Part shown: positions 1 to 64,000 of the stretch, one piece after another | Layout of the letters: each line of letters opens with the position of its first letter | How positions within the stretch are numbered: the first letter of the stretch is position 1 | NCBI GenBank assembly: GCA_041666545.1 | Contig: JBAYGS010000005.1 | Location: 18,842 to 82,841, forward strand | Origin: Minisyncoccota bacterium | GTDB lineage: Bacteria; Patescibacteriota; Minisyncoccia; Phycocordibacterales; JBAYGS01 | DNA length: 64,000 nt | Direction of reading: 5' to 3' | Translations under genes and position numbers: made by a program | The notes under the pieces: model-generated | The model's input: the letters and a program-made list of their open reading frames with translations, nothing else | Databases searched by the model: none | Told to the model about the DNA's origin: nothing

Positions 1-237
1 CGGAAGCCAGTTATAAAAACTCCCGAGGATCACTAAAATGTCGATGTCAAAATTACCGCCTTGCTTGGGCTGGATGCGCGTCTGACGTTGCAATGAACCA
101 ATCAGCTTTGTATTTACTGTGCCCATGTTGTTTTCGATAACGCTACGTACCGCATTGTGGCGTTGCTGAATAAGCACATTAAAAGTGTCGTTCAACTCGA
201 GGTTTGTTTTTAGCTTTTGGAATGCTTCAGCGATCAT
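1..237 (-). CDS. Pol-beta-superfamily nucleotidyltransferase, N-terminal 79 aa only; the gene runs off the left edge of the window
   Basis: Minus-strand ORF with ATG at 235-237 reads MIAEAFQKLKTNLELNDTF...IGSLQRQTRIQPKQGGNFDIDILVILGSF. It carries the G-S-x(9-13)-D-x-D nucleotidyltransferase core with an N-terminal helix. A cGAS/DncV-like (CD-NTase) or SMODS-like identity is possible but cannot be established from 79 residues. Confidence 0.45.
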   Translation of the reverse strand, partial: MIAEAFQKLKTNLELNDTFNVLIQQRHNAVRSVIENNMGTVNTKLIGSLQRQTRIQPKQGGNFDIDILVILGSFYNWLP

Positions 238-312
238 AATATGAACACATTCTACTCCTCGAGGTATTGTAATGTCAATCAAAGTAAAGTATGATTTAGA
301 GACACAAAAGCC

Positions 313-495
313 ATGAAAAAAGAACCGCAAGCATACTACACGCCAATGGAATTAGCCGAACTCCTGTCGGTCAATGTTATGACTATTTACCGGTACATCA
401 AGGCCGGCCGGCTGGCTGCTCACAAGATCGGCAAAGAGTACCGGATTGATCGCACTGAGTTTGAGAGGTTTATGACGAAAACAAAGACAAAATAA
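313..495 (+). CDS. Small helix-turn-helix DNA-binding protein, excisionase/AlpA-like family
   Basis: 60-aa ORF ...YTPMELAELLSVNVMTIYRYIKAGRLAAHKIGKEYRIDRTEFERF.... This is the typical Xis/MerR-like HTH module found beside recombinases. Confidence 0.65.
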   Translation: MKKEPQAYYTPMELAELLSVNVMTIYRYIKAGRLAAHKIGKEYRIDRTEFERFMTKTKTK

Positions 496-568
496 ATTTT
501 ATGAACGAAGCATATTCACGCGTCATTATCGATAAGAAGCTCTAGAGGGTTATGCTTCGGGAAGATTT

Positions 569-1540
569 ATGGAACAAGAAGATGTCAGAAAGTTTCTAGA
601 AGCAAGAGATATTCAAGAGGGTAAGCCGGTTTATCTTGAGTACGTGAAAAGAATGCTCACAAGACTATTTTATGCGGGTTATATCGAATATATACCCTGG
701 GAGGTTGGTAGGCGAAGAGCACAACACGAAGCCCTGATTGATTTGGTGACATATGAAAAAATACAGGAAAAACTAAAAGGTAGAACGACGACACATACAA
801 AAAATATCCTGAATGAAGACTTTCCACTTCGGAGTTTTGTCCTATGTTGTGTTTGTAAAAAGCCAGTTACCGCGAGTTGGAGTAGAGGTAGTAATGGAAA
901 GTTTCCTTATTACAGATGTAAAACAAAAGGTTGTGCAGAACATAATAAAAGTATTAGAAAAAAGGATATTGAGAGTGAGTTCGAAACTATTCTCGGAAGA
1001 ATAAAACCAAGCGAGCAAGTCTTGAATTTAACCAAGGCAATTGTTACTGACGTGTGGCGCAAGAAAGAAGCTGAAGGTGTTAATCAAAGGTTGGAGGTCG
1101 AAAGAGAGATAGGTAAGATTAAAGATGACAAGGAAAGATTTGTTCAGTTAGTTTCAAGGGCTACTAATGAAAATGTCGTAGCTTCTTACGAACAGAAAAT
1201 CGGTGCTCTTGTTGAAAGTGAGGTAGTTCTAAGAAATTCCTTGATGTCTATGGCTGAACATAAACCAAACATTGAAACTGCTTTAGATATTGTTTTTGAT
1301 TTTCTTAAAAACCCCTTAAAACAATGGCAGAAGGGTAGCATTCATACCAAGAAGTTGGTTTTAAAGTTGGTTTTTGAGCAGAATTTGGCCTACAACAAAA
1401 ATAGCGGGTTTGAAACCGCTATTTTGTCGCTCCCCTTAAGGGTATTTACCCTCCCAGAGGTTCAAAAATCGTCACTAGTGGAGATGGTGGGAGTTGAACC
1501 CACGTGCAAAGAGGATAGAAAGACGGATCTACAAGCTTAG
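569..1540 (+). pseudogene. Large serine recombinase, C-terminal fragment only (zinc-ribbon and coiled-coil part); the N-terminal resolvase catalytic domain is missing and the 3' end reads through into the tmRNA 3' region
   Basis: FVLCCVCKKPVTASWSRGSNGKFPYYRCKTKGCAEHNKSI matches the zinc beta-ribbon of large serine recombinases. An in-frame stop lies 11 codons upstream of the first Met (TAA at 533-535), so no catalytic domain can be fused. The last 20 codons (MVGVEPTCKEDRK...) are the antisense of the tmRNA T-arm. Confidence 0.55.
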
Positions 1541-1859
1541 CTTGTTTGATATTCCACAGACTACATAACAAGCAACATGCCTGTGGCTTTATTCCTAATT
1601 TTCGAACCTAAGGCGGAACGAGCTTAGATTCTATTCCGAATTTATGACACCAAATTTGCCGTATCGGACATCTGGCAGTTGGCGCCGCTTACGATCGAAC
1701 GTAAGCGAAAGCGAAATCCTGTGCTCCGAAAAACGGAGAAACTACAGACTTAGCCTTTGATAGTGCAGTTTTTGCAGTTATCTTTGAGACAGATTAAAGA
1801 GTTATCTCGGCTCTGCTTGCGCGGCTTAATATCTTTCTTCGTCAAAGCCGGTCATCCCC
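1479..1859 (-). ncRNA. ssrA: tmRNA (SsrA), about 381 nt
   Basis: The minus-strand 5' end GGGGATGACCGGCTTTGACG matches the tmRNA 5' consensus GGGGCUGAUUCUGGAUUCGACG. The 3' end GCACGTGGGTTCAACTCCCACCATCTCCA matches the E. coli tmRNA 3' end GGACGCGGGUUCAACUCCCGCCAGCUCCA (tRNA-Ala-like T-arm and acceptor). The 5' GGGGATG pairs with the 3' CATCTCC, including a G-U pair. smpB lies immediately upstream on the same strand. An internal hairpin CGCTTACGttcgatCGTAAGCG carries a TAA in its 3' strand, as in tmRNA helix 5. Confidence 0.75.
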
Positions 1860-1960
1860 ATATTAGTTATAAGTTTTAAAGTTCGCTCGCCGACTCGCTT
1901 AAAGTTTTAAAGTCTTAACTTCAAAACTTCCAAACTTCCAAACTGAAGCGGAGCGCACCT
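1860..1960. repeat. ssrA upstream region holding AAGTTTTAAAG x2 and ACTTCCAAACTTCCAAACT motifs, related to the AAGTTTGGAAGTTTGGAAGTCTTAACT family
   Basis: Shares GTCTTAACT...AACTGAAGCGGAGCG with 27985-28054 and the TTGGAAGTTTGGAAG motif, in inverted arrangement, with 23077-23108, 52884-52907 and 55401-55420. Confidence 0.5.
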
Positions 1961-1962
1961 TC

Positions 1963-2409
1963 TCAACTATTTTTCAAGGTTCGTCTGATTTCTCGCTCGC
2001 CTTCGCGCTTCTTGATTGTCTCGCGCTTGTCGAATTTCTTTTTACCGCGGACCACCGCAATTTCGAGTTTAATCAGGTTCTTACTATTATACACCGAAAG
2101 TGGCACGATTGTCAAACCCTTCTTACTCTCCTTCCCCAAAAGCTCGGCAATCTCTTTTTTCGTGAGCAAAAGCCGGCGGTTTCGGCGTGAATCGTAATCT
2201 TTCGGGGTGTTATTAATCTGATACGGCGGAATATGTGCACCGATGAGATAGGCTTCACCGCCCCTAATTGTAATATGCGAACCTTCAAGCGAGCCTTGGC
2301 CACTACGCAAAGATTTCACTTCCAAACCTAAAAGCTCCATCCCGGCATTGTATTTATCCAGAACTTCATAATTAAAGTGGGCTTTTCGATTTTCGATTAG
2401 ATTTGCCAT
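1963..2409 (-). CDS. smpB: SsrA-binding protein SmpB
   Basis: MANLIENRKAHFNYEVLDKYNAGMELLGLEVKSLR... is the canonical SmpB N-terminus. It lies adjacent to tmRNA. Confidence 0.9.
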   Translation of the reverse strand: MANLIENRKAHFNYEVLDKYNAGMELLGLEVKSLRSGQGSLEGSHITIRGGEAYLIGAHIPPYQINNTPKDYDSRRNRRLLLTKKEIAELLGKESKKGLTIVPLSVYNSKNLIKLEIAVVRGKKKFDKRETIKKREGEREIRRTLKNS

Positions 2410-2500
2410 ATTTGACCAAATAACCCCACTATGTTATCATATTTTTAGAAAGAAGTACTAATTCTGTAGTTCGACAATTCAACTTCAAAAGAAGGGCTGT

Positions 2501-2956
2501 ATGGACAACCTACTCTACTATATCGGGAATGACCAATTTTGGGTCGGCTTGTTTATCGGGGTGCTCACAATCCTTTTTCTGTCTCTTTTCGCCCCGCATC
2601 TTTTTCGGGTGTTGAGCCGGAAATGTTCCGTCTGTGACCACACCGTTTTGAAACGGCCCCGCCGAGTATTCCGGATCAAAGACCGCCCCGGTTGGTACGG
2701 CAACTTCATCTTCAAAAATTGTGAGCGGTGCCACCACATCTCCGGCATCTCCTATGATCGGCCGATGAGCAACTACCGAATTTGGTGGATAAGCTTTTGG
2801 GAGCCGGAAGTGTTTCGTTATGGCGACGACGAGAAGAAGCTTTTCCGGAACGCCGGGCTGGTCCTCCCGAGCAATTTTGAAGTCATCCAGCCGATAGCCA
2901 GACAGCCACGCTTTGTGGCCAAACTGGCCTCGGTCTGCCACGCCCTGTCGTGGTAA
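2501..2956 (+). CDS. Hypothetical protein with an N-terminal TM helix and CxxC...CxxC zinc-ribbon-like motifs
   Basis: 151-aa ORF. An antisense ORF of similar length (2510..2941) exists, so the strand choice rests on the TM plus CSVCDH...CERCHH architecture. Confidence 0.35.
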   Translation: MDNLLYYIGNDQFWVGLFIGVLTILFLSLFAPHLFRVLSRKCSVCDHTVLKRPRRVFRIKDRPGWYGNFIFKNCERCHHISGISYDRPMSNYRIWWISFWEPEVFRYGDDEKKLFRNAGLVLPSNFEVIQPIARQPRFVAKLASVCHALSW

Positions 2957-3050
2957 TCAGTTTCAATCAAACCCCCAAGCGCAAGCGCGGGGGTTTTCTT
3001 TTGACATCCGAGACAGAAGGAGTAGTATCAAAAACAGAAAGGGCTTCATT

Positions 3051-3392
3051 ATGAGTAAATTCAGTGGCATAAATCCGGAACAATTCTTTGATGTTGCAGA
3101 GAAAGTAGCGAGAATCGTGGCCGCCAATAAAGGCCTCGCGGTGTGGCGAGGACGCTGTGCTGGCTTCTTCCAACCAAGACCAGACGAGGCGGAGTGCCTA
3201 CTTGTCGGCCTCCCCGACGAACAGACCCCTCCGCCCAAGTCCTCTGTCGGACTCGCCGTCACCTTCGGCCACAGTGGCAGTATGGAACTGACAGCCACGG
3301 GTTTCTATGAGTTTGTGCCATTCGGTGGTGGCTGGCACCCCTTGGCCGAACTTGAAAAAAAGCTGGAGGAGCTCCCGAACTTTTTAACCTGA
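3051..3392 (+). CDS. Hypothetical protein (113 aa from the internal Met)
   Basis: ATG at 3051 is preceded by a sigma70-like promoter (TTGACA at 3001, 16-nt spacer, TAGTAT) and GAAAGGG. The ORF track begins further upstream at 2913, but that start overlaps the previous gene. Confidence 0.45.
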   Translation: MSKFSGINPEQFFDVAEKVARIVAANKGLAVWRGRCAGFFQPRPDEAECLLVGLPDEQTPPPKSSVGLAVTFGHSGSMELTATGFYEFVPFGGGWHPLAELEKKLEELPNFLT

Positions 3393-3481
3393 TCCAAATC
3401 ACAAATCCCCGATTTCGGGGATTTTTCTTTGACAGAAAGACATGGGAGCGTAGTATATGAACCGGAAAGGAAACTCGTCTC

Positions 3482-3820
3482 ATGAAAAGAATCGAGGCCG
3501 TAATTCAACCGCACACTTTGGATGATGTGAGAAAGGCGCTCATCGCAATCGGCGTGGAAGGCATGACGGTTTTTGAGGCCAAAGGCTTCGGCCGACAACA
3601 CGGCCACACCGAAATCTATCGGGGTAGTGAATACGATTACCATTTCGTGCCGAAAATTTATATCTTGTTGATGGTCAAAAAGTCCCAAGTGAAACAGGTG
3701 GTCGCGACTATTCGCGAAGCAGCCAACACCAAAAAAATCGGCGCCGGCAAAATCTTCGTCTCTCCCCTCGAGGACGCGATCCGAATTCGCACCAACGAAG
3801 ACGGTGAAGGGGCTCTTTAG
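3482..3820 (+). CDS. glnB: Nitrogen regulatory protein P-II (GlnB/GlnK family)
   Basis: MKRIEAVIQPHTLDDVRKALIAIGVEGMTVFEAKGFGRQHGHTEIYRGSEY...GKIFVSPLEDAIRIRTNEDGE matches E. coli GlnB closely. The T-loop GFGRQxGHTExYRG and Tyr51 are conserved. Confidence 0.85.
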   Translation: MKRIEAVIQPHTLDDVRKALIAIGVEGMTVFEAKGFGRQHGHTEIYRGSEYDYHFVPKIYILLMVKKSQVKQVVATIREAANTKKIGAGKIFVSPLEDAIRIRTNEDGEGAL

Positions 3821-3832
3821 AAAGGAAACCTC

Positions 3833-4420
3833 ATGACTGCCGAAAAACTGCTTGAGACAATCGAAATCTATCAGAATTTTTTTGTCGAGTCGGGTTTCAA
3901 AAAGGCCGGGCAACTGCACGACGAGCTCCCGGCCTTCCCACAGGTGAGGACGGCGGAGGCGCCATTTAGAGAGGAAGGAGCGATTCCTGAAGAACTACTT
4001 GAGGCAATCGAAACCTACCGGAAATTCTTCGTCGAATCAGGCTTCAAGAAAACTGAACACCTGCACGACGAACTTCTAACCAGCGACCAGTCCGGGTTCG
4101 AACACTGCCACGGAATGCTGGACCGAATGGTCAAGTTTGTTCAAGAAGGGCGGTTGGAAAAAGCTTTTCGCTGGCTCGGCTTTATCCAAGGTTTCCTCTG
4201 GTCAAGGCGAGTTTTCGCCCTAGCCGAACACAATGACAAGGCCGGATTTGAGCACTGCCACGGCATGCTGGACCCAATGGTTAGATTCGTTCATGAAGGA
4301 AGGTTGGAAAAAACTTTCCGTTGGCTTGGCTTTATCCAGGGTTTCCTCTGGGCCCATCGGATCTACACCTTGGCCGAAATCAAAGACCATAATCGGTCCA
4401 AAGGTCTGCTTGACCCTTAG
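3833..4420 (+). CDS. Hypothetical protein built from two pairs of internal tandem repeats (FFVESGFKK...LHDEL x2; GFEHCHGMLDxMVxFVxEGRLEKxFRWLGFIQGFLW x2)
   Basis: Direct tandem duplication is visible at both the protein and DNA level (3840-3920 vs 3990-4070; 4085-4230 vs 4235-4385). The gene starts 13 nt after the glnB stop. Confidence 0.5.
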   Translation: MTAEKLLETIEIYQNFFVESGFKKAGQLHDELPAFPQVRTAEAPFREEGAIPEELLEAIETYRKFFVESGFKKTEHLHDELLTSDQSGFEHCHGMLDRMVKFVQEGRLEKAFRWLGFIQGFLWSRRVFALAEHNDKAGFEHCHGMLDPMVRFVHEGRLEKTFRWLGFIQGFLWAHRIYTLAEIKDHNRSKGLLDP

Positions 4421-4479
4421 GCAAAGTAAAACCCCTCACCTGCATGCAGGGAGGGGTATTTTCTTGTCCGAAAGAAACG

Positions 4480-4935
4480 CTAGGTGCGCTCTTCGGAGTG
4501 ACGACAATCCGGATTGGTGCATTCGTAATAATGAACTCTCGAACCGCAACCGGGCGAAATGCCACCAGATTTCATCGGAGCCCAACAGACTGCACAAATT
4601 TGAGTAGGACCAGCGAGTGGCTTGGTCACAATCAGCTTACAGTGTTTACACACCTTGGCAGTCAAGACGGACTCGCCAGGCTTCCGAACCCGATGTTCCA
4701 GAAACTGGTGACAGCACTTGCTTTGGATCTCGTGGATCAACTTGAAGATTCGGTGCCAGCGGAGAAACAAACTTTCGGCGGTCCCCCGCAGGAGATCGAG
4801 CTCGCCGCGAATTTGCGAATCAGTCGGAAAATTTTCCGGACCGAGAAAGGCGCGGGTTTGTTCCAACGATTGGAAGTAGGCCCAGACCCATTTAAGTCGT
4901 TCCAGCTGTTCTTCGGAAATTTCAGTTTCATTCAT
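4480..4935 (-). CDS. Hypothetical Cys-rich (zinc-ribbon-like) protein
   Basis: 151 aa with CKHCKL...CAVCW...CTNPDCRH clusters. It was chosen over the overlapping plus-strand ORF 4444..4992 on motif coherence only. Confidence 0.35.
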   Translation of the reverse strand: MNETEISEEQLERLKWVWAYFQSLEQTRAFLGPENFPTDSQIRGELDLLRGTAESLFLRWHRIFKLIHEIQSKCCHQFLEHRVRKPGESVLTAKVCKHCKLIVTKPLAGPTQICAVCWAPMKSGGISPGCGSRVHYYECTNPDCRHSEERT

Positions 4936-5044
4936 GTAAAAAACCTTTCCGCTATAAGAGTACTCCGACTGGCCACAGCGTCAAGCCCTTAGCTTGAAAA
5001 AACTGAGGGTGCATGCTAAACTGAATCCCTAATAAAAATCTCAC

Positions 5045-5554
5045 TTGATTAAAGCCAGAATCAATCACCAAATCCGAGCCAGTGAACTTCGAGTTATCGG
5101 CCCCGAGGGCGAAAATTTAGGCGTCATTACCCTATCCGAAGCCATTAAGAAAGCTTCCGACCTCGGTTTAGACCTAATTGAAATTTCTCCAAACGCCAAT
5201 CCGCCAATCGGCAAGATTATGGATTTCGGAAAATACCAGTACGACGAGAAGAAAAAAGAAAAAGAGGCTAAATCACACGCCCACACCGTCGAAGTCAAAA
5301 CCATCCAAATTAAAATCGGTACTGGTGAACACGACCTTGGCCTGAAAGCCAAGAAAATTTCAGAGTGGCTGAAGGAAGGCAACCGAGTCAAAATCGAATT
5401 GTTCTTGATGGGCCGAGCCAAATATCTAGACAAAAAATTCTTGGAGGAGCGACTGGAAAGAGTACTTAAATTCGTCACTGAAGAGTACAAAATGACCGAA
5501 GCCCCCCAAAAAGGCCTAAAAGGCTTGTCGGTGATGATTGAGAAGAAAAAATAA
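5045..5554 (+). CDS. infC: Translation initiation factor IF-3
   Basis: ...ELRVIGPEGENLGVITLSEAIKKASDLGLDLIEISPNANPPIGKIMDFGKYQY... is canonical IF-3. The first codon appears to be TTG, and IF-3 genes typically use non-AUG starts. Confidence 0.85.
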   Translation: MIKARINHQIRASELRVIGPEGENLGVITLSEAIKKASDLGLDLIEISPNANPPIGKIMDFGKYQYDEKKKEKEAKSHAHTVEVKTIQIKIGTGEHDLGLKAKKISEWLKEGNRVKIELFLMGRAKYLDKKFLEERLERVLKFVTEEYKMTEAPQKGLKGLSVMIEKKK

Positions 5555-5706
5555 TAATACCAATCAACTAATTCAACGCCAATCAACTAATGACGAATAG
5601 TAGAATTAGGATATTCGTAGATTGGAATAAGATTAGTAGATTAGTATTTCACATCTAGACTTTTTTAAGCCAATAGTGTAATATTCCAGTCTGTTATTAA
5701 ACCCGT

Positions 5707-5892
5707 ATGAAAACCAACAAGTCTTACAAAAAGCGGTTAAAAGTGACCAAAAGTGGTAAAATCTTGTCCCGAAAACAGGGCCAAAACCATTTTAATGCCA
5801 AGGAACGCCGAGGTCAGAAATCAACCAAAGGACGAATGTCGTCAGTCGTGATGAGCAACAAATCACGCTCTCGTTTCCTTTCCGGCATCTAA
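5707..5892 (+). CDS. rpmI: 50S ribosomal protein L35
   Basis: MKTNKSYKKRLKVTKSGKILSRKQGQNHFNAKERRGQKSTKG is the L35 signature. It sits in infC-rpmI-rplT order. Confidence 0.85.
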   Translation: MKTNKSYKKRLKVTKSGKILSRKQGQNHFNAKERRGQKSTKGRMSSVVMSNKSRSRFLSGI

Positions 5893-5936
5893 TTTTCCCC
5901 ACTACCCACTACTTACTACTAACTACTAACTAATTC

Positions 5937-6281
5937 ATGACCCGAGTTAAAAAAGCCGTAAACGCTCTAAAATACCGCCGAAACCTTTTGAAGATGACAA
6001 AGGGTTTTCGTTTTCGACGATCCAAGACTGAGCGAGCCGCTCAAGACGCCATCCTCCACGCCGGCGCCTACGCCTTCGCCCACCGACGAGACAAGAAGGG
6101 TGATTTCCGAAGACTTTGGAACATCAAGATTGGCGCCCAAGCTAAAACTCTCGGTACCTCCTACAGCAAATTTATCGGGGCTTTGAAAAAGAAAAATATC
6201 GCTTTGGATAGAAAAATTCTCGCCACCCTGGCCGAGTTTAAGCCGGAGACCTTCAAGAGAGTCGTGGAACAGAGCAAATAG
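5937..6281 (+). CDS. rplT: 50S ribosomal protein L20
   Basis: MTRVKKAVNALKYRRNLLKMTKGFRFRRSKTERAAQDAILHAGAYAFAHRRDKK is canonical L20. Confidence 0.9.
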   Translation: MTRVKKAVNALKYRRNLLKMTKGFRFRRSKTERAAQDAILHAGAYAFAHRRDKKGDFRRLWNIKIGAQAKTLGTSYSKFIGALKKKNIALDRKILATLAEFKPETFKRVVEQSK

Positions 6282-6317
6282 AATTTGGATTCAAGATTCA
6301 TGATTCAGGAATAAGCA

Positions 6318-6352
6318 CCAAAAGACCGCTCGGAAGCGGTTTTTTGGTGCGC
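6318..6352 (+). terminator. Rho-independent terminator after rplT
   Basis: GCACCAAAAGACCGCTCGGAAGCGGTTTTTTGGTGC is a hairpin followed by a T-run. Confidence 0.6.
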
Positions 6353-6480
6353 TCCGTTTTATCTTGACAAGACTAACTAAATGTGTATTTCTGGGACAGA
6401 ACCGTAAGCCTAAAAATAGGCTTTGAAAACAAAGGCCCTAAAGCAGGTCTGACCTGCTCGGGCAAGAAAGTGAGCAAAAA

Positions 6481-7851
6481 ATGCAAACTGAAGCACCAGC
6501 AAAACCGGTACAAACCGGCATGAAGATTGTCTTAAACGGCGGAGGCACCAGAATGGACTCGGCCACCATACCAATCCAGTGGGGCTTTTCCGAAGCTGTC
6601 GCCAAACGCAAGCCGACTCACCTACTCATCATTGAGCAGACCGAGTACGAGGCAAAGTGCGAGGAAAAGACATTTCGGGGAGATTCGGGACGTCGAAGAA
6701 TTGTCCCAGTCTCAAGGGTGATTGAGTACCTCCAGATTTATTCGCCCGGCAAACACCGAATTGCCGTCGTCGCTCTGTCGAACAGCCAGGAAGAAAATTC
6801 CTACGACCCGCCTGAAAAGCAGGCGGCGATATTCCGACAAAATTTGGAAGGCCTGCTCGTAACATGCAGAAACAGTTATGAATACCGCACCAGTCTTACC
6901 TGGCGAGCGATTCTCGAGCTAGCAAACGATGACAGCAAGAGCGAATGGATCTGTGTCGGCGCCGCAGTCGCGGAAATTGAAGTCCCGGAAAATCTCTTCG
7001 CCAAGGTGAGTGAGAATCCGGTCATGAAATTTCTCTACCGGTGCGCCAACCGTTGGTGCTCAAAGGGCCCGCGTGACCAATGTGAATATCGCAAGCGCCT
7101 TTTGTTTTACGCCTTACCGAAAACCCTCATCTGGCTTATCGGCTGGGCCTTCAGTCTCACGGTCGGGACAATTGTGTCTGCAGTTGCGATAAGTCTCCGC
7201 CTACTCGTCCTCTATCTCGGCTGGAGACCGGCCGGAATTTTGGAGAATATCTCAATGTTCTTCTCGAGGCCGATCCTCGATTGGACATTGGGAGATATGA
7301 ACATCAATCGGGGCGATAACTACAAATATCGTGTCTGGGAAGTCGACACGAGTTATCCGTACAAAGTTCAGGCTACGATGCCGGTAACCGGGATCGAGGC
7401 AACCTTGATACTGCTCGCTGGCTTAATAAGCTGGAACATCTTGCGGAATGTTGAGATGTCTCATGTCACCAGGAGCTTCAATCTAAGTTTTGCCACAATT
7501 TTCGTTGTGGCATTCCTGGCCATCATGATCTGGCGGTTTGTGCCAGTAATGCCGGGTTGGGATAAGTTGGGCCGTTGGTACCGAAAATACCGACAAGACC
7601 GCTTGACCATCAAGACCCTACAGAAGGAACAGAAGAAAAAGGCCGCTCAAGAGGCTGCCAAGATGGAACTGGCCAAACCTGATCCTTACACCAACTGGCT
7701 GATGAAAGAGATGTCTCTTAAATCGGTGCCAGCCAAGGTTGACACCAGTCACCTGCCAAAACCGCTGACCATCACTGGCCAAGCGAGCAAGGTGGTGCGT
7801 GTCACCTTCTGGGGCGCCAAAACTCGGGTGTGCAAACCTTACGCGAGGTAG
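6481..7851 (+). CDS. Hypothetical protein: a roughly 200-aa soluble N-terminal region, then four or five TM helices and a charged C-terminal tail
   Basis: 456-aa ORF with no recognisable catalytic motif. A terminator hairpin at about 7875-7905 (GGCGGAAGCTTCGCTTCCGCCGTTTTTT) follows it. Confidence 0.45.
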   Translation: MQTEAPAKPVQTGMKIVLNGGGTRMDSATIPIQWGFSEAVAKRKPTHLLIIEQTEYEAKCEEKTFRGDSGRRRIVPVSRVIEYLQIYSPGKHRIAVVALSNSQEENSYDPPEKQAAIFRQNLEGLLVTCRNSYEYRTSLTWRAILELANDDSKSEWICVGAAVAEIEVPENLFAKVSENPVMKFLYRCANRWCSKGPRDQCEYRKRLLFYALPKTLIWLIGWAFSLTVGTIVSAVAISLRLLVLYLGWRPAGILENISMFFSRPILDWTLGDMNINRGDNYKYRVWEVDTSYPYKVQATMPVTGIEATLILLAGLISWNILRNVEMSHVTRSFNLSFATIFVVAFLAIMIWRFVPVMPGWDKLGRWYRKYRQDRLTIKTLQKEQKKKAAQEAAKMELAKPDPYTNWLMKEMSLKSVPAKVDTSHLPKPLTITGQASKVVRVTFWGAKTRVCKPYAR

Positions 7852-7910
7852 GCACTCAAGGTTCTTCAAAGACCAACGGCGGAAGCTTCGCTTCCGCCGT
7901 TTTTTAATTC

Positions 7911-9278
7911 CTAAAAATCTATTTCGGATCTTTGGTCGACTTCGGGATAAATTGCTTCCACATTTAGATAATCGTGAATCCTTTGAGCCAAGAACATACC
8001 TGCCTTCGGCTCACCCATTACCACAAAAACTTTCTTAAGTGACTCGGCCGTCTCGGCCACGAAATCCAAAAGATGTTCCGAATCTTTGTGTGAAGAAAAG
8101 CCATGAATCTCACGGATTTCCGCTCGCACCGCCACTTTCTCCCCCTCGATTTCCACCTCCTTTTCACCATTCTGCAATTTTCGCCCAAGAGTTCCGACCG
8201 ATTGGTAACCCGGGAGTAGAATCATACTATTCGAATCCGGCAAATAGTCTCTTTCATGCATCAAAACCCGCCCACCCATCGACATGCCGGAGCCGGCAAT
8301 CACCACCTTTGGCCCATCATGCCTTTTAATCGCCAAAGATTCTTGAGTTGTGTGGGCCAATTTCAGAAGCGGAAATTTGAAAATTTCATCACCCAGAGAA
8401 ATGGCCTTTTTTACATCATCATTAAAATTTTCCTGCGAATGGCGATAAACCTCGGTCACCCGAATAGCGAGCGGCGAATCTAAATAAACTGGCACCGGTT
8501 TTAGCTGACCACTTTCAACCATTTTGTTAATCTCATAAATCAAGACCTGGGTTCTTTCCATCGAGAAGGCCGGAATCACCAAGGTTCCTCCCCTTTTGAC
8601 GGTCACCTCAATCGCCTGCTTTAATTTGTTAACCCGTTCTTCCTGTGACTCATGATTACGATCGCCATAGACACTCTCCATTACCAAATAGTCAACACCC
8701 TTGAGCGGTTCGGTATCTTTAAGGAGTGGTGTCGGGGTATTACCCAAATCCCCGGTAAAAACAATTTTCTTGCCATTCTTGGTAAATTCGTACATCGCTG
8801 AACCGAGAATATGGCCCGAGTCTTTCGGGGTGACGCCCAGGCCGTCGCCAAGCTCTTTCGTTTCGTGATAATCAAAAGTCTGCCAAAGATTAAGGGCCTG
8901 GAGCATCTCCGCTTTGCCATAGAGTGGCAAAACGCCTTTCGCCCTCGCTTCTCGGTCCAAAAGATTAACCGTGTCCTCAAGCATCAGAGCCGTCAACTCT
9001 TTAGTTGGCGGCGTGCTAAGAATTTTCCCCCTAAAACCCTCTTTAATTAAAAAAGGAATCCGACCAATATGATCCAAGTGGGCATGGGTGACAAACAAAA
9101 TTTCAATCTCTTTGGGGTCATAATCAAACGGCTGACTATTCCGCGTATCTGAGTCAGGCGTACCTTGAAACATCCCGCAATCAATCAAAAATTTTCGTCC
9201 GCCAGTCTCCAAAAGAAAATTCGCCCCGGTCACTGTCCCCGTCCCGCCGTAGAAAGTAATCGCACTTTTATTAGACAT
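7911..9278 (-). CDS. Beta-CASP family metallo-beta-lactamase-fold ribonuclease (RNase J/CPSF-like)
   Basis: The HxHxDH motif is THAHLDHIG. An MBL domain is followed by beta-CASP and C-terminal RNA-metabolising MBL segments (455 aa). Confidence 0.75.
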   Translation of the reverse strand: MSNKSAITFYGGTGTVTGANFLLETGGRKFLIDCGMFQGTPDSDTRNSQPFDYDPKEIEILFVTHAHLDHIGRIPFLIKEGFRGKILSTPPTKELTALMLEDTVNLLDREARAKGVLPLYGKAEMLQALNLWQTFDYHETKELGDGLGVTPKDSGHILGSAMYEFTKNGKKIVFTGDLGNTPTPLLKDTEPLKGVDYLVMESVYGDRNHESQEERVNKLKQAIEVTVKRGGTLVIPAFSMERTQVLIYEINKMVESGQLKPVPVYLDSPLAIRVTEVYRHSQENFNDDVKKAISLGDEIFKFPLLKLAHTTQESLAIKRHDGPKVVIAGSGMSMGGRVLMHERDYLPDSNSMILLPGYQSVGTLGRKLQNGEKEVEIEGEKVAVRAEIREIHGFSSHKDSEHLLDFVAETAESLKKVFVVMGEPKAGMFLAQRIHDYLNVEAIYPEVDQRSEIDF

Positions 9279-9702
9279 TGTTTTGCTGATTAATTAACAA
9301 ATGATTGGTAAATCTAGAAACCAAATAGTAGCCGATAAACCCGCCCACAATATCCGAAACTAGGTCAAAAGTGGTATCCAAAATATAGCCTTCACCGCCG
9401 TAGGTTGCCCCCAATGCGTATTCATAAATTTCCCAGCCGACGGCAATCAGAAGCACACTACCGAGGACAATCGGCAACAAACGACTCAAGGTTGGCCTCC
9501 ACTTGGTATAACCGGAGTAATAAATAAACCAGATGGTGGCGCCAGATAGCCAAAAACCTCCCAAAAAATGGACGATGTTGTCATACCACCACAGTCGCCA
9601 GTAAAGAAACAAGTTAAGCGCCGAAAGATGTAAGGTTAAAACCAGCCAGATCAGGCTTAATAAAAAAAGCGCCAGTTTTTCGCGTTCTTTCATACTAGTC
9701 AT
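9271..9702 (-). CDS. Hypothetical small membrane protein (four predicted TM helices)
   Basis: 143-aa hydrophobic ORF. The family was not identified. Confidence 0.4.
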   Translation of the reverse strand: MTSMKEREKLALFLLSLIWLVLTLHLSALNLFLYWRLWWYDNIVHFLGGFWLSGATIWFIYYSGYTKWRPTLSRLLPIVLGSVLLIAVGWEIYEYALGATYGGEGYILDTTFDLVSDIVGGFIGYYLVSRFTNHLLINQQNNV

Positions 9703-9933
9703 TATACCAAATACAAACTGCGAGCCGAAGCTCGCAGTCTAAAGTGGGTTACCAAAGATTATTCCCTAGTAAAGCTAGGTGGGTGTCCTGTGGCAAAGAC
9801 CAAGGTAATTGCCAACTCCAGACTCCCTGAAAATTTATTTAGAGAGTTAATCTTCAGTAACCCAACTTATTATAACTCCGTGGGTGTCACGATAGAACAG
9901 TGGATAACAATTTAAAGCACGCGGCCAAGCAGA

Positions 9934-9970
9934 AGTATATAGTATTAGGTATATGGTATATGGTATGGAG
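9934..9970. repeat. GGTATA-rich repeat (AGTATATAGTATTAGGTATATGGTATATGGTATGG)
   Basis: Near-identical copies in inverse orientation at 11733-11775 and 20858-20896. Degenerate relatives at 22292-22325, 26463-26500, 37838-37880, 54366-54392 and 54505-54530. Confidence 0.6.
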
Positions 9971-10299
9971 AAGGGAGACCTTAAAACAAATTCAGAGATT
10001 TGTTCGGGTAAAGAAAAAACCGCATGAGCGGATGTTTAGAAAGTTTCTAATTTAGACAGCAACCACATCGCTGTGGTTGCTGTGTAAGTGGAGGATAGCA
10101 CTGCACAAGGTTAAGTTTAAGTGGGCTTCGCAAAGACAAACATTTGAAGATCCGGAGACGCTCAGCTGTTTGCTTTAGTTTGAATCCCTAAAAATTTTTT
10201 AATATATCTTGGCAGTTAACCATCCTCTTCCCATTATAGCATAAAAAACGATTTGTCAACACTAAAAGTTGATAAACCGGTGTATAAGCTGTGCACAAA

Positions 10300-10340
10300 A
10301 AGTGGATAAAGCCGGTTACGGCTTTATCCACTTTTTATTC
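10300..10340. terminator. Bidirectional rho-independent terminator (perfect 13-bp stem GTGGATAAAGCCG/CGGCTTTATCCAC with T-runs on both sides); it terminates ndk on the minus strand
   Basis: The hairpin is flanked by TTTTTATT on the plus strand and TTTTTGTG on the minus strand. Confidence 0.6.
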
Positions 10341-10378
10341 GTGTCATTCGTCTCCATTCGTGTATTTGTGTCGTGTTC
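10332..10378. repeat. Stop-codon-abutting repeat TTCGTGTCATTCGTCTCcATTCGTGTATTTGTGTCGTGT
   Basis: Four copies, all in one orientation and each ending at the stop codon of a minus-strand gene: 10332-10378 (ndk), 14655-14700, 19294-19335 (rplO) and 23436-23478 (rplN). Confidence 0.6.
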
Positions 10379-10985
10379 ACTCCAAGATTCCCTCCAAATT
10401 AGCATCGTAAAGAATCTGCTCTTGAACCAATTTGTAGTCAATAAGCTCATCTTTTTTAAACCAGTGCATGATTTCATTTTCCGCTTCCTTAACCGAGCCG
10501 GCCGAGTGGACCAAATTGCGGACCGCCCGAACATCATCATCGGACATTTTGTAAGAATCTAAAACAAAATCCCCCCGAATCGTTCCAACATCGGAGGTCA
10601 AAGGTTCGGTCCCGCCGGTAATCTTGCGCACAATTGCAACCGCATGAGCCCCTTGCCAGACCATCGCAATCACCGGGCCGGAAGAAAGATATTTTTTGAG
10701 CTTGGCTAAAATCATCTCCGTCACTTTGAAAGGATTGCCCTCGAAAGGGTGCTTCATCCCCTTGTCCTGGTAGGCTTTAATATTTTTCTCGCCGGTAAGT
10801 CTTCGCCACTCCGGATCAAGAGTATAATGTTTCTCGACAAACTCCGGACTAACCGTCATCATTTTTAGGGCTACCATCTTAAGCCCGGACCTTTCATAAC
10901 GTTTAATAATCTCGCCGATTAGAGTCCGCTGAATACCATCCGGCTTGATAACCACTAGAGTTCTTTCGTTTTTGGGATGAGGCAT
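10377..10985 (-). CDS. ndk: Nucleoside diphosphate kinase, long form (about 200 aa)
   Basis: ERTLVVIKPDGIQRTLIGEIIKRYERSGLKMVALKMM is the canonical NDK N-terminus. Confidence 0.85.
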   Translation of the reverse strand: MPHPKNERTLVVIKPDGIQRTLIGEIIKRYERSGLKMVALKMMTVSPEFVEKHYTLDPEWRRLTGEKNIKAYQDKGMKHPFEGNPFKVTEMILAKLKKYLSSGPVIAMVWQGAHAVAIVRKITGGTEPLTSDVGTIRGDFVLDSYKMSDDDVRAVRNLVHSAGSVKEAENEIMHWFKKDELIDYKLVQEQILYDANLEGILE

Positions 10986-11122
10986 AAGTTAGTGAGTAGT
11001 TAGTAGTAAGTAGTCAGTAGAAACGACATGAAGACATTCTAGCTCAAAATCTACCTCAGGACGAGGGATTGACATCTGATACCTAGTATGTTAGGGTGAC
11101 CAAAGAGAAAGGATAGAATACT

Positions 11123-11680
11123 ATGAATGTTCCTGCAAAAATCAACTTGGCAATGCAGTTGGTAATGACAGCTTTTGCCGAGAAAATCCGGACCGGCCGG
11201 ATGTCGATTCCCGCTTCAACCCATTCGCTCCGAGTCGGGCTTTCCCTAATCACCTACGCTTGCCCCATTGAGGTAGTACTTGCCGGCTTCTGCCATGACC
11301 TACTCGAGGACACTGCGGTCACTGCCGTCGAGATTCACCGACTGTTTGGCGAGCGAGTTTTGGCTCTCACCCAGGCCTGCACCCTCGACCCCGTCCTTGG
11401 AGACACAGAGAGTGGCGAAGACGAGCTTCTCGTTCGGGTTGTAATGTGCGCGAGAAACGGCGACCTTGACCCTCTGAAAATCAAGACTGCCGACCGCCTC
11501 GACAATCTGCGAACCAATTACACCCTAAAACCGGCCTCACAGCTCAAGTCTTATGAGAGGAGCCAGAGGTGGTTAAAGGCCGCTCAGCAGTACCTCAGCA
11601 ACGATGATTTAATCGGAGACTTGAAATCGGTCATGGATTGGGAAACACGACGGCTTACTGTCGCCGGCGTCTTCGAATAG
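11123..11680 (+). CDS. Standalone HD-domain protein resembling the (p)ppGpp hydrolase domain of RelA/SpoT (small alarmone hydrolase-like)
   Basis: HDLLEDT and KTADRLDNLRTN match the HDxxED and KLADRLHNMRT motifs of the SpoT hydrolase domain. The protein is 185 aa. Confidence 0.6.
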   Translation: MNVPAKINLAMQLVMTAFAEKIRTGRMSIPASTHSLRVGLSLITYACPIEVVLAGFCHDLLEDTAVTAVEIHRLFGERVLALTQACTLDPVLGDTESGEDELLVRVVMCARNGDLDPLKIKTADRLDNLRTNYTLKPASQLKSYERSQRWLKAAQQYLSNDDLIGDLKSVMDWETRRLTVAGVFE

Positions 11681-11689
11681 GAATCGTTT

Positions 11690-11730
11690 CAGCACAAACC
11701 GGCGCGCCGCGCGCCGGTTTTTTTAATTCT
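11690..11730. terminator. Bidirectional terminator between two convergent genes (AACCGGCGCGCCGCGCGCCGGTTTTTTT)
   Basis: GC-rich perfect hairpin with flanking T/A runs. Confidence 0.65.
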
Positions 11731-11761
11731 TTTCCCTATACCATATACCCTATACCTAATA

Positions 11762-14500
11762 CTATATACTTCCCTTCTGGTATTTCTTCATAATCTCCGC
11801 TTCCACCTCGGCCCGGTCTTTGCCGTGAGTGAGATAAGAAAGCTCCTTCAATTTTTCCACTTTAGCCAAATCGCCTCTAGCCGGTGGCAAAGTCTCGATG
11901 CTAAAAGGTTTGACGGCCTTCCCGTTTACCAAGAGTTTCAAATAGGCATTGCGGTTGTCCAAATTCATAATGTCGCGAGCCGTAAAAACTGGAGCAAACT
12001 GTTTTTCCAGATACTCGGCATCATCGGCCCCAACCCGAAAGGCAGCAATTGAACCGACGTTACCGAAGACGGCATCTTGAATCTTTTCATCAAGTTGAGC
12101 GATAAACTGATGAGCAATATTTAGGCCAAGTTTGTATTTGCGCGCCTCGGAGAGAATAGTGGCAATCGAATCGGTGGTAATATTCTGAAATTCGTCGATG
12201 TAGAGATAGAAAGGCGGTAAATCTTGACCAAACGAATCTGAACGAGACAAGGCGGCCATTAAGATCTTGCCAACCAAAATGAGGCCGATCAAGTTGGCAT
12301 TGATGTCGCCGAGCCTACCCTTTGAAAGATTGACCAGCATAATCTTTTTCTTATCCATGATTTCCCGGAAATTAAAGGAGGATTTCTCCTGAGCAATCAC
12401 CGGGCGCATGATTTCGTTAGACAAAAAGACATCAAATTTGCTCGTGATGTAAGGCACGATGTTGGCAAGCGAGGCCTCCCCGCCGGCCTTATCGGCAATC
12501 TCGCGCCAGAATTGGACGACAATCGGATTTTTGCAACGGGAAAGTTTCAGCTCACGAAAAGCTTTGTTGGAAAGCACACGCGAAACATCAAGCAAAGTAT
12601 TCCCCGTCTCCGGATCTTCAATGACGAGCATCGTGGCATTTCTAAAATACTGCTCGAACATCGGACCACCGGCCGTTTTCATATCAAACAGCTTATTGAA
12701 AATCGACATCATCTCGTTGACTACAAAAGTTTTTTGCTCCGGAAAGCGGGTATCATATTCAAGCATGTTCAAAGCAATCGGCCTCGCGGTATAGGCCGGA
12801 TCGAAATAGATGACATCTTCGTATCTGTTTGGCGGGACCGTTGCCAGAATATCCTGAATATCAGAGCCGTGCGGGTCAATCACGCAAACACCCTCTCCGT
12901 TTAGAATATCCTGCACCGCCATATTCTTGAGCAAAGTCGATTTACCGGTACCGGTTTGGCCGATAGTGTAGAAATGGCGCAGACGGTCCTCCTTGGCCAT
13001 GAAAACTTTGGTCTCAGCTCCGCGGTGGCGATTAACCCCGATAATCGTGCCGGTTTGAGAAAGCTCGAGTGGTGCCGGAGCTGTGCCAGCCTTAGTCTGT
13101 TTGAGTTGAGGCGAGGCCTTACCACTCGTCGTCGGCAAATGGATGAGAGTAGTAAGCTCTTTTAAGTTGAGAGGCATAATCTGATCTTCGGTAAAAACTC
13201 GGAAGGCGAAATTCCTAAGCAACAATTTCTGAATCGAGCCTTTTTTCTCGATAAACTGGATTTTATTGCCGTGAGTATCTTCCAACTGATTGAAGGCTGA
13301 CTCCAGGTGAGACAAAATTTCTCGGGCCCGCAAAACCGTATCCGCCGAAACAACAATGCGGATAACCACTTCCGCGATTGTACTGCTAGTTTTGGCCGTG
13401 ATGTTGTCGACGGCTTGTTTATCAATTATCGGTGGCGTGCCATCATCTTTTTTCTTCGGCTTCTCCACACCTTTGAAAAATTCAACGAAATGTGTCCCAA
13501 GGCCTTTTGAGCCGACTACCGCCTCACTGACTTTCACCCCTTCTTGAATCTTGGCAATGGCCCGTTTATAGCGCTTAATGTAAAAATCATCAGACGACCT
13601 GATTAAAAACTGGACGGCCGCACCCTCACCACTTTTTCTAATCTTGGAGAAGGCATTTAAAAGAATGTTGAGAGGATCGTAATCAAAATTCTCATAGGTC
13701 TTGAGAGAAAAGGCCGATTCTTTGACCAAATCCGCGTAGGCACCAATCGCCACCCCTTTTTCATTAAAAATATTGTAGTCATCATGCTTCTCGCTGATTT
13801 TGGCATCAGGAAAAACTGAAAGCACTTGTTTTTCAAACAAATCGGCTTTGCTAATCGGCACCGCCGCGTAAATCACTGACTCTTCGCTCTCATTGGAATT
13901 CGCAATTTCAAAAGAAAAGTAATTTTTGTCGGAATCGCCGTCGTTCGTGATTGCCAAAAGTCCGGAGTAAAGTTGCTCCATGCTGGAAATCTGCTCTTTT
14001 AGATTTTTCTTGCCATCCTCGGTGCTGGCCTCAGGTAAAAGAATCTCAAAAAGGGTCAGGTGAAGTGGTCGCCAAAGTGCGCTTTTGGGTTCGAAACCGG
14101 CAATCGGATAACCTGCACGGAGGTACTCGGAAATAAAACGATGAAAGTCGTCTTCGAGGTGGAGATTATCGAGCTTGTCCAAAATCGTGAGCGCATTCTT
14201 CAATCCTTTCTCTTGCAAAATACCCAACAATTCTTCGATTTTCCGATCGTGAGCTTCGGGGGAAAGTTTGAGCACAATCGCCTCGGCCGCTTCAGTGGAA
14301 ATTACCCTTTCCGGTGCAATTACCGCCGTAGCCGGCATTTCTTGGTAAGCACGGATAACTTCTTTTTCTGTCTCCAGCCGCTCAACGGAAGAGGCCTTGG
14401 CCAAACTCTCTTTTTTGGCCAACTCACTGCGCAAAAAGGCAATCTCTTCATGAGGTGAAGAAAAAGGTTTTTCCGGAGATGACAAAAGGCTCTCGGCCAT
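11762..14500 (-). CDS. Large P-loop ATPase of the FtsK/HerA superfamily with a VirB4/VirD4(TraG)-like C-terminal motor domain and a roughly 480-aa N-terminal region of unknown function
   Basis: Walker A HFYTIGQTGTGKSTLL and Walker B LYIDEFQN. A downstream RKYKLGLNIAHQFIAQL...GSIAAFRVGADDAEYL block is typical of type IV secretion and conjugation coupling ATPases. The protein is 912 aa. Confidence 0.6.
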   Translation of the reverse strand: MAESLLSSPEKPFSSPHEEIAFLRSELAKKESLAKASSVERLETEKEVIRAYQEMPATAVIAPERVISTEAAEAIVLKLSPEAHDRKIEELLGILQEKGLKNALTILDKLDNLHLEDDFHRFISEYLRAGYPIAGFEPKSALWRPLHLTLFEILLPEASTEDGKKNLKEQISSMEQLYSGLLAITNDGDSDKNYFSFEIANSNESEESVIYAAVPISKADLFEKQVLSVFPDAKISEKHDDYNIFNEKGVAIGAYADLVKESAFSLKTYENFDYDPLNILLNAFSKIRKSGEGAAVQFLIRSSDDFYIKRYKRAIAKIQEGVKVSEAVVGSKGLGTHFVEFFKGVEKPKKKDDGTPPIIDKQAVDNITAKTSSTIAEVVIRIVVSADTVLRAREILSHLESAFNQLEDTHGNKIQFIEKKGSIQKLLLRNFAFRVFTEDQIMPLNLKELTTLIHLPTTSGKASPQLKQTKAGTAPAPLELSQTGTIIGVNRHRGAETKVFMAKEDRLRHFYTIGQTGTGKSTLLKNMAVQDILNGEGVCVIDPHGSDIQDILATVPPNRYEDVIYFDPAYTARPIALNMLEYDTRFPEQKTFVVNEMMSIFNKLFDMKTAGGPMFEQYFRNATMLVIEDPETGNTLLDVSRVLSNKAFRELKLSRCKNPIVVQFWREIADKAGGEASLANIVPYITSKFDVFLSNEIMRPVIAQEKSSFNFREIMDKKKIMLVNLSKGRLGDINANLIGLILVGKILMAALSRSDSFGQDLPPFYLYIDEFQNITTDSIATILSEARKYKLGLNIAHQFIAQLDEKIQDAVFGNVGSIAAFRVGADDAEYLEKQFAPVFTARDIMNLDNRNAYLKLLVNGKAVKPFSIETLPPARGDLAKVEKLKELSYLTHGKDRAEVEAEIMKKYQKGSI

Positions 14501-14536
14501 AACAAAATTATACCGCGTCTTGGCGCGGATTCAAAA

Positions 14537-14652
14537 GTTGTTAAGAACCTTTACGAATAAGGCACACGAATAAAGTACGCGAATAGCGAAACCACGAATA
14601 CGCACACACGAATAAAAAGACAGTTGAGAACCCTTACGAATAGGTCGTGCGG
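14537..14652. repeat. Two inverted copies of the TTATTCGTGTGCCCTATTCGTAAGGGTTCTCAACT family flanking a phased array of five ACGAATA motifs at about 11-nt spacing
   Basis: acgaataaggc acacgaataaag tacgcgaatagcg aaaccacgaatacgc acacacgaataaaaag. Copy 1 spans 14537-14575 and copy 2 spans 14621-14652. Confidence 0.55.
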
Positions 14653-14711
14653 ATATTCGCGTCATTCGTCTCAATTCGTGTATTTGTGTCGTGTGCCGAA
14701 GTATTAAATAC

Positions 14712-14981
14712 CTAAGGAGTAATGACTTGTTCGTAGTCAGCAATCAATGACTTAACTTGATCTTTCAGTTCTTGATCGGCCTCATCAGTCAGTCTCTCCG
14801 CTCTGGCTTTCGCCTCCGTGAGCATAATCCGAGCTTTAGAAAAATCATCCAGTGAACGGCCTTCAGCAATCGCTTCAGAAATAGCAGCAAAAATCTCCCC
14901 AAATTCAGCTTTGGTCTCCAAACCTTCAGGTTTTACTAAATCGTCAAATCTTTCCATGGGATTATTTTTTAAATCTGCCAA
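14712..14981 (-). CDS. Hypothetical small acidic helical protein overlapping the hicA 3' end
   Basis: 89-aa ORF. An internal Met at 14957 avoids most of the overlap. No family was recognised. Confidence 0.3.
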   Translation of the reverse strand: MADLKNNPMERFDDLVKPEGLETKAEFGEIFAAISEAIAEGRSLDDFSKARIMLTEAKARAERLTDEADQELKDQVKSLIADYEQVITP

Positions 14982-15159
14982 TTTCCAGCCCTAAATCTTT
15001 GCAGATTTTAGAAACTAGAAAATCATTTATTTCTCGATGTCTCGGAACGGTCGAAATCTTATTATTATCCAAGTTTCTAAAGACTGAATGCTTTTTGCCT
15101 TCGCGGACCAAATGGCAATGGCCTTGACGCAAGTACAAAATTAAATCGCGCCGCTTCAT
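14962..15159 (-). CDS. hicA: HicA-family mRNA interferase toxin
   Basis: MKRRDLILYLRQGHCHLVREGKKHSVFRN...TVPRHREINDFLVSKICKDLGL matches the HicA/YcfA-like consensus. Confidence 0.75.
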   Translation of the reverse strand: MKRRDLILYLRQGHCHLVREGKKHSVFRNLDNNKISTVPRHREINDFLVSKICKDLGLEIGRFKK

Positions 15160-15162
15160 TAC

Positions 15163-15387
15163 CTAGCGAGCAAGACTGACAGAGAACAGCTCTCGTGAAA
15201 AACCTCTCGACTTTGATGAAATAATTTTTCTATTTTCAGCCAAAACTAAAAGTGCCGCTTCTTTCAGATTTTCCAAAGCTTCTTTTTTGGTTCGGCCCTG
15301 AGTATTGATGCCCGGGATTTCTTCCACCCATGCAACCACCCACTTACCGCTTTTTTTATAAACAGCTGTAAATTCTCTGTTTGTCAT
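15163..15387 (-). CDS. hicB: HicB-family antitoxin (UPF0150 N-terminal domain only)
   Basis: FTAVYKKSGKWVVAWVEEIPGINTQGRTKKEALENLKEAALLVL matches the HicB N-terminal fold. It is 4 nt upstream of hicA. Confidence 0.7.
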   Translation of the reverse strand: MTNREFTAVYKKSGKWVVAWVEEIPGINTQGRTKKEALENLKEAALLVLAENRKIISSKSRGFSRELFSVSLAR

Positions 15388-15449
15388 GAACAGATGATAT
15401 CAAAAATAAAGCTTTCAATCAAACCGGAATTAGCCGGTTTTGAAGAAGC

Positions 15450-16220
15450 CTATGAAGTCAAAATCTCCGGGCCGTTTTCGGTAATTACCACCGTGTGTTC
15501 AAAGTGAGCGCTCCGCGAGCCGTCAGCAGTTTTGTAGGTATAGCCGTCACGACCAAGCATCACTTCGGCCGTTCCTTCATTCAACATCGGCTCAATCGCA
15601 ATCACGAGACCGGGACGCATAATTGGACCCTGGGCCTGCATCTTAAAGTTCGGCACATAAGGATCTTCGTGGACCTGATAACCGACACCGTGACCGGAAA
15701 GAGTCTCGACAATGCCAAAATGCTTACCTTTCACAAATTTTTCAATCGCGGTACCAATTTCCCCGACTCGCTTGCCTGATTGCGCCGCCGCGATACCGAT
15801 ACTCAAGGCCTGTTCGGTAGTTTTTAACAACCTCTTAGCCGCCGGATCAACTTCTCCTACCGGCACCGTAATCGCCATATCAGTAAAAAGTCCTTTATGT
15901 TTAAGACCGGCATCCAAGCTCACAATATCCCCATCTTCAAGACTTCGGTCTCTTTCATTTGGAATACCATGAACAACTTCGTCATTTACGGAGACACAAA
16001 GAGAAGCCGGGTAAGGTCGACTCGCGCCCCACGGCTGGTAGTTTAGGAAAGCCGGTGAATCACCGTTTTGAACCATCAGTTTGTGAGCAAAGGTGTTTAA
16101 ATCTTTGACTTTGACTCCTGGAGCTACCTGCTTGGCAGTTTCGTGCAGGATAAAAGCCAGGCGCTTCCCACCCTCCCGCAAAATCGCAATTTCAGCCTCG
16201 GTTTTAATCTTAATTCTCAA
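15450..16220 (-). CDS. map: Methionine aminopeptidase type I
   Basis: 256 aa, canonical in sequence and position (secY-adk-map). Confidence 0.9.
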   Translation of the reverse strand: MRIKIKTEAEIAILREGGKRLAFILHETAKQVAPGVKVKDLNTFAHKLMVQNGDSPAFLNYQPWGASRPYPASLCVSVNDEVVHGIPNERDRSLEDGDIVSLDAGLKHKGLFTDMAITVPVGEVDPAAKRLLKTTEQALSIGIAAAQSGKRVGEIGTAIEKFVKGKHFGIVETLSGHGVGYQVHEDPYVPNFKMQAQGPIMRPGLVIAIEPMLNEGTAEVMLGRDGYTYKTADGSRSAHFEHTVVITENGPEILTS

Positions 16221-16229
16221 ATTTTTGAG

Positions 16230-16820
16230 TTAAACTTTTAAGTCAAGCCTATTTACTATCTCCGCCTGAACATCTGCGATCGTCTGCTCGCCATTAATAT
16301 CCAAAAAATTATAGTCTTGGTGACTTTGATAATATTTAACTACCGGCATCACTTCACTTTCAAACCAATCCAAACGAGCTTTGATATCATCGGCATTATC
16401 ATCGATTCTTTTCCTCGCCAAAAGGCGATCTTCGGCCCACTTTCGAGAAACATTGATATAAATCACATAGGGTTTGACCCTTTTATAGAAACCGAAAATC
16501 GAATGAAGTGCGCCAGCCTCATGAAGTCGGCGCGGGGTGCCATCAATCAGCAAGTGTTCGGTGTTTTTAAATTTGGTCGAAAGAATCTTGGCCCACATAT
16601 AGACCGAGAGAAATTCCGGCTGTAAACCGCCATCGTCATAAATCTGCTTGGAAATTTTTTGAGTCGTGGTATCCCCCTTAATAAATTCCCGAAATTCGGC
16701 CCCACTCTCCAAATGAAAAACTTCCGTTTCCGGATTTTGTTTTTTTAAATATTCGCCAAGCAATTCGACTTGAGTACCTTTGCCACAGCCGGAACGGCCG
16801 ATGAAGATGAAGGAATGCAT
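16230..16820 (-). CDS. adk: Adenylate kinase-like nucleoside monophosphate kinase
   Basis: P-loop GRSGCGKGTQ corresponds to GPPGAGKGTQ. It sits in the secY-adk-map position. Confidence 0.75.
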   Translation of the reverse strand: MHSFIFIGRSGCGKGTQVELLGEYLKKQNPETEVFHLESGAEFREFIKGDTTTQKISKQIYDDGGLQPEFLSVYMWAKILSTKFKNTEHLLIDGTPRRLHEAGALHSIFGFYKRVKPYVIYINVSRKWAEDRLLARKRIDDNADDIKARLDWFESEVMPVVKYYQSHQDYNFLDINGEQTIADVQAEIVNRLDLKV

Positions 16821-17017
16821 GAATTAGTTTGTAGTTAGCAGTGGGTAGTGAGTAGTTAATGGAGACATAATAACAAGAAACTGGAGACTTAAATAGGACT
16901 TGACTTTTTGCCGATATTATGATACACTCAAAGGCAGTAAAGTCCTTTAGCATTTTAGTGCACAGAAACTCAACAACCTACCCGCCAAGCGGGTTACAGA
17001 AATCGGAGGAAATCAAT

Positions 17018-17503
17018 ATGACTAACTATGTGGTAATTACGACGATCGTCGGTAAGATCCTAGCACTTATTGGTATCGGCCTCATTTTTAAGGCGGTAAT
17101 CCGCGAAGAGAACAGCATCAGGATGGCCGGCTTGTTCTTTGCTTCTGGGATCATTTTGCTTCTATGCTCGGCGGCCGGGTCCAAAAACGTTAATCTGGCC
17201 AAAAGTGATCTGCCGGCAGATTACAAACTCGAGGTTAACTCGGAGTACCGGGGAGCTGGCAATGTTCTACAATCCCCGACCAACATTGCCGACGGAATCG
17301 GCCTGGGGGTAGTGATCATCCACAGCTCGGACAGAAAGACCGATCTTGGCCAGACACCTGTCCTCATGAACGCCGGACTCAAGGTTGGCGAGCCGATTGT
17401 AATGAAAGCCGTCGAGGTGGTGGTTAATAACCACCCGATATACTTCATGTTCGTGGCGGAAAAGCTCCCCACCAACAATGTCGCTGCGGCTACGGCCAAG
17501 TGA
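17018..17503 (+). CDS. Hypothetical membrane protein on the opposite strand inside the spc operon
   Basis: ATG at 17018 is preceded by the canonical SD GGAGGA. Two TM helices. The terminator CCGCGCGAGCTTCTCCGGAAGCGAGCGCGGTTTTT lies at about 17510-17548. Confidence 0.5.
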   Translation: MTNYVVITTIVGKILALIGIGLIFKAVIREENSIRMAGLFFASGIILLLCSAAGSKNVNLAKSDLPADYKLEVNSEYRGAGNVLQSPTNIADGIGLGVVIIHSSDRKTDLGQTPVLMNAGLKVGEPIVMKAVEVVVNNHPIYFMFVAEKLPTNNVAAATAK

Positions 17504-17600
17504 CCGATTCACATCCCGCGCGAGCTTCTCCGGAAGCGAGCGCGGTTTTTAATTGACCAAAGGCCCCAAATTGGCTAAATTAGTGTGAGAAAGGGCAAAA

Positions 17601-17825
17601 ATGATTGATTATTTGGGAATTGGCTGCTTCCTTGGTTGCTTGATATTCGTCTACAAACTGACCGAGGCCAAAAACCGAAAATGGGAAAGCTTGTACGCGA
17701 GCGTAGCTGGCCTCATGTTCATCCTAACTCTTTTTTTGGTCTTCGAATCAGTGACCGAGCATCAAAAAAGAGATGAGATGAGAGCCAAGGCCAAAACCGC
17801 AAACCATCTCACAATAAAAAGATAG
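17601..17825 (+). CDS. Hypothetical small two-TM protein
   Basis: 74-aa ORF followed by the terminator GCAGTACCGCCGAAGTCCCAAAGGGACTTCGGCGGTTTTTCTC at about 17826-17868. Confidence 0.4.
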   Translation: MIDYLGIGCFLGCLIFVYKLTEAKNRKWESLYASVAGLMFILTLFLVFESVTEHQKRDEMRAKAKTANHLTIKR

Positions 17826-17878
17826 AGCAGTACCGCCGAAGTCCCAAAGGGACTTCGGCGGTTTTTCTCTATCTCAAA

Positions 17879-17960
17879 CTACCCACTACTCACTACTCAC
17901 TACAAATCCCGATGTCAGAAGTCGGGACCCCGACCTTTGTCTGACAAAGCGTCGGGGCTT
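17879..17960. repeat. Composite repeat: an ACTAC-rich leader repeat (CTACCCACTACTCACTACTCACTAC) plus a GC-rich nested palindrome element (CCCGAtgtcaga-aGTCGGGACCCCGAC-c-tttgtctgacaaaGCGTCGGGG)
   Basis: The GC-palindrome family also occurs at 27033-27090, 52843-52885 (inside recJ) and 55350-55400. Confidence 0.6.
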
Positions 17961-17963
17961 CTT

Positions 17964-19250
17964 CTAGTACTCCCTCATCGAAATCTGGGCATCAATTTTC
18001 TTAATCAAATCAAGAGCCACGGAGACCACAATCAAAAGCGCCGTACCTCCAATAGCCAAAGCGGAAATTCCGGTAAAGGCTCGAACAGCAAGTGGTAAAA
18101 CAGCAATTACACCCAAGAAGACAGCACCGACCAGCGTAATTCTGGTGACAATTTTAGCCAAATATTCGGTCGTCGATTGGCCCGGTCTGACACCTGGAAT
18201 AAAAGCTCCACCCTTCTGGAGATTGGTCGCGATTGATTCCGGCTCAAAAGTGACAGCCGTGTAGAAATAAGTGAAAAGAACAACCAAAATAAAATACAGG
18301 AGAGCGTAAAGCCAAACTTGTGAGAGCAGTTGAACCATAAAAGTCGAAATTGAGACGACAATCGGGTTGCCGGTATTAGCCAAGAAGGTGAAAATCATTT
18401 GCGGAAACAAAAGAATTGAAAGGGCAAAAATAATCGGAATCACACCGCCTTGGTTGATTCGCAAAGGCAAGTAAGTGGAAAGCCCGCCGTACATCTTCAT
18501 CCCCCGTACCCGCTTGGCATAGGTAATCGGCACCGGCCGCTCGGCTTCAGTAATAATCACCACACCCACAATCACCAGGAGTCCGATAATTAAGAATGCC
18601 AAATAGACTGGGATTTGTGAGACTTCAAAAGTAAAAGATAGTTGGGAAATTGCGACCGGTACTCTGGCCACGATACCGGCAAAAATGATGAGAGAAACAC
18701 CATTACCGATACCAAATTCAGTAATCAGCTCACCGAGCCAGGTCAAAAGGATTGAGCCACCGACAATTACCATGATGTTAGTCACGAATCCGAAAGTTTC
18801 AAGACCTGGCACAACCCCTTGTTTCTCCAAGAGAAGAAGAAAACCAAAAGCCTGGATTAAAGCCAGAGGCACTGTAAGTAGCCTTGAGTATTGGGCAAAA
18901 CGCTTGCGGCCAGCCTCCCCTTCTTCATGGTAAATCGCCTTCAGCTTCGGTGACATAATCGTCAAAAGCTGCATGATGATTGAAGCGGTAATGTAAGGGC
19001 CGACACCAAGCATCACAATCGACAAAGTCGATAGACCACCGCCAGAAAATACATCCAAAAGACCCAAAAATTGATTGCCCGAGAAGAACTGTTCGAGCTT
19101 CAAAGCATCAACACCCGGGATTGGGATCACGCTAAATAGTCGGAAAACTGCCAAAGCCACCAAAGTAAAAAGAATCCTTTGGCGCAAAATCTTATCTTGG
19201 AGGACTAATTTGGTTTTGGCTAGAAAGTTGTTCATTTTGGCACTCGACAC
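17964..19250 (-). CDS. secY: Preprotein translocase SecY
   Basis: 428-aa ten-TM protein, canonical in sequence and position. Confidence 0.9.
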   Translation of the reverse strand: MSSAKMNNFLAKTKLVLQDKILRQRILFTLVALAVFRLFSVIPIPGVDALKLEQFFSGNQFLGLLDVFSGGGLSTLSIVMLGVGPYITASIIMQLLTIMSPKLKAIYHEEGEAGRKRFAQYSRLLTVPLALIQAFGFLLLLEKQGVVPGLETFGFVTNIMVIVGGSILLTWLGELITEFGIGNGVSLIIFAGIVARVPVAISQLSFTFEVSQIPVYLAFLIIGLLVIVGVVIITEAERPVPITYAKRVRGMKMYGGLSTYLPLRINQGGVIPIIFALSILLFPQMIFTFLANTGNPIVVSISTFMVQLLSQVWLYALLYFILVVLFTYFYTAVTFEPESIATNLQKGGAFIPGVRPGQSTTEYLAKIVTRITLVGAVFLGVIAVLPLAVRAFTGISALAIGGTALLIVVSVALDLIKKIDAQISMREY

Positions 19251-19333
19251 TAATCCACGAATGAGGACGAATTACACGAATTTGGGTTTGAATTTATTTG
19301 TGTCATTCGCTTAAATTCGTAATTGGTGTCGTG

Positions 19334-19774
19334 TTAGACTATTTTGCCTCCCGCCTTTTCAATCTTGGCCTTGGCACTCCCTGAAAAGGCGCAACCGGAA
19401 ATATTCAAGGCTTTGGTCAATTCGCCATCACCTAGGATTTTGATTTTTGGCGACTTGCCGGATTTCAAAGCAATCAAACCAGAGGCTAAAATTTCTTTCG
19501 GAGTAACTGCGACGCCGGCCGAGAAAAACTTATCAAGTGAGCCGACATTGACCGGCACAAAAGCCACTTGGATACCAACATTGCTGTTTCGGCCACGACC
19601 GCGCAGTTTCGGAATACGCTTAATCATATCGCGAATTTCCGGGCGAACCTTGGCGCCGGCGCGGGCGGTCTGACCCTTACCACCGTGGCCGGAAGTCTTG
19701 CCCCGCTTACCGCCTCGGCCGATTTGCTGCCAATTTTTACGCTTAGTATGTCGTTTTAAATTATGGAGTTGCAT
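19334..19774 (-). CDS. rplO: 50S ribosomal protein L15
   Basis: MQLHNLKRHTKRKNWQQIGRGGKRGKTSGHGGKGQ is the L15 signature. Confidence 0.85.
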   Translation of the reverse strand: MQLHNLKRHTKRKNWQQIGRGGKRGKTSGHGGKGQTARAGAKVRPEIRDMIKRIPKLRGRGRNSNVGIQVAFVPVNVGSLDKFFSAGVAVTPKEILASGLIALKSGKSPKIKILGDGELTKALNISGCAFSGSAKAKIEKAGGKIV

Positions 19775-19779
19775 AAAAT

Positions 19780-20428
19780 TTATTTACTGACTTTAGCACT
19801 TTCGAACTTCTTCAAAATCATTTTGCGTCGGCTCAATTCCGACAAAGCTTTCATGGCGGCGCGAGCATTATTCAGTCGATTTTTGCTACCAGAGAGCAAC
19901 TTGGCGTTAACATCTTTCAAACCGCAAAGCTCGATAACATTTCGAATAGAAGTACCGGCAACCATTCCCTTACCTCGAGCCGGCATAATCATCACTCGCG
20001 AGCTTGCATACTTAGCGGCAACTTCAAAAGGAATCGAGGAGCTCTTTGTCATCGGGACAGTAATTAAATTTTTCTTGGCTTCACGATTAGCCTTTTCAAT
20101 CGCCAAGGCAGTATCGCCGCCTTTACCCAATCCGACACCAACCTGACCCTTGCGATTACCGATAACCATGGCAACACTGAAAGCAAAGCGTCTACCACCG
20201 GCCACGGTTCGGGAAACGCGTCTAATATCAATGATTTTCTGATCAAATTCCGGCTTTACTCTCTCCGGCCTGGTACCACCACGGCGCGGACCACCTCGTC
20301 TTTCCGGACGATTACCAAAACCGCCCCTCACCGGTCGAGCATTTCTTGAATCGGCAGCCGGTAGAGCTCCGGGAGTAGTCGGGGCAACTTTCGCCACATC
20401 TGCATTTTGTTTGGTATCGTCTTTCATA
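19780..20428 (-). CDS. rpsE: 30S ribosomal protein S5 (the likely start is the Met at 20428; the ORF track extends it upstream through the intergenic repeat)
   Basis: ...IIDIRRVSRTVAGGRRFAFSVAMVIGNRKGQVGVGLGKG... is canonical S5. No L30 gene lies between S5 and L15. Confidence 0.85.
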
Positions 20429-20430
20429 AT

Positions 20431-20470
20431 GTTTTTATTCGTGTGCCCTATTTGCAAGGGTTCTTAACTT
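20431..20470. repeat. Intergenic repeat TTATTCGTGTGCCCTATTtGcAAGGGTTCTtAACT between rplR and rpsE
   Basis: Six members of this family: 14537, 14621, 20431, 21443, 22241 (inverted) and 25956. Confidence 0.65.
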
Positions 20471-20491
20471 AAAATTTCGATTACAATCTCA

Positions 20492-20839
20492 TTAAAACAC
20501 TAAACCGCCTTCTCTGGCACTATCGGCCAAGACTTTGATTTTGCCGGTGTAAATAAAGCCTCCTCGGTCAAAGACGACAGTCTTAATCTTCTTGGCCATG
20601 GCCAATTTGGCCAACTCTAAACCAACAGCCTTAGCTTTTTCCAAAACGGTTTTACCCGGAGCTTTCATTGAGGAAGCGGCTACCAAAGTCTTACCGGTAG
20701 CATCATCAATCAATTGGGCGTAGATATATTTATTGGAACGAAAAACCGAAAAGCGCGGTCTGGCTTCGGTGCCAAAAATCTTGGCCCTAATTTTCTTATG
20801 GCGTCGATCTCTTTTTAGTTTTGATGTTGGCTTTTTCAT
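20492..20839 (-). CDS. rplR: 50S ribosomal protein L18
   Basis: Position in the spc operon and sequence. Confidence 0.85.
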
Positions 20840-20896
20840 TGAATTTTATCTTTGGCTTTCATACCTTATACCATATACCTAATACTATATACCCCT

Positions 20897-21430
20897 CTAG
20901 GCTGCTTTCTTGCCTTCCTTCCTACGAATGACTTCCTTCTCATATCTCATACCCTTACCCTTATAAGGCTCGGCTTTCTTCAAATCGCGGACTTTGGCGG
21001 CAAACTGACCGACCAATTCCTTATCAATACCTGAAACAGTGATCAAGTTCTTCTCGGCAGTCACTTTTAGACCCTCCGGAATGTCCATCTCCACCGGGTG
21101 AGAAAAACCAAGACTAAAAACCATTTTCTTGCCTTTGACTTCAGATTTGAAACCGATACCTTCCAAAATCAACTTTTTCTCAAAAGCCTTGTTGACGCCG
21201 TTAATCATATTGTTGACATGCGAAGAAGCGGTTCCCCACATCGCACTCACCTCAACGCCGGTGCGCTTTGGAGTAAGGATAACCTGATTATTATCGATAG
21301 CAATGCCGATAATCGGTCGGAAGTTTCTTGAGAGCTCGCCCAAAGGACCCTTGACCTTCACAACATTGTTCAAAACCGACACTGTCGTGCCGTTTGGGAT
21401 TGCAATTGGTTTTTTGCCGATTCTGGACAT
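20897..21430 (-). CDS. rplF: 50S ribosomal protein L6
   Basis: MSRIGKKPIAIPNGTTVSV... is canonical L6. Confidence 0.9.
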   Translation of the reverse strand: MSRIGKKPIAIPNGTTVSVLNNVVKVKGPLGELSRNFRPIIGIAIDNNQVILTPKRTGVEVSAMWGTASSHVNNMINGVNKAFEKKLILEGIGFKSEVKGKKMVFSLGFSHPVEMDIPEGLKVTAEKNLITVSGIDKELVGQFAAKVRDLKKAEPYKGKGMRYEKEVIRRKEGKKAA

Positions 21431-21442
21431 GATGATAATTAA

Positions 21443-21480
21443 TTTATTCGTGTGCCCTATTCGTAAGGGTTCTCAACTAT
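21443..21480. repeat. Intergenic repeat TTATTCGTGTGCCCTATTCGTAAGGGTTCTCAACT between rpsH and rplF
   Basis: Consensus copy of the six-member family. It abuts the rpsH stop and lies 13 nt from the rplF start. Confidence 0.65.
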
Positions 21481-21869
21481 TACCAGATTTTAAATAAAAC
21501 TTCGCCACCGACTTTTTCTTTCTTGGCCTCCTTATCGGTCAAAATTCCTTTTGGGGTCGAGAGCACGATCAAGCCTAAACCGCTCTTGAAAGATCGGATT
21601 TCTTTGGCGCCCTGGTAAACGCGCTTGGACGGTTTGGAGACACGGGCCACATCGTTGATTCGAGGTGTCTTACCTTCGGCATATTCGACTTCAGCCTCCA
21701 AAATCTTGTGGTTATTCTTGCGCTTCTTGGCAATTGATTTGAGAAAACCGTTCTTAACCAAAATATCTGCAATTGACTCCTTAATCGCCGAATGAGGTAC
21801 CACAACACTTCCCCGACCTGCGAGGCCGGCATTCTTAACTTTGATTAGAAAATCAGCGATTGGATCCAT
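21480..21869 (-). CDS. rpsH: 30S ribosomal protein S8
   Basis: MDPIADFLIKVKNAG... is canonical S8. Confidence 0.9.
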   Translation of the reverse strand: MDPIADFLIKVKNAGLAGRGSVVVPHSAIKESIADILVKNGFLKSIAKKRKNNHKILEAEVEYAEGKTPRINDVARVSKPSKRVYQGAKEIRSFKSGLGLIVLSTPKGILTDKEAKKEKVGGEVLFKIW

Positions 21870-21987
21870 AAAATAATTTAAAATTGAAAGGTCAAAATGG
21901 AAAATTGCAATTTAAAATCTAAAATTAGATTCTGAAAATTATTCAATTTTGCATTGTCATTTTTCATTTTGAGATTTACATTTTCCA
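21870..21987. repeat. AT-rich roughly 118-bp repeat between rpsZ and rpsH that ends with the exact 30-mer AATTTTTCATTTTGAGATTTACATTTTCCA
   Basis: The 30-mer is identical at 29349-29378. Related copies lie at 39925-39990, 61842-61897 and in the 5' leader of the four-helix-bundle gene (62264-62290). Confidence 0.6.
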
Positions 21988-22173
21988 CTACCATGATGAC
22001 TTCTTGATTCCCGGAATCATGCCTTCGTTGGCATACTCGCGGAAGCAAATACGGCAAAGGTCGAAGTCTCGCATATAGCCGCGCTTGCGACCACAGCGGA
22101 AACAACGGTTAGTAGCCCGAGTGGAAAATTTCGGTTTCTTTAACGATCTTGCTACTACTGATGTTTTTGCCAT
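21988..22173 (-). CDS. rpsZ: 30S ribosomal protein S14, type Z (zinc-binding)
   Basis: 61 aa with [20 protein letters not shown]. Confidence 0.9.
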
Positions 22174-22240
22174 AATAAATTAAAAAAGCTTGCAAAAGCT
22201 TGTCCGCGTATACTAGCAAACCAAGAAGAAGAATGCAAGG

Positions 22241-22280
22241 CAGGTTGAGAACCCTTACGAATAGGGCACACGAATAGGCC
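22241..22280. repeat. Inverted-orientation copy of the TTATTCGTGTGCCCTATTCGTAAGGGTTCTCAAC family, followed by a GGTATA-rich segment (22292-22325)
   Basis: GGTTGAGAACCCTTACGAATAGGGCACACGAATAGG. Confidence 0.6.
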
Positions 22281-22531
22281 AGCCGGCAAAAGTATAGGTA
22301 TAAGGTATAAGTATAGGTATGGGAAATGGGTCCAAAAGTCAAAAAGCACGGGAGAAGACAAGATAAAAGGCGCGCAACTGCGTTGCGCGCCTTGACTCTC
22401 ACCCTATATTCCTAGAAAGCTCATCAGCAACCAAGGCCTCGATAAATCGGCACAAGCCAAGCAGACAAAAACGGCCTACTGGCCGTTTTTGTCTGTCCTT
22501 ATTCCTAAATCATGAATCTTTATTCCTAATT

Positions 22532-23062
22532 CTATTTCTTGAGAGGAAAACCTAAGTATTCTAGAAAAGCTCTGGTCAATTTTTTGTCGCCGGAAGTGGT
22601 GACGATTGTGATAGCGAGACCGAAAACATCTTTCAACTCTTCATCGGAAGTTTCAGGGAAAATTGTGTGTTCTTTGATGCCGATAGTGTAATTGCCCATA
22701 TCATCAATGGCGGTGGCATTAAGTCCACGAAAGTCTTTGGTTCGAGGCAGGGCCACATTTAAAAGTTTGTCCAAAAAGCCGTACATCCGAGCACCCCGAA
22801 GCGTGATCTGATAACCAACCAAATCGCCTTCTCGAGACTTGAAGGTGGCGATTGATTTCTTGGCAGAACGAGGAGCGGCCTTCTGGCCAGTAATTTTACC
22901 CAAACGATCAGCAATCAATTCCAATTTTTTCTTATCTTTAAGAGAGCCGACGCCGGTCGAAATCACCACCTTGGAGAGGCGTGGCGCTTGCATCGGATTT
23001 TTGAAGCCAAACTGACCTTTCAGCGATTCAAAAGCCTTATTCTGTTTTTCTTTGGTATTCAT
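22532..23062 (-). CDS. rplE: 50S ribosomal protein L5
   Basis: Sequence and position. Confidence 0.9.
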   Translation of the reverse strand: MNTKEKQNKAFESLKGQFGFKNPMQAPRLSKVVISTGVGSLKDKKKLELIADRLGKITGQKAAPRSAKKSIATFKSREGDLVGYQITLRGARMYGFLDKLLNVALPRTKDFRGLNATAIDDMGNYTIGIKEHTIFPETSDEELKDVFGLAITIVTTSGDKKLTRAFLEYLGFPLKK

Positions 23063-23076
23063 AATTAGTTAGTTTA

Positions 23077-23108
23077 GAAGTTGAAAAGTTTGAAAGTTTG
23101 GAAGTCTC
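23077..23108. repeat. AGTTTAGAAGTTGAAAAGTTTGAAAGTTTGGAAGTCTC repeat immediately upstream of the rplE start
   Basis: TTGGAAGTTTGGAAG family (see 1860-1960, 27973-28054, 52884-52907, 55401-55420). Confidence 0.55.
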
Positions 23109-23121
23109 AAGATTACCCAAG

Positions 23122-23421
23122 CTAGATGGCTGAACCGGTTTTTTTACTGACACGAATCAGTTTGCCGTCAATCAACTTCTTACCGGCTCGAACTGGCTTG
23201 CCACCCTCCACCAACTGAACATTGGAAACATGGATCGGCAAGGTCACATCAATAATCTGACCTTTCTCATTGCTCTTCCTCGGTCTCTGGTGTCGCTTTT
23301 TGACATTGACACCCTCAACCAGAATACGGTTTTCGGCAGGTAGCGCCTCAAGCACCTTACCGGTTTTACCCCGGTCTTTGCCAGCAATCACCATTACATT
23401 GTCATTTTTCTTGATTCTCAT
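23122..23421 (-). CDS. rplX: 50S ribosomal protein L24
   Basis: MRIKKNDNVMVIAGKDRGKTGKV... has the KOW motif. Confidence 0.9.
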   Translation of the reverse strand: MRIKKNDNVMVIAGKDRGKTGKVLEALPAENRILVEGVNVKKRHQRPRKSNEKGQIIDVTLPIHVSNVQLVEGGKPVRAGKKLIDGKLIRVSKKTGSAI

Positions 23422-23474
23422 ATATGTATTCTTAGATTCGTGTCATTCGTCTTAATTAGTGAATTGGTGTCGTG

Positions 23475-23846
23475 TTATACGATTTCAGCCGCCAAAGAAG
23501 CGATTTTCTGGTAACCCTTTTCAGCCAATTCTCGAGGAATCGGTCCAAAAACACGGCCGGCAATCGGATCCATCTTGCCTTTTTCCAAAATCACCACAGC
23601 ATTCTCATCGAAACGGACATAGGAACCGTCCAGGCGTCTTAGGGCCTTGGTCTGACGAACCACTACCGCCTGCAAGACATCCTTTTTCTTTACCGCCTTT
23701 CTTGGTTCGGCTTTCTGAACTGACAAAACCACCTGGTCACCGATTGAAGCGTAGCGCTTTTTGGAGGCACCGAGCACCTTGAAAATGCGTCCGATTTTAG
23801 CCCCGGAGTTGTCGACGATTTTCACAATGGTGCGTGGTTGAATCAT
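23475..23846 (-). CDS. rplN: 50S ribosomal protein L14
   Basis: MIQPRTIVKIVDNSGAK... is canonical L14. Confidence 0.9.
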   Translation of the reverse strand: MIQPRTIVKIVDNSGAKIGRIFKVLGASKKRYASIGDQVVLSVQKAEPRKAVKKKDVLQAVVVRQTKALRRLDGSYVRFDENAVVILEKGKMDPIAGRVFGPIPRELAEKGYQKIASLAAEIV

Positions 23847-23908
23847 ATTGGTTAGTTAGTAGTGAGTAGTTGGTAGTTTGTAGTTTGTAGTTGAAGAAAA
23901 GAAAATAC

Positions 23909-24172
23909 CTAGACAATTTTAAAAGATTTGCGTTTGGAAATCGGGCGGCACTCTTCGATGGTCACCTTATCGCCGATTTTCTTGGTATTACCCGGATCGT
24001 GGGCCAAGTACTTCTTAGAAATCTTCATGTACTTGCCGTATTTCGGGTGCTTTTCATAGCGATTGGTCACAACCGAAACAGTGTCTTTCATCTTGTCTGA
24101 AGAGACCACACCTTGAATAACCCGAGGGCGACGGTTAGGAGTTTCTGTTGGTTTGTTGGTTTTTGGCTTCAT
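23909..24172 (-). CDS. rpsQ: 30S ribosomal protein S17
   Basis: Sequence and position. Confidence 0.85.
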   Translation of the reverse strand: MKPKTNKPTETPNRRPRVIQGVVSSDKMKDTVSVVTNRYEKHPKYGKYMKISKKYLAHDPGNTKKIGDKVTIEECRPISKRKSFKIV

Positions 24173-24213
24173 AATAAATGAAAGTGTATCTTAGCTTAAA
24201 GCAGTTAAACTGT

Positions 24214-24405
24214 CTATTTGCTGTTCTTTCTTTGATTCTGCTCGGTCATAATTTTGGCAATCTCTCGCTTCAGGTTTCTCCCCTCTCGCATGTTGCGATT
24301 CTTGCTACCGGCAATACCGAAACGGAAAGCTCGAACAGCTTCGCGCTTCTCTAAAAGCATCGCAACAAGCTCGGCATCAGTTTTGTTTTTAAATTCGTTG
24401 GACAT
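24214..24405 (-). CDS. rpmC: 50S ribosomal protein L29
   Basis: Sequence and position. Confidence 0.8.
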   Translation of the reverse strand: MSNEFKNKTDAELVAMLLEKREAVRAFRFGIAGSKNRNMREGRNLKREIAKIMTEQNQRKNSK

Positions 24406-24416
24406 TTTATTTCAAA

Positions 24417-24839
24417 TTAGACTCGGCTGACAAACTTAGTTTTGACCGGCAACTTGGAACCCGCTTTGCGGAGAGCTTCGGCCGCCTCAACCTCCGGAAT
24501 ACCGTCGACTTCAAAAATCACTCGGCCTGGGCGCACCTCAACACAAAAACCCTGCGGTTCGCCTTTACCTTTACCCATTTTCACTTCGGCCGGCTTTTGA
24601 GTATATGGTCGGTCCGGGAAAACTCGAACCCACATCTTGCCGGATTTGGTGAGTGAGCGAGAAATAACTTTTCGAGCCGATTCCAACTGATTTGACCTGA
24701 TACGAGCGTGGCCCAAAGTTTTCAAACCAAAAGAACCGAAAGACAATTTGAGTCCTCGAGTTTCCGGCCTTAGCCAGTAGTCGGCATTCTTACGAGCAGT
24801 ATGCCATTTTCTAAATTTTACTTTCTTTGGGACAAACAT
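24417..24839 (-). CDS. rplP: 50S ribosomal protein L16
   Basis: MFVPKKVKFRKWH... is canonical L16. Confidence 0.9.
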   Translation of the reverse strand: MFVPKKVKFRKWHTARKNADYWLRPETRGLKLSFGSFGLKTLGHARIRSNQLESARKVISRSLTKSGKMWVRVFPDRPYTQKPAEVKMGKGKGEPQGFCVEVRPGRVIFEVDGIPEVEAAEALRKAGSKLPVKTKFVSRV

Positions 24840-24860
24840 GTTAGTAAATTAAAATGAAAA

Positions 24861-25550
24861 TTATTTCTTGTCGGCAAAAATCTCACCTCGGTAAATCCAA
24901 ACTTTAATGCCGATATCACCGTAGTCCATATGAGCTTTCTCTCTGGCAAAATCGATATCCGCACGCAAAGTCTGAAGTGGGACTTGGCCTTTGCGGAGCT
25001 CTTCTGAGCGGGCCATTTCGGCACCACCCAAACGGCCACCCAAGTAAACCTTAACGCCCTTAACATCTCGGTTAGCCATAACTTTCTCAATCGCCTGCTT
25101 CATCACGCGACGGAAAGGCATTCTTTTTTCAATGCTTTCGGCAATCATTTGAGAGACAATCGCGGCATTTGATTCCGGTGAGCGGATTTCTTCGATATCA
25201 AGCTTGAGCTCTTGATGAGTAATCGGCTTGCCGGTTTTAAGAACCAACTTGGCCAAATCTTCCTTCAACTTGACGGCGCCTTCCCCGCTTCGGCCGATAA
25301 TCATACCCGGACGAGAAGTTTTGATGATAATTCGCAAAGTTTTGGTGCCTCGCTCGATTTCTACCGAGCTAACAAAAAATCCGCGTAGCCGCTTGGCCAA
25401 ATATTCGCGGATCTTGATATCTTCCTTCAGAGACTTCTTGTACATATCACCCACGCCAAACCAGCGTGACTTCCAATCACGAATGATACCTAGACGATGT
25501 GAATATGGGTGAACGGTGTGGGACATAATAGTTAAATAATCAATAATCAA
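24861..25550 (-). CDS. rpsC: 30S ribosomal protein S3
   Basis: Has the KH domain signature. Confidence 0.9.
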   Translation of the reverse strand: MIIDYLTIMSHTVHPYSHRLGIIRDWKSRWFGVGDMYKKSLKEDIKIREYLAKRLRGFFVSSVEIERGTKTLRIIIKTSRPGMIIGRSGEGAVKLKEDLAKLVLKTGKPITHQELKLDIEEIRSPESNAAIVSQMIAESIEKRMPFRRVMKQAIEKVMANRDVKGVKVYLGGRLGGAEMARSEELRKGQVPLQTLRADIDFAREKAHMDYGDIGIKVWIYRGEIFADKK

Positions 25551-25565
25551 GAAACAATCACCAAA

Positions 25566-25955
25566 CTAACTGTTTCCTTTGCTCTTAATTTGTTTCTTGG
25601 TTTTTGGTGTTTGGTTATTCTCCAGTTCGCTTAGAACTAGGGTAATATGGCTAGTTCGCTTATTGATACCGGAAGCGCTACCTCGAGCTCGCGGCATGAT
25701 TCGCTTTAAAATCACCCCAGCATCGACAGTGACACCTTTAACCTTAAGATTCTCGGCGGACAGGTTTTGACTATTCTTGGCATTGGCTACCGCTGACATT
25801 AGCAATTTTTTAATCGGGGCGCTAGCTCGCTTGGCCAAAAAATCCAATTCAGCAATCGCCAAATTAACCGGCTTGCCTTTGATCAAATCGGCAACAAGTC
25901 TAACCTTACGTGGTGATTGTCGGTAATTATTCAGTTTTGCGGTAATTGTTGTCAT
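25566..25955 (-). CDS. rplV: 50S ribosomal protein L22
   Basis: Sequence and position. Confidence 0.85.
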   Translation of the reverse strand: MTTITAKLNNYRQSPRKVRLVADLIKGKPVNLAIAELDFLAKRASAPIKKLLMSAVANAKNSQNLSAENLKVKGVTVDAGVILKRIMPRARGSASGINKRTSHITLVLSELENNQTPKTKKQIKSKGNS

Positions 25956-25992
25956 TGTTTTATTCGCATGCCCTATTCGTAAGGGTTCTTAA
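25956..25992. repeat. Intergenic repeat TTATTCGcaTGCCCTATTCGTAAGGGTTCTtAACT that exactly fills the gap between the rpsS stop and the rplV start codon
   Basis: The start codon of rplV (25953-25955) and the stop of rpsS (25993-25995) directly flank the element. Confidence 0.65.
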
Positions 25993-26334
25993 CTATTTCT
26001 TAGCTTCGGTTGAAGCTTTAGCAGCCTGCGCAGAGGCAATCTCGGCTTGCTTCTTGGCAGCCTCGAGTTCCTTCTGCATCTTACCGCCGTGCTTAACGAA
26101 CTTGCGGGTTAAAGAAAATTCGCCCAATCGATGGCCAACCATGTCTTCAGAAATCAAAACTTCAATAAAATCCTTGCCATTATGAACGGCAAACTTAAAA
26201 CCAACCATTTCTGGAGAAATCTGGCAGGCCCGAGACCAAGTCTTAATTGGTTCAGACTTTTCAGGACGCTTGCCTGCTATCTTCTTTAGCAGCCTTTCGT
26301 CGACATATGGTCCTTTCTTAAGCGATCGTGTCAT
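25993..26334 (-). CDS. rpsS: 30S ribosomal protein S19 with a Lys/Ala-rich C-terminal extension
   Basis: [19 protein letters not shown]... is canonical S19. Confidence 0.9.
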
Positions 26335-26516
26335 AGGTTAGTTGGTAGTGAGTAGTTTGTAGTTATCAGAGACAACACCAAAACTACGCCCTTTATGTAA
26401 AAAGCTCCAAACGAGCTAGACGGATAGCTTAGCATAAGTCATTTTAAAGAGCAACTCTGGGCTGGTATAGGTATAAAGTATAAGTATAGGCTCAAAATAA
26501 GGGAGTTTTCACGCAC

Positions 26517-26550
26517 TTGACAATCTGACATATTGTATGATAAAATACTA
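26517..26550 (+). promoter_or_regulatory. Sigma70-like promoter (TTGACA ... TATGATAAAAT) for the inserted gene 26597..26968
   Basis: A TTGACA hexamer at 26517 is followed by an extended TG-N-TATGAT/ATAAAAT -10 region. A strong SD, AGGAGA, lies 4 nt before the ATG. Confidence 0.45.
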
Positions 26551-26596
26551 ATAGAGTTGGAATTTGGCAACAAACAAAAAACGAATAGGAGACAAC

Positions 26597-26968
26597 ATGA
26601 ACAATGTACACATCGCCCCCGGAAGCGTCGGCGCATCGGTTGGTTTTCGAGCCGGCCTGGCAACAGAAATGGCCGCGAAGATCCTGCAGCAGGACGCGCG
26701 AGACAAGCCTATCAAGGAATACCTTTTGAATACCGCCCCACCTTCAGTTCGCGAATGGATTCACGAAAATGGGGTGATTGATGATCTTTTCCATTATGGT
26801 TTCTCCAGCCGTCAGATGCGATTTGGTGAACCTTTGAACGACTCGGCGCATGTCTTGGGGGTCTGCGCCCAACTGGCAAAGGCCTGGAAAGGCCTGGTCC
26901 GGGTCACGGTGAGCAGCAACCCTGAACCACACCGTGTGGAAATCTTCTTCAGCGCCACACGACTTTAG
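26597..26968 (+). CDS. Hypothetical protein (123 aa) encoded on the opposite strand between rpsS and rplB; GC-rich relative to its surroundings
   Basis: ATG at 26597 has a canonical SD, unlike the neighbouring r-protein genes. It has its own promoter and the terminator GGCCCGCGACAGCAGTCGCGGGCCTTTTTATTT at about 26985-27020. Confidence 0.5.
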   Translation: MNNVHIAPGSVGASVGFRAGLATEMAAKILQQDARDKPIKEYLLNTAPPSVREWIHENGVIDDLFHYGFSSRQMRFGEPLNDSAHVLGVCAQLAKAWKGLVRVTVSSNPEPHRVEIFFSATRL

Positions 26969-27032
26969 GCAGGTGGCGTAGCAAACGGACAGGCCCGCGA
27001 CAGCAGTCGCGGGCCTTTTTATTTCTTCTAAG

Positions 27033-27090
27033 TAAGCCCCGACGCCTTGGTCGGGACCCCGGCCTCGTCCGACGAGCGTCGGGGCTAATG
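27033..27090. repeat. GC-rich nested-palindrome repeat AGCCCCGACGCcttGGTCGGGACCCCGgCCtcgtccgacgaGCGTCGGGGCT
   Basis: Same family as 17905-17960, 52843-52885 and 55350-55400. Confidence 0.6.
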
Positions 27091-27114
27091 AAGCTATCCG
27101 GCTAATCAAGCTAA

Positions 27115-27972
27115 CTAAGACAACTTTTGATTTCGATTCTTCCCCACTTTTCTTCGAGAAACAATGAAAACGTTTGAATACTTCTTTGGAGTTCGGGTCT
27201 TTTGGCCCTTGCCTGACGGCTTGCCCCATCTAGTCTTGGCGCGTCTTAGACCTCGGCCTTGCCTACCTTCACCACCACCGTATGGGTGGTCTACCGGGTT
27301 TTGAGCCGAACCTCGAACAGTCGGTCGAATGCCCAACCAGCGAGATCGTCCCGCCTTACCAATATTCACCAACCAATTTTCATCATTGGAAACAGAACCG
27401 ATTGACGCCCAGGCCTGATCAGAGACCTTTCGGACTTCAGTCGACGGCATCTTAAGGTGAGCTGAACCGGCGTCATGAGCAATCACTTCAGCAAAAATTC
27501 CGGCACTGCGAGCAATTTTACCTCCGCCCCTAGCCTTGAGCTCAACATTGTAAACAAAGGTACCAACTGGGATGTTCTTCAAAGGCAAACGGTTGCCAAG
27601 CTTGATTTCAGCTTTTTCAGAAACGATGAAGGTACTGCCGACTTTCAAATCTTTTGGAGCCAAGATGTAGCGCTTCTCACCGTCAGCATAGACAACGAGG
27701 GCGATGAAACCGGTTCGGTTTGGGTCGTATTCAACGGTCAAAACCTTGGCCGGAATATCGTATTTTTCGTATAGAAAATCCACATCTCGAAGCAGACGCT
27801 TGTGTCCACCACCCTTATGACGAGTGGTAATTCGGCCACGGTTGTTTCGGCCAACCGATCGGAAACTTCCCGAGGTCAAACCTTTATGCGGCTCCGAACT
27901 GGTAATGAACTTTCGATATTCAATCGAAGTCATGTGTCGGCGCGATTTGCTTGTAGGTTTGTAAGTTTTCAT
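27115..27972 (-). CDS. rplB: 50S ribosomal protein L2
   Basis: 285 aa, canonical. Confidence 0.9.
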   Translation of the reverse strand: MKTYKPTSKSRRHMTSIEYRKFITSSEPHKGLTSGSFRSVGRNNRGRITTRHKGGGHKRLLRDVDFLYEKYDIPAKVLTVEYDPNRTGFIALVVYADGEKRYILAPKDLKVGSTFIVSEKAEIKLGNRLPLKNIPVGTFVYNVELKARGGGKIARSAGIFAEVIAHDAGSAHLKMPSTEVRKVSDQAWASIGSVSNDENWLVNIGKAGRSRWLGIRPTVRGSAQNPVDHPYGGGEGRQGRGLRRAKTRWGKPSGKGQKTRTPKKYSNVFIVSRRKVGKNRNQKLS

Positions 27973-28054
27973 GGTTAGTTTTAAGTTTAAAAGTTTGGAA
28001 GTTTGGAAGTCTTAACTCTTAACTTCTGAACTTCAGAACTAAAGCGAAGCGTTA
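27973..28054. repeat. TTAGTTTTAAGTTTAAAAGTTTGGAAGTTTGGAAGTCTTAACTCTTAACTTCTGAACTTCAGAACTAAAGCGAAGCG repeat filling the rplW-rplB gap
   Basis: It abuts the rplB start codon and shares GTCTTAACT...AACTnAAGCGnAGCG with the ssrA upstream copy. Confidence 0.55.
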
Positions 28055-28462
28055 CTATATGATTTCGATCTTATCCCCTTTCTTGAGGAAAACATAGGCC
28101 TTTTTCACACCAGCGATTTCCCCCTTAACACCCCTGGCAATCTTTTGCTTGGCGGGATTTCGGACAATCCGAACTTTCACCGGGTTTACCTTGTACATCT
28201 CGGTAATCGCTCGCTCAACGGCCGGCTTGGTAGCAGTGGTGGTAATCTCAAAAGCGTAGACATTATTAGCACCCAAGAACGAAGCTTTTTCCGTAATGCG
28301 GGGTCGAATAATGACATCAGTCGCGACCGGCGCTTTAACCGCACTTGCCGACTTGGCCTTAACGGCAACTTCCGGCTTAGCTTTTACCGCTAAAGCCTTG
28401 GTCTTAGCGACTTTCTTTGGCTTCTCGGCTCCCTCTTCTTTTTTAAAATTTAAAATTCCCAT
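28055..28462 (-). CDS. rplW: 50S ribosomal protein L23 with a Lys/Ala-rich N-terminal extension
   Basis: C-terminal L23 core; position. Confidence 0.8.
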   Translation of the reverse strand: MGILNFKKEEGAEKPKKVAKTKALAVKAKPEVAVKAKSASAVKAPVATDVIIRPRITEKASFLGANNVYAFEITTTATKPAVERAITEMYKVNPVKVRIVRNPAKQKIARGVKGEIAGVKKAYVFLKKGDKIEII

Positions 28463-28467
28463 GTTAG

Positions 28468-29256
28468 TTATTTGGTTGCGGTTTTAGCTTTCTTGGCTGC
28501 AACTTTCTTGGTTGGCTTAGTTTTGACAGTTTTTGCTTTACCTTTAGTCTCTTTTATTTCTGCAGACTTGGTCTCCGCCTTTTTAGCAGCCTTGCCTTCA
28601 AGTTTGCTTAGAAGAAAAGCCAAACTGTTTTCGGCGCCGACGATTATCAAATGCTTGTAGGAAAGGACATCCACCGGATTGATGTTTCGAACATTATCAA
28701 ACTTGATATTGCTCAAGTTGCTGAAACTCTTGGAAAGATTCTTGTTGGTTTCATCGCTTACAATGTAAGCCGAGTTATTATTCTTTCTCAAGACATTCTC
28801 AAAACCCTTGATTTTGGAGAAATTGGACAAAGTTTCAACAGCCACCCTGGTTTTTGGCTCGCTGATTGAAAGACTTTCGGTAAACAAGACTTCACCTTCC
28901 TTGTTTTTGCGGGACAAGATGGTGAAAAGAGCCTTAACCTTGGCCTTCTTGTTGATTTTACGAGAAAAATTCTTGTCGTTTCGAGGACCGTGAGCCACGC
29001 CACCACCTACCCAAATCGGAGAACGAGTTGAGCCGTGTCGGGCTCGGCCGGTACCCTTCTGTTGCCATGGCTTCTTGCCACCACCACGAACTTCACCTCG
29101 GGTTCTAGTGTGAGCAACCGGAGTTCTTTGGCTGGTCTCAATCGAAGTCACGACTTGATGAACCAAGTCGCCATTCCAAGGCAAGCCGAAGACGCTCTCC
29201 GGAAGTTTCAACTTTCCTGATTCTTTGCCGCTTTGATTGTAAATTGTTGTCTCCAT
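28468..29256 (-). CDS. rplD: 50S ribosomal protein L4
   Basis: [24 protein letters not shown]... is canonical L4, here with a Lys/Ala-rich C-terminal extension. Confidence 0.85.
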
Positions 29257-29261
29257 GATAA

Positions 29262-29386
29262 TAAATCAAAATTAAAATCTCAAAATTTAAAATGACAATG
29301 TAAAAGTCAAAATTGGATTCGGAAAAGTTTTAAATTTTAAATTATAATTTTTCATTTTGAGATTTACATTTTCCATTTAGTTGGAA
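29262..29386. repeat. AT-rich roughly 125-bp repeat between rplC and rplD, homologous to 21870-21987 and ending in the same 30-mer
   Basis: AATTTTTCATTTTGAGATTTACATTTTCCA at 29349-29378. The minus-sense strand contains a TTATAAT box. Confidence 0.6.
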
Positions 29387-29989
29387 TTATCCGATAATTT
29401 CAACTAAAGTTCCTCGTCGTCCTGGGATGGCACCGGAAATCGCGATGACATTTTCGGCCGCATTAACCTCGACAATCTTCAAATTCTTAATGGTGATTCG
29501 ATCGCTACCCATTCGACCGGCCATTCTCATACCTTTTGGAACCTTATTTCGGAGACCACCGCCGATTGAACCCGGCTCGCGCTCGGAGTGCTTCTGGCCG
29601 TGAGATCGAGGACCACCTTTAAAACCGTGTCGCTTCACAACACCCTGAAAGCCCTTACCCTTTGAAACTGCCGAAACGGTGACCAAATCCCCGGCCGCAA
29701 AAGTTTCCGGCTTAATCTCGTCACCAACTTTCAAATCTTTAACGTCTCTAAATTCTTTAAGCAAAGCGAACTTTCCGGAAGTTTTTAGGTGGCCGAGTTC
29801 AGCCTTGGTCAAATTCTTCTCATGCTTGGAACCAAAACCAACCTGAACAGCATCATAACCGTCTTTTTCAGAAGTTTTGACTTGAGTGACGATAACCGGA
29901 CCGGTCGAAATAAGGGTGACAGGGGTCACTTTGCCGGCATCAGACCAAACCTGGGTCATATTTAGTTTTGTACCTAAGATAAATTTCAT
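29387..29989 (-). CDS. rplC: 50S ribosomal protein L3
   Basis: MKFILGTKLNMTQVWSDAGK... is canonical L3. Confidence 0.9.
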   Translation of the reverse strand: MKFILGTKLNMTQVWSDAGKVTPVTLISTGPVIVTQVKTSEKDGYDAVQVGFGSKHEKNLTKAELGHLKTSGKFALLKEFRDVKDLKVGDEIKPETFAAGDLVTVSAVSKGKGFQGVVKRHGFKGGPRSHGQKHSEREPGSIGGGLRNKVPKGMRMAGRMGSDRITIKNLKIVEVNAAENVIAISGAIPGRRGTLVEIIG

Positions 29990-30108
29990 TCCGATTAGAG
30001 ATTGGAAATGGAGGCCATTTCCTAGCCTTTAGCAACTAAAGCCATTCAATAGAGTTTGTCGCGTATAGAGATTAAACTGTAATTCTTAACTGTCTTATCT
30101 CTAACGGA
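29990..30108. mobile_element. MITE-like element of about 119 bp with terminal inverted repeats CCGaTTAGAGAT / ATCTCTAACGG, abutting the rplC start codon
   Basis: Same TIR family (CCCGTTAGAGAT) as 53546-53677, 54391-54508 and the short hairpin at 40036-40094. Confidence 0.6.
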
Positions 30109-30308
30109 ACTTAAATCCTTTCCTTTATTGAACACGGCACATGGCCGGCGGTTCGCGAACTTCCTTAAACATCCTTGCAGAAGAGAATTCCGCAATGGGA
30201 CAAGGTTAGCAAATCCTCCCAAAAAAGTAAAGGGCCCACACGAATCGGATTCGCGTGGGCCGGAAAAACGGCTTCAAGTATGCGAAGGGCAGGATTCTGA
30301 GCCAATAG

Positions 30309-30761
30309 CTAACGGCAAGCCGAAGAAATGGCCTCCTGAGCATAGCGATCAAGATCAACTTCCTTTTTGAGCTTTTCTCCTGGGATTTCCGGGCTCCATC
30401 GAAACATTCTGAACCCCTGTCTCGCCAAAACCAGACACAAGGAATCGAGAACAATAAGCGCTCGTGAGTTTCGCCACATCTTCCACTCTTCACTCAATTC
30501 AGGAACATCGAAGGCCTGGCTGCGTGTCGGATTGACCAGGATCAATTTTTCAACAACTCGAAACTCCTTTCTTGGTAAAAATCGGATAGCCGACCGGACA
30601 TCAGCCTTGCTAAGACACACAAATTCCCGCCACCTGGCGCGACCACGACCAATGTTTACATGAGCCGGCGGACACCAGTTGTGATCAAGACAAATCGAAA
30701 ATCCAGCCATCAACCGCCAACCGTCTAAATCAGACAGACGGATCAATTTATTTGCTTTCAC
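30309..30761 (-). CDS. Hypothetical protein (150 aa), followed on its strand by a terminator hairpin
   Basis: The hairpin GGGCCCACGCGAATCCGATTCGTGTGGGCCC plus a T-run at 30232-30262 lies downstream on the minus strand. No family was recognised. Confidence 0.45.
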   Translation of the reverse strand: MKANKLIRLSDLDGWRLMAGFSICLDHNWCPPAHVNIGRGRARWREFVCLSKADVRSAIRFLPRKEFRVVEKLILVNPTRSQAFDVPELSEEWKMWRNSRALIVLDSLCLVLARQGFRMFRWSPEIPGEKLKKEVDLDRYAQEAISSACR

Positions 30762-30890
30762 ATTTTCCTTTCTCTTTAAGTGAATCCTCTCTCGTCATAC
30801 TATTCATCCATCTTATACTTGTCAAATATAAACCCTGTGGTAGTCTAAAAAAGGACATCCAGTTCTAAAACATCAAATGAAAGGCGAAAT

Positions 30891-31679
30891 GTGAGTAAAG
30901 AAAATGAGGTTGAAAGGAAAGACCGATTCATCGACCTGTCACTCCCCCAATGCGGCCCGGTTCTTTATGGCTACGGCAGTGGCGCCTACCATATCAAATA
31001 TCGCGGAGAAATCCTCGTTGATTTTCTCGGTCGCCTCCGAAAAAAGATGGAGAAACTCGCGTCAGAACTCAACCAAGCCTGGAAAGCGCTCGACAAAGCC
31101 AACCCGGAAAGCCCGAGGAACCGCGACATCATTCAGAAGATGCTCCAAGCCGGTTTTTGGGCCTACGCCCAGACTTTGGAAATCCAAATCTATAACAAGG
31201 AGTGCGTCTACGGAATAACCAGCCCCCTTCACGACATCATCGTCAACCCGCTTGAGAATATCTATATGAGGTGTTTCGCGGCCGCCCACATGTGGGGTGA
31301 CCTGGACGAAAAGATGCTCGGACTCAACGGGCTTTTGACCGACTTCGAGGTCAACGGCGGAATCGATCACAAAACCGGAGACAAGGGCAATGGTTTCGGC
31401 AAATCCTTGCTCGATTACTACATCGCTTACTTCGCTCAAAACCAGCGCGGAACCGAAGCTTACTTGGCCTTCGGCGAACTGATCGATGCCCTGTTTCAAA
31501 TGACAAAAAAACGGTACCCGAAAATTCTGACGGAACTCGCTAAAGCAATCCGCTCGAGAATGACCGAGACTTACTACGGCTTCGGTAACAAGGAGGTCAC
31601 TTCCCCGGCTAAAGTGGCGCTCCTTTCGAAGCTTGAAGCAATCACCCAACCGTACGAGGAAAAGGAAAAGGCCGCCTAG
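30891..31679 (+). CDS. Hypothetical protein (262 aa) with an apparent GTG start, divergent from 30309..30761
   Basis: No family was recognised. It contains an R-x5-H motif (RCFAAAH) that could be HEPN-like, but this is weak. Confidence 0.45.
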   Translation: MSKENEVERKDRFIDLSLPQCGPVLYGYGSGAYHIKYRGEILVDFLGRLRKKMEKLASELNQAWKALDKANPESPRNRDIIQKMLQAGFWAYAQTLEIQIYNKECVYGITSPLHDIIVNPLENIYMRCFAAAHMWGDLDEKMLGLNGLLTDFEVNGGIDHKTGDKGNGFGKSLLDYYIAYFAQNQRGTEAYLAFGELIDALFQMTKKRYPKILTELAKAIRSRMTETYYGFGNKEVTSPAKVALLSKLEAITQPYEEKEKAA

Positions 31680-31785
31680 GCCAACCAAATCCCACCGGTC
31701 GTCACCAGACGACCGGTTTTTTATTGTTAACAAAATTCGAGGAGTAAAATATTGACAATGTAATTACATTGTATATACTGAACTC

Positions 31786-32052
31786 ATGACCACATTACAA
31801 ATTCGCATCGACGAAAACACCAAAAAGAGGGCTAAAAAAACTCTCAAGGACCTCGGGCTGGATATTTCCTCCGGAGTGAAACTATTTTTGGAGCAAGTGA
31901 TAACCACCCAATCTATACCCTTTTCCGCCGTTACTCCGGCAGGCTATAAGCTTCGCAATTGGAAGCAACTAAAAATAGAAATAGCGGAAGCAAAAAAAGG
32001 TAAGGGGTACACGACGGCAGAAAAGATGCATGCTGATATTTTTAAAAAATAG
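31786..32052 (+). CDS. dinJ: RelB/DinJ-family antitoxin (ribbon-helix-helix)
   Basis: MTTLQIRIDENTKKRAKKTLKDLGLDISSGVKLFLEQVITTQSIPF matches the DinJ N-terminal consensus. Confidence 0.7.
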   Translation: MTTLQIRIDENTKKRAKKTLKDLGLDISSGVKLFLEQVITTQSIPFSAVTPAGYKLRNWKQLKIEIAEAKKGKGYTTAEKMHADIFKK

Positions 32053-32061
32053 TGGCATTCA

Positions 32062-32340
32062 ATGTACTCTCTTAAACCCACGGCAAAATACAGAAAATCC
32101 ATTAGGAAACTGGCAATGTCTGGCCGATTTAGGATCGGAGACTTAGACAAAATTCTCAACCTGCTTGCTTCTGGTAAAACACTTGAACCGAAGTATCGAA
32201 GCCACCCGCTTAACGGAGAATATGCCGGTTGTTTTGAGTGTCATGTGAAAAGTGACCTACTGCTTATTTACGAAATCGACAAATCAGAACGAGAATTAAC
32301 TATTATTGATATCGGTAGCCATTCGGATTTATTTGAGTAG
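32062..32340 (+). CDS. yafQ: YafQ-family toxin (RelE/ParE superfamily mRNA interferase)
   Basis: KYRSHPLNGEYAGCFECHVKSDLLLIYEIDKSERELTIIDIGSHSDLF matches YafQ. It lies 9 nt after dinJ. A terminator (AAAAACCGCCGAAAGGCGGTTTTTTG) follows at 32341-32372. Confidence 0.7.
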   Translation: MYSLKPTAKYRKSIRKLAMSGRFRIGDLDKILNLLASGKTLEPKYRSHPLNGEYAGCFECHVKSDLLLIYEIDKSERELTIIDIGSHSDLFE

Positions 32341-32450
32341 CAAAAAACCGCCGAAAGGCGGTTTTTTGATCTTACCGCCCCGACGAAATTAAGAAATTTG
32401 TCGGGGTTAAGAAAATTGGCCCCTTACTTTTCAGTAAGAGGCTCAATTTT

Positions 32451-32843
32451 CTACAACATTTTCACATCAATATTCACGCCAGATGGGAGCGAAAGATTGG
32501 TCAAAGCTTCGATAACTTTCGGAGCCGGATTAATGATATCAATCAATCGCTTGTGAACTCGCATCTCAAATTGTTCTCGCGCATTTTTGTAGACGAAAGC
32601 TGAACGGTTGACCGTGTACTTCTTAATCTCAGTCGGCAATGGTACCGGGCCAAGCATTTCGGCATCGAAACGCAAAGCGGTGTCCATGATTTGTTTAATC
32701 GAGGCATCTAGAACCTTGTGTTCGTAGGCCCTGACCCGAATTCGAAGCTTTCCAATGCCCTCTTCTTTGTCCTTCTTGGCAACTGCCTTTTTGACAGCTT
32801 TAGGCTTGGCGACTTTTTCGGTTGTTTTAGTAGTTTTAGGCAT
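32451..32843 (-). CDS. rpsJ: 30S ribosomal protein S10 with a Lys-rich N-terminal extension
   Basis: ...GKLRIRVRAYEHKVLDASIKQIMDTA...VPLPTEIKKYTVNRS... is the S10 core. Confidence 0.85.
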   Translation of the reverse strand: MPKTTKTTEKVAKPKAVKKAVAKKDKEEGIGKLRIRVRAYEHKVLDASIKQIMDTALRFDAEMLGPVPLPTEIKKYTVNRSAFVYKNAREQFEMRVHKRLIDIINPAPKVIEALTNLSLPSGVNIDVKML

Positions 32844-32879
32844 GATTTTAACTAATAACTTTCGCTATTAGTCCGCTTA

Positions 32880-34067
32880 TTAAGCAATGATCTTGGTGAC
32901 CACGCCGGCGCCGACAGTCTTACCACCCTCGCGGATAGCAAAGCGCTGTTTGGCTTCAAGAGCGACCGGAGCAACCAACTTGACAGTGAAGGTGACAGTG
33001 TCGCCTGGCATAACCATTTCAACACCTTCTTTCAAGGTCACCTCACCGGTGACATCAGTGGTTCGCACATAGAATTGCGGTTTGTAGCCTTTGAAGAAAG
33101 GAGTGTGTCGGCCACCTTCCTCCTTTTTCAAGATGTAAACTTCAGCCTCGAAGTCAGTGTGAGGAGTGACAGAACCCGGCTTGGCCAAGACCTGACCACG
33201 GTGCACATCTTCCTTCTTAGTACCTCGCAAGAGTACTCCGGCGTTGTCGCCAGCCATACCTTCAGCAAGAGATTTGTTGAACATTTCAATACCAGTGACG
33301 GCAGTCTTGGCGGTCGGCTTGATACCGACGATCTCAACTTCCTCACCGACTTTGACCTGGCCTCTTTCGATACGACCGGTGACAACAGTACCTCGGCCTT
33401 CGATTGAGAAGATGTCTTCGATTGGCATCAAGAATGGTTTATCGATTTCTCGAACTGGCAACGGGATGTAGGTATCGAGAGTCTTAACCAATTCCAAGAT
33501 GGCCTTTGACCACTCATCGTCAGTGCCAGTAGCTTCCAAAGCTTTAAGACCGGAACCGCGAATAATTGGTGAGTCATCATAGCCGTGCTTCTTCAAAAGA
33601 TCGCGAACTTCCTCTTCAACCAAGTCGATCAACTCCTTATCAGGAACCATATCGCACTTGTTTAGGAAAACGATGATTTTTGGCACACCGACTTGCTTGG
33701 CCAAAAGAATGTGCTCTCGGGTTTGAGGCATCACGCCGTCAGTTGCGGCTACGACCAAGATAGCGCCGTCCATTTGAGCGGCACCGGTGATCATGTTTTT
33801 AATGTAGTCAGCGTGGCCCGGGGCGTCGATGTGGGCGTAGTGACGAGTTTCTGACTCGTATTCAGAGTGGTGAATCGAAATGGTAATACCGCGAGCCTTT
33901 TCTTCAGGGCTCTTGTCCAAGTCACCGACTGAAAGAGTCTTCTTGGCTAGACCTTTTGCGTGAAGTACGCGACTGATAGCCGCAGTCAAAGTACTTTTGC
34001 CGTGGTCAACGTGGCCGATAGTACCAACGTTAACGTGTGGCTTTGAGCGATCAAATGCTTCTGCCAT
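32880..34067 (-). CDS. tuf: Elongation factor Tu (start taken at [11 protein letters not shown])
   Basis: Canonical EF-Tu throughout: [22 protein letters not shown]. Confidence 0.95.
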
Positions 34068-34264
34068 AATATTTTTAGTTTTGCCTCCCAAAATTAAGCG
34101 CGCGAGAACGTCTACTTAATTTTAAGAATAAAAACCTTAGATTAATAATTAATAAATTTCCCTGTTTGATTAACCTCAAACAAAACAACCGGCGAACCGG
34201 TAAGGATGCGTAAAACGCGTCTGGGTATAATAACAAAGAGCTTAAGAAGATGCAATGGTCGAGC

Positions 34265-35503
34265 TTAAATAGACCCCTTGGAGGTTAAGAGACGCAGAGT
34301 CTCCGGACCGATTCCGCCAAATTCAGCCTTTAAACCGTTGGCTAATTGAAAGGCTACTAGGGCCTTTTCTGTGCAACTCAAGAAATTTCCAGAAATGGGG
34401 CAGTCATGCTTGTCCTTCCCTGCTGGTGGGTAAAAGAGTTTGGTCGCCAGAGCCGCTTGGAGCGAAAGAACAGCCGGACTCCACTTTGTCCCACTCTCGA
34501 CACTCGTAAGCTCTGGAACCAGAAGCACGGAAGGTGGCAGACTGGCAAATCTGTCAGTTTTGAAGAAATCATTGAGCCCTAGATAAGTCTGGTAGGCCAA
34601 ATCCTTGATTGCCAGACTGCGAACCTTAGCATCTAGAAATCTCGGCTCATAGATATAGCCATACTCGATTAAAATTCCGGCCGGATCAAGCGTGTTGAAA
34701 GCACCGACAGCAATCAATTCCTGATCCGAGACAATCCCCCGATCTTCCTTTGGTAAATTGCTCCTCGCATAATAATTATTCAAGTGGTTAAAAATTTTTT
34801 GAGCCACGGCCTGACTGGCTTTTGAATTTGAATATTGACCTTCCGGTACATAGACCGCAAAGCCTTCATATTCACCCGGTGCCGACTTTGGCCGGCCGGC
34901 ATAATCATTGAAATGGATGCTCAAAACCAAATCGGCATAAGATTGATTGGCCCAAAGATTGACACCATAAAGCCTCGTGGCCGTTTCCGAGTCAACCGAA
35001 TTATGATAAACCCCACCTAAATTGCTACTAATTAGACCTTCGTCAACCAGTTGGCCCATTTCAGATTTTTTCCGGTTCAAAAAACCCGAGATGACATCCT
35101 TTTGACTGACTAGAAACTGGGAAAAAGCCGGATTGTAGCCATTTTTGTCTCTGATTAGAATAATTTCAAATTCTTTATCGTCTGCAAACATGGCCGACAA
35201 ATCTTGAGCCAATTCCAAATTCATATCGGCCTCGCGAACACCCTTAAATTCGGTCCCACCAGAATTGTTGTCATGGCCGGGAACAATTATGATTCGAATC
35301 GGCCGGGCGCCCGCCTTAGATTTGTCATACCTAGCAAACAAAGCCTCTTCGGTAATACTGTCCGAGAAAAAAACCGAAGCCAAAAAGTTTTTCGGATTAA
35401 GAGTCGACACTAACTTACCAAAACTGCCGGGCGACAAAGACCAAAACAGAAAAAATAAAGCGGCGGCCATGACCAAAAATGCGACAGACCGTTTTAATTT
35501 CAT
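34265..35503 (-). CDS. Secreted or membrane-anchored N-acetylmuramoyl-L-alanine amidase (Amidase_3-like) with a C-terminal peptidoglycan-binding domain
   Basis: N-terminal signal/TM, then IIVPGHDNNSGG, which is GHGG-like for Amidase_3. A C-terminal ...TEKALVAFQLANGLKAEFGGIGPETLRLL matches the PG_binding_1 motif. Confidence 0.65.
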   Translation of the reverse strand: MKLKRSVAFLVMAAALFFLFWSLSPGSFGKLVSTLNPKNFLASVFFSDSITEEALFARYDKSKAGARPIRIIIVPGHDNNSGGTEFKGVREADMNLELAQDLSAMFADDKEFEIILIRDKNGYNPAFSQFLVSQKDVISGFLNRKKSEMGQLVDEGLISSNLGGVYHNSVDSETATRLYGVNLWANQSYADLVLSIHFNDYAGRPKSAPGEYEGFAVYVPEGQYSNSKASQAVAQKIFNHLNNYYARSNLPKEDRGIVSDQELIAVGAFNTLDPAGILIEYGYIYEPRFLDAKVRSLAIKDLAYQTYLGLNDFFKTDRFASLPPSVLLVPELTSVESGTKWSPAVLSLQAALATKLFYPPAGKDKHDCPISGNFLSCTEKALVAFQLANGLKAEFGGIGPETLRLLTSKGSI

Positions 35504-35611
35504 TTTTAAATGATACCACGCTACCAGAAAGCCAAAAACCGCCTCTCGGCGGCTTTTGGCTTTCTGGATTGTGCGCTTGAATCTTGAATCTAAATTCTTG
35601 AATCATTCGAC

Positions 35612-37753
35612 CTACTTTCTTGACTCCACAATCGTCTTCTCAACGTTTGGAGGTACGACTTCATAATGATCGAATTCCATCATGGCGTTGCCCCTACCTT
35701 CGGTCATCGAGCGAAGTTGAGTCGTATAGCCGAACATTTCAGAAAGTGGCACTTTGGCCTTAATAGCCTTGTTCATTCCCCTCTCCTCGAAGCCTTCAAT
35801 CTGACCTCGTTTGGAATTCAAACTGCCAGTGACATCGCCCATAAATTTCTCCGGAACAATGACTTCAACTTTCATGACTGGCTCAAGAATGACTGGACGA
35901 GCTCGTTTGGCGGCTTCTTGGAAAGCCTGTGAGGCGGCAATCTTGTAAGCAATTTCCGATGAGTCGACATCGTGGTAAGAACCGAAAGTCAGTTCGCAAG
36001 AAATATTGACCATCTTGAAACCGGCCACAATTCCGCGATCCATCGCCTCATGGACACCCTTTTCAACCGCCGGAATAAATTCTTGAGGAATCACACCACC
36101 TTTAATCGAGTCGATAAATTCAAAGTCATCATAGCGTTTAACATTTTTCGGAATCTTCTTACCTTCTGGTACCGGTTCCATCGGCTTGAGAGTAATTTTG
36201 ACATGACCATATTGACCCTTACCACCGGACTGCTTGATGTATTTATGTTCGGCTTCGGCAGTACCCATAATGGTTTCTCGATAAGCTACTTGAGGTTTGC
36301 CGACATTGGCATCGACAGTAAATTCTCGTTTCATTCGATCAACCATGATTTCCAAGTGCAATTCGCCCATTCCCGAGATAATCGTCTCGCCAGTTTCGGT
36401 GTTGGAGCTGATTTTAAAGGTTGGATCTTCATCAGAAAGTTTCTTCAAGGCCATACCCATCTTTTCTTGGTCGGCTTTGGTCTTTGGTTCAATACGAAGT
36501 GAAACCACCGGATCAACGAATTTAATCGGATCAAGAATAATCGGACTATTTTCATCGCAGAAAGTGTGAGAAGTCTTAGCGTTTTTTAGACCGACAGCGG
36601 CGGCAATTTCACCGGCAAAAACTTTTTTAACTTCCTCTCTTTTATCAGCTTGCAAGCGAACGATTCGGCCCAAGCGCTCTTTCTCACCTGTGGTGGAATT
36701 GTAAAGATAGGTACCCGCTTCAATGGTGCCGGAATAGACTCGGAAGAAAGTTAGTTGACCGACGAAAGGATCGTTTTGCAGCTTGAAGGCCAGAGCAGAA
36801 AAAGGCTCAGTGTCAGAGGCATGGCGATAAATCTCCTCGCCAGTATTTGGATCAAGGCCGTGAATCGGCGGCATATCGAGAGGTGAAGGTAGGTAGTCGA
36901 CAACAGCATCAAGTACCAACTGCACACCTTTGTTCTTCAAGGCCGAACCGGTAAGCACCGGCACAAATTTGTTTTCAATCGTGGCCTTGCGGATGACTTT
37001 TTTCAAATCTTCGACTGCCGGAATTTTACCCTCAAGATAGGCGGACATCATGGCATCATCGTGTTCAACCGCCTTTTCAAGCAAAATGTGATGGTATTTT
37101 TCCGCTTCCGCTTTGTACTCCTCTGGAATTTCCGCGATACGAATATCTTTGCCCATTTCGCCTTCGAAATAGTAGGCCTTCATAGTCAAAAGATCGATGA
37201 TACCGGCAAAATGTTCTTCCAAACCGATTGGAATCTGCATCCGAACAGCACTTTTGGTCAGACGGTCGAGAATCGAAGCGTAGGAGCGCTCGAAAGAAGC
37301 GCCCATTCGGTCTAGTTTGTTGATGAAGCAGATTCGAGGCACCTTGCCGTCGTCCGCATAACGCCAGTTGGTCTCTGACTGAGGCTCAACACCGGCCACG
37401 CCGTCAAAAACCACCACGGCACCGTCGAGGACTCGGAGTGAACGCTTAACTTCGACAGTAAAGTCGATGTGTCCAGGGGTGTCGATAATATTGAAACGCT
37501 GTTTTTGAGAAATATCCTTCCCCATGTAGCTCGGGTTCCAAAAACAGGTAATGGCGGCGGCGGTAATCGTGATACCTCGCTCTCTCTCCTGCTCCATCCA
37601 GTCAGTGACAGTGTTGCCTTCGTGCACTTCGCCGATTTTATGGCTTTCGCCGGTGTAGTACAAAACGCGCTCGGAGGTAGTGGTTTTGCCGGCATCAATG
37701 TGGGCAATGATACCGAAATTGCGAACCTTCTCTAATGGATAATCACGATTCAT
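35612..37753 (-). CDS. fusA: Elongation factor G
   Basis: 713 aa, canonical: AHIDAGKTTT, DTPGHIDF. Confidence 0.95.
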   Translation of the reverse strand: MNRDYPLEKVRNFGIIAHIDAGKTTTSERVLYYTGESHKIGEVHEGNTVTDWMEQERERGITITAAAITCFWNPSYMGKDISQKQRFNIIDTPGHIDFTVEVKRSLRVLDGAVVVFDGVAGVEPQSETNWRYADDGKVPRICFINKLDRMGASFERSYASILDRLTKSAVRMQIPIGLEEHFAGIIDLLTMKAYYFEGEMGKDIRIAEIPEEYKAEAEKYHHILLEKAVEHDDAMMSAYLEGKIPAVEDLKKVIRKATIENKFVPVLTGSALKNKGVQLVLDAVVDYLPSPLDMPPIHGLDPNTGEEIYRHASDTEPFSALAFKLQNDPFVGQLTFFRVYSGTIEAGTYLYNSTTGEKERLGRIVRLQADKREEVKKVFAGEIAAAVGLKNAKTSHTFCDENSPIILDPIKFVDPVVSLRIEPKTKADQEKMGMALKKLSDEDPTFKISSNTETGETIISGMGELHLEIMVDRMKREFTVDANVGKPQVAYRETIMGTAEAEHKYIKQSGGKGQYGHVKITLKPMEPVPEGKKIPKNVKRYDDFEFIDSIKGGVIPQEFIPAVEKGVHEAMDRGIVAGFKMVNISCELTFGSYHDVDSSEIAYKIAASQAFQEAAKRARPVILEPVMKVEVIVPEKFMGDVTGSLNSKRGQIEGFEERGMNKAIKAKVPLSEMFGYTTQLRSMTEGRGNAMMEFDHYEVVPPNVEKTIVESRK

Positions 37754-37924
37754 AAATGATAATAATTAAAAAAGCACAAAGGTGCCGTGTTAGACCTATA
37801 GATTACAAGAAAGGCCGGAAAAATGCAAAGTAGCAGATGGTATGGAGTATAAAGTATATGGTAGATGGTATGAAAAAAGCAGATATGTAAAGGCCCGCGG
37901 AATCCGATTCCGCGGGCCAAACTG

Positions 37925-38248
37925 TCACAAATGAACAGCCCGATCCTTGAAGGCTGACTCAAAAATGAGCCGACCTAGACTGCCACCAAACTCGAGCCCC
38001 TCTCCGGCGGTTATCGCCCCAGAAGCAACCAGCTTGTGGAGCTCCTTGGACAGAATCACTGTCACCTCTTCTGCCAAAGTGACAGCACTCTCGGCTTGAC
38101 ACATTTTGCGAACCTTGGCGACCAATCCTTTGACCGGATCAACCGCCTCGGCGCCAAGAACCATCTGCCTCAGAAGTTGGTCCGCGATTTCCTGAAACCT
38201 TTTTCGTTCCATAGCATTCCTTTTGTTTTTGCTTGTCGATGCAGGCAA
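37925..38248 (-). CDS. Hypothetical protein (107 aa), GC-rich
   Basis: ORF only. It sits between fusA and rpsG. Confidence 0.3.
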   Translation of the reverse strand: MPASTSKNKRNAMERKRFQEIADQLLRQMVLGAEAVDPVKGLVAKVRKMCQAESAVTLAEEVTVILSKELHKLVASGAITAGEGLEFGGSLGRLIFESAFKDRAVHL

Positions 38249-38250
38249 CC

Positions 38251-38628
38251 CTAGGAGATGCCCTCGTAGGCCAGTCCGCAGACCATTCTGACATCATCAC
38301 CGCTACCGAGCAGTGTTTTAATGGCGAAACCGACAAGACCTACGGCTGTGCCAAAACACATCGCCGCTACAAGGGCGACCAGTGGCACCGCAAAGGACAC
38401 GGTCCAATCGGCAGATGTCTGACAATTAACGGCAACATACCCGGCGAGCCATCGACTAACGATGAAGAGCGTGCCCGCCGACAGTAGACAGACTGTGGTT
38501 GCCAAGGGTCGCCGCCACCACAGATTGTCCTTTCCGCTCACTACATCGGCCCAGCCGCGAATTATCGCGACCATCACCATAATGCACATGACGGTGACAG
38601 CAACCGGTTTGATCATTTCGATGTTCAT
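38251..38628 (-). CDS. Hypothetical membrane protein (125 aa, three or four TM helices), GC-rich
   Basis: Hydrophobic ORF 2 nt upstream of 37925..38248. Confidence 0.4.
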   Translation of the reverse strand: MNIEMIKPVAVTVMCIMVMVAIIRGWADVVSGKDNLWWRRPLATTVCLLSAGTLFIVSRWLAGYVAVNCQTSADWTVSFAVPLVALVAAMCFGTAVGLVGFAIKTLLGSGDDVRMVCGLAYEGIS

Positions 38629-38744
38629 GCTTTTGCCTTTCTCTTTGTTTTGTTTGTTTTCTGACTTTCTATGTGTATTATATCAAATTTGAGCCGACTT
38701 GTCAATCACTATTCCCGCCTTATTTATAGCCCTAAAATGAGGCC

Positions 38745-38790
38745 ACAAGAGTAAAACCGCCCAGGGGCGGTTTTACTCTGTTTTTATTTA
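38745..38790. terminator. Terminator hairpin AAAACCGCCCAGGGGCGGTTTT with T-runs, downstream of rpsG; it splits the str operon
   Basis: Perfect GC hairpin and T-tract on the minus strand after the rpsG stop. Confidence 0.55.
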
Positions 38791-38952
38791 GTTTTGAGGA
38801 AAGTTCGAGCCGCGTCAGGAATTTTTGCTCAAGCTTCTTATCGATGACGAGTGCCGACTAATTTCAAAAAGACTAGCGAGTGCGACGGCACGAGCTCGAG
38901 GAAAATTTCAGCAGAAATTTATCCGTGCTTTTTGAAATTAGTCAAAGCGAGT

Positions 38953-39423
38953 TTACCAGGCGAAGTGAGCGAAGGCCTTGTTCGCCTCTGCCATCTTGTG
39001 AGTGTTTTCTCTCTTCTTAACCGCCTCACCTTCGTTTTTAGATGCCAAAATGATTTCTTCAGCTAATTTTTCAGCCATTGGTTTGCCCTTTTTGGAGCGA
39101 GCCGCATCAACAATCCATTTCATACCCATGGCCTGTCGTCTCTCCGGACGAACTTCTCGAGGCACTTGGTAGTTGGCACCACCGACTCGTCGTGAGCGAA
39201 CCTCCATCAAAGGTGAAGTATTCTTTAAGGCAACTTCAAAAAGCTCGAGTGGGTTTTCGGTCTTGGCCTTCTCCTTCAAGCTGGCGAGTGCGCCATAAAC
39301 CACCTTGCGGGCGGTCACTTTCTTGCCGTCAAACATCAAATAATTCACCAACTTGGAAACTTTTGGCGAGCTATAAACTAAATCTGGAGCAATAGGCTTT
39401 TTGGTTTTAAGTTTTCTACGCAT
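38953..39423 (-). CDS. rpsG: 30S ribosomal protein S7
   Basis: Canonical S7. Confidence 0.9.
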   Translation of the reverse strand: MRRKLKTKKPIAPDLVYSSPKVSKLVNYLMFDGKKVTARKVVYGALASLKEKAKTENPLELFEVALKNTSPLMEVRSRRVGGANYQVPREVRPERRQAMGMKWIVDAARSKKGKPMAEKLAEEIILASKNEGEAVKKRENTHKMAEANKAFAHFAW

Positions 39424-39507
39424 GTTTTAGATTGATTTAAGAATTATGATTCACGATTCAAGAATTTAAGACTTTTCATTCCTGAATCTTGAATCCTGAA
39501 TCTGACT

Positions 39508-39921
39508 TTAGGCTTTCTTCGGTCTCTTGGTACCGTACTGACTGCGACCCTTGCGACGAGTCTCGACGCCGGTGGTATCGAGGACGCCACGGACAACCTG
39601 ATAGCGCAGACCGACATCCTTAACGCGACCACCACGAAGCATTACCACAGAGTGCTCTTGAAGGGCGTGGCCCATACCTGGAATATAAGCGGTGACCTCC
39701 AAACCGTTGGTCAAGCGAACGCGAGCAATTTTTCGAATAGCGGAGTTAGGCTTTTTCGGAGTCTTGGTGGTCACTTTAGTACAGACACCTCGTTTGAAAG
39801 GCGAAGGGAAAAAGACCGGTCGGTTTTTAACAGTATTGAAAGAACGCAAAAGTGCCACCGACTTTGGTTTGCGGTAGGTCTTGGTCCGTCGTCTTTTAAC
39901 TAGTTGATTGATGGTTGGCAC
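39508..39921 (-). CDS. rpsL: 30S ribosomal protein S12 (apparent GTG start)
   Basis: [11 protein letters not shown]...PNSAIRK... is canonical S12. Confidence 0.9.
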
Positions 39922-39924
39922 GAT

Positions 39925-39990
39925 ATTTAATGGAAAATGGAAATCTCAAAATGAAAAATTATAAGATCTCAAATTAAACTAAAATTAGCC
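39925..39990. repeat. AT-rich repeat (inverted copy of the TTTTCATTTTGAGATTTcCATTTTCC family) upstream of rpsL; contains a TTATAAT box in the rpsL sense
   Basis: GGAAAATGGAAATCTCAAAATGAAAAATTATAAGATCTCAAA. Confidence 0.55.
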
Positions 39991-40035
39991 CAAGGGCTGT
40001 GTAGGCACTAATCTACTATGGTTCAATAATAATTG

Positions 40036-40094
40036 CAACCCCGTTAGAGACAGCTCGTCGCCCCGACGACCTGTCTCTAACGGGGGCAACCCCT
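40036..40094. repeat. Long perfect hairpin GCAACCCCGTTAGAGACAG-ctcgtcgccccgacgac-CTGTCTCTAACGGGGGCAAC, a short member of the CCCGTTAGAGA TIR family; likely terminator of the surface-protein gene
   Basis: 19-bp stem. It lies between the stop of 40122..42662 and the rpsL promoter region. Confidence 0.6.
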
Positions 40095-40121
40095 TGTGTC
40101 AAAATCTCGAGGGTACGCCGT

Positions 40122-42581
40122 CTACGGGGTCGTAGTGGCCGTGGTTAAGCTTTCCGAAGTCAAGTTGAAGCTGGGATTTAACGGCTCGACAACATTAACA
40201 ACTCGCTCGGCAGTTCCCACATTGCCGGCTTGGTCCGTGGCGGTGTAGACAACGGTGTAGGCACCGACAATCGAAGTATCGACTTCGTCCCCAGAAGTAG
40301 TGACTCCCAAATTGTTATTCACATTGTCAGTGACAGTAGCACCTAGATCGGCGTAGCTATTCCCTTTCTCGACAGTGGCCGGATTATTGCCGGCAACCGT
40401 AATAACCGGAGGTTCTGAATCAGTAGGAGAAGCTTCGTTAGCTTGATCAGCTTCATTAGAAGAAGTGGAGGAGGCGACGGAGTTTCCGACAGAGGCGGAT
40501 TGATTGAGACCGTTTTTATTCAAAAGCTCTTGGAGTTCGGTTTTGGTAATACAGACATCCTCAACGCAGAGTTTTTTCACTGTTAGTGTGTCGGCAATAA
40601 TATTTTTGAAAGTCGCCAGACCGGAAGTGATATCAGTGCCCAAATCCCGCAAGGAACCGACAACCGAGTCGAAGGAAATGCCACTTGCATAGCCGCGATT
40701 TTCTAGAGCCTTCACCTTTTCCGAAAGCGCTTGAATACCGATTAGCGCCACGCCGGCCGGGTCAATACTGGAGATTGATTTACCACCCGAAGGTCCCCCA
40801 ACTTGAAAAGTCTGGTAGAAATCTTCCGCAATCGGACCGATATGCGTCACATCAGACGGTTCAGTTTTGTAATTCCAGCGAGTAATATCCAGGGAATTAA
40901 TTTTTCCCAAAACATCTTGTGGGTCGAGCTCGGTAAAATTCTCCTTGAGCCCACGAGAAGAAGCGTTGGTCCAGGATCCACCAGTAGTCACATAGGCCCC
41001 GGAATCCATTGTTAATGGCCCGAGAGTTGGAGTAGTTGTACCGATACCGACATTACCGCTTGAGTTGATTATAAAGTAGGTTCTAGTCGAAGAACCGACT
41101 ACAAAACTAGGAGTACCGGCCGGAGCGTGAACAGAAAGCTGACCCAAAGGAGTCGAAGTGCCGATACCAACCAGACCCTGAACAACTGAACCGGTATACG
41201 CCAAAATTACATTTCCCCCCGTGAGCCCGGAGCCCCCGTAAATTGAAACATTGGCGCCTGCCACACTACCGGTATTACTGTTTCCTCCCCTGATAGTCAC
41301 CGCTCCACCGGCATCTGATGTATTATCGCCACCGCGCAAAACCGCCGTCCCGGCGCCTGCGCCAGTATTATCTCCGCCCTGAAGAGTTGCCGTGCCTCCA
41401 CCGCTTGCACCGGCGCCACCGGCTTTGATTAGTACATCACCCGGGCTACCCGAAAGGCCGTCGCCCGCAGTGATAGTGATTGTTCCACCATTTCCATTTT
41501 GAGCTGAACCGGCAGTTATATTGATCGGACCACCATTGCTACTAGCATCAGTTCCGCCTCCACCAGATTTAAGAGTAAGTGTGCCTCCAGCCCCGGACGA
41601 ACCATCGCCGGCACGAAAAGTGGCCGACCCACCAATATTACTATCTCCGCCGTGGGTCGTTAGCGCACCACCGGTGTATCCGCTACCACCTCGAATCGTC
41701 ACTGAACCACCCGTGCTACCAGTATTGCCACCACCGATACCGGCCATAATCAAAAGTGACCCGCCAAAACCATTACCCGAGGTCGAGACGGCACCACCGG
41801 CCAAAATATCTAGGTCTGTACCGTTAACATCCGTATCCGCCGAGGTCGTTCCAACTTGAAATTTTCTCAACCCCGAACTCAAGCCCGACAGGAAGATATT
41901 TCCGGCTACTTCCAATTTACCTTCCGGCGTAGTCGTCCCTATTCCCACATTGCTCGCGGTCGAAACGAATAAAGTTGAGGTCGCCGTCACCGCATTCGAA
42001 GCCGCGGCATAAAATGGAACTTGACCAATAGAGGTAGCGGCATTCACTGTTCCTGAGCCGCCACCTGCGCCAACACAGGACCCGTTGACTGCAAAACAAC
42101 CACTCAACAAATTGATACCGCCAGTCGAACGAAAAGTTGAAGTGGCCGTACCGAAGTTGGCGACCCCTTGAACACTGAGAAGTGTGCCGGGGGTCGTGGT
42201 CGCCCCGATTCCGACATTGCCGGTATAATCAATATGAAACACGGTGCTAGTGGCTGAATTGGTTGAAGAACTGACAGTAAACAATGGCGAGGTACCCAAG
42301 GATGAGACCCCGGCGACTGAAAGTTTGGCCCATGGGGTACTGGTGCCGATACCATATTTGTTGGTGGTCGTGTCAACGGCAATTTGCAAAACCGTACAAT
42401 TAGCCGAGCCTGGCGTACACCCCGGATCCAGAGTCTCCCCTGGAGCAAAGGGCGCCGCGAACGCCGTACTGACACCAACGACTAGAAAAAGCATCGCTAC
42501 TAACAGAGACGCGAGCAGCGACGGACCGAGTAAATCGAAATAACCACGGGCAACTAAATTTAAGTTCTTCCGCATTGCCAT
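40122..42581 (-). CDS. Large secreted Gly/Thr/Ser-rich beta-helix-like surface protein with an intramolecular-chaperone (endosialidase/tail-fibre Peptidase_S74-like) domain followed by a C-terminal Ig-like domain
   Basis: The signal peptide runs from the Met at about 42581 (MRKNLNLVARGYFDLLGPSLLASLLVAMLFLVVGVSTAFA). The motif NVGIGTTTP recurs and GGxGxxGG tracts are present. LGKINSLDITRWNYKTEPSDVTHIGPIAEDFYQTF...IDPAGVALIGIQALSEKVKALENR matches the tail-spike chaperone domain. It is followed by PPVITVAGNNPATVEKGNSYADLGATVTDN...YTVVYTATDQAGN, which is DUF5011/Ig-like. Confidence 0.55.
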   Translation of the reverse strand: MAMRKNLNLVARGYFDLLGPSLLASLLVAMLFLVVGVSTAFAAPFAPGETLDPGCTPGSANCTVLQIAVDTTTNKYGIGTSTPWAKLSVAGVSSLGTSPLFTVSSSTNSATSTVFHIDYTGNVGIGATTTPGTLLSVQGVANFGTATSTFRSTGGINLLSGCFAVNGSCVGAGGGSGTVNAATSIGQVPFYAAASNAVTATSTLFVSTASNVGIGTTTPEGKLEVAGNIFLSGLSSGLRKFQVGTTSADTDVNGTDLDILAGGAVSTSGNGFGGSLLIMAGIGGGNTGSTGGSVTIRGGSGYTGGALTTHGGDSNIGGSATFRAGDGSSGAGGTLTLKSGGGGTDASSNGGPINITAGSAQNGNGGTITITAGDGLSGSPGDVLIKAGGAGASGGGTATLQGGDNTGAGAGTAVLRGGDNTSDAGGAVTIRGGNSNTGSVAGANVSIYGGSGLTGGNVILAYTGSVVQGLVGIGTSTPLGQLSVHAPAGTPSFVVGSSTRTYFIINSSGNVGIGTTTPTLGPLTMDSGAYVTTGGSWTNASSRGLKENFTELDPQDVLGKINSLDITRWNYKTEPSDVTHIGPIAEDFYQTFQVGGPSGGKSISSIDPAGVALIGIQALSEKVKALENRGYASGISFDSVVGSLRDLGTDITSGLATFKNIIADTLTVKKLCVEDVCITKTELQELLNKNGLNQSASVGNSVASSTSSNEADQANEASPTDSEPPVITVAGNNPATVEKGNSYADLGATVTDNVNNNLGVTTSGDEVDTSIVGAYTVVYTATDQAGNVGTAERVVNVVEPLNPSFNLTSESLTTATTTP

Positions 42582-42683
42582 AATTATACAGCAAAATCCC
42601 AAGCCGGATTTAGCCAAACTGTTGATAGCTCTACCGTGAATTGGTGATTTGCTATTTAACATTTAGAGCGGTATATTATTGGT

Positions 42684-43079
42684 ATGGAAAACACTCCCGC
42701 GGCCAAAGCTAAAGTTTTAATTATCGAGGATGATAAATTTTTTATCGACCTCTTGGCCAAGCGCTTGAGCCAAGCCGGCTTCGCAGTCCTCTTTGCCAAC
42801 GACGGCAAGTCTGGAATTGCTATTATTAAAACCGAGAAGCCAGCCGTAGTACTTCTGGATGTCCTCTTGCCGGAGACTGACGGCTTTGAAGTTTTGAGTC
42901 AGATCAAGGCCGACGAGAGCACCAAAGCCATCCCGGTTATCCTGCTTTCAAATCTCGGCTCAAAAGAAAATCTCGAAAAGTCTCAGAAATTCGGCGCTTA
43001 CAACTTCATGATTAAGGCCACAGTCTCACTCGACCAAATCATCAAAGAGGCAACCAAGGCTATCTCAAGCATTAAGTAG
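42684..43079 (+). CDS. Standalone response-regulator receiver domain (CheY-like)
   Basis: KVLIIEDDKFFIDLL...VVLLDVLLPETDGFEVLSQIK...IPVILLSNLGS is the REC domain with the D-D-K triad. The terminator AAAAACCTCCCTTCGGAGGTTTTTTAG follows at 43092-43125. Confidence 0.8.
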   Translation: MENTPAAKAKVLIIEDDKFFIDLLAKRLSQAGFAVLFANDGKSGIAIIKTEKPAVVLLDVLLPETDGFEVLSQIKADESTKAIPVILLSNLGSKENLEKSQKFGAYNFMIKATVSLDQIIKEATKAISSIK

Positions 43080-43129
43080 AAATCAGAAAACTAAAAAACC
43101 TCCCTTCGGAGGTTTTTTAGTTTTCTGAT

Positions 43130-45016
43130 CTAACCGATTAGGATTTCTCGATCAATAATCCCCTTCTTGGCGGCAATCGGCTCCGAAGTGTAAACCGGCA
43201 AATATGAGCCATCGTCATTTTTCTTCTCAAACTTTAGAATGTAAGTGCCAGTCTTATCGGGAGCTAACAAGAAATACCGCCCAAACTGATCGGTCACCTT
43301 CTGCATCACTTCAATATCGGTGCCAGAGTCAAAAACATGAACCAAGGCAAACGAGAGTGGCAGGCCAGTGTTCTTATCTTTCACCACTCCATAAGGTTTG
43401 TTGCCAAGACCGAAGACACGAAGCAAAAGTAAGACGATATAAAGAGCAAAAATTCCGATATTGTAAGGCTGTGGCGCGGCAAAGAGCGCAATCACAGCAA
43501 CGACAAAACCAAAGACGAAAAGCCAGTCGGTAATCTTGCGAATCAAACGATCATGTCTCGAGTAAAAATTCATCAGACCCTTATCTTTCTTGGCAAATTC
43601 ATTCCAGTCGAATTTTAGTGGGTCAAGCGGAATGTTCCGAGTAATCACCGCCCCCAGATTATCGACGGTAAGTTGTTCGCCGAAATAAAGGTCACCGTAA
43701 AGTTCATCCTTACCTCTTCCGGCCAAACGATCCGACGGAAAGACATAGTTGGTTTTGTTGGCCACGATTCGATAAGTGCCAGGACTTAAAAGAAAACCAT
43801 AGCGACCGTCGAGGTCGGTGATCGAGGTGTCGATTTCTTTACCATTCATATCATAGAGAACTACATAAGCCGGATCGAGCGGTTGTTTGGTGACACTGTC
43901 ATAGACAGTACCCCAAGGCAAGCGCCGTTTTTTCAGATTGAAAGCGGCCAGGAGCAGACCCCAGAGTCGCAAAGGCAAAAGGAAAATCTCCGAAATGGAC
44001 ACCGGGTTTACGAACAGGGCCGAAGCCGTCACCAGACCGCCGCCGATTGCACCGGCGGTTGCCACGGTCTTGGTCACCACCGAACCGGTCGGGGTGTTGA
44101 CGATGGCTTTGACATTTTGCGCCACCGCCGTCGCTGTCTCCACAACAAATCTGGCGCTATCTTGGACTTGAGAAATTAGATCTTGAAAAATCGCCCCTCC
44201 GCCTCCGCCGCCACCTGATGCACCACCCGCACCAACACCAGTACCCTCACCACCACCGGGAGAAGTAATGCCACAGTCCGTGCATGGTGGAGGTGGGGGC
44301 GGAGGAGGTAAAACAACTTCACACCCCACACACTCTTTTGGTGGTGGAGGAGGCAGAGACGGAGGTGGGGGTGGTAGTGAAGGTGGGGGTGGAAGTATTG
44401 TTCCGCCACCACCGCCACCTCCAGCAGGATCCGCTTCATCATTATCACCTGCGGAAGAGCAGCCTGGGTCATTCGGATAATCGATCTTGCTGTCGCTATC
44501 ATTGTCTGCACTATCATTACAGGCTATCCGATTGGCGGGCGGACGCCAGTCAGTATTAACTTTGTAATTGGTCGCCAAACAAGAATTGTCGGTCGAACAA
44601 TTAAAGATAATCCAACCAAGATTTTGACTCCAGGCATAGCCGGAAAAATCACCGGAGGAATTTATCGTGACTCCGCCGTTAGTCGGAGCAAAATTTATCC
44701 AACCGGTCACTTCGCCCCAGGCATAGCCGGAAAGTGTGCCACTGCTGTTTACCACCCCACTACCCGTCGGGGCCAAATTGATCCAACCGACAGTCTCACC
44801 CCAGGCATAGCCGGTTAAAGCCGAGTCAGTAATGTGCACATTCCCGTTAGTAGCGCCAAAATTGATGTAGCCGTATGAAGTATTCTCAAACCGAGCTTTG
44901 TCATTTGCTGAACTGCTCACTGTCCCATCGGTCGTCGATGCCGAAGCCAAAACCGGCAAAAAAATTCCCAGAACAATCGCGATGAGTTTTAATTTTTGAA
45001 TTTTAGTCATAATCAA
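43130..45016 (-). CDS. Secreted modular protein: signal peptide, SGYAWGExxGWINFAPT repeats, a poly-proline/Gly linker with CxxC, a TM segment and two CarboxypepD_reg-like (prealbumin-fold) domains
   Basis: TGYAWGETVGWINLAPT / SGYAWGEVTGWINFAPT / SGYAWSQNLGWIIFNC repeats. PPPPSLPPPPPSLPPPPPKECVGCEVVLPPPPPPPPC linker. WGTVYDSVTKQPLDPAYVVLYDMNGKEIDTSITDLDGRYGF and YGVVKDKNTGLPLSFALVHVFDSG...GRYFL are CarboxypepD_reg-like. Confidence 0.55.
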   Translation of the reverse strand: MIMTKIQKLKLIAIVLGIFLPVLASASTTDGTVSSSANDKARFENTSYGYINFGATNGNVHITDSALTGYAWGETVGWINLAPTGSGVVNSSGTLSGYAWGEVTGWINFAPTNGGVTINSSGDFSGYAWSQNLGWIIFNCSTDNSCLATNYKVNTDWRPPANRIACNDSADNDSDSKIDYPNDPGCSSAGDNDEADPAGGGGGGGTILPPPPSLPPPPPSLPPPPPKECVGCEVVLPPPPPPPPCTDCGITSPGGGEGTGVGAGGASGGGGGGGAIFQDLISQVQDSARFVVETATAVAQNVKAIVNTPTGSVVTKTVATAGAIGGGLVTASALFVNPVSISEIFLLPLRLWGLLLAAFNLKKRRLPWGTVYDSVTKQPLDPAYVVLYDMNGKEIDTSITDLDGRYGFLLSPGTYRIVANKTNYVFPSDRLAGRGKDELYGDLYFGEQLTVDNLGAVITRNIPLDPLKFDWNEFAKKDKGLMNFYSRHDRLIRKITDWLFVFGFVVAVIALFAAPQPYNIGIFALYIVLLLLRVFGLGNKPYGVVKDKNTGLPLSFALVHVFDSGTDIEVMQKVTDQFGRYFLLAPDKTGTYILKFEKKNDDGSYLPVYTSEPIAAKKGIIDREILIG

Positions 45017-45615
45017 AGACCCGTGATTAAGCGAAAAATCAGACCGACAACCGGGATTATTAGCTGCCAGATGAAAAAGACGAAAACCATCACCAAAACC
45101 AAACTGTATTTTTCCAACCAGACTCTAACTTCGCTAAACCGATAAGGAATCAAGCTAAATAAAATCTTGGAACCGTCGAGGGGCGGAATTGGCACCAAAT
45201 TGAAAATCGCCAACATCACATTGATTAGTGTAATCGCAGCAGAAATCTGGACAAGCGAACCTGGCAAACCCCAGACCGGTGCGAAACGAACCACTAAACC
45301 GAAAATCACTGCCAGCACCAGGTTTGAAATTGGACCGGCGATAGCAACCCAGGCCTCACTAAAGCGACCCTTCAGATTATAAGGGTTATACGGAACCGGT
45401 TTGGCCCAGCCGATGATGAAACCGCCGAGGTTGTAGGTCAAAAGAGGGAGAATAATCGAGCCAAACCAGTCCAAATGGTTAATCGGATTTAGAGTCAGGC
45501 GGCCGGCCAGACGCGCGGTCGGGTCGCCCAATCGGTCAGCCATCAGTCCATGAGAAACTTCATGAATGACTACGGAAAATATTAGAATGATGATAGAAAA
45601 AAGGACCTCAATCAT
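45013..45615 (-). CDS. Site-2-protease-family (M50) membrane zinc metalloprotease
   Basis: HExxH is IHEVSH, and NLVPIPPLDG is the LDG motif. Multiple TM helices. Confidence 0.7.
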   Translation of the reverse strand: MIEVLFSIIILIFSVVIHEVSHGLMADRLGDPTARLAGRLTLNPINHLDWFGSIILPLLTYNLGGFIIGWAKPVPYNPYNLKGRFSEAWVAIAGPISNLVLAVIFGLVVRFAPVWGLPGSLVQISAAITLINVMLAIFNLVPIPPLDGSKILFSLIPYRFSEVRVWLEKYSLVLVMVFVFFIWQLIIPVVGLIFRLITGL

Positions 45616-45671
45616 TTAGGATTGCAAATTATTGTCTTTATGATACCATAGCGAGCACCTAATCTAAATAT

Positions 45672-45911
45672 ATGAAAATCTGCCCAGTTACAAAAAGAGG
45701 CTCGAGAATGGCCGGTGGCTACTCAAACCGCACTCGTGCCACCCAATTCAACCCGACCGGAAAAGTTCGGAAGCAAGTTAACCTGCAAAAAAAGACCATC
45801 TACATTCCGGAGCTTAAGAAATCAATCCGCCTTACCCTCTCCACCCGCGCTTTGAAAACTATCCAGAAAAACGGCGCTTTCCAGACTCTCCGCAAAGCCG
45901 GCTTAGTCTAA
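45672..45911 (+). CDS. rpmB: 50S ribosomal protein L28
   Basis: MKICPVTKRGSRMAGGYSNRTRATQFNPTGKVRKQVNLQKK matches L28. The terminator AGCCCCTCACTTGTCCGCAAGTGAGGGGCGATTTGTTTTT follows. Confidence 0.75.
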   Translation: MKICPVTKRGSRMAGGYSNRTRATQFNPTGKVRKQVNLQKKTIYIPELKKSIRLTLSTRALKTIQKNGAFQTLRKAGLV

Positions 45912-45974
45912 GTAAATAAAAAACTAGACAAATTAAAGCCCCTCACTTGTCCGCAAGTGAGGGGCGATTTGTTT

Positions 45975-47540
45975 TTAGCGACTTTTCGGTTCGGCTACTC
46001 GCTTGAGTTTTAGTCGCATAGCTTTTGGCATCATTAATTCCTTAAGTGAGGCCTTGATCAGGAAGACTCCCTCTTTTTTGACCAGGAGCTCGTCCATCTC
46101 TTCGGCCAAATCCGGCCGAGCTTCGCGCAAGGTCACAGTTTTGCCTCGGCGTCTGACCAAGAACTTGTCAGCTCCTGATTTAACATTCGACTTGAAGTCA
46201 TCGAGCAATACCATAGTCCTATCGTCGGCTTTAAACTTGATCGCTTCAGTCAGGGCTGCTGCCTCATTTGGAAAATGCTCGAGCTTATACTGGCCGGTCC
46301 AGCCATATATCGGGATGCAGAAGTTTTTCCCCATATACTTATCGATTTGCCCTTCCAGCCAAGCATCACCATATGTCAACAGTTCCTCCCGAGTCACGAA
46401 ACCGTCGAGAAACATCGCCTTGGTAATCGCTTTCGAAACCAAATACTCCAAGAAACGACTGACAGGATTATGATAAAGCTGGCGAAACATCATGACACGC
46501 AACTTAAGAAAGTTGGCCAAGCGTTCCGGACTGCTAAATACCACATCACCACCAACAATCCGCACCGAATCCCAGACCCCGCAAATATTGCGGTGCGCCG
46601 TGGCATGATCCAGAATTTGGAAAAACCCGGCCGAATAACTTTCCGAGTCCAATTCTTTTCTTTCCGTAAACCGGACAACTGACCGGCCTAAGTAAGCGTA
46701 AAGATCATGATTGGTGTAAGAGAGTTTATCCACGACATCAAGGACCTGGCCCGCCACCCCTTCTCCCTGAATTGTCTGATACAGTTCCGCCTCATCCAAA
46801 TAATATCGGTCGCGCAAACTCGGCCAATCCGGCAACTCAAACAAATCCGGAAAATGCTTGTCTTCATCAAAGAGATCCGGATCAATCAGCTTGGTGGTGT
46901 CCCCACCTGCCGGCGTCAAGGCATCATGACTTAGAGCCGCCACCCTAATCAGATTTGAAATCGGTTTCAGAGTGGGATTGTTTCCAATAATCAGGGTCGC
47001 CATGGCACTCGCCGTCAAAACATGGAGCCAGCGAGTATGGTCAAACGGCATCGCTCCAACCTCCCGATTGTTTTCGCGCAAGACCGGGTCATGAAGCAAT
47101 GCTAATTGCTTGATCCCCTGAAGCCGGAATAACCGTAAGGCGTGCGAGGTGTCAGCAATCAAGCCTTCATCCGAGATGATGTAGCCAAAACCGGCATGAT
47201 CAAGTCTGGGCACAATCGCCAAAGGGTCTGTCCCCTCACCGATCAGCCAATCAAATTGGAGCGATCGCTTTATGGCCGGCTCAAGACTCCGAAGCCAAGC
47301 CGGCTCAACCTGAGACTCCAGGCGTTGCCTTTCGTAGGCCGACTGGAGAGGCGCGTAGACGCCCAGCCAGCTTTGATTAATTGGCCTAATTTGGGCAGTA
47401 CGACAAAACCGACGATTTGAAGCCATTTTAGCCAAACGGCCCAAACAAGCTTTTGAGGGCTTTTGGGTTGGAAGATACCAGGTATCTTCCAAAAGAGTCG
47501 GGCTTACGGCCCGACTTAAAGAAGATGCGGTATATTTCAT
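45975..47540 (-). CDS. HD-domain phosphohydrolase-family protein (521 aa), dNTP-triphosphohydrolase-like core with long unique flanks
   Basis: H...H / HD / D arrangement: FDHTRWLHVLTASAMA...VAALSHDALTPAGGD. The rest of the protein is unrecognised. Confidence 0.45.
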   Translation of the reverse strand: MKYTASSLSRAVSPTLLEDTWYLPTQKPSKACLGRLAKMASNRRFCRTAQIRPINQSWLGVYAPLQSAYERQRLESQVEPAWLRSLEPAIKRSLQFDWLIGEGTDPLAIVPRLDHAGFGYIISDEGLIADTSHALRLFRLQGIKQLALLHDPVLRENNREVGAMPFDHTRWLHVLTASAMATLIIGNNPTLKPISNLIRVAALSHDALTPAGGDTTKLIDPDLFDEDKHFPDLFELPDWPSLRDRYYLDEAELYQTIQGEGVAGQVLDVVDKLSYTNHDLYAYLGRSVVRFTERKELDSESYSAGFFQILDHATAHRNICGVWDSVRIVGGDVVFSSPERLANFLKLRVMMFRQLYHNPVSRFLEYLVSKAITKAMFLDGFVTREELLTYGDAWLEGQIDKYMGKNFCIPIYGWTGQYKLEHFPNEAAALTEAIKFKADDRTMVLLDDFKSNVKSGADKFLVRRRGKTVTLREARPDLAEEMDELLVKKEGVFLIKASLKELMMPKAMRLKLKRVAEPKSR

Positions 47541-47610
47541 TGATAGCCTTTTTAAAGGTTCGTTTCTAAAATTACGCTACCATTAAATATTCACTTTGGC
47601 AAGCAAAACT

Positions 47611-48468
47611 TTAGTCTAGCGACCAGAGTCCCCCATCAGATGAAAATTTAATCATGCCCAGTTCATCAGTCCTTAAAATTTGGACTTGAAATTTCTTAAG
47701 CAAATCCAGGACTTCCTGATGTGGATGTCCATAGCTATTATTTTTACCGGCCGAAATAACAGCGTACTGCGGATTAACAAAGCCGACAAAACTCTGACTA
47801 CTCGAGGTGCGTGAACCGTGGTGTCCGGCCTTCAAAACATCGCTTTGTAGATTTTTGCCATCTAAAATCGTCAGATAATTTTCGATGGCTTGAGGCGAAT
47901 CACCAGTGAGCATTACGGAGTTACCACCGTACACTACGCGGCCGACAATCGAAGCGGTGTTGGTCTCCCAGCCAATCGTATCCCGATCAGGAAAAAGGAT
48001 TTTGAAAACTGCACCACCGCCCAAATCTACAATCATCCCTCTTCTCGCTAAAATTTTAGAAATTTTTTTGTCACCAATTTTCTTCTCCAGATTTTGATAG
48101 ACTGCTGTCTCGGCCGAAACCCCAGGCTCCAAAACCTGATCGACCCGATAACGATCTAAAACATAATTTAAGCCGGCAACATGATCCTGGTCAGGATGGG
48201 TTGCAAGCACCACCTCAATCTTGTGATCATAAAAAGGCAAAACTTTGCCCAACTCACTCAAAACCGATTTGTCCGGCCCGCCATCAATGAGCATTTGGTT
48301 GCCGGACGGAGCATCGATTAAAATTGCGTCACCTTGCCCGATATTTAAAAAATAAACACGTAATTGACCGCCACGATCCTCCTTTAAGACCGCAAACCAA
48401 ATAAAAGCGTTGACTAAAACCAAAATGCCAAGAATCAGCCAGTTCAGATTTTTCCTAATAAATACCAC
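47611..48468 (-). CDS. ComEC/Rec2-type metallo-beta-lactamase domain protein (the C-terminal domain of ComEC encoded as a separate membrane-anchored gene)
   Basis: N-terminal TM, then VYFLNIGQGDAILID..., HPDQDHVAGL and KAGHHGSRTSS, which are ComEC MBL signatures. Confidence 0.7.
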   Translation of the reverse strand: MVFIRKNLNWLILGILVLVNAFIWFAVLKEDRGGQLRVYFLNIGQGDAILIDAPSGNQMLIDGGPDKSVLSELGKVLPFYDHKIEVVLATHPDQDHVAGLNYVLDRYRVDQVLEPGVSAETAVYQNLEKKIGDKKISKILARRGMIVDLGGGAVFKILFPDRDTIGWETNTASIVGRVVYGGNSVMLTGDSPQAIENYLTILDGKNLQSDVLKAGHHGSRTSSSQSFVGFVNPQYAVISAGKNNSYGHPHQEVLDLLKKFQVQILRTDELGMIKFSSDGGLWSLD

Positions 48469-48527
48469 GAAATTCAGTATACCATTTTGTGATATAATCG
48501 ATTTACTAACAGCTAACTCTGTAAAAT

Positions 48528-49130
48528 ATGCTTAAATTTGAAGAACAAAAATTCAATATTCCTGCCCTTAAAGGCATCTCAACTAAAAATATCGAGGAGC
48601 ATCTGAAGCTTTACGCCGGTTATGTAAAAAATGCCAACAATATTTTGGATATGCTCGCGAAATATCATACCGAAGATATGACGGGAAATTCCTACATCAT
48701 CGGGGAATTGCATCGCCGCTTCAGTTTTGAATACAACGGCATTCGTAACCACGAAATGTATTTTTCTGCTTTGGAAGGCGGAGCAAAACCACTATCACCC
48801 GGAAGTGAATTTAGGAAAGCGATAGAGGCCATAGCGGGCTCGTTTGATAATTTCCTAGCCGGATTCAAAAATATGGCGGCGGCGACCCGCGGTATCGGTT
48901 GGGCCGTGCTTTGGTATGACAAGAAAAATAAACAATTTATCGGTTCATGGGTAGACGAACAGCATTTGGGACAACTAAGCGGCGCCACCCCGATTTTGAT
49001 GCTTGATATGTGGGAACACTCCTATGTTGCCGACTATCAACCAAGCGGTAAAAAGCAGTATGTCGAGGACTTTTTCACTAACCTAAACTGGGAGGTCATC
49101 GAAAAAAACTTTTCCATGGCAACTAAATAA
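48528..49130 (+). CDS. Fe/Mn-family superoxide dismutase
   Basis: The metal ligands are conserved: H in EEHLKLY, H in NGIRNHEMYF, and D/H in DMWEHSYVADYQ (the DVWEHAYY motif). Confidence 0.75.
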   Translation: MLKFEEQKFNIPALKGISTKNIEEHLKLYAGYVKNANNILDMLAKYHTEDMTGNSYIIGELHRRFSFEYNGIRNHEMYFSALEGGAKPLSPGSEFRKAIEAIAGSFDNFLAGFKNMAAATRGIGWAVLWYDKKNKQFIGSWVDEQHLGQLSGATPILMLDMWEHSYVADYQPSGKKQYVEDFFTNLNWEVIEKNFSMATK

Positions 49131-49193
49131 TTTCTCCACAAAGACTCGACCTGACTTAAGTAAGGTCGAGTCTTTGCTTTAATAATTCCCAAA

Positions 49194-50670
49194 TTATTTA
49201 ACTTTTAGTCTCTGATATAAGAAAAAGTAACCGACATAAACCAGAATTACTAACCAAAAAGGAAATGCTGGGACGGAGAACGAGGCAAAGGGCAATTTAG
49301 CAAACCAATTTACCACTCCGAGTTCATAAGCCAAAAAAATGTAGGCCCCGAAAGCGAAAGGCGTGGCCAAAAGTAGTGAAACGAAACCAAAAATCCCGGC
49401 AAGAAAACCGAGAAGCATTGTCAAAGGAATTGCTGACAAAATTAAAAGATTGACAGGCAAAGCCACAACCGAAAAAGTGCCCATTTGATAAAGAATGTAG
49501 GGCAAAACGAAAATTTGGGTAGCGAGTGTCGCCACGGCCACCTCGCGCATTTTAAATTTCTCAGGCACAAATTGTAGCCATCTCTCAACAATCGGTGAGA
49601 CAAAAATCAAACCAACCGTAGCCAAAAAAGAAAGTTGGAAAGAAGGATCGAAAACCAAAATCGCCGGATTATTGATAAGCATCACAAGACCGGCAAGCAA
49701 AAGAGCACGAGTAATGTCATAACGCCTAGCGCCGATCTTGGCCACAATCACCAAAAGCGCCATAATCGAGGCCCGCACGACCGTAGCCGAGGCACCGGTC
49801 ATTAAAGCGAAAGCAATTATTGATAATACCCCAAAAGAAGTTGCGAAGACATTCGGCAAAAACACTTTAAAGAAACTCATTAGCGACTCGGCCACGATAG
49901 TAATGTTGTAACCAGAGAGAACCACGATATGAATCACTCCAACTTTGCGAAAATCATCAAGCAGATTTTTACCAAGTGCCTCTTTGGCCCCGACAATCAG
50001 ACCACCCAAAAGCGAGGCCTGCGGTTCAGAGATAAGTTGCGCTAGATTGGCAGTAAAGGCATGCTTAAAGGCCAAGAGTTTTGCCACAACAAAATTCCCT
50101 TTGTTTGAATCAACCTTTTTGAACCTGGCAAAATTAATAATATAGCCGATGCCGTCTTTGGCCAGAAATTTTTCATAATTAAAAGTCCGACCGGTCTCAC
50201 TTGAGAAATTTTTTGCTTTTTCCAATTTCCCACTAACCTCGACCTCGTCACCGTAGTCCAGATTATTAAAATTATCGGTTCTCGCCAAAACCTTACTTAA
50301 AAAATCACCTTTTGAAGTTGGACTACTTTGATCATAGATTGAAAGAGTCACTTGAGAACTTTTCTCCCTGACATCTAACTCATCTGAAACAATTCCGGTA
50401 AGGGTGACTTTCTCGCCTACCAAACGGTCAAGCTTGGGGTTCTGGACGCCGTCAACCTGAAAAGTCATCCGCCAAAATCCAAAGCCGGCTGAGATTAAAA
50501 ATAGTGGGACTAGAAAAAGCGCAAGATTTGCGCGCCACCCCATATTTTCAACCACTGTCAAATAAAAAAATATAATGGCTCCGACTAAAATCAGAGCGAG
50601 AGCTCCAAAGATACCAACCAAAACAAAAGAGCTAAGAGCAATCCCGGTCGCCAAGCCGCCTATTAGAGTA
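49194..50670 (-). CDS. comEC: ComEC/Rec2 competence protein, membrane channel part (DUF4131 plus Competence domain); the start is uncertain because the ORF-track start overlaps rnhA
   Basis: ...LLGGLIVGAKEALGKNLLDDFRKVGVIHIVVLSGYNITIVAESL... is the competence domain. There are many TM helices. The MBL domain is the separate gene 47611..48468. A GTG near 50670 is a possible start. Confidence 0.65.
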
Positions 50671-50715
50671 TAGATAATTTTATTACTCACACCTTTCGAG
50701 CCGAGAGTCCTTACA

Positions 50716-51435
50716 TTAACTGCCCCACTCTTTGACCAGGCTGTCTTCTTCAGATTTACTGAAAACTTTCTGGAAACGCGCCCCCGATTTACCCTTGACT
50801 CGTTTTTCACACTCTGCCCAAGTCTTGTGGACCAACACCTCACCGTCAACAAGACTGACATAACAGAAAGCTTTGGCACGGCTGCGCGATTTACTATCAG
50901 CTCTCTTTTCGGCTTCTGCCGGGTTAGCTGAAATATTTAAAATATCCTTAATCGAATAATTCTCTAGTGCTCCGGAATAAAGTTGCATTTGTTTGCCGTC
51001 AGCAAATAGTGTGGCGATTTCGTCACAGCGGTGGTTGCCAGCCACTCCGACATGGCCCTTAACCAGATACCAATTAATTTTCTTGCTTTTGGTGATATCA
51101 AACAATTCCTCCCAAAGATCCTGATTCTCAACCGGCTGTTTGGTTGAAGTTTTCCAACCATTCTGACGCCAGCCAAAAACCCATTTGGTAATGCCATTTA
51201 AAAGATAAGCTGAATCAGTATAGACAGTAATTGGCAAACGACCTTCAAGATTGGCAATATAAGCCAGAGCCGAGATAGCCGCCTGAATCTCCATGCGGTT
51301 ATTGGTAGTATGCGGATCGCCGCCACCAAGCTCCATCACCTTTCCAGCAACAATAATTACCGCCCCAAAGCCACCCGGGCCGGGATTGCCCTTGGAGGAA
51401 CCGTCAGTAAAAATTATAACGGAATTGGCAGTCAT
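50716..51435 (-). CDS. rnhA: Ribonuclease HI with a C-terminal extension resembling the RNase H1 hybrid-binding (Cauli_VI-like) domain
   Basis: IFTDGSSKGNPGPGGFG...TDSAYLLNGITKWVFGWRQNGWKT...VKGHVGVAGNHRCDEIA is the RNase H core. The C-terminal FCYVSLVDGEVLVHKTWAECEKRVKGKSGARFQKVFS resembles HBD (yYvV..G...Gi...W.ec...v.g..ga.ykkF). Confidence 0.75.
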   Translation of the reverse strand: MTANSVIIFTDGSSKGNPGPGGFGAVIIVAGKVMELGGGDPHTTNNRMEIQAAISALAYIANLEGRLPITVYTDSAYLLNGITKWVFGWRQNGWKTSTKQPVENQDLWEELFDITKSKKINWYLVKGHVGVAGNHRCDEIATLFADGKQMQLYSGALENYSIKDILNISANPAEAEKRADSKSRSRAKAFCYVSLVDGEVLVHKTWAECEKRVKGKSGARFQKVFSKSEEDSLVKEWGS

Positions 51436-51720
51436 AAATTAGGGTCGATAACAAGGATTGTAGCATAAAGCACAAATCCCCTGCGAACCAAACGTTCGCA
51501 GGGGCCATCTTCTCTGTAACACCTTTCTGTATCACCCGCCCGAGAATCGGCAAATGCTTTAGTACAGTCCCAAAACTACCCTCGCCGCCTGGGCTAGCAC
51601 TTCTATATATAATCAAACGAGGGGGCAAAGCTATCGAAAGATTCCAAGTTTTTCACCAAAAACCCGATCCTCCGGGACAATACCAGCCAAAGTACAGTCC
51701 TTCTAGATATTAACACGAAG

Positions 51721-53535
51721 CTATATTATGTCAACAATCCGCAGACGCAGTTCTGGGTACTGCTTGAAAACACTTTTTTCCATTGTCGCCACCAAGTTGA
51801 CCGCCTCACCAATTTCAACCTTAGTTTTAAACTCTTTGGGATTCATAAAAAATCCAATGGCAGAAACTTTATCACCATTTTCTTTTTTAAAAACCAATTC
51901 TAAGTGATTTTTCTCCTTGCCAAATTGTTTTAAATCAAAAATCTTAGCCGATTCAAAAAGAAAAACCGGTTTGGGATTACCAACACCGAACGGCGAGAGC
52001 TTGTCCACCAAATCCCAATTGGACCAATTTACACCATCAAAACTTAGTCTGGCATCAACGAAGACAGTCTGATCCAGAGCCTTGCGATTAGCTCGAGCCT
52101 GATCAAAAGCCTTTTCCAACTCTGTCTCTAAAAGGTGAATCTTTTCTGCTACGACACTGAAACCGCCAGAAAAATCGTGACCGCCATATTCCAAGAATAT
52201 GCCCGGGGCAACTTCTGACATCAGGCCAACTAAACTGGTGACTCCATCTGAACGACAAGATCCTTTGATGACATTTTCGCCATCTCTCCCCCAAAGAAAA
52301 ACAGGGCAAGAATGCTCTTCTGCCAAAGTATTGGCCGCGAGACCCAAAAGTGAAGGGCGCCAGTTTGGATTACCTAAAACAATTACTTTTTTATCTCGAT
52401 TAGCATAGCGCTCTGCGACGGCGTGCTTCATCTCTTTGACCATCGAAGCCACGATTCCTTTCCTCTCGTCATTAATCTTATTCAAATGATCGCTTACTTG
52501 GTCAGCCTCAACCTCATCCGTTGTGGCAAAAAGCCTGAAAGCGTCCATCGGCTCACCCATTCTTGAAGCGGCATTGATTCTGGGAGTAATCATAAAGCCG
52601 ATATCATCCTCGTTTAACGTTCTTTGATTGATTTTCAGCTTTCGCAATAATTTCATTAAGCCGACTCGGGGAGATTTTCTTAAAACTTTCATCCCGTAGT
52701 GAGCGAGCGCTCGATTTTCGCCCACAAGTGGCACCATGTCAGAAAGCGTGGCCAAGCCGGCCATGTCGAGCAACCATTTTTCCCATCCCTTTGGGACGGG
52801 AGAAATGGTTGCTTGATTCAAGTCACAAGTTTCAAGCCCCGACGCTTGCCGCAAGGTCGGGGTCCCGACCGGAGCGTCGGGATTTGGAAGTTTAGAAGTT
52901 TGAAGACGAAAGATCAGAGCCTGCACCAATTTAAACGCCACACCCGCACCACAGAGACTCTTGTTGGGATAATCACAGCCCGGCTGATTTGGGTTAACAA
53001 TAGCAAAAGCCTCTGGCGCGCCGTGACCATTAACTAAGTGATGATCGGTGACAATCACATCTAGACCGTTAGCTTGAGCAAAATTAATTTCGGAAATATT
53101 GGCGATGCCACAATCAACCGTAATTAAAAGTCTGGCCCCCGACTCAACAAATTGTTTGATCGCATTTTCATTCAACCCAAAACCCTCATTGTGCCGATGC
53201 GGAATATAGTTTTCAAAATTAGTGAAACCGATTTTCCGGAAAAAATCATGCAGGATCACTCCGCCTGGAATCCCGTCGGCATCATAGTCACCAAAAATTA
53301 TTATCTTTTCACCCAATTGGAAAGCCTTCAGAATTCGGTCCACCGCCTTCCCCATATCTTTTATCAAGAACGGATCGTGGAGATGCTTCTCATAATTAGG
53401 ATTGAGAAAGGCTTCGGCCTGATCGCCGCCCTTGATCTCCCTATAGGCTAACAACTTCTTAAGCAAAGACGGATATTGGCCGAGCTGTTGGTGTTCCTGA
53501 TCTGAAATTTCCTCCCGGACGGCATATTTTTTCAT
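51721..53535 (-). CDS. recJ: Single-stranded-DNA-specific exonuclease RecJ, carrying an in-frame insertion derived from an intergenic repeat
   Basis: The DHH motif is VIVTDHH, with DHHA1 and a C-terminal OB region. The repeat insertion encodes ...KLPNPDAPVGTPTLRQASGLE... between the VAFKLVQAL and LLDMAGLATLSDMVPL blocks. Confidence 0.85.
   Translation of the reverse strand: MKKYAVREEISDQEHQQLGQYPSLLKKLLAYREIKGGDQAEAFLNPNYEKHLHDPFLIKDMGKAVDRILKAFQLGEKIIIFGDYDADGIPGGVILHDFFRKIGFTNFENYIPHRHNEGFGLNENAIKQFVESGARLLITVDCGIANISEINFAQANGLDVIVTDHHLVNGHGAPEAFAIVNPNQPGCDYPNKSLCGAGVAFKLVQALIFRLQTSKLPNPDAPVGTPTLRQASGLETCDLNQATISPVPKGWEKWLLDMAGLATLSDMVPLVGENRALAHYGMKVLRKSPRVGLMKLLRKLKINQRTLNEDDIGFMITPRINAASRMGEPMDAFRLFATTDEVEADQVSDHLNKINDERKGIVASMVKEMKHAVAERYANRDKKVIVLGNPNWRPSLLGLAANTLAEEHSCPVFLWGRDGENVIKGSCRSDGVTSLVGLMSEVAPGIFLEYGGHDFSGGFSVVAEKIHLLETELEKAFDQARANRKALDQTVFVDARLSFDGVNWSNWDLVDKLSPFGVGNPKPVFLFESAKIFDLKQFGKEKNHLELVFKKENGDKVSAIGFFMNPKEFKTKVEIGEAVNLVATMEKSVFKQYPELRLRIVDII
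52843..52907. repeat. GC-palindrome plus TTGGAAGTTT repeat (CAAGCCCCGACGCTTGCCGCAAGGTCGGGGTCCCGACCGGAGCGTCGGGATTTGGAAGTTTAGAAGTTTGAAGACG) lying inside the recJ coding sequence, in frame
   Basis: Same composite element as the intergenic copies at 17905-17960, 27033-27090 and 55341-55423. The spurious ORF 55285..55518 translates the 55341 copy to LNPDASVGTPTLKQASGLS, matching the recJ insert KLPNPDAPVGTPTLRQASGLE. Confidence 0.7.
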
Positions 53536-53545
53536 TTTTAGATTA

Positions 53546-53677
53546 TATCATCCCGTTAGAGATCTTTTGTTAGGAAGCCTTAGCTGGACGATAAATTCCC
53601 ACCAAATATCGACGGCCAGAGATTCACCGTGAGCAACGGTCATCTTGATGACCTATCTCTAACGGGATATCATCCCG
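53546..53677. mobile_element. MITE-like element of about 130 bp with TIRs ATCATCCCGTTAGAGATC / GATCTCTAACGGGATATCATCCCG, in the recJ upstream region
   Basis: Inverted repeats flank about 100 bp. Same TIR family as 29990-30108 and 54391-54508. Confidence 0.65.
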
Positions 53678-53737
53678 CAACTAGACCAATTGACACATTT
53701 CCAAAATTGACTATCCTTTGCAAAGGAAAGGAACTTT

Positions 53738-54322
53738 ATGAGAAAAAGTTTAGGCTATCGCTTCAGAGAAATTGTCGACCGAAAGACACAAGAACAAACA
53801 GAAAGGCTGAAAGCCAAGAAATTGGCCGAGAGCCGAAAGCAGAAAAAGCAGGAACAGCTCAAGGCGATGGTCCAAAAGGCTATGGCAAAAGCTGAAAAAA
53901 TCCTTAACGGAATCTTTAAGAGGGCGCCGGAAATCAGACAGTATGTCGAAACCAGGTCTGGCGCCCCACTTTACATCTTCGATGCCAACGGAGTTGAAAA
54001 GACTGAGGCTAGACGAATGAAAGTGACTGGAAAAGTCGAAGACGCGCTCGGTCTTGGTATCAGGGGTAAGACTGTTGAACTTCTGGGTGGTGACAATATC
54101 CTAGGTCGGGCCGTTTGGACCACAGACAAAGCCGGCTCAACCCTCTGCCTCGTCCACGACTCACAGAGCAGGCTGTGTATCGCAATTATGAGCACAAAGC
54201 GAACTTACGGGGTGGTCTTCACCGAAACTAACTCTTTCAACACCGATGAGATGCTAACCGTCTTGGCCAAGTTTGGAAACCAAGAAACTGCCATGGAAAT
54301 GCTGGTTGAGCAACTCGGATGA
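53738..54322 (+). CDS. Hypothetical protein (194 aa) flanked on both sides by MITE-like elements
   Basis: Lys/Glu-rich helical N-terminus and an unrecognised C-terminal domain. AAAGGAAAGGAA lies upstream of the ATG. A TTGACA box at about 53689 sits just outside the left MITE. Confidence 0.45.
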   Translation: MRKSLGYRFREIVDRKTQEQTERLKAKKLAESRKQKKQEQLKAMVQKAMAKAEKILNGIFKRAPEIRQYVETRSGAPLYIFDANGVEKTEARRMKVTGKVEDALGLGIRGKTVELLGGDNILGRAVWTTDKAGSTLCLVHDSQSRLCIAIMSTKRTYGVVFTETNSFNTDEMLTVLAKFGNQETAMEMLVEQLG

Positions 54323-54390
54323 AGTAAAATCAATTTGACCCTCGTCCACCTAACGGATGAGGGCTTTTTTCTTCATACCATATACCCTAT

Positions 54391-54508
54391 CCCGTTAGAA
54401 GTCGCGGACGCTAACAACAGTTGTCTGTTTGCGGAAAATGTTTAATACAGATAGCGGAGCGTAGTTTGTTGTATAATGATTGGATGTCCGCGTCCTACTT
54501 CTAACGGG
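54391..54508. mobile_element. MITE-like element of about 118 bp with TIRs CCCGTTAGAAGTCGCGGACGC / GTCCGCGTCCTACTTCTAACGGG; contains an outward-facing TGTTGTATAAT extended -10 box upstream of the HIT gene
   Basis: Inverted repeats flank about 75 bp. TTGTTGTATAATGATTGG sits 60 nt upstream of the HIT start. Confidence 0.65.
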
Positions 54509-54535
54509 ACTTATACTTAATACTATCTACTTTTT

Positions 54536-54925
54536 ATGAATTGCCTCTTCTGCAAAATCGCCAAAAAAGAAATTCCCTCCGATTTAGTTTTTGAAAATGA
54601 CGAGATATTCTCTTTTCTCGATATTCACCCGGTTTCCGATGGTCATATTTTGGTTATCCCAAAAGCTCACTACGAGAAAATGACTGACACTCCTGACGAG
54701 CTTCTGTCCAAACTTTTTGTCGAATGCAAAAAACTGATGATTGCCATCAAAAAGGCTTTGAACGCCGATTATGTCGCTGTCTCGGTAGTTGGCGTTGATA
54801 TCCCCCACTTTCACATCCATTTGGTGCCCAGAAGACACGACGATGGTTTAGCCGGCTTTTGGCCAACCAAAGAATTTGTTGACGGTAAATTGATTTTGGA
54901 GAAAATTAAAAAGGCGCTCGATTAA
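54536..54925 (+). CDS. HIT-family (histidine triad) nucleotide hydrolase
   Basis: The HxHxHxx motif is PHFHIHLVP. Confidence 0.8.
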   Translation: MNCLFCKIAKKEIPSDLVFENDEIFSFLDIHPVSDGHILVIPKAHYEKMTDTPDELLSKLFVECKKLMIAIKKALNADYVAVSVVGVDIPHFHIHLVPRRHDDGLAGFWPTKEFVDGKLILEKIKKALD

Positions 54926-54947
54926 AGCGCCTGTAAACTACAACCAA

Positions 54948-55292
54948 TCAGACCGGTGGCCGACCGTCATCGACGTGCGAAATGTCGTCGAAGGCCTCGC
55001 TTGGGAGATTGGTCGGCATCGGCGTCAGGACCTTGGCCTCGGCCTCAGTAGCCTTGACTGAAGCGTCATGCCGAGCCCGACAAGCTACCAGATGTTCGGA
55101 GACAAAAAGAGTCTTAATCCGCCGACCACAGGTTGGGCAAGGATGGCAGCAGGCCGTAAAATGCATGGCGTTTCCTCTCGGCTGATGACAGATGCAATGA
55201 CACTCATGAGGATCAGCCCAAACAGAATCAACCCGAATTCCCAAATCTGACATACTTATCCTTTCTTTAGAGGATGAACTGACTGTGTTCAA
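54948..55292 (-). CDS. Hypothetical Cys/His-rich small protein, GC-rich
   Basis: CHCICH...CCHPCPTCGRR...HLVACRARH clusters. The start may be the internal Met (MSDLGIRV). Confidence 0.3.
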   Translation of the reverse strand: MNTVSSSSKERISMSDLGIRVDSVWADPHECHCICHQPRGNAMHFTACCHPCPTCGRRIKTLFVSEHLVACRARHDASVKATEAEAKVLTPMPTNLPSEAFDDISHVDDGRPPV

Positions 55293-55340
55293 AATAGCAC
55301 AATCTCACCACGACGTCAACAGGGGCCACTGCCACCTTTT

Positions 55341-55423
55341 TAAACTTCTCAATCCCGACGCTTCGGTCGGGACCCCGACCTTGAAGCAAGCGTCGGGGCT
55401 TTCAAACTTCCAAACTATTCTCA
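55341..55423. repeat. Composite repeat (AAACTTCTC - AATCCCGACGCttcGGTCGGGACCCCGACCttgaagcaaGCGTCGGGGCT - TTCAAACTTCCAAACT) whose 3' portion encodes the last residues and stop codon of pgk
   Basis: The pgk C-terminus ...LENSLEV* is read from GAGAATAGTTTGGAAGTTTGA, which is the revcomp of 55402-55422. The plus-strand ORF 55285..55518 is the repeat translated. Confidence 0.65.
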
Positions 55424-56529
55424 AGTGCCTCAATCCCAGGCAAAGTTCCACTCGAGAGAAAATCGAGCATCGCCCCACCAGCCGTCGAAACAAAAGAAAA
55501 TTTATCAAACAAATTTAATTTCTCCAGGGCCGCCAAAGTATCCCCGCCACCAACAATCGTCTCGGCCCCACATTCAGCAAGTGCCCGAGCCAGATTTTCA
55601 GTACCCTCGACAAAGCCCCTCTCATAATTTCCCAAAGGACCGTTCCAGAGCACAAATTTAGACTTTGAGGCCAAAAAATTAAGTTCAGCAACTGTTTCGA
55701 GACCAGCATCAAGGATTTCATCTTTCTTACCAAGCTCTTCCGGAGCAATCGTGCATTTACCACCCCCTCCATCAATAACCACATCGAGTGGCAACATAAT
55801 TTTCGTCTCGGCCAACAGGTTGGCATCTAATTTAATCTGTGAGACCGCCGAGGCTCCCACCTCAAAACCCTTCGCCTTAAAAAAATCATTGGCCGGAACT
55901 CCACCAACAAAAACCGTATCCGCCTTTGGTAAAAGTTTCTTAATTAATGGCAATTTTGTCTCCACCTTGGCGCCACCCAAAATCAACAAAAATGGCTTTG
56001 GCGGATTAAAGGCCTTGGATAAATTAGAAAATTCGGCCTCGAACACCAAACCGGCAAAACTTGGCAATAGTTTTGGCAAACCAACAATTGAAGCGTGGGG
56101 TCGGTGAGAAACCGAGAAGGCTTCGTTTATATAAATCTCCCCCAGACCTGCAATTTCTTTAGCAAAAGATTGAGAATTTTCTTTTTCGCCTTTGAATCGT
56201 CTCAAATTTTCCAGCAAAACAAACTCGCCAGTCTTCAGACCGGCCATTAAATCCGCCGCCTGGGTTAAATCCGTGGCAAACTTAACCGGTAGTTTGGAAT
56301 TGAAGTAATCAAAAATTGCCTGAAGAGAATCGGTTTCAGAACTCTCGATATGACCAATAATCAAGGTCTTGGCCCCAGCTGACTTTAGATGTTCCAAGGT
56401 TGGCAGAGCTTTTCGTAAACGAAAATCGTCTCGAATATTACCATTAACAATCGGCACATTTACATCTAAACGAATTATGACTTTTTTACCAGACAGATCT
56501 CCGGCAGATTTTAGATTTTTGAAATTCAT
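55402..56529 (-). CDS. pgk: Phosphoglycerate kinase
   Basis: 375 aa, canonical PGK: N-terminal RLDVNVP and C-terminal STAGGAMLDFL. Confidence 0.9.
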   Translation of the reverse strand: MNFKNLKSAGDLSGKKVIIRLDVNVPIVNGNIRDDFRLRKALPTLEHLKSAGAKTLIIGHIESSETDSLQAIFDYFNSKLPVKFATDLTQAADLMAGLKTGEFVLLENLRRFKGEKENSQSFAKEIAGLGEIYINEAFSVSHRPHASIVGLPKLLPSFAGLVFEAEFSNLSKAFNPPKPFLLILGGAKVETKLPLIKKLLPKADTVFVGGVPANDFFKAKGFEVGASAVSQIKLDANLLAETKIMLPLDVVIDGGGGKCTIAPEELGKKDEILDAGLETVAELNFLASKSKFVLWNGPLGNYERGFVEGTENLARALAECGAETIVGGGDTLAALEKLNLFDKFSFVSTAGGAMLDFLSSGTLPGIEALENSLEV

Positions 56530-57302
56530 TTGAATGAATCAGCAATTTTAATCAAAGCGCCAAAAGTTTCCGGATTCAAACTGGCTTTGCCGACCAGAAG
56601 ACCGTCAGCCTCCCCACCCCTAAGCAGGGCCCCGACATTTTCTTCACTAACTGAACCGCCATAAACCACCCGAAGTGACATCGCGGTTTCTCGATCATAA
56701 AGATCAGCGACAACTTTGCGCACAAAAATTATAGCTTCGTGAAGGTCACTTGGGTTAATCGAGCCTTTTTGAAAAGTGCTAATCGCCCAAACCGGTTCAT
56801 AAGCAATTATCAGATTGACCAGCCCTGACTTTTTGACTCCGACAAGCGCCGATTTAATTTGATCTTTGAGAAAATCTAGATAATTAATCTGCGAATCACG
56901 CTCACTCTCACCAACACAAAGTATCGGAATCAAACCGGCCTTAAGAGAGGAGAGAATCTTTTTATTGACCATCACATCAGTCTCACCAAAGCTGCGTCTT
57001 TCTGAATGGCCAACAATCACATATTGGGCTCCCACGGCCTTAACCATCGGAGCACTCACTTGGCCGGTAAACGCCTGACCTGTTGTCTCCCAGAAGACAT
57101 CTTGAGCCCCGATTGAAAATCGGCGACCCGAGACTTTGCTGGCAAAATTTTCGAGATATAGGTAGGACGGACAAATGACAGCCTCGACTCTTTTGGTCCT
57201 AGCCATTTTCCGTTTGATAATTCCAAAAATTTCATGGGCAATTTCCGGAGTCTCGGGAGCCATTTTCCAGTTGGCAATCAAAATCTTGTTGTTTTTCTTC
57301 AT
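56526..57302 (-). CDS. tpiA: Triosephosphate isomerase
   Basis: IAYEPVWAI and GGSVS signatures. It overlaps pgk by 4 nt. Confidence 0.9.
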   Translation of the reverse strand: MKKNNKILIANWKMAPETPEIAHEIFGIIKRKMARTKRVEAVICPSYLYLENFASKVSGRRFSIGAQDVFWETTGQAFTGQVSAPMVKAVGAQYVIVGHSERRSFGETDVMVNKKILSSLKAGLIPILCVGESERDSQINYLDFLKDQIKSALVGVKKSGLVNLIIAYEPVWAISTFQKGSINPSDLHEAIIFVRKVVADLYDRETAMSLRVVYGGSVSEENVGALLRGGEADGLLVGKASLNPETFGALIKIADSFK

Positions 57303-57639
57303 TTATCAATTATAGCAGAACCTGAAACTTGGAGCATGAAACTTGAAACAGTAAAACAAAAAAGGACCCAGTAAAGGGTCCTGAAAGAAAAGGAGGATAT
57401 TGCTCACCCGAAGGTGATCGGCGCGAGCACAAAGTGCTTTGGCGCTATAAGAACGATTTTTTAGGCAATATCCGCCGGTCTAAGGTTATGGTTGCCTTCA
57501 GTGGGCAGCCTACTCGCCAATCAGATTTCCGCGGATTGACACACGGCGGACTAAAATCCGAAGGCCTTGGCTGCTCCACTTACAATTTTACTCCCAAAAA
57601 CAAAAAAGACAAGTGCTTAAAACGGGTCGGAAGAGAGAT

Positions 57640-58971
57640 CTAGTGCTCACGACTTTCTCGCCAGCGTTTGATTTTCCATTGGCCACCCGGACCGGCAGTA
57701 AATAGAGGCTGGGCCAGTCCAATGTTATAAAGAACCTCGGTGTTATTAAACAGAGATAGTTTGTAGCCCGTAACCTCACGCAGAACAACATTGTTATAAA
57801 GCCGAATTTCTCCGTGAGGAGCGTAGAGCAAGAGGTTACCGGCAGTGTTGCTCCCGGCAATAATCGCTATCGCCCCGCTCCCCGATTCAGCACCGGTATT
57901 ACGAGAAACCAGCATTACATAAGAATCTGGATTAGCAACACCATTTGTCTCAGAACCATAGAAGAGCGGGCTGTTTTCCAAGAGAATCCGCCCTTTAGTG
58001 GTAGGACTAGACGCGGAGTGGGCCAGAATTGCAACACTCTTGTTTCCCACACTATCATCGACTTTAAATTTAGGACCATTTTTAATGGTGAGATTGCCAT
58101 TAATCCAAACTGAACCCTTAAGTGTGATTATCGTATTATTGCCACTAATTTCAACATTACAATTTATTTTCTGCGCATTCCAAGTGACGCTCGAGCCAAT
58201 ATATTTAGTCGCGCCGGAACAACTGGTAAGGCCATTCGCAAGTGCATCACTTTCCCACTGGTCAAGAAGCGAGTCGGCAATCGGCATATCAACAGGAAGC
58301 TGGTCGGTGCTACTTGGATACAGAGTGCCGTTTACAGTTGTGCCGGAGATACTGGTGTAATAGGCATCTCTGTCGACAACAGAATTAGAAATGCTGTGCG
58401 CGTAAGCACTTGAGGTGGCATGAACATTAGTGATACTACCTGAGCTTCCTGCCGATACCACATCCCCATAAATCATATTGGTCGACTGGCCCGAGACGGG
58501 ACCATTGGAATAGACATTGCCTCTGATTAGGGCACCCTCACCGTTCAGAAAGAGACCACCTAGCCCGACCTGTACTGCAAAATTGAAAGCAAATCCATCA
58601 GTTACAGTGATGTCCTTATCCACTGTCCTAAAAATATTATTGTTGTAGGCTGTTGAAAGAATTTGCTTTTCGTTGCTACCTGTCACAGTCAGAGTCGAGC
58701 TCGCGGTTGAGCCATCAAGAGTGAGTAATTCGGGGAAATTGGTTGTCTGATTATTCCTGATTCGATAATAGACATCTTCGCTCCCGGATTCAGCCGCAAA
58801 ATAGCTTTGCTTTGAGGTTTGCAAATCCTGTCCGATACTAAATTGTTTGAGTACCGGATTAACCATCCCGTAAACAACCGTCGTGGTGACGATAGTAAAC
58901 AAGAGCGAGATTAGGATAACGGTCTGACCGCCTTCCCGACTTTTTGATCTTTTAGTGCTTAAGAAAGTCAT
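57640..58971 (-). CDS. Large pilus-associated protein (443 aa) with an N-terminal hydrophobic anchor; possibly a minor-pilin or tip-type protein
   Basis: It is first in a run of prepilin-like genes. The N-terminus ...REGGQTVILISLLFTIVTTTVV is pilin-like but atypical, with no Glu at +5. The terminator GGACCCTTTACTGGGTCCTTTTTTG lies downstream on the minus strand at about 57365-57395. Confidence 0.45.
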   Translation of the reverse strand: MTFLSTKRSKSREGGQTVILISLLFTIVTTTVVYGMVNPVLKQFSIGQDLQTSKQSYFAAESGSEDVYYRIRNNQTTNFPELLTLDGSTASSTLTVTGSNEKQILSTAYNNNIFRTVDKDITVTDGFAFNFAVQVGLGGLFLNGEGALIRGNVYSNGPVSGQSTNMIYGDVVSAGSSGSITNVHATSSAYAHSISNSVVDRDAYYTSISGTTVNGTLYPSSTDQLPVDMPIADSLLDQWESDALANGLTSCSGATKYIGSSVTWNAQKINCNVEISGNNTIITLKGSVWINGNLTIKNGPKFKVDDSVGNKSVAILAHSASSPTTKGRILLENSPLFYGSETNGVANPDSYVMLVSRNTGAESGSGAIAIIAGSNTAGNLLLYAPHGEIRLYNNVVLREVTGYKLSLFNNTEVLYNIGLAQPLFTAGPGGQWKIKRWRESREH

Positions 58972-58988
58972 TCAATTTAAATAATTAG

Positions 58989-59537
58989 TCACTGAAGCGG
59001 GTAGGAACCGCGCATTACAACTGTCGAATAAAATGATTTGGAGCGATAATCCGAACCACTGCCACTCTCCGTGGCAAGCTCAATTTTAACAGCCTTAGAT
59101 TTGGTCGCGGTAATCGAGCGAAAAACCAAATTAGTGACTCTCACGGCCGATGAAGTTAGCGGGCCCTGATCTACCCCGTTCTCACTAACATGTAAAACTT
59201 GGCCGGAAAGAAAAAATTTAACGGTAAGCGCCGTGCCGGCATCATCAGTGGTGTTGAGAAACAGGATACCAGGAGACGAACCCAGAGTGCTTTGCGCCGT
59301 GTCAACACTCGTCGCACCCCTGATCTCCCGCGTCAGACGCTCTAGGGCGGTTTCAGCCGACAATTCTACATTTTGAGCCGAATGCATAGAACGATAAGAC
59401 TTCGAGAAGGACTGGACTGCGTTCACAATCAAAATCAAAAACATCGTCATCACTGCCACATAAATGAGAATCTCAACAAGAGAGATTCCCCACTCATTTG
59501 CCACTCCGCCCTTTTTAGATACTCGAGCAAAAATCAT
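58989..59537 (-). CDS. Prepilin-like (pseudopilin or minor pilin) protein
   Basis: The N-terminus ...NEWGISLVEILIYVAVMTMFLIL resembles a class III signal (G|xSLVE). Confidence 0.5.
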   Translation of the reverse strand: MIFARVSKKGGVANEWGISLVEILIYVAVMTMFLILIVNAVQSFSKSYRSMHSAQNVELSAETALERLTREIRGATSVDTAQSTLGSSPGILFLNTTDDAGTALTVKFFLSGQVLHVSENGVDQGPLTSSAVRVTNLVFRSITATKSKAVKIELATESGSGSDYRSKSFYSTVVMRGSYPLQ

Positions 59538-59540
59538 AAG

Positions 59541-60050
59541 CTAGTTATTAAAGATGTTAGCGAGAATTGTGGAGATCGACTTTGTAGTGGTCGCCCCGGC
59601 TGAAAGCCAAGAAACCTCGACGGTTATTTTTTTGGCGTTAGTATCTAAGGTGCCACCGCTCCAGACAATCTTCTTGCTACCATCCCGATAAATTGAAGAC
59701 AGGGTCACTTTGCGCTCAAAAATTCCGTCAACATACTGATTGACCGAGGTAGCCTGCCAGGTCGTACCATTAAAAGACAGGTAAAAAGGTGAGGCTTGGG
59801 AAGCGATATTTGCCGCCCAACCATTATCACGCAAAATTCTGACAGCCTCCACGCCCTCTTCGGCCAAGTAAGCCGCTTGAATTTTCGCCGTATTCGCCGA
59901 AGCAATTTTGATCGCCAAAGTCAGAGCCCCGACTGAACCCAACAAAACTGTCGCCAGAATCGCTGTCGCAATCACAATTTCCAAAAGAGAAAAGCCTCGA
60001 GACTTTTTAAGTGTCGCCGCCCTTTTTTTGTTTAATAAATCAAACATCAA
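59541..60050 (-). CDS. Type IV pilin or pseudopilin with a prepilin-type N-terminal cleavage/methylation signal
   Basis: KKSRG|FSLLEIVIATAILATVLL is the canonical G-F-[ST]-L-[LI]-E motif. Confidence 0.65.
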   Translation of the reverse strand: MMFDLLNKKRAATLKKSRGFSLLEIVIATAILATVLLGSVGALTLAIKIASANTAKIQAAYLAEEGVEAVRILRDNGWAANIASQASPFYLSFNGTTWQATSVNQYVDGIFERKVTLSSIYRDGSKKIVWSGGTLDTNAKKITVEVSWLSAGATTTKSISTILANIFNN

Positions 60051-60077
60051 TGACTACATTATACAACCAAAACCAAA

Positions 60078-60605
60078 CTATTCAGTTAGACCTGTTTGAT
60101 GGATGGTTATTGTTTTAGAATCGGAGGGATCGGTATTAAGTGAGAGTGTGACAGTACCATTCTGTAAGGTGTCCCCGGTCAACCAATCAAACAAAACCTC
60201 CGAACCGCCGCCGGTTAAACTAACGGCACTAATCCCAACTGGCGAACCGATGGCTGTCACAACATTGGAAGCATCAGAAGCGGAGTAAGTTGACCCCTTG
60301 AAGAGCGTGACTGAATCAGCTTCAAAGTGGACACCATACTGACTCGCCCCTTTAGACCCTAAAGTCATTGCTCTGGCCTGGTTCAAAAGTAAAATAACTG
60401 AATTGGTGTCTTTTTCCAAAGCCTGATCACGGTTGAGCGTGACAAACGCACCGTAAGCAAAGGCCGAGAGAATAATTATTATTGAAATAATAACCATTGT
60501 CTCAATAAAGGAAAACCCTCGAGAACGAGAACCTGAAGCCTGAAACTTGAAGCTTGAAACAGCCTGATAAAATTTTACTTTCTTCCTGGGTGTTTCATGT
60601 TTCAT
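60078..60605 (-). CDS. Type IV pilin or pseudopilin with a prepilin-type signal (long leader)
   Basis: SRSRG|FSFIETMVIISIIIILSA. Confidence 0.6.
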   Translation of the reverse strand: MKHETPRKKVKFYQAVSSFKFQASGSRSRGFSFIETMVIISIIIILSAFAYGAFVTLNRDQALEKDTNSVILLLNQARAMTLGSKGASQYGVHFEADSVTLFKGSTYSASDASNVVTAIGSPVGISAVSLTGGGSEVLFDWLTGDTLQNGTVTLSLNTDPSDSKTITIHQTGLTE

Positions 60606-60620
60606 ACTTCACACTTCAGG

Positions 60621-61841
60621 TTAAATTGTATTTACGAGCGAGTACATTGGCGAAATCATCGAGATTGCAAAAAAGCCGACCGCAGCGCCAATGACCACCA
60701 TCAAAAACGGCTCAATGATTGTGGACATATCCTTGGTGCGCTGTTCCACCTCGGCTTCATAATAAGTGGCTAGCTCCAAAAGCATCGGTGCCAATTGACC
60801 GGTTTCTTCACCAACACTCGTCATCTCTGCCACGAAGGTTGGGTAAAGCTTTTCATTTTCGGCAAAAACTGAAGAAATTGTGATACCTTTTTGGATTGCC
60901 TCCTCCGCGTGCTTGAGAACATCGTGGTAGTAAGAATTTTGAGTCACCTCAGCCGTAATGCCCAAAGCCTCAACCACCGAAACACCTGCCGAAAGCAGTG
61001 ACGAGAGGGTTCTTGCGGTCCGGGCCGAGTTGGTTTCTTTGGTGATACTTCCAATAACCGGCAATTTCAAAATGGTCCAATCAAAACCGCGTTTACCAGG
61101 CTTGGTTTTTAGTAAAGTGATGAAACCGACAATGACCGCAATAACGATTACCAGACCTAAGATAGTGTGGTTAATAATAAAATTACTGATATTTAGAATA
61201 AACTGGGTACTGGCCGGCAAAGCCACTTTCAATTCTTTAAAGGTGCCTGTTAAAGTTGGCACCACATAAATCATCATCAGAACACCGATAACCAACATGA
61301 CAGAAAGAATAATTCCAGGATACATCATCGCCCCACGAATCTTCTTTTTGAGCAGATAGGATTGCTCCATCTGCCTCGAAACAACCTTTAAAGAATCGGA
61401 GAGGCTACCGCTTGATTCGCCGGCCCGAACCATTGAAACAAAAAGTGAGGAAAATACTTTTGGGTGTACGGAAAGTGCTTGAGCTAAGGACTGACCGCGA
61501 CCAATTTCGCCTAAAATCGATGTAATGACGGATTGAAAAGCCTTATTTTTGGTCTGCTTCAAAATCACATTGAGCGCCCGAGTAAGCGACAAACCTGAAG
61601 AAATCATTGAACCCAAATTGCGAGCAAAAAGAATCTGCTCATGCGTCCCGACTCGGCCAAACAACTGGTCAAAGGAAAAACGATTACCGGCCTTGCTTTT
61701 AACCTCGTGGATTGAGAGGATCATCTCGCCCCGTCTTTTAAGATCATTATACAGAGCAAAGCGATCTGAAAATTCGGCTGAACTTTCATAAATCTCCCCT
61801 TCGGCTTTTTGTGCTTTGTAGTTAAAAACGGGCATAAGCAA
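60621..61841 (-). CDS. pilC: Type IV pilus assembly platform protein PilC (GspF family)
   Basis: 406 aa with two T2SSF repeats and three TM helices. Confidence 0.85.
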   Translation of the reverse strand: MLMPVFNYKAQKAEGEIYESSAEFSDRFALYNDLKRRGEMILSIHEVKSKAGNRFSFDQLFGRVGTHEQILFARNLGSMISSGLSLTRALNVILKQTKNKAFQSVITSILGEIGRGQSLAQALSVHPKVFSSLFVSMVRAGESSGSLSDSLKVVSRQMEQSYLLKKKIRGAMMYPGIILSVMLVIGVLMMIYVVPTLTGTFKELKVALPASTQFILNISNFIINHTILGLVIVIAVIVGFITLLKTKPGKRGFDWTILKLPVIGSITKETNSARTARTLSSLLSAGVSVVEALGITAEVTQNSYYHDVLKHAEEAIQKGITISSVFAENEKLYPTFVAEMTSVGEETGQLAPMLLELATYYEAEVEQRTKDMSTIIEPFLMVVIGAAVGFFAISMISPMYSLVNTI

Positions 61842-61897
61842 ATTAAAATTGAAATCTAAAAATGGAAAAAGACATATAAAAAGTAAAAAATTACCGT
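61842..61897. repeat. AT-rich repeat (TTCCATTTTTAGATTTCAATTTTAATTTG in pilC sense) related to the 21870/29262 family, abutting the pilC start
   Basis: Compare TTTTCCATTTTGACCTTTCAATTTTAAATTATTTT-ATG upstream of rpsH. Confidence 0.5.
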
Positions 61898-62263
61898 TTA
61901 TGTTTTAGTGTTAAGATACTTGAAGCGATAATATTTGAAATCTCCCCCAAGTTCCTTTAGTAACCATTGTAGCTCATTTTTGGGACCTTTGTCAGTATCT
62001 CTTAACAAAGTCAGCCAGACTTTCGACTCATTCGCAGATTTTAGAGAGTGGGTAAAAAAATTAATGAAATCTTTCCTCGATGATGCGGAGTCAGCCTCCA
62101 CATAATTAGCGAGAACACTGGTACCACTCCTCAAGAGCTGCTTCCCCATGACTGAACCGACCTGGTCCTTTGGCAATCTATCAATAAATTTGACCAAACT
62201 TAAAACCCAAAAATATAGTCTTTTCTTAAATTCATTTTTAAATTTTGCCTTGACATTTTCCAT
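61898..62263 (-). CDS. Four-helix-bundle protein (the family typically encoded in 23S rRNA intervening sequences), inserted between pilB and pilC
   Basis: ...LANYVEADSASSRKDFINFFTHSLKSANESKVWLTLL... matches the four-helix-bundle (TIGR02436-like) consensus. Its 5' leader and start (AATGTAAAATGGAAATCTAAAAATGGAAAATG) are homologous to the dispersed AT-rich repeats. Confidence 0.6.
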   Translation of the reverse strand: MENVKAKFKNEFKKRLYFWVLSLVKFIDRLPKDQVGSVMGKQLLRSGTSVLANYVEADSASSRKDFINFFTHSLKSANESKVWLTLLRDTDKGPKNELQWLLKELGGDFKYYRFKYLNTKT

Positions 62264-62283
62264 TTTTAGATTTCCATTTTACA

Positions 62284-64000
62284 TTATTCCGAGACCACTC
62301 GGAGTACTTCCTCAATCGTCGTCATACCTTGCACGGCTTTGAAAATTCCGTCTTCAAGCATAGTGAGCATCCCCTCTTTACGCGCTTGTGATTCGATTTG
62401 CGCCGAAGTTGCGCCTTTCATAACCAACTCTTTAATTGTCGCCGTCATTTTTAAAACCTCATGAATGCCAACTCGTCCGGAAAAACCGTCGGGACATTCG
62501 GAAGTTTTCTTTGGCCGATAAAACGGCACTTTATCCCAAGTATCGTCTTTGTGAATCACATTTTCTTTTTTGAGTTCAGACAAAAGCCGGTCCATATCGA
62601 TGTTTTTATCAAGCTGTTCAAGCTCGGCTTTGCTCAAAAAGTACCTCTCTTTGTCTTGGCAAAGTCTCCGAACCAGACGCTGGCCAATGACCACATTTAG
62701 AGTCGACACCAAGAGAAACGGCTCGGCGTGCATATCCAGAAGCCGAGGCATCGCGCCGGCTGCCGAGTTGGTGTGCAAGGTTGAAAGCACCAAGTGGCCG
62801 GTAAGTGCCGCGTTAATCGCCAAAGCAGCCGTTTCGTTGTCACGGATTTCACCAACCATAATGATGTCCGGGTCTTGACGAACCAGGGTTCGCAAACCGG
62901 AGGCAAACGAGAAGCCGATTTCTGGCTTAACCTGGGTCTGATTGACCCTAGACATTTGATATTCGATTGGATCCTCGATGGTTGAAATATTCACATCTGG
63001 AGTATTCAAGATTTCCAGCATTGTATACAAGGTGGTTGATTTACCGGAACCGGTTGGGCCGGTCGTAAGCAACATTCCAGTCTTTTGTTTCAAGCCTTCG
63101 TGCACCCGCTCAAGTGACTCGCCATGAAAGCCCATACCTTCCAAGGTAAAACCGGAAACATTTTCTCGCAACAAGCGCATCACAGTTTTTTCACCGTAAT
63201 AAACCGGCAAAATTGAGACACGGAAAGAAACTTTTTCGTTGTTAAGTTCGATTTTAAACCGGCCGTCCTGTGGTAAGCGCTTTTCATCGAGTTTCAGGCT
63301 TGATAAAACTTTGATACGGGCAGTGATACTGGACTCGACATTTTTCGGCAACACCATGGCATCGTGCAAAATACCGTCGATTCGATAACGAACCAGGAGT
63401 TCACTCTCCATCGGCTCAATATGGATATCGGAAGAACCCTGGAGAATGGCATGCTTTAACAGAGTGTCGACAATTCGGACCACCGGCAAATCTTCAGCCA
63501 GTTTTTTGAGATCTTTTTCTGAAGTCTCGCTCACCTCCCCGACCCCGGAAACCATTTTCAGAGTTTGTGCCTCTTTTTGAATGATGTCGCCAAATTCGGC
63601 TTTCAAACTTTTTTGGTACTGAAGCAGAGTGCTTTTAATCGATTCGGTATCGGTCAGTCGAGGCAGAATTTTGAGGCCAACTTTTTTCTTAATGAAGTCG
63701 ATAGCGTTTAAGTCATCGGTATCAAGCATTGCCACCTCGAGGGAGTCGGCGCTCTTTTTGAAAGCCACAATATTATGAGTCCGTGCCACCGGTTCAGGGA
63801 TGGTCGAGAGGATACTGAAATCGATTCTCTGACTCTTGAGGTCAACAAAGGGGATGCCCAAAACATAGGCCTGCATTCGACGCAAATCATCTTCAGTAAT
63901 CTTGCCCTTATTCACCAGAAGTTCGGTGACTTTGACTTTCTTTTTCTTAGCTTCTTCAATCGCCTCTTCAAATTCGGCCTTGGAAACCAGGCCGGAGTCG
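62284..64000 (-). CDS. pilB: Type IV pilus assembly ATPase PilB (GspE family); the N-terminus continues beyond the right edge of the window
   Basis: Walker A GPTGSGKSTT, the Asp and His boxes, and a C-terminal zinc tetracysteine. The reading frame stays open upstream of the first Met, to position 64000. Confidence 0.9.
   Translation of the reverse strand, partial: DSGLVSKAEFEEAIEEAKKKKVKVTELLVNKGKITEDDLRRMQAYVLGIPFVDLKSQRIDFSILSTIPEPVARTHNIVAFKKSADSLEVAMLDTDDLNAIDFIKKKVGLKILPRLTDTESIKSTLLQYQKSLKAEFGDIIQKEAQTLKMVSGVGEVSETSEKDLKKLAEDLPVVRIVDTLLKHAILQGSSDIHIEPMESELLVRYRIDGILHDAMVLPKNVESSITARIKVLSSLKLDEKRLPQDGRFKIELNNEKVSFRVSILPVYYGEKTVMRLLRENVSGFTLEGMGFHGESLERVHEGLKQKTGMLLTTGPTGSGKSTTLYTMLEILNTPDVNISTIEDPIEYQMSRVNQTQVKPEIGFSFASGLRTLVRQDPDIIMVGEIRDNETAALAINAALTGHLVLSTLHTNSAAGAMPRLLDMHAEPFLLVSTLNVVIGQRLVRRLCQDKERYFLSKAELEQLDKNIDMDRLLSELKKENVIHKDDTWDKVPFYRPKKTSECPDGFSGRVGIHEVLKMTATIKELVMKGATSAQIESQARKEGMLTMLEDGIFKAVQGMTTIEEVLRVVSE

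Follow-up and report, generated by a model that had tools for sequence, protein, structure and literature searches.

We conclude that the AT-rich repeats of the 64-kb window (the whole stretch of DNA analysed here) belong to one family of palindromic elements, resembling both the intervening sequences (IVSs) of rRNA genes and MITEs, that has spread through Patescibacteria (CPR) and colonises intercistronic spacers; we put the probability of this reading at roughly 70%. The full-length form measures ~445 nt and consists of a 5' arm, an ORF for a ~122-aa four-helix-bundle (4HB) protein (PF05635; the S23p, "IVS protein" or Avd-like fold) and a 3' arm, such that the leader, the ATG and the first ~10 codons of the ORF lie within the 5' arm and the 3' arm lies past the stop codon. 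In the window, the family comprises seven arms at four sites: one full-length copy with a frameshifted ORF, two ORF-less two-arm copies (E1 and E2) and one solo arm (E3). No description of the element was found in the searched literature, in which subscription journals are sparsely covered, and a prior description is possible. The copies and their neighbours are as follows.

21874-21990, minus strand: E1, ORF-less palindromic element taking up the whole rpsN (S14)/rpsH (S8) spacer; in gene sense, 5' arm 21948-21990, loop ~21917-21947, 3' arm 21874-21916
21988-22173 and 21480-21869: rpsN (S14) and rpsH (S8), the neighbours of E1, assigned with Pfam
29262-29378, minus strand: E2, ORF-less palindromic element in the rplC (L3)/rplD (L4) spacer; in gene sense, 5' arm 29337-29378, 3' arm 29262-29304
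29387-29989 and 28468-29256: rplC (L3) and rplD (L4), the neighbours of E2
39926-39984, plus strand: E3, single unpartnered arm, A-rich on the plus strand
39508-39921: rpsL, the gene downstream of E3
62229-62287, minus strand: 5' arm of the full-length element, beginning 3 nt past the pilB stop codon
61898-62263, minus strand: 4HB ORF, 121 aa, PF05635 23S_rRNA_IVP (Pfam E 8.5e-15)
61840-61891, minus strand: 3' arm of the full-length copy, lying past the 4HB stop codon and ahead of pilC
62284-63915 and 60621-61841: pilB and pilC, flanking the full-length element

An arm is built of about seven tandem AAAATNN heptamers, the 3' arm being largely the reverse complement of the 5' arm, and the spacers that carry the repeats have a G+C content of 18–20%. 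E1 and E2, each made of inverted ~45-nt arms and a ~30-nt loop, align at 81% identity over 116 nt; the inverted repeat found in E2 has 45-nt arms that are 80% complementary, with 15 nt between them. E1 ends 4 nt before the S8 ATG. E3, read in the sense of rpsL, is a U-rich 3'-type arm 7 nt upstream of the GTG start codon, and is 97% complementary to an arm of E2 over 36 nt. The arms around the 4HB ORF likewise form an inverted repeat (81% complementarity over 48 nt, 3' arm against 62234-62281), and the 5' arm contains a 22-nt leader, the start codon (62261-62263) and ~10 first codons. The preliminary description had reported a 30-mer common to E1, E2 and E3; the sequence is indeed shared, at a length of 28 nt. 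This 28-mer, TTTTTCATTTTGAGATTTACATTTTCCA, with 0 occurrences expected by chance (100 dinucleotide shuffles), is found exactly on the plus strand at 21960-21987 and 29348-29375, and with one mismatch on the opposite strand at 39931-39958, so that E3 is inverted relative to E1 and E2. Neither this inversion, nor the palindromy of E1 and E2, nor the inverted arms around the 4HB ORF featured in that description. The 10 kb that precede the window on the source contig contained no further arms, and the small ORFs of the window no additional 4HB genes. An Rfam scan of the window matched a tmRNA alone, which places the repeats outside known RNA families.

Judged by sequence comparison, the arms are of common descent. 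An arm HMM (nhmmer) trained solely on loci from other genomes recovered six of the seven arms in the window with E ≤ 2e-5: both arms of E1 (21948-21989, E 5e-10; 21875-21916, E 4e-6), both arms of E2 (29337-29377, E 2.5e-8; 29267-29304, E 2e-5), the one arm of E3 (39929-39963, E 2.5e-7) and the 4HB 5' arm (62244-62285, E 4e-7). Iterated nhmmer arm models were used in place of RNA duplex folding, which in the search for partner arms was drawn to G+C-rich decoys. In local alignments, the 4HB 5' arm scored 35, 30 and 27 against E1, E2 and E3, better than expected of AT-rich sequence under a first-order Markov null fitted to these same arms (n = 5000; mean 12.1, sd 3.0, 99.9th percentile 24, maximum 28). 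The proposed homology between the repeats and the 4HB gene, at its leader and first codons, is thereby upheld, and extends to the sequence past its stop codon; the string quoted earlier for the start of this gene is present as written (the reverse complement of 62250-62287). A string from the 5' part of the repeats had also been placed ahead of pilC, and is present there at 61842-61897; this arm scored 26 and 28 against the 3' arms of E1 and E2, and its HMM match (61844-61869) is weak, at E 0.11. That low-complexity, AT-rich spacers resemble each other by chance has a negligible probability: low G+C and heptamer repeats do inflate alignment scores, and the arm ahead of pilC is weakly matched, but the idea is refuted by the exact 28-mer, by E-values of 1e-5 to 1e-10 from the external HMM, by scores beyond the 99.9th percentile of an arm-trained null and by 100 exact matches in other genomes to a 25-mer of the arm.

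Those matches, to AAATGKAAATCTMAAAATGRAAAAT in GTDB species genomes, show a pan-CPR distribution of the element. Nearly all fall in Patescibacteria, in many lineages (titles include Parcubacteria, Moran-, Falkow-, Magasanik-, Campbell-, Colwell- and Portnoybacteria, Saccharibacteria and others), and the 80 of the 100 matches that were listed represent ~50 assemblies; 2.9 M viral contigs contained no match. The titles of six or seven matching loci name Gammaproteobacteria, Bdellovibrionales or Omnitrophota. Several assemblies have 6–8 loci, and JAHKAK01 has at least eight exact 25-mer loci. Among 83 arm pairs at these loci, all of which were chosen for carrying the 25-mer and are thus subject to ascertainment, 69 have arms no more than 130 nt apart (from ~10 nt), six are spaced at 152–226 nt and eight at 360–448 nt; the large class holds 4HB ORFs and the short class is ORF-less. 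Where a gene was called within 400 nt on both sides, 64 of 68 arm pairs lie between co-directional genes. A two-arm layout with or without the ORF, and residence between co-directional cistrons, are thus observed features of the family.

The preliminary description placed the insertions between translation-apparatus genes, which is true of the S14/S8, L3/L4 and rpsL sites; the element is found in type IV pilus, conjugation-like and other operons as well. The S14/S8 and L3/L4 junctions are also occupied in distant genomes, whose ribosomal proteins are 34–65% identical. SURF_53 carries copies at L23/L2 and L22/S3, junctions that are empty in the window, and S8/L6 and S7/EF-G are occupied in other genomes. 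At the pilB/pilC junction, the form in the window bears the ORF and that in locus L099 does not; an ORF-less form also lies just upstream of pilC in L039. Helix 45 of 23S rRNA is the classic IVS site, and in L028 (Ca. Colwellbacteria) an ORF-less copy occupies the terminal loop of an LSU hairpin (Rfam model positions 1206-1226), directly before GGUAGGGGAGCGUUC, which is helix 45 of the 23S rRNA gene. L071 has a copy within a 16S group I intron, and some copies are nested in other palindromes.

The 4HB protein of the window matches PDB 2rld (E 1.2e-13) and has homologues, 80–88% identical, spread across CPR lineages; the same protein is also encoded on contigs of three other assemblies. In the window, a +1 frameshift at a run of five G (61944-61948) has replaced the last ~17 residues, and the alternative frame past this run reads LGEISNIIASSILTLKHKR up to a stop codon, fitting the C-terminus of the 4HB family. 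Among 4HB genes, pN is 0.16–0.24 against a pS of 0.77–0.89, and median dN/dS is 0.09 (11 pairs with computable dS). The protein is under purifying selection, which argues that it is functional in other genomes. The 5'-arm layout of the window element is repeated in 10 other 4HB elements. Seven 4HB homologues were chosen by protein similarity alone (in the gene contexts L104, L109, L115, L116, L122, L208 and L218) and are free of arm ascertainment; in all seven the start codon lies inside an arm, and the 3' arm follows the stop codon, with a 65-aa ORF intervening in L109. The ORF is oriented like its neighbours in each of these seven contexts and in all 11 of the 25-mer-selected set (the window included; one has no called downstream gene). 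Inverted arms with another repeat sequence surround the divergent 4HB genes of L016, L080 and L010. Neighbours of the 4HB genes examined include pilB/pilC, PrgI/TraC, CTP synthase and similar genes.

In this protein and its setting the element resembles the S23p-type IVSs. As the preliminary description stated, 4HB genes are known cargo of rRNA IVSs: S23p ORFs of this kind are documented in 23S rRNA intervening sequences, and the IVS of Coxiella has an S23p ORF, terminal inverted repeats with a 28-bp stem and tandem heptamers before the start codon, and is excised by RNase III (PMC4990558). Like the S23p IVSs of Coxiella burnetii, Leptospira and Brucella, and those with the Xanthomonas-type protein, the element has a ~120-aa PF05635 ORF between stem-forming inverted repeats, tandem heptamers just upstream of a start codon whose Shine-Dalgarno sequence is absent or poor, and one family member (L028) in 23S helix 45. 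Unlike them, all four window copies and most others lie in spacers between protein cistrons rather than in rRNA helix 25 or 45, and the family has many copies, ORF-less derivatives being abundant; E1, E2 and E3 have the inverted or solo arms and no PF05635 ORF. The near-perfect 28-bp stem is replaced by ~45–50-nt arms of AT-rich heptamers with conserved mismatches and, where the Coxiella ORF is decaying, the 4HB protein of Patescibacteria is under strong purifying selection. Footprints of an IVS-type element between translation genes, the earlier wording, is a good description, given the 4HB homology, the IVS cargo, the arms at 4HB genes elsewhere and the copy in helix 45. They are not simply decayed, as had been proposed, since the arms are conserved beyond the neighbouring essential genes.

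We suspect that the ORF-less copies were derived from ORF-bearing ones by internal deletion, in the manner of MITEs, and that the element is co-transcribed with its host operon. The arms would then form a long AU-rich stem with the 4HB start codon hidden inside it and, by analogy with the S23p-type rRNA IVSs, RNase III would cut this stem, splitting the polycistronic mRNA at the element; such cutting could make insertion tolerable both in rRNA and between cistrons. The minimum free energy fold of 61830-62300 pairs 62250-62281 with 61844-61875 (z −4.1), and the stems contain 12–19 contiguous A-U-rich pairs; elements of other genomes likewise have terminal inverted repeats that can form a stem. 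The hairpins of E1 (−22.7 kcal/mol, z −1.3) and E2 (−26.4 kcal/mol, z −2.3) are only marginally more stable than shuffles. No asymmetry indicative of selection on RNA pairing was seen between sense-strand G·U and A·C mismatches (61 vs 52, p 0.45), nor any compensatory change between arms (own arms 0.758 complementary against 0.794 across elements). What emerges instead is two arm types, each conserved and distinct from the other, whose mismatches are conserved too.

The suggestion that TTATAAT boxes in the repeats act as internal sigma-70 promoters for rpsH, rplD and rpsL is not supported, and we regard it as highly improbable. TATAAT does occur in E2 and E3, and promoter matches exceed those in shuffles (6 vs 1.1, 4 vs 1.1 and 2 vs 0.5), but every match is 9–10/12 and they fall on both strands. 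E1 lacks the box, having TGACAAT where TATAAT would be, and the family consensus at that position is ATGACAATG. The sense candidates in E2 (29283-29255) and E3 (39949-39920) place the −10 hexamer over the start codon, such that a transcript would begin inside the gene.

An ordinary MITE, in which the arms are terminal inverted repeats for a transposase encoded elsewhere in the genome and the 4HB ORF is a passenger, also has little chance of being the right description. The terminal inverted repeats, the small size, the several copies per genome (as in JAHKAK01), the ORF-less and ORF-bearing size classes, and the conserved ends (TAAT.../...ATTA), outside which conservation drops sharply, are all as expected of one. 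Against it, the ends of 69 copies showed no target-site duplication, their flanks being only mildly A/T-enriched, and no transposase was seen adjoining any copy. These elements are short, non-autonomous and multi-copy, but the place of a transposase-encoding autonomous relative is taken by a longer form that encodes the 4HB protein alone (plus the 65-aa ORF in L109). In every subfamily the arm includes the start codon and first codons, a closer bond between ORF and arms than a passenger would have, and the ORF always runs in the same direction as the host genes.

We also consider it unlikely, though less so, that the arms constitute a sequence-specific control site between cistrons, selected at the level of the host, instead of a selfish insertion. 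The site might, for example, bind the 4HB pentamer or another factor, as RNA or DNA, and tune how a downstream Shine-Dalgarno-less cistron is processed or translated, with the 4HB gene a regulator that lies within one of its own sites. The conservation of the arms speaks for it: compared with L019, the S14/S8 arms are 98% (45/46, E1 5' arm) and 88% identical while the adjacent S8 coding DNA is 59% identical at the nucleotide level, a disparity that calls for explanation. Arms are near-invariant across genomes even though synonymous sites of the 4HB genes are saturated between lineages, and thus recent transfer does not explain their near-identity. The arm-type mismatches, conserved and not compensated, the recurrence of the same junctions in genomes with ribosomal proteins only 34–65% identical, the 3' arms that end 4–10 nt before start codons without a GGAGG-like motif, and a selected protein always co-oriented with the host operon all fit a control site too. 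Conversely, an arm adjoining S8 was absent from 79 of 80 S8 relatives from metagenomes (best S8 match, 57% identical), the occupied junctions vary among genomes, and the ORF-less copies have no significant preference with respect to the direction of transcription (37 vs 27). Copies are also seen in a group I intron, in helix 45 of 23S rRNA and within other palindromes, which points to insertion behaviour and not to regulation of a particular gene. Arm conservation beyond that of essential flanking genes, together with shared distant junctions, is fitted equally well by a host-level function or by selfish spread.

A speculative reading, to which we attach rather low odds, is that the 4HB pentamer and the heptamer arrays form a cognate pair. 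The ring would read the repeats of its own arms as single-stranded RNA or DNA, much as the TRAP ring reads tandem repeats, and act in trans on ORF-less copies; each 4HB subfamily may have its own heptamer sequence, and the protein may either mobilise ORF-less copies or control operon processing or translation. The idea draws on the different arms of different 4HB subfamilies, the heptamers before the Coxiella S23p start codon, the conservation of arm sequence rather than pairing, and the purifying selection and constant co-orientation of the protein. PF05635 proteins, as pentameric four-helix bundles, resemble bAvd in sequence and structure (PMC10053308). A second 4HB protein, adjoining pilC in L208, matches both PF05635 and PF22296 bAvd. 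Unlike the Avd of DGRs, the 4HB gene had no reverse transcriptase next to it among the called genes of the window locus and eight contexts, and no template/variable repeat pair was seen.

Correia/NEMIS of Neisseria and ERIC/IRU of enterobacteria are MITE-like palindromes co-transcribed with operons, and Correia elements are RNase III substrates. Like these, the present elements are imperfect palindromes of 100–150 nt, intergenic and often intra-operon, present in many copies and foldable in mRNA; unlike these, to which they have no sequence relationship, they show no TA or other target duplication, have a longer form with a 4HB ORF in place of a transposase, and have arms conserved across phylum-level CPR lineages. 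REPs are G+C-rich hairpins of 20–40 nt with GTAG/CGTC heads, and RAYT is an IS200/IS605-type Y1 transposase. As in REP/RAYT systems (REPtrons), a gene is flanked by short inverted repeats that are also scattered gene-less in intergenic regions, but the present repeats are arrays of AT-rich heptamers and the gene encodes a PF05635 four-helix bundle without known catalytic activity.

The 23S IVSs and their S23p/4HB ORFs have been known for more than 30 years, while their origin, spread and protein function have gone unexplained. The window presents an IVS-type element living mainly outside rRNA, between ribosomal-protein, type IV pilus and other cistrons, in many Patescibacteria lineages, and with MITE-like ORF-less derivatives. 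Its many natural copies make it possible to study the spread of such elements and to test whether the arms are recognised by the 4HB protein, a relative of the DGR accessory protein Avd. If the cognate pairing is true, the long-unknown function of the S23p "IVS protein" becomes testable. The operons that the element interrupts are in use as phylogenetic markers. Since contigs of only 0.5–2 kb hold many of the nearest 4HB homologues, assemblies may break at the element, for which the 28-mer or the arm model is a possible diagnostic.

Other heptamer and octamer repeat families fill ribosomal-protein spacers of the window; none of them was found in ~1.2 Mb of other CPR loci. Cognate pairing, if true, could account for these families. 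Cyanobacterial STRRs are short tandem heptamer repeats, intergenic and with several sequence families per genome. The present arrays resemble them in all of these respects and differ in phylum and sequence; to our knowledge, inverted arm pairs enclosing a 4HB ORF are not described for STRRs. A conserved mini-ORF running from the arm ATG to the element end was considered and rejected, as a median of 17 codons is open and only a third of frames reach the end. The frames in E1 and E2 are 29 and 22 codons long, with stop codons 4 and 25 nt short of the element end, respectively.

The arms of the AT-rich repeat family lie in ribosomal protein (r-protein) operons and on both sides of a four-helix-bundle (4HB) gene. 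The source contig is metagenomic (83.7 kb; ENA ERZ27249449 k141_901122), the minus strand is the coding strand of most window genes, and the genes concerned were assigned by Pfam.

Genes and repeat elements discussed
21480-21869, S8
21874-21990, E1, arm pair without an ORF
21988-22173, S14
28468-29256, L4
29262-29378, E2, arm pair without an ORF
29387-29989, L3
39508-39921, S12 (rpsL)
39926-39984, E3, single arm before rpsL
60621-61841, PilC
61898-62263, 4HB ORF, PF05635 '23S rRNA intervening sequence protein'
62284-63915, PilB

E1 and E2 are each palindromic, with inverted arms of ~45 nt spaced ~30 nt apart, and are 81% identical over a 116-nt alignment, while E3 is a lone arm, U-rich and of 3' type in the rpsL sense, with 7 nt between its end and the start codon. 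The preliminary description had all three sharing a 30-mer; they do share a sequence, though one of 28 nt, exact at 21960-21987 and 29348-29375 and present with one mismatch on the opposite strand at 39931-39958; chance predicts none of these matches. The same arms, inverted, enclose the 4HB ORF (48 nt, 81% complementary) and are paired in the minimum-free-energy fold of 61830-62300, which includes 19 contiguous pairs. An arm model built from other genomes only recovered both the arms in the r-protein spacers (E 2e-5 to 5e-10) and the 4HB start region at 62244-62285 (E 4e-7), confirming the resemblance between them that had been proposed. In direct alignment, the 4HB 5' arm scored 35, 30 and 27 against E1, E2 and E3, above the 99.9th percentile (24) of a null made strict on purpose by training its first-order Markov chain on the arm sequences. 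The similarity reported for the spacer upstream of pilC also held (26 and 28 against the corresponding E1 and E2 arms; same percentile, 24), and the arm there matched the external model weakly (E 0.11). Internal promoters, which had been suggested from TTATAAT boxes, found no support: E1 lacks TATAAT, matches of 9-10/12 occur on both strands, and the sense-strand candidates of E2 and E3 overlap start codons.

Each arm consists of ~7 tandem heptamers (AAAATGT AAAATGT AAATCTC AAAATGA AAAATGA CAATGTA AAATTTA). In full-length copies the 5' arm includes the 4HB ATG and approximately the first ten codons (MENxxxKFKN), and the 3' arm starts right behind the stop codon; when paired, the inverted arms would bury the start codon. 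Arm conservation falls sharply 7–8 nt beyond the 25-mer AAATGKAAATCTMAAAATGRAAAAT, and we therefore define the element ends as (T/A)AAT... and ...ATT(A/T). At a G5 run (61944-61948), the window's 4HB ORF has a +1 frameshift truncating the native C-terminal helix; the alternative frame brings back the family C-terminus consensus, and three other assemblies encode the identical protein, frameshift included.

The 25-mer has 100 exact matches in GTDB species-representative genomes, with ~50 assemblies among the 80 matches listed. By title, nearly all are Patescibacteria, Parcubacteria, Moran-, Falkow-, Magasanik-, Campbell-, Colwell-, Portnoy- or Saccharibacteria, and a few bear record titles (titles only) of other phyla; the 25-mer is absent from 2.9 million viral contigs, with no phage copy. 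The loci contain 83 arm pairs, the window's three counted in, with inter-arm distances of ≤130 nt (69 pairs), 152–226 nt (6) or 360–448 nt (8), the last class containing 4HB ORFs; family arms adjoin 9 of the 11 4HB ORFs in this set. The element resides inside operons: of the 68 arm pairs that have a called gene no more than 400 nt away on each side, 64 lie between co-directional genes. Arm pairs as such do not significantly favour either orientation (37 vs 27). ORF-bearing copies are co-oriented with their operons, as seen for all 11 4HB ORFs of the 25-mer set (window's included; one without a called downstream gene) and in seven further contexts chosen independently of the arms. These came from a search of protein databases using the 4HB of the window as query, which gave 2343 clusters, the closest homologues (80–88% identical) being from Yanofsky-, Terry-, Moran-, Portnoy- and Doudnabacteria and Paceibacterota. 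The seven homologues lie in seven gene contexts (PrgI/TraC-like, CTP synthase/M48 peptidase, PilT/PilC, pseudopilin/PilB and three with unannotated neighbours), and 7/7 have a 5' arm holding the start codon and 7/7 a 3' arm behind the stop codon, separated from it at one locus (L109) by a 65-aa ORF.

The element recurs in type IV pilus operons.

Copies in type IV pilus operons of other genomes
L208, 2001-2372 and 3689-4054, pilT-4HB-pilC-4HB', the second 4HB also matching PF22296 bAvd
L218, 1194-1565, pseudopilin-4HB-pilB
L099, 4618-4735, ORF-less copy at pilB/pilC
L039, 17-134, ORF-less copy just upstream of pilC

The pilB/pilC junction holds the ORF-bearing form in the window and the ORF-less form in L099. 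In ORF-less copies the arm still includes the ATG and approximately ten initial codons of the 4HB frame. We favour internal deletion, as in miniature inverted-repeat transposable elements (MITEs), as the origin of ORF-less copies over the alternative, capture of an ORF by an existing hairpin.

An ORF-less copy in Ca. Colwellbacteria (L028) lies within helix 45 of the 23S rRNA gene: it occupies the terminal loop of the hairpin that spans Rfam LSU positions 1206-1226 and directly precedes GGUAGGGGAGCGUUC. Helix 45 is where the 23S intervening sequences (IVSs) of Coxiella, Salmonella and Leptospira reside. Another copy lies within a group I intron of a 16S gene (L071), and several are nested at the tips of other palindromes. 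In assembly CAIMKX01, at least five loci (L067, L070, L080, L086, L094) have the element at the tip of another palindrome, in the order GGGAATCCAGTG, element, CACTGGATTCCC.

The Coxiella IVS carries an ORF for the four-helix-bundle protein S23p between terminal inverted repeats forming a 28-bp stem; tandem heptamers (GACAGAT) precede the start codon, and RNase III excises the IVS (PMC4990558). Given this architecture and the helix-45 copy, the repeat family is therefore an IVS-type element, as first proposed, with most copies residing between protein-coding cistrons. By analogy with IVSs, it would be co-transcribed with its host operon, its arms would form a stem, and RNase III would cut that stem, removing the insert from rRNA or splitting an operon mRNA at little cost. 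No target-site duplication was found at the ends of 69 copies and no transposase is associated with them; the literature searched, largely outside subscription journals, yielded no description of the element. We class it as an S23p-type IVS acting as a multi-copy, MITE-like intercistronic element.

Sequence comparison indicates that the 4HB genes are old and that the protein is under purifying selection; between lineages pN is 0.16–0.24 and pS 0.77–0.89 (saturated), and the median dN/dS is 0.09 (11 pairs with computable dS). Despite this saturated synonymous divergence the arms hardly vary. A comparison of the window with SURF_53 (L019) at the S14/S8 junction gives 45/46 identical positions in the 5' arm and 29/33 in the 3' arm, with S8 coding sequences 59% identical and r-proteins 45–72%. 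S14/S8 and L3/L4 also hold the element in several distant genomes, one titled Saccharibacteria, the remaining occupied junctions vary among genomes, and arms are absent in 79 of 80 metagenome S8 relatives. Arm conservation may reflect strong selection on the element itself combined with continuing turnover, concerted evolution among copies, or a host-level function.

Evidence that the hairpin matters as RNA is weak. On the sense strand, G·U mismatches do not differ in frequency from A·C mismatches (61 vs 52), and the folds of E1 and E2 barely surpass those of shuffled sequences (z -1.3 and -2.3). Complementarity between an element's own arms (0.758) is slightly below that between arms of different elements (0.794), because each arm belongs to its own conserved type, ...GTAAATCTCAAAATG... 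or ...AAAAATCAAAATG..., and the mismatches between the types, which recur at 7-nt intervals, are conserved too; the 5' arm of ORF-bearing copies is usually of the ...AAAAATCAAAATG... type. It is therefore sequence, not pairing, that is conserved. The solo arm of the rpsL leader (39929-39964) is 97% complementary to the E2 5' arm (29342-29377) and 89% to that of E1 (21954-21990), so that, on sequence alone, the str-operon leader could pair in trans with S10- and spc-operon transcripts.

At L016, L080 and L010, divergent 4HB genes lie between inverted arms built of other tandem repeats (32/35 positions match in L080). In the window, r-protein-operon spacers are filled by at least six other families of heptamer or octamer repeats; several are palindromic, with hairpins at, for example, 27973-28054 and 39424-39507. 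The five types listed here usually sit immediately 5' of start codons without a Shine-Dalgarno motif.

Further repeat families in the window
TAGTNAG-type: 5893-5936, 10986-11020, 16821-16856, 17862-17906, 23847-23908, 26335-26364
AAGTTTGG-type: 1902-1944, 23063-23121, 27973-28054
TATACC-type: 9932-9972, 11730-11772, 20857-20896, 37839-37875, 54367-54393
GATTCAAG-type: 6282-6318, 22495-22537, 35570-35611, 39424-39507
ATTCGTG-type: 10334-10376, 14652-14694, 19293-19333, 23433-23475

None of these was found in ~1.2 Mb of other loci from Patescibacteria. They could be ORF-less forms related to other 4HB-type elements. Together with the divergent 4HB genes and their different arms, they raise the idea that 4HB proteins and repeats form cognate pairs, which we consider improbable.

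Several other features of the window were observed. The G+C-richer repeat GTTGAGAACCCTTACGAATAGGGCACACGAATA has six copies (21445-21477, 22244-22276, 20429-20472, 25954-25997, 14527-14572 and 14610-14655); the first two are perfect inverted repeats of each other over 33 nt and enclose S14, E1 and S8. The L5-S14 spacer (22174-22531), where the spc operon is expected, is unusually long at 358 nt. Within it, at 22463-22490, lies a symmetric hairpin resembling a terminator, a member of a set of six similar ones of the form AAAACCGCC...GGCGGTTTT. In the S10 operon, a 780-nt insert (26335-27114) separates L2 from the r-protein gene that follows. It contains an AGGAGA motif, a good promoter-like site (TTGACA...17...TATGAT) and, on the opposite strand, an ORF (~26597-26968): an antisense-oriented gene within that operon. 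A G+C-rich double-hairpin repeat, CCCGACG...GTCGGGACCCCGAC...GTCGGGGC, occurs at 17900-17963, 27040-27100, 52834-52897 and 55338-55401, two copies being 64 nt long and 91% complementary; similar CCCGNN...NNCGGGATACC mini-hairpins lie in the loop of the AT-rich element elsewhere (L024, L025, L031, L035, L052, L072). Long inverted repeats with ends CCCGTTAGAGA...TCTCTAACGGG occur at 40040-40092, 53545-53680 and 54385-54520, one of them adjoining E3 upstream of rpsL. tmRNA adjoins SmpB (1476-1859 and 1963-2409; tmRNA Rfam 118.9 bits, missed by ARAGORN), and a plus-strand ORF contains, at 3835-4384, tandem coding repeats of 147–150 nt that are 75–77% identical.

Follow-up and report, generated by a model that had tools for sequence, protein, structure and literature searches.

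A probable mosaic of three predicted transcription units between rpsJ and rplC in a Minisyncoccota bacterium

The 2.46-kb interval that separates rpsJ from rplC in this uncultured Paceibacterota (CPR) bacterium is probably a mosaic in which three transcription units, each autonomous, have come together where the operon is recurrently broken, a reading to which we give a probability of roughly 0.65. According to it, the units would have accumulated where the tuf-rpsJ run and the run that begins with rplC had already been uncoupled in many Paceibacteria. A separate promoter-like site and terminator at each of the three units argue for this reading, as does the fact that homologues of the toxin YafQ are widespread on plasmids, with no meaningful plasmid or phage match for the two genes of unassigned function, orf262 and orf150. 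The analysis covered the whole stretch of 64,000 nucleotides (64 kb), hereafter referred to as the window.

The distance between the two ribosomal protein genes is 2,461 nt (29990-32450), and the four ORFs included in it (orf150, orf262, dinJ, and yafQ) are found where the initial annotation had placed them (Table 1). Judging from the gene order, rplC is the first gene of the run rplC-rplD-rplW-rplB. All the promoters and terminators of the interval are consensus matches, and are consequently to be read as predicted elements; among them, the inverted repeat that follows yafQ may act as a common terminator for the convergent transcription of yafQ (plus strand) and tuf-rpsJ (minus strand). The four genes had been initially described as one cassette, a description that does not hold, as each unit exhibits its own promoter and terminator, neither bounding repeats nor a recombinase were detected, and homologues of orf262 occur beside rpsJ without the toxin-antitoxin (TA) pair in two other loci (L089 and L001). 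No integrase or transposase domain was identified with Pfam or NCBIfam in any ORF of the interval, the repeat scan revealed no direct repeats or terminal inverted repeats at the borders of the four-gene block, no tRNA gene is present within the window, and Rfam searches (E ≤ 1) over positions 29000-33500 yielded noise only. More insertions are observed on the same contig at rpsG/fusA, fusA/tuf, and rplB/rpsS.

Table 1. Features of the rpsJ-rplC interval and of its borders (positions in the window)
Feature	Positions	Strand	Evidence and remarks
rplC, ribosomal protein L3, 200 aa	29387..29989	-	Pfam Ribosomal_L3 7.3e-16; downstream border
243-nt untranslated stretch upstream of rplC	29990..30232	-	local hairpins; predicted pairing over rplC start region
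Segment bounded by 20-nt, 85% inverted repeat	30010..30336	.	core GGAGGCCATTTC (12 nt perfect); arms 30010-30029 / 30317-30336
Predicted intrinsic terminator of orf150	30233..30261	-	13-bp stem then CTTTACTTTTTT; 48 nt past orf150 stop
orf150, 150 aa, GTG start	30309..30761	-	singleton ORFan; Arg/Trp/Cys-rich, pI 9.8; AAGGA RBS-like motif upstream
Promoter-like site of orf262	30792-30819	+	TCGTCA-16-TATACT, 9/12; consensus scan; overlaps orf150 site
Promoter-like site of orf150	30825-30797	-	TTGACA-17-TAGTAT, 10/12; consensus scan
orf262, GTG start	30891..31679	+	antisense to ribosomal-protein genes; all-alpha
Predicted intrinsic terminator of orf262	31694..31717	+	10-bp stem (7 GC pairs) then TTTTTATT; consensus scan
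Predicted dinJ-yafQ promoter	31752..31779	+	TTGACA-16-TATACT, 11/12 consensus positions; promoter scan
dinJ, RelB/DinJ antitoxin, 88 aa	31786..32052	+	PF04221 1.4e-12; TIGR02384 6.5e-18; DinJ structures 9lew_A, 4q2u_A match
yafQ, RelE-superfamily YafQ-type toxin, 92 aa	32062..32340	+	PF15738 1.4e-27; TIGR02385 2.1e-17
Putative bidirectional intrinsic terminator	32341..32368	.	CAAAAAACCGCC-GAAA-GGCGGTTTTTTG; perfect 12-nt inverted repeat, A/T runs both sides
Terminator-like hairpin right after rpsJ stop codon	32419..32442	-	consensus scan: 10-bp stem, weak T tail; putative function
rpsJ, ribosomal protein S10, 130 aa, Lys-rich N-terminal extension	32451..32843	-	Pfam Ribosomal_S10 5.4e-31; upstream border

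The only part of the interval to which a function can be assigned is the dinJ-yafQ pair which, on sequence grounds, is a real and ordinary type II addiction module of the plasmid type with predicted activity. The pair, reported in the initial annotation together with a terminator, has been confirmed, and a predicted terminator does follow it. DinJ scores 47.8 bits against the RelB model PF04221 (cut-off 22.4) and 64.7 bits against TIGR02384 (cut-off 45.65), while YafQ reaches 96.2 bits against PF15738 (cut-off 30) and 63.4 bits against TIGR02385 (cut-off 27.9), although its score against the narrower TIGR00053 (60.9) lies under the cut-off of that model (87.25). The antitoxin gene is encoded first and in the same orientation as the toxin gene, with the dinJ stop (32052) located 9 nt ahead of the yafQ ATG (32062), and the perfect 12-nt inverted repeat is found immediately after yafQ. 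The solved structures nearest to YafQ are those of HP0892 from Helicobacter pylori (7.7e-17) and YafQ from Escherichia coli. In the alignment to HP0892 (4nrn/2otr), the His of an HPL motif, the His of an ECH motif, the next Asp, and a GSHS-LF motif are conserved, and we take these His/Asp positions to be the catalytic ones in YafQ. Homologues of the toxin have been found in 1,252 plasmid records, the best of them showing 47% identity. Upstream of the pair lies a perfect palindrome of 18 nt, ACAATGTAATTACATTGT (31755-31772), which overlaps both the -35 hexamer and the spacer of the promoter and is presumed to serve as the DinJ operator. As 6 nt separate the end of the -10 hexamer from the dinJ ATG, the dinJ-yafQ mRNA is probably leaderless.

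At the other end of the interval, the region abutting the rplC start had been interpreted as a MITE, an interpretation that was not confirmed within the window. Positions 29990-30308 are single-copy there (a BLAST search against the window returns only the region itself), no target-site duplication is evident flanking 30010-30336, and the segment holds a lone 20-nt inverted repeat, 85% identical, whose right arm falls inside the last codons of orf150 and whose alignment score is 25 (shuffled sequences: mean 13.7, sd 2.2, max 25). A true repeated palindromic AT-rich element is located at the opposite end of rplC (29260-29375), with a second copy at 21872-21987 and partial copies too. The consensus scan detected no promoter match of at least 9/12 between 30232 and 29990, the best one being 8/12. 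No conserved ribosomal leader RNA is claimed for the 243-nt stretch, because it cannot be aligned with its equivalent in L089, it folds only marginally better than shuffled sequences (z-score -1.67), and the value of -4.4 obtained for 29975-30350 is, in our estimate, probably due in most part to the orf150 terminator hairpin; the stretch has no Rfam hit either.

The S10-L3 junction has also been interrupted in relatives of this bacterium. Of 41 related loci, about 19 have a gap of 200 nt or more, and in eight it reaches about 700 nt or more; in non-CPR loci it does not exceed 336 nt. The cargo found among the relatives is unrelated, and includes a ParE-type TA pair (L016), a diversity-generating retroelement consisting of RT, bAvd, and target (L028), sigma-r4/HTH-like proteins, and ORFans. 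In two loci with an L3 of comparable similarity (L006 and L010) the junction is tight. The specific four-gene block is missing from all 80 related L3 loci, in agreement with the variability expected in the initial annotation, this comparison concerning relatives at the level of family or order (L3 identity up to 67%) and not strains. The orf262 family is likewise not present at any of these 80 loci. Nothing specific on insertions at the S10-L3 junction of CPR bacteria was found in the literature.

The protein encoded by orf262 belongs to a small family, which was revealed by an exhaustive search against 1.84 billion proteins, where representatives of 39 clusters matched at E ≤ 0.001; a word-indexed search with the profile of the family gave three proteins only. 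Most of the clusters are singletons, and both named members are Paceibacterota. As had been indicated, the gene has a GTG start and diverges from orf150. Neither of the two proteins matches any family in Pfam, NCBIfam, PADLOC, or PHROGs. For the orf262 family, PDB and BFVD yielded no match either, no relatives were found in the viral contigs of IMG/VR, and the window encodes no paralogue. Structure prediction, which had been proposed as a way to identify both proteins, did not do so. The AF2 model of orf262 shows eight helices with a pLDDT of 65 and was built from two sequences only; no match reached E ≤ 0.001 in PDB or BFVD, and the top hits, 14-3-3, translin, and designed helical bundles (TM 0.1-0.4), have been rejected as meaningless. 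The model of orf150 (pLDDT 43) is too low in confidence for a fold search. Two candidate likenesses of orf150 have been also discarded: the one to the prim-pol ORF904 of pRN1 (phmmer E 0.14) consists of three fragments, none of them significant alone, and the one to a Burkholderia choline dehydrogenase (tblastn E 0.3) is a chance match. With respect to the weak HEPN-like motif attributed to orf262, RCFAAAH does occur in the protein, but both residues are replaced in an alignment of 27 members, where the column of R126 contains R, K, or N and that of H133 contains H, W, Y, M, or V, and there is no HEPN hit in Pfam. The closest homologue (57% identity, L085) is not encoded beside rpsJ. In contrast, that of L089 (42%) lies between rpsJ and rplC, without DinJ/YafQ or orf150, and that of L001 (48%) is found 75 nt from the 3' end of rpsJ, again without DinJ/YafQ. 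In about 12 independent contexts covered, every one other than that of the window lacks the TA pair and, where the flanks are known, also orf150, and all of them are located among housekeeping genes.

Whether orf150 encodes a functional protein is a question with evidence on both sides: it may or may not do so. An alternative that we consider possible, if rather doubtful, is that it is non-coding and that positions 29990-30790 constitute a long leader/promoter of the rplC operon, perhaps with the decayed remnant of an insertion delimited by the 20-nt inverted repeat. The only match of orf150 among 5.8 billion proteins is itself, and no homologue exists in any related locus fetched or elsewhere in the window. 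Its codon score is close to zero (-0.003), far under that of host genes (0.177 ± 0.05), its composition is an outlier, with the abundance of Arg, Trp, and Cys that is typical of spurious ORFs, and the low pLDDT, the overlap of the inverted repeat with the end of the ORF, and the location of the sole strong minus-strand promoter upstream of rplC just before orf150 point in the same direction. However, its own frame scores best of the six, an RBS-like AAGGA precedes the GTG start, and the strong terminator beyond its stop codon, already noticed in the initial annotation, fits a discrete gene. Furthermore, a frame open for 150 codons is long for chance at 47% GC, and the NCBI pipeline has annotated it as WCT25_04365.

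The proposal made in the initial annotation, that the whole block represents one small defence or abortive-infection island in which orf150 and/or orf262 would be the sensor/effector, working with DinJ-YafQ or stabilised by it, must be regarded as very improbable. The variable junction and the TA pair on which it relied are real, and the ParE-type TA pair and the retroelement of the relatives are of the kind that variable or defence hotspots typically carry. In addition, orf150 and orf262 match no housekeeping family, their divergent promoter-like sites overlap (within 30792..30825), so that they could form a functional pair in the host genome, and the codon usage of orf150, dinJ, and yafQ is atypical (-0.003, 0.041, and 0.008, respectively; host mean 0.177, sd 0.05), even though such scores are noisy for short genes. 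The single cassette, the HEPN motif, and the MITE, by contrast, have failed, and the scan with defence HMMs (PADLOC-DB 2.0) left all four proteins without a hit at E ≤ 1. Across 27 members of the orf262 family no consistent PADLOC or PHROG hit was obtained (PADLOC returned three unrelated single hits, with E 0.013 or weaker). The housekeeping surroundings of the other homologues, where no TA pair is found, the lack of matches in viral contigs, phages, and plasmids, and the separate promoter and terminator of each unit also argue against the island. A defence role for orf150 and orf262 is thus unsupported. Another possibility considered is that orf262 encodes a factor of translation or ribosome biogenesis specific to Paceibacteria, and that its position in the ribosomal cluster is functionally meaningful, which would be compatible with a mosaic origin of the other genes. 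The usual operon order is rpsP-khpA-rimM-trmD, and in L096 the homologue occupies the slot usual for rimM, between KhpA and TrmD, with the same direction as both and spaced from them by about 130 and 85 nt. The homologue of L090 neighbours rpsP, followed by KhpA, and others adjoin a tRNA_bind protein (L084), RNase J (L086), a class II aaRS (L092), and a DEAD-box helicase (L093). Together with the proximity to rpsJ/rplC in three lineages (the window, L001, and L089), about seven of the 12 contexts are related to translation, against the three or so that we roughly expect in a small CPR genome (binomial p ~0.03, also an estimate of ours), and with a codon score of 0.125 the gene is close to the average of the host. 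The window itself contains none of rpsP, KhpA, and TrmD. Nevertheless, orf262 is antisense to the ribosomal genes at the S10-L3 junction, and so is not co-transcribed with them, other neighbours of the family (MurG/M23 in L091, DUF218, MatE, and rubrerythrin) are unrelated to translation, and no similarity in structure or sequence to a known RNA- or ribosome-binding fold was found. The rarity of the family and its absence from the 80 related L3 loci are odd for a core factor, and CPR genomes are so dense in translation genes that chance adjacency is common. Such a role for orf262 is consequently judged unlikely, and the same low credence is given to the combined proposition that the family is an unrecognised Paceibacteria-restricted translation or ribosome-assembly factor and that, separately, the S10-L3 junction is a lineage-wide hotspot capturing selfish elements such as TA pairs and diversity-generating retroelements.

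Under the mosaic reading, which is the one preferred here, YafQ would be a ribosome-dependent mRNA endonuclease, by analogy with characterised YafQ/RelE toxins, and DinJ would both counteract the toxin and act as repressor of the operon, through the palindrome overlapping its promoter. By appearance, dinJ-yafQ would be the most recent arrival. The gene orf262 would be an older resident, standing alone in housekeeping surroundings and encoding a lineage-restricted all-alpha protein that is not a HEPN nuclease. As for orf150, it would be an orphan ORF equipped with a promoter and a terminator of its own, representing either a small gene recently acquired or originated de novo, or no functional protein. 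The case for dinJ-yafQ and orf150 having been acquired recently is soft, because these genes are short and their codon scores noisy. The location of the L085 homologue away from rpsJ and the tight junction of L006 and L010 suggest that orf262 has been repeatedly lost or is mobile, which sits less comfortably with its role as an old resident. Transcription of tuf-rpsJ would end at the terminator shared with yafQ, and the run rplC-rplD-rplW-rplB would therefore depend on transcription that starts within the insert, the most plausible source being the strong promoter of orf150, with read-through of the orf150 terminator.

The str-S10-spc supercluster is usually held to be near-immutable and serves as a phylogenetic marker block. 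In Paceibacteria it has been repeatedly broken, with TA modules and a diversity-generating retroelement among the cargo of the S10-L3 junction, which has consequences for binning and annotation based on operons, and for how CPR bacteria control the synthesis of ribosomal proteins after the operon is split. In this group a large share of the genes lacks an assigned function, and the orf262 family, which is small, lacks a Pfam model, and has neighbourhoods leaning to translation, offers a testable lead.

Compared with known systems, the dinJ-yafQ pair resembles DinJ-YafQ from E. coli (PDB 4q2u/4ml0) and HP0892-HP0893 and HP0894-HP0895 from H. pylori in being a two-gene operon with the antitoxin first and a 9-nt spacer. 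The full-length alignment of YafQ to the HP0892 and YafQ structures, with matching HPL, ECH-x3-D, and GSHS-LF motifs, is that of a DinJ-YafQ/RelBE module, and a palindrome overlapping the promoter is likewise present in autoregulated TA operons. Unlike known modules of this type, the pair sits within a CPR ribosomal-protein gene cluster and its mRNA is probably leaderless, and it is only 42-47% identical to its best plasmid homologues. As in HEPN RNases (Rx4-6H), orf262 is all-alpha and exhibits an R-x5-H motif, in helix 3, but the variation of both residues across the family indicates that it is not a member. The segment 30010-30336 shares with MITEs and REP-like repeats a 20-nt imperfect inverted repeat at its limits. 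The stretch named in the initial annotation differs from them in being single-copy in the window, in overlapping a coding end, and in showing no evident target-site duplication.

Variable islets or integration hotspots between conserved core genes have been described for the defence islands of Enterobacteria and Pseudomonas. The S10-L3 junction is alike in that rpsJ and rplC are conserved flanks and the cargo varies between relatives. In contrast to those hotspots, the block has no integrase, tRNA, or att repeats, the site lies within the str-S10-spc ribosomal supercluster, and part of its cargo, orf262, is common to several lineages.

A metagenomic contig of 83.7 kb (ENA ERZ27249449 k141_901122) corresponds to the window, at 99.99% identity over 20 kb. 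On the minus strand, the genes run in the order tuf, rpsJ, a long interval, rplC, rplD, rplW and rplB. This interval, which the initial annotation took for one defence or abortive-infection cassette, is best read as a mosaic sited at an operon break point shared across the lineage, in which orf262 would be an older lineage-specific gene, dinJ-yafQ a standard DinJ-YafQ module of recent acquisition, and orf150 an orphan ORF. The annotation was nevertheless largely right: the interval, its four ORFs (at exactly the coordinates given there), the toxin-antitoxin (TA) pair and the terminators are real, while the proposed 'MITE' and HEPN motif are not upheld. Neither a recombinase nor a tRNA gene was found to mark the interval, and its borders carry no repeats.

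Features of the window and of the fetched comparison loci (L numbers)
Feature	Locus	Position	Strand	Remark
tuf	window	32880-34091	-	ORF/Pfam
rpsJ	window	32451-32843	-	ORF/Pfam
rpsJ-rplC interval	window	29990-32450		2,461 nt
yafQ	window	32062-32340	+	
dinJ	window	31786-32052	+	
orf262	window	30891-31679	+	
orf150	window	30309-30761	-	
rplC	window	29387-29989	-	then rplD, rplW, rplB
121-aa ORFan	window	38251-38616	-	between rpsG and fusA
95-aa ORFan	window	37925-38212	-	between rpsG and fusA
Amidase_3 + PG_binding_1 protein	window	34265-35503	-	between fusA and tuf
134-aa ORFan	window	26564-26968	+	antisense, between rplB and rpsS
~45-nt repeat	window	14527-14572, 14610-14655, 20429-20472, 21438-21481, 22231-22276, 25954-25997		
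41-nt repeat	window	10336-10376, 14654-14694, 23435-23475		
Fib_succ_major target protein	L028	1709-2515		
bAvd	L028	2578-2934		
Template-like repeat of target C-terminus	L028	~3120-3338		
Reverse transcriptase	L028	3346-4518		
orf262 homologue	L096	1477-3474 (region)		order KhpA, homologue, TrmD
orf262 homologue	L090	5893-8356 (region)		order homologue, rpsP, 114-aa ORF, KhpA; upstream of rpsP
orf262 homologue	L084			beside tRNA_bind protein
orf262 homologue	L086			beside RNase J
orf262 homologue	L092			beside class II aaRS
orf262 homologue	L093/L094			beside DEAD helicase
orf262 homologue	L091			beside MurG/M23
orf262 homologue	L085			beside DUF218
orf262 homologue	L088			beside MatE
orf262 homologue	L095			beside rubrerythrin

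The presumed variability of the S10-L3 (rpsJ-rplC) junction is borne out by gap sizes and cargo in relatives. Of the 41 closest loci where both genes could be located (L3 identity 52-67%), about 19 have a gap of 200 nt or more, and in eight it reaches about 700 nt or more; in two further loci S10 does not lie within 8 kb upstream of L3, and gaps in non-CPR loci are 9-336 nt. The cargo is unrelated from genome to genome. In L016 (Patescibacteria UBA2135), the junction (7311-7894) encodes a 93-aa ParE_toxin-family protein overlapping an upstream 103-aa partner, a pair that appears TA-like and different from that of the window. In L028 (Candidatus Nomurabacteria MAG JACKGI010000003.1), the junction (678-4753) carries a complete-looking diversity-generating retroelement, and in L004 a protein with a weak, sub-threshold sigma-70 region 4 match; ORFans are also among the cargo of relatives. 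The window's contig has more insertions at rpsG/fusA, fusA/tuf and rplB/rpsS, whose 121-, 95- and 134-aa ORFans have no Pfam match.

A single defence cassette is unsupported, as orf262 has homologues without the TA pair and with no defence genes nearby. In L089, a 40-kb contig, a homologue (42% identity) lies antisense between rpsJ and rplC exactly as in the window, in a gap lacking both orf150 and the TA pair. A stretch of 75 nt containing no TA pair separates the end of the L001 homologue (48% identity) from the rpsJ 3' end; on the orf150 side the flank is too short to show whether that gene is present. These two loci suggest that the window's lineage gained dinJ-yafQ in the space between orf262 and rpsJ. 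The closest homologue (L085, 57% identity) lies away from the S10 junction, and all 80 related L3 loci lack a family member, which points to either repeated loss or some mobility of orf262. The homologues of L096 and L090 are in or next to the rpsP-KhpA-(RimM)-TrmD region, with no RimM Pfam match recorded in either locus. Neither a conserved partner nor a defence gene was found in the contexts examined; translation or RNA neighbours occur in about 7 of 12, a suggestive lean that by rough estimate is only marginally above chance for CPR genomes. These translation-leaning surroundings, and the recurrent uptake of selfish elements into the Paceibacteria ribosomal supercluster, are the most interesting residue of the analysis. 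L096 also has, adjoining a tRNA-Tyr, a 196-aa ORF (3672-4262) containing GLYWGEGNK, which may resemble the LAGLIDADG homing endonuclease motif.

The orf262 protein has no match in Pfam, NCBIfam, PADLOC or PHROG. A word-indexed protein search returned one homologue only; exhaustive HMMER searching from a profile of two sequences returned 39 cluster representatives, most of them single-domain and of 250-290 aa; two members bear Paceibacterota names. In a 27-member alignment, G136 is the sole invariant residue (W90, A91, L113, L121, E122, D151, F152, Y191 and P210 being near-invariant), and both the R and the H of RCFAAAH vary, so that the HEPN reading of this motif fails. The AF2 model (pLDDT 65) is all-alpha, with eight helices, and nothing in PDB or BFVD matches it significantly. 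Nothing consistent emerged from the family profile against PDB sequences, or from Pfam, PADLOC and PHROG scans over all members, and no relatives were found in viral contigs, phages or plasmids.

orf150, whose product NCBI annotates as a hypothetical protein of a 'Candidatus Paceibacterota bacterium' (WCT25_04365), has no match but itself in a set of 5.8 billion proteins. Family, PDB, phage and plasmid searches gave no relatives, and neither the window nor any fetched locus contains a paralogue or homologue. Its frame scores best of the six, yet its codon score is ~0; in composition (R/(R+K) 0.67, W+C 7.3%) it stands near the extreme of the window's 59 ORFs, and its AF2 confidence is 43. A strong promoter-like site (TTGACA-17-TAGTAT, 30825-30797) and an RBS-like motif precede it, and a strong terminator (30261-30233) follows; it is possibly a recent or de novo gene, if it is a genuine gene at all. 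Since no promoter match of at least 9/12 lies between this terminator and rplC, the best guess is that rplC-rplD-rplW-rplB would now be transcribed from the orf150 promoter via terminator read-through.

The stretch designated a 'MITE' (29990-30308) is single-copy within the 64-kb window. It stands out only for a 20-nt, 85% inverted repeat (30010-30029/30317-30336), the right arm of which falls in the final orf150 codons. Distinct from it, just outside the interval, is a MITE- or REP-like multi-copy element (29260-29375; ~116-125 nt), AT-rich and internally palindromic, which fills the rplC-rplD spacer (130 nt versus 14-40 nt in several relatives). A second copy (21872-21987, 81% identity) lies between rplE and rpsH, and partial copies near 39929-39978, 61840-61889 and 62226-62285. 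Two intergenic repeat families, one of ~45 nt (TTATTCGTGTGCCCTATTCGTAAGGGTTCTCAAC; six copies, both orientations) and one of 41 nt (TATTCGTGTCATTCGTCTCCATTCGTG...; three copies), may be regulatory or REP-like, and several copies lie within the ribosomal gene cluster. The whole-window repeat scan also recovered a tandem 150-nt duplication (4085-4384; two copies, 77% identity) and a ~49-nt repeat (44595-44814; three copies, 84-87-nt spacing).

In front of the dinJ-yafQ pair, a perfect palindrome of 18 nt (31755-31772) overlaps a near-consensus promoter-like site (TTGACA-16-TATACT, 31752-31779; 11/12 positions). The dinJ ATG starts 6 nt past the -10 hexamer with no Shine-Dalgarno ahead of it (31779-31788), so that a leaderless transcript, probably autorepressed by DinJ, is the natural reading, implying that this CPR bacterium has a TA mRNA of the leaderless kind. 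Beyond yafQ lies a perfect stem, flanked by A and T runs (32341-32368), at which both yafQ and the convergent tuf-rpsJ transcript could end. Homologues of YafQ are present in 1,252 plasmid records from many genera (at most 47% identity), and the codon scores of dinJ (0.041) and yafQ (0.008) fall far short of the host mean (0.177 +/- 0.05); the pair is an ordinary mobile addiction-type module. Its assignment to DinJ/YafQ is confirmed by curated family models, with dinJ (Pfam RelB, 47.8 bits; TIGR02384, 64.7 bits) and yafQ (PF15738, 96.2 bits) all above the cut-offs, and by relatives of known structure: the toxin can be aligned over its whole length with H. pylori HP0892 (7.7e-17) and E. coli YafQ structures, and its His/Asp motifs match theirs.

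Follow-up and report, generated by a model that had tools for sequence, protein, structure and literature searches.

The recJ gene of a Candidatus Paceibacterota genome carries a palindromic insert that is, in our judgment, probably a copy of a REP/REPIN-like doublet: a lineage-specific, tolerated selfish insertion that preserved the reading frame by luck, and not a new functional module. The insert belongs to a dispersed repeat family, is specific to its lineage, leaves the frame intact and follows an in-frame habit seen throughout the family. As a phenomenon, an in-frame palindrome inside recJ is not new, since Di Nocera et al. (2013; PMC3733652) described REP dimers from other phyla that code in frame for 20–30 amino acids, with replication and repair genes notable among their hosts, and Rickettsia palindromic elements (RPEs) provide an earlier precedent. 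Within the literature searched, no description of REP-like elements in CPR/Patescibacteria was found.

The window—that is, the whole 64-kb stretch of DNA that was analyzed—contains the features collected in Table 1. The product of recJ is a single-stranded-DNA-specific exonuclease, placed in the RecJ family by the Pfam DHH, DHHA1 and RecJ_OB domains of its 7,999 homologues and by the catalytic DxD, D, DHH, D and GGH motifs. The insert-carrying protein is recorded in two MAG assemblies (NCBI MFA6536652.1, Candidatus Paceibacterota MAG), and the insert region of the ORF reads ...SKLPNPDAPVGTPTLRQASGLETCD.... Its core, CCCGACGCTTGCCGCAAGGTCGGGGTCCCGACCGGAGCGTCGGG, consists on the recJ sense strand of two units joined by AC (CCCGACGCTCCGGTCGGG-AC-CCCGACCTTGCGGCAAGCGTCGGG) and codes for P219–G233 (PDAPVGTPTLRQASG). 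The left unit is the reverse complement of the right, and outer 8-bp and inner 7-bp pairings are available as an alternative to two tandem hairpins; the RNA fold of the core has an energy of -31.5 kcal/mol (z = -4.0). The length of the core is 2 mod 3, which differs from most intragenic copies of the family, and the reading frame therefore depends on the flanks. The composite inserted unit, which adds AAACTT-type sequence on both sides, corresponds to the 25-residue excess over the nearest RecJ orthologue, with boundaries that the divergence of the linker prevents from being fixed to the base. The initial annotation had set the element at 52843–52907; the palindrome does lie there, but the left edge was about 5 nt late and the right-hand tail (TTGGAAGTTTAGAAGTTTGAAG, unique in the window as written) had been included.

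Table 1. Position and character of recJ, its palindromic insert and the related copies in the 64-kb window.
Feature	Position	Strand	Description
recJ	51721..53535	(-)	Uninterrupted 604-aa ORF; host of the insert
Palindromic doublet core	52838..52881	(-)	44 nt, GC-rich; canonical strand is the recJ sense strand
Core with family-conserved flank bases	52835..52882	(-)	T before and GCT after in canonical orientation; 48 nt, 16 codons
Composite inserted unit	52827..52897	(-)	About 72 nt; AAACTT-type flank, core, AAACTT-type flank; codons T213–C237
Composite sister copy at pgk 3' end	55338..55409	(+)	Core at 55354–55397; Pfam PGK
secY copy	17908..17956	(+)	About 7 nt 3' of the secY stop codon; preceded by (ACTACTC)3.7
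rplB copy	27038..27083	(+)	About 30 nt 3' of the rplB stop; past the terminator of an opposite-strand ORF; followed by (GCTAATCAA)3.6
Predicted tryptic peptide of the insert			LPNPDAPVGTPTLR

Four doublet loci, marked by the center GTCGGGRYCCCGRC, are present in the window (17921, 27050, 52856 and 55366), and the three outside recJ sit about 2–30 nt past the stop codons of secY, rplB and pgk, which bears out the initial view of a dispersed, otherwise intergenic repeat inside a gene. A second copy of the 44-nt core, at pgk, has 3 mismatches where shuffles give an expectation of 0, and the half-motif CCCGAC..GGTCGGG occurs six times against 0.03 expected; the palindrome is therefore not a chance match. 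The nucleotide match to an intergenic copy, originally judged by eye, held up as well, with the recJ and pgk composites (about 2.5 kb apart) identical at 64 of 72 positions (89%). The same composite had been reported at 17905, 27033 and 55341: the doublet is found at all three, but the AAACTT-type flanks are common to the recJ and pgk copies only. The right flank of the latter provides the pgk stop codon (55402–55404) and last codons, such that the protein ends in ...ENSLEV here versus ...RIN in the relative L002. All three intergenic copies lie antisense to the upstream genes, yet both G:T wobbles are on the canonical strand, and we rejected the idea that these wobbles mark a functional RNA strand. 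Tandem repeats with a period of 7–8 nt were considered as a specific companion of the element and set aside, given only a slight family-wide enrichment (0.395 versus 0.371); their adjacency is largely a by-product of location, since such repeats fill most intergenic spacers in the window anyway.

Comparison with relatives indicates when and where the unit arrived. Relative to the closest orthologue (P0001, 81% identical) the RecJ insert measures 25 aa, and relative to the next (P0002, 76% identical) 23 aa, while the DNA alignment to L001 contains a 75-nt gap, resolved cleanly as 66 + 9 nt; the lineage-specific excess anticipated by the initial annotation is thus confirmed, although its figure of about 22 residues was too low. 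The element is absent from recJ and from the rest of the syntenic locus in both closest relatives (L001 and L002, with the same gene order), no doublet occurs in 80 further CPR recJ loci (0.5 Mb), and the only RecJ relatives recovered in a metagenome scan were loci of at most 58% identity, none of which carries it. The insert peptide is likewise absent from the closest orthologues and from every other Parcubacteria RecJ in the protein alignment. Among the sequences compared, a single lineage carries the insert. The linker at the insertion site is hypervariable and consists, in relatives, of 7–8-nt periodic sequence.

The frame, as originally claimed, is intact, and the site is indeed a loop that is short in other RecJ proteins, with only about 7–10 residues at the insert point in the solved structures (PDB matches 8y30, 5f54 and 2zxo). 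Every invariant column among 87 RecJ sequences is kept, and D83/D85/D87, D141, D164-H165-H166, D266 and G451-G452-H453 are all present and family-invariant. An AlphaFold (AF2) model of the protein has an overall pLDDT of 90.8 and places the insert between helices 196–213 and 251–265, as a low-confidence loop with 10-residue block means of 51 and 44. From these retained residues and the model confidence, the gene looks still functional, and the insert is probably a disordered surface loop of about 25 residues, rich in Pro, Gly, Thr and Ala, that leaves the catalytic motifs untouched. A terminator/promoter scan around the insert revealed no terminator-like site, and an internal recJ terminator was accordingly discarded.

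Beyond the window, the family comprises at least 120 loci in the genome contig collection, mostly from Patescibacteria with some from Omnitrophota, and its statistics were drawn from a sample of 113 doublets. The elements are 37–77 nt long. Each links two inverted units of about 18–24 nt (CCCGAC-C..loop..G-C-GTCGGG) through an AC junction and has T...GCT flanks, whose frequencies among the 113 copies are 96% T at -1, 96% G at +1, 90% C/T at +2 and 81% T at +3. Between distant Patescibacteria classes the stems hardly differ in sequence, while the loops vary; hairpins are nonetheless maintained, with 158 distinct arm interiors among 226 and 3.97 extra base pairs versus 1.55 in shuffled sequences. 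The conserved skeleton makes a stop codon impossible in any of the six frames. In-frame doublets, defined by a single frame that stays open for at least 100 aa to either side of the element, account for 19 of the 113 copies against 3 that look split, or out of frame (binomial p = 4e-7 relative to an expectation of 1/3 were frame irrelevant), and core length is 1 mod 3 in 27 of 34 intragenic copies versus 36 of 79 others (p = 9e-4). The predominance of in-frame copies suggests that intragenic doublets are translated and not spliced. NCBIfam-confirmed hosts include CarB, RecG, PolA, LigA (two cases), UvrB, PolX, GyrB (two), EF-G (two), DnaX, RNase HII (two), S3, SerS, GlyRS, PheT and MetK. Two genomes with 89% identical EF-G proteins share an orthologous EF-G insertion, with a 2-codon indel between them, and GyrB and RNase HII have received recurrent insertions in the same loops.

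In anatomy and placement, the family resembles REP/BIME/REPIN sequences: its palindromes are short, imperfect and rich in GC and form inverted doublets, of which the recJ element is one, with variable loops, conserved stem bases and G:T pairs in the stems. The preferred site is likewise a few nucleotides past stop codons, between convergent or co-directional genes, and the window, with four doublets in 64 kb and three of them intergenic near gene 3' ends, displays this repetitive pattern; occasional in-frame intragenic dimers, notably in replication and repair genes, are a further shared trait (PMC3733652). Unlike GTAG-type REPs, the family has no unpaired GTAG, its flanks being T...GCT and GTAG appearing only where a neighboring tRNA fragment supplies it. 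Unlike REP/REPIN families, whose conservation lies within a genus, the sequence is conserved over whole Patescibacteria classes and into Omnitrophota, and a link to duplicated tRNA 5' fragments is a further difference. RAYT-associated REPs flank a Y1 transposase gene in the same genome; no RAYT-like gene was detected at E < 0.01 near the element, in a weak tblastn test of about 1 Mb (±4 kb around the 113 copies) in which approximate IS200, IS608 TnpA and E. coli RAYT queries gave nothing below E = 0.047.

The CGTC-tagged REPs, which comprise families CGTC-1 to -4 and include Rickettsia RPE-4 and RPE-6, have an unpaired CGTC head, an 8–9-bp stem starting with A/T pairs, a 4–5-nt loop and a CCA tail (PMC3733652). 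Each unit of the present family also contains CGTC (..GCGTCGGG), no dedicated transposase is evident in either case, and both occur inside uvrB, ligase, polymerase and aminoacyl-tRNA synthetase genes. However, the GTC of CGTC is here paired in a 6-bp CCCGAC/GTCGGG stem without A/T pairs, the tail is GCT, and loops are 3–7 nt or carry extended stems, which places the family outside the CGTC-tagged group.

Rickettsia palindromic elements such as RPE-1, described by Ogata, Claverie and colleagues, are about 100–150 nt long and restricted to Rickettsia. They provide a close parallel, as selfish palindromes that lie in frame in housekeeping proteins of a reduced genome and are translated as surface loops; the present element is set apart from RPE-1 by its length (44–72 nt in recJ, 37–77 nt in the family) and by its host taxon, with a phylum-level spread. 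The term "MITE-derived," used in the initial annotation, proved loose: the element is built like a REP doublet (REPIN/BIME-like), and neither a fixed-length target-site duplication around the copies nor a transposase was found. A classical, DDE-derived MITE would have terminal inverted repeats and a fixed-length target-site duplication; the present element is palindromic throughout, and its flanking repeats vary in length.

How such a unit reached recJ can be proposed in outline. The family is dispersed in the host Paceibacterota genome and, patchily, across Patescibacteria, and a unit of about 72 nt, made up of the 44-nt core with AAACTT-type flanks as at the pgk 3' end, probably entered recJ after the split from relatives with 76–81% identical RecJ. 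The target would have been the hypervariable linker between two helices of the DHH domain, with the frame kept by chance; the insert would be transcribed within the recJ mRNA and read straight through by the ribosome, and the insertion may have survived because it landed in a permissive loop. Translation in vivo is presumed, and the low pLDDT and the behavior of the family argue for neutrality of the insert.

The element appears mobile from its distribution. Its oriented flanks (after ..AG, on one strand), its conserved hairpins and the absence of any target duplication of fixed length suggest, by analogy, movement through a hairpin- or ssDNA-directed process like that of REP-RAYT or IS200/IS605. 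As in IS200/IS605 elements and PATEs, the ends are defined by hairpins, and as in IS200/IS605 insertion appears oriented by a short specific sequence (for example GTAG^, or CTCAG^ in tRNA D-arms); unlike IS200/IS605, no TnpA or TnpB was found, and some copies are flanked by 8–14-nt direct repeats or 17–25-nt duplications, which peel-and-paste transposition does not make. Direct repeats of at least 8 nt flank 7.1% of copies versus 0.7% of controls; their length varies, between 6 nt and 14 nt or more, and their position is often displaced. Another recurrent site of the doublet is a duplicated 5' tRNA fragment immediately ahead of an intact tRNA gene. A viral contig scan gave two matches only, and a phage-borne element was rejected.

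From these traits, a broader proposal can be put forward tentatively, and we consider it possible rather than probable: an undescribed palindromic element spreads horizontally, is shared near base-for-base by distant Patescibacteria classes and Omnitrophota, and moves, without a recognizable transposase, in an oriented, hairpin/ssDNA-dependent manner to ..AG^ sites. Its signature would be a duplicated 5' tRNA fragment that bears the element 20–45 nt ahead of the intact tRNA and, at other sites, variable direct repeats, and it would preferentially survive in, or target, genes for replication and repair, EF-G, GyrB and ribosomal proteins. If true, such an element would contribute significantly to protein-length variation among the most reduced bacterial genomes, and perhaps to mutator phenotypes in them.

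Host choice raises the question of a role at the DNA level, in which placement in maintenance genes is selected or biased and the peptide is a by-product, either as an uptake or recombination signal or as a gyrase or nucleoid-protein site like E. coli REP/BIME. Neisseria DUS and Pasteurellaceae USS are 10–12-mers that occur about once per kb, arise by substitution, are often found as inverted pairs after genes and are biased to genome-maintenance genes. Near-invariant stems with variable loops would fit such a role, as would the 14 of 27 identified hosts that act on DNA, a bias that mirrors the one reported for REPs (PMC3733652); CPR bacteria depend on competence machinery, and ComEC lies near recJ in L002. 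With long genes as baseline, however, the enrichment falls to p = 0.002, and whereas uptake signals saturate genomes, the doublet occurs four times per 64 kb here and is absent both from the closest relatives and from the other CPR DNA sampled (0.5 Mb), arriving as a rare insertion of about 45–75 nt and not by point mutation. We therefore regard this explanation as unlikely, although the bias toward DNA genes is not explained by simple tolerance and could reflect a DNA-level role.

Domestication, the conclusion of the initial annotation, is slightly less likely still. According to this explanation, the loop now serves RecJ, for example as a new interaction surface or in regulation of the exonuclease, and it draws on the intact frame, the apparently functional gene, the EF-G copies that outlast speciation with in-frame indels only, and the repeated insertion into the same GyrB and RNase HII loops. 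Permissive loops explain these recurrent sites equally well, however, and the recJ insert is confined to one lineage and predicted to be disordered. The family, moreover, has entered unrelated proteins in either orientation and in each of the six reading frames, and it yields unrelated peptides there, and the pgk sister copy is non-coding apart from its stop codon. Tolerance is favored over domestication, and recJ offers a genuine though rather commonplace instance of selfish DNA that a gene tolerates.

Absence of the insert from the mature protein, through intron-like excision from the mRNA or a ribosome hop, is very improbable: the very stable mRNA structure, the intron richness of Patescibacteria (PMC13011429) and tRNA-like sequences interrupted by the same doublet in other genomes are all compatible with it, but frame preservation would be needless if the element were removed, and the interrupted tRNA copies are 5' fragments beside an intact gene, not split genes. 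Rfam matched only tmRNA and noise, both at gathering thresholds across the entire window and at E ≤ 10 near the site; the element does not belong to a described RNA family, and a self-splicing intron or described RNA family was rejected on this ground and on that of frame preservation. Scarcely credible, too, is the absence of any insertion, whether through loss of an ancestral long linker in relatives or through an assembly chimera, since the hypervariable linker with its periodic sequence in relatives could accommodate the former, but linker ancestry cannot explain the near-identity to an intergenic copy, all other RecJ proteins lack the insert, and the identical protein in two assemblies, with an uninterrupted ORF, argues against a chimera.

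For recJ itself, a tolerated selfish doublet would be of little consequence, as a loop insertion of a type documented for REPs and Rickettsia RPEs. The filled and empty sites in syntenic relatives nevertheless offer a clean, dated example of selfish palindromes colonizing even CPR genomes of less than 1 Mb, and essential proteins (RecJ, EF-G, GyrB, LigA, UvrB and S3) absorb them as disordered loops. Cross-phylum sequence conservation, the DNA-metabolism gene bias and the tRNA 5'-fragment signature go beyond current REP/RAYT models. In practice, palindrome inserts inflate the apparent "lineage-specific insertions" of CPR proteins and break HMM alignments. They can also provide stop codons and C-termini, as for pgk here and for rplC at locus L015, where a copy supplies the C-terminus and stop; L015 was also considered as an autonomous element, but its two inverted copies, 2.1 kb apart, merely flank tuf-rpsJ-rplC.

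The recJ gene of the window is intact and carries a GC-rich double palindrome (doublet) in frame, with three further copies lying between genes, as the initial annotation had noted (see table). Its product is NCBI entry MFA6536652.1, derived from a Candidatus Paceibacterota MAG. Its homologues, which carry DHH, DHHA1, and RecJ_OB domains, number in the thousands; it matches the solved RecJ structures 8y30, 5f54, and 2zxo and keeps every column invariant across 87 RecJ sequences, the DxD, D, DHH, D, and GGH motifs among them. P0001, the closest RecJ orthologue in the protein collection (81% identical in alignment), has exactly 25 residues fewer at the insert site and P0002, the next closest (76%), has 23 fewer; the insert peptide was not found in any other Parcubacteria RecJ of that collection. 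The DNA loci of both these relatives (L001 and L002) share with the window the gene order pgk - small ORF - HIT - ORF - recJ - rnhA, and nucleotide alignment with them conserves both sides of the insert, with a 66+9-nt gap against L001. No element copy occurs in the DNA recovered from these relatives (4.5 and 21.8 kb), whose pgk 3' ends lack the element present in the window, and none of 80 further CPR recJ loci (0.5 Mb) contains a doublet. The insert-bearing protein is recorded from two MAG assemblies, so an assembly artefact is unlikely. Judging from these alignments, the recJ insert is a lineage-specific in-frame insertion of a repeat. The 20-25-residue insert that an orthologue alignment was expected to reveal is thus borne out, at 25 or 23 residues instead of about 22. 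The initial observation is confirmed, although the proposed bounds (52843-52907) are shifted by a few bases relative to the core.

Coordinates of repeat copies and related features (window positions unless a locus from another genome is named)
Feature	Coordinates	Strand	Description
recJ	51721-53535	minus	intact ORF, 604 codons, RecJ exonuclease
Doublet in recJ	52838-52881		44-nt GC-rich double palindrome; recJ sense strand reads CCCGACGCTCCGGTCGGG-AC-CCCGACCTTGCGGCAAGCGTCGGG
Doublet after secY	17908-17956		intergenic, ~7 nt past stop codon
Doublet after rplB	27038-27083		intergenic, ~30 nt past stop codon
Doublet after pgk	55354-55397		intergenic, 4 nt past stop codon
tRNA-linked doublets	L093:5616-5810, L083:1700-1900, L059:3640-3830, L027:6440-6620, L065:280-480, L017:6640-6830, L006:7790-7980, L037:4650-4945, L012:50-260		
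tRNA-linked doublets, further	L005:2180-2450, L063:4170-4400, L078:1920-2345, L051:5400-5665, L103:6960-7200		
Tandem arrays, examples	1898-1944, 5898-5932, 9935-9966, 10985-11020, 16831-16856, 17878-17903, 20861-20893, 23848-23893, 26339-26365, 27951-28040, 29263-29378, 35576-35604, 57319-57349		

Within the window, the doublet centre is found at four loci and its half-pattern six times (0.03 expected), a recurrence far beyond chance. Aligned with the pgk-3' copy, the recJ insert is identical at 64 of 72 columns (52827-52897 vs 55338-55409), with AAACTT-type flanks on both sides in each, and the composite of core and flanks (71-72 nt) covers recJ codons T213-C237, that is, 25 codons, equal to the length excess. 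The composite initially described holds for the pgk-3' copy, but the exact 22-nt 'tail' given for it is found nowhere else in the window. Two upstream genes take their final codons and stop from an element copy: the C-terminus of the window's pgk (55402-55416) reads ...ENSLEV* within the element flank, and that of L002 reads ...RIN*; at L015:6650-6694, from another genome, a doublet contains the ...SPDASVGVPTKASGK* terminus of ribosomal protein L3 (rplC), with rplD following 3 nt later. Approximately 780 nt (26335-27114) separate rplB (27115-27972) from rpsS (25993-26334), which are normally adjacent; this gap holds an opposite-strand 134-aa ORF without a Pfam match (26564-26968), one doublet, and a strong terminator hairpin at ~26983-27015.

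An AlphaFold2 model of the window RecJ, based on the alignment of 87 RecJ sequences, has a pLDDT of 90.8 and a pTM of 0.88. Confidence drops at the insert alone, where blocks of 10 residues average 70, 51, 44, and 75 across residues 211-250; the insert is predicted to lie between helices 196-213 and 251-265. The HMMER alignment with solved RecJ is interrupted exactly there, with query residues 210-258 facing only 212-220 of 8y30, so the loop normally has fewer than 10 residues, in line with the earlier description of it as short. The mRNA segment with the insert folds at -31.5 kcal/mol (z = -4) and has two competing shapes, tandem hairpins or one long nested hairpin; no terminator-like site was found at the insert. 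The simplest reading is that the insert would form a translated, disordered, surface-exposed RecJ loop.

Each half of the doublet is a unit CCCGAC-C..loop..G-C-GTCGGG, the left being the reverse complement of the right, and this anatomy of two inverted units is that of a REP doublet (REPIN/BIME). Scanning one genome per species yielded at least 120 loci with the element. Among the matches listed, these are overwhelmingly Patescibacteria (Saccharibacteria, Kaiser-, Nomura-, Adler-, Wolfe-, Zambryski-, Lipton-, Uhr-, Woese-, and Shapirobacteria, Paceibacterota, and Minisyncoccia), along with several Omnitrophota and a few other MAGs; those from high-GC actinomycetes have no second hairpin and were rejected as chance matches. 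In a sample of 113 doublets, used for anatomy and flank statistics, the basal stems are almost invariant, and the arm interiors, 158 of 226 being different, are still self-complementary (3.97 extra pairs vs 1.55 in shuffles). Since the conserved flanks are asymmetric (T 5' of the core; G, C/T, T 3' of it), the palindromic element still has an orientation. Direct repeats of variable length are enriched around doublets, and a LigA gene shows a perfect 14-nt duplication on both sides of T-core-G. The element matches no Rfam family, and viral contigs are practically free of it; a search within ~4 kb of the copies, a weak test, turned up no IS200/RAYT-like gene.

In-frame insertion extends across the family. 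On either side of 19 of the 113 doublets, the same frame runs on for 100 codons or more without a stop, and only 3 have the out-of-frame 'split' arrangement, whereas about two-thirds out of frame would be expected if frame were irrelevant (binomial p = 4e-7). Core lengths of 1 mod 3 occur in 27 of 34 intragenic copies vs 36 of 79 others (p = 9e-4), consistent with T-core-G as the inserted unit. The conserved skeleton makes a stop codon impossible in all six frames, and all six are used by intragenic copies. The hosts, named by NCBIfam, include RecG, PolA, UvrB, PolX, DnaX, and a DnaQ-like exonuclease; LigA (two genomes, two sites); EF-G, GyrB, and RNase HII (two genomes each); and CarB, MetK, PheT, a GlcD-like oxidase, YifB/ComM, YchF, SerS, an amidohydrolase, GlyRS, fructose-bisphosphate aldolase, and ribosomal protein S3. 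About half of those identified (14/27, RecJ counted) act on DNA; for this share p = 6e-8 if 10% is taken as the baseline and 0.002 if 25% is taken, a value chosen to allow for gene length.

The two EF-G copies (L100:4149-4192 and L039:5044-5081) occupy an identical column and are a two-codon indel apart, and therefore intragenic copies outlast speciation under frame constraint. L100 is labelled Nomurabacteria and L039 Saccharibacteria; as their EF-G proteins are 89% identical, one label is doubtful. The GyrB copies (L007:369-423 and L013:1008-1061; proteins 71% identical) share a C-terminal loop in opposite orientation, and the RNase HII copies (L032:2817-2853 and L075:7344-7380) share a loop in different frames; both pairs are independent insertions into permissive loops. 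In another single open frame, L042:1034-2872 (-), a GT4 glycosyltransferase runs into a type IV pilin/GspG-like N-terminus (..SGFTLIELLVV..), and a doublet lies exactly at the junction; either the element has fused the two genes, or it has become part of the pilin leader peptide.

At no fewer than nine Patescibacteria and five Omnitrophota/other loci, a doublet lies upstream of an intact tRNA gene, at a distance of 20-45 nt. It sits within a second copy of the tRNA's own 5' end (the first 17-25 nt) and has the same orientation each time, the insertion point following GTAG^ or CTCAG^ in the D-arm (e.g., GCTTGGGTAGCTCAG-[C core A]-TTGGTTAGAG-filler-GCTTGGGTAGCTCAGTTGGTTAGAGC... in L093). Many unrelated MAGs of Patescibacteria and Omnitrophota show this pattern. 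The element is within 100 nt of a tRNA at ~11 of 60 scanned loci, compared with a rough estimate of 1-2% for random positions. A partial tRNA copy is normally the attL/attR scar left by a large integrative element (PMC9897764), whereas the 'island' here is <100 nt. The pattern points to an oriented, sequence-specific insertion (..AG^) that may be coupled to, or survive only with, local duplication. The tRNA introns described in Patescibacteria are group I introns, a different thing.

Published REPs, which were divided into two super-families (GTAG- and CGTC-tagged) across 8 phyla, lie mostly ≤20 nt from ORF 3' ends; more than half of their intragenic inserts are dimers coding for 20-30 residues, a dedicated transposase is seemingly missing for CGTC REPs, and Rickettsia RPEs carry CGTC at the end (Di Nocera et al., 2013; PMC3733652). 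The present family is alike in every listed respect, so the recJ insertion is an already known type of event. It lacks the GTAG tag, however, and its CGTC lies within the stem instead of forming an unpaired head, without the A/T stem base pairs or CCA tail of CGTC-tagged REPs. By these features the element does not belong to the published families, and no description of REP-like elements in CPR/Patescibacteria was found in the literature searched. By analogy only, it would most plausibly spread by a hairpin/ssDNA-directed process of REP or IS200/IS605 type. A DNA-level role, as an uptake/recombination signal or gyrase/nucleoid site, is a minor rival: cross-phylum sequence conservation and the host-gene bias speak for it, but density is low and patchy and close relatives lack the element. 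The domestication of a MITE-derived insert, as initially claimed, is possible but unsupported, and we consider it very improbable, given that the insert is found in a single lineage and predicted to be disordered, that the family's peptides are unrelated from host to host, and that the nearest sister copy is non-coding except for the last codons and stop codon of pgk. RNA-level removal of the element is effectively excluded by the frame statistics. Taken alone, the recJ case is of little interest; the family-level picture is of more.

Tandem repeats of 7-8-nt units (e.g., ACTACTA, TTGGTAG, ATACCAT, and AACTTCCA) fill most intergenic spacers in this genome, also within the ribosomal-protein operon; 17 of 22 arrays are wholly intergenic, though the window is 84% coding, and the recJ linkers of L001 and L002 have similar 7-8-nt periodic sequence. 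Between HIT and pgk, the window encodes a Cys/His-rich 114-aa ORF without a Pfam match (54948-55292, minus; ..CHCICHQPRGNAMHFTACCHPCPTCGRR..), and L002 has a similar-sized ORF at the same position. Rfam identifies a tmRNA at 1476-1859 (minus; 118.9 bits), while ARAGORN reports no tmRNA or tRNA anywhere in the 64-kb window. A 195-aa ORF at 3833-4420 (plus), assigned to no family, contains an internal tandem duplication of 150 nt (50 aa; 78% identity; repeat 4085-4378) reading ...FEHCHGMLD.MV.FV.EGRLEK.FRWLGFIQGFLW....
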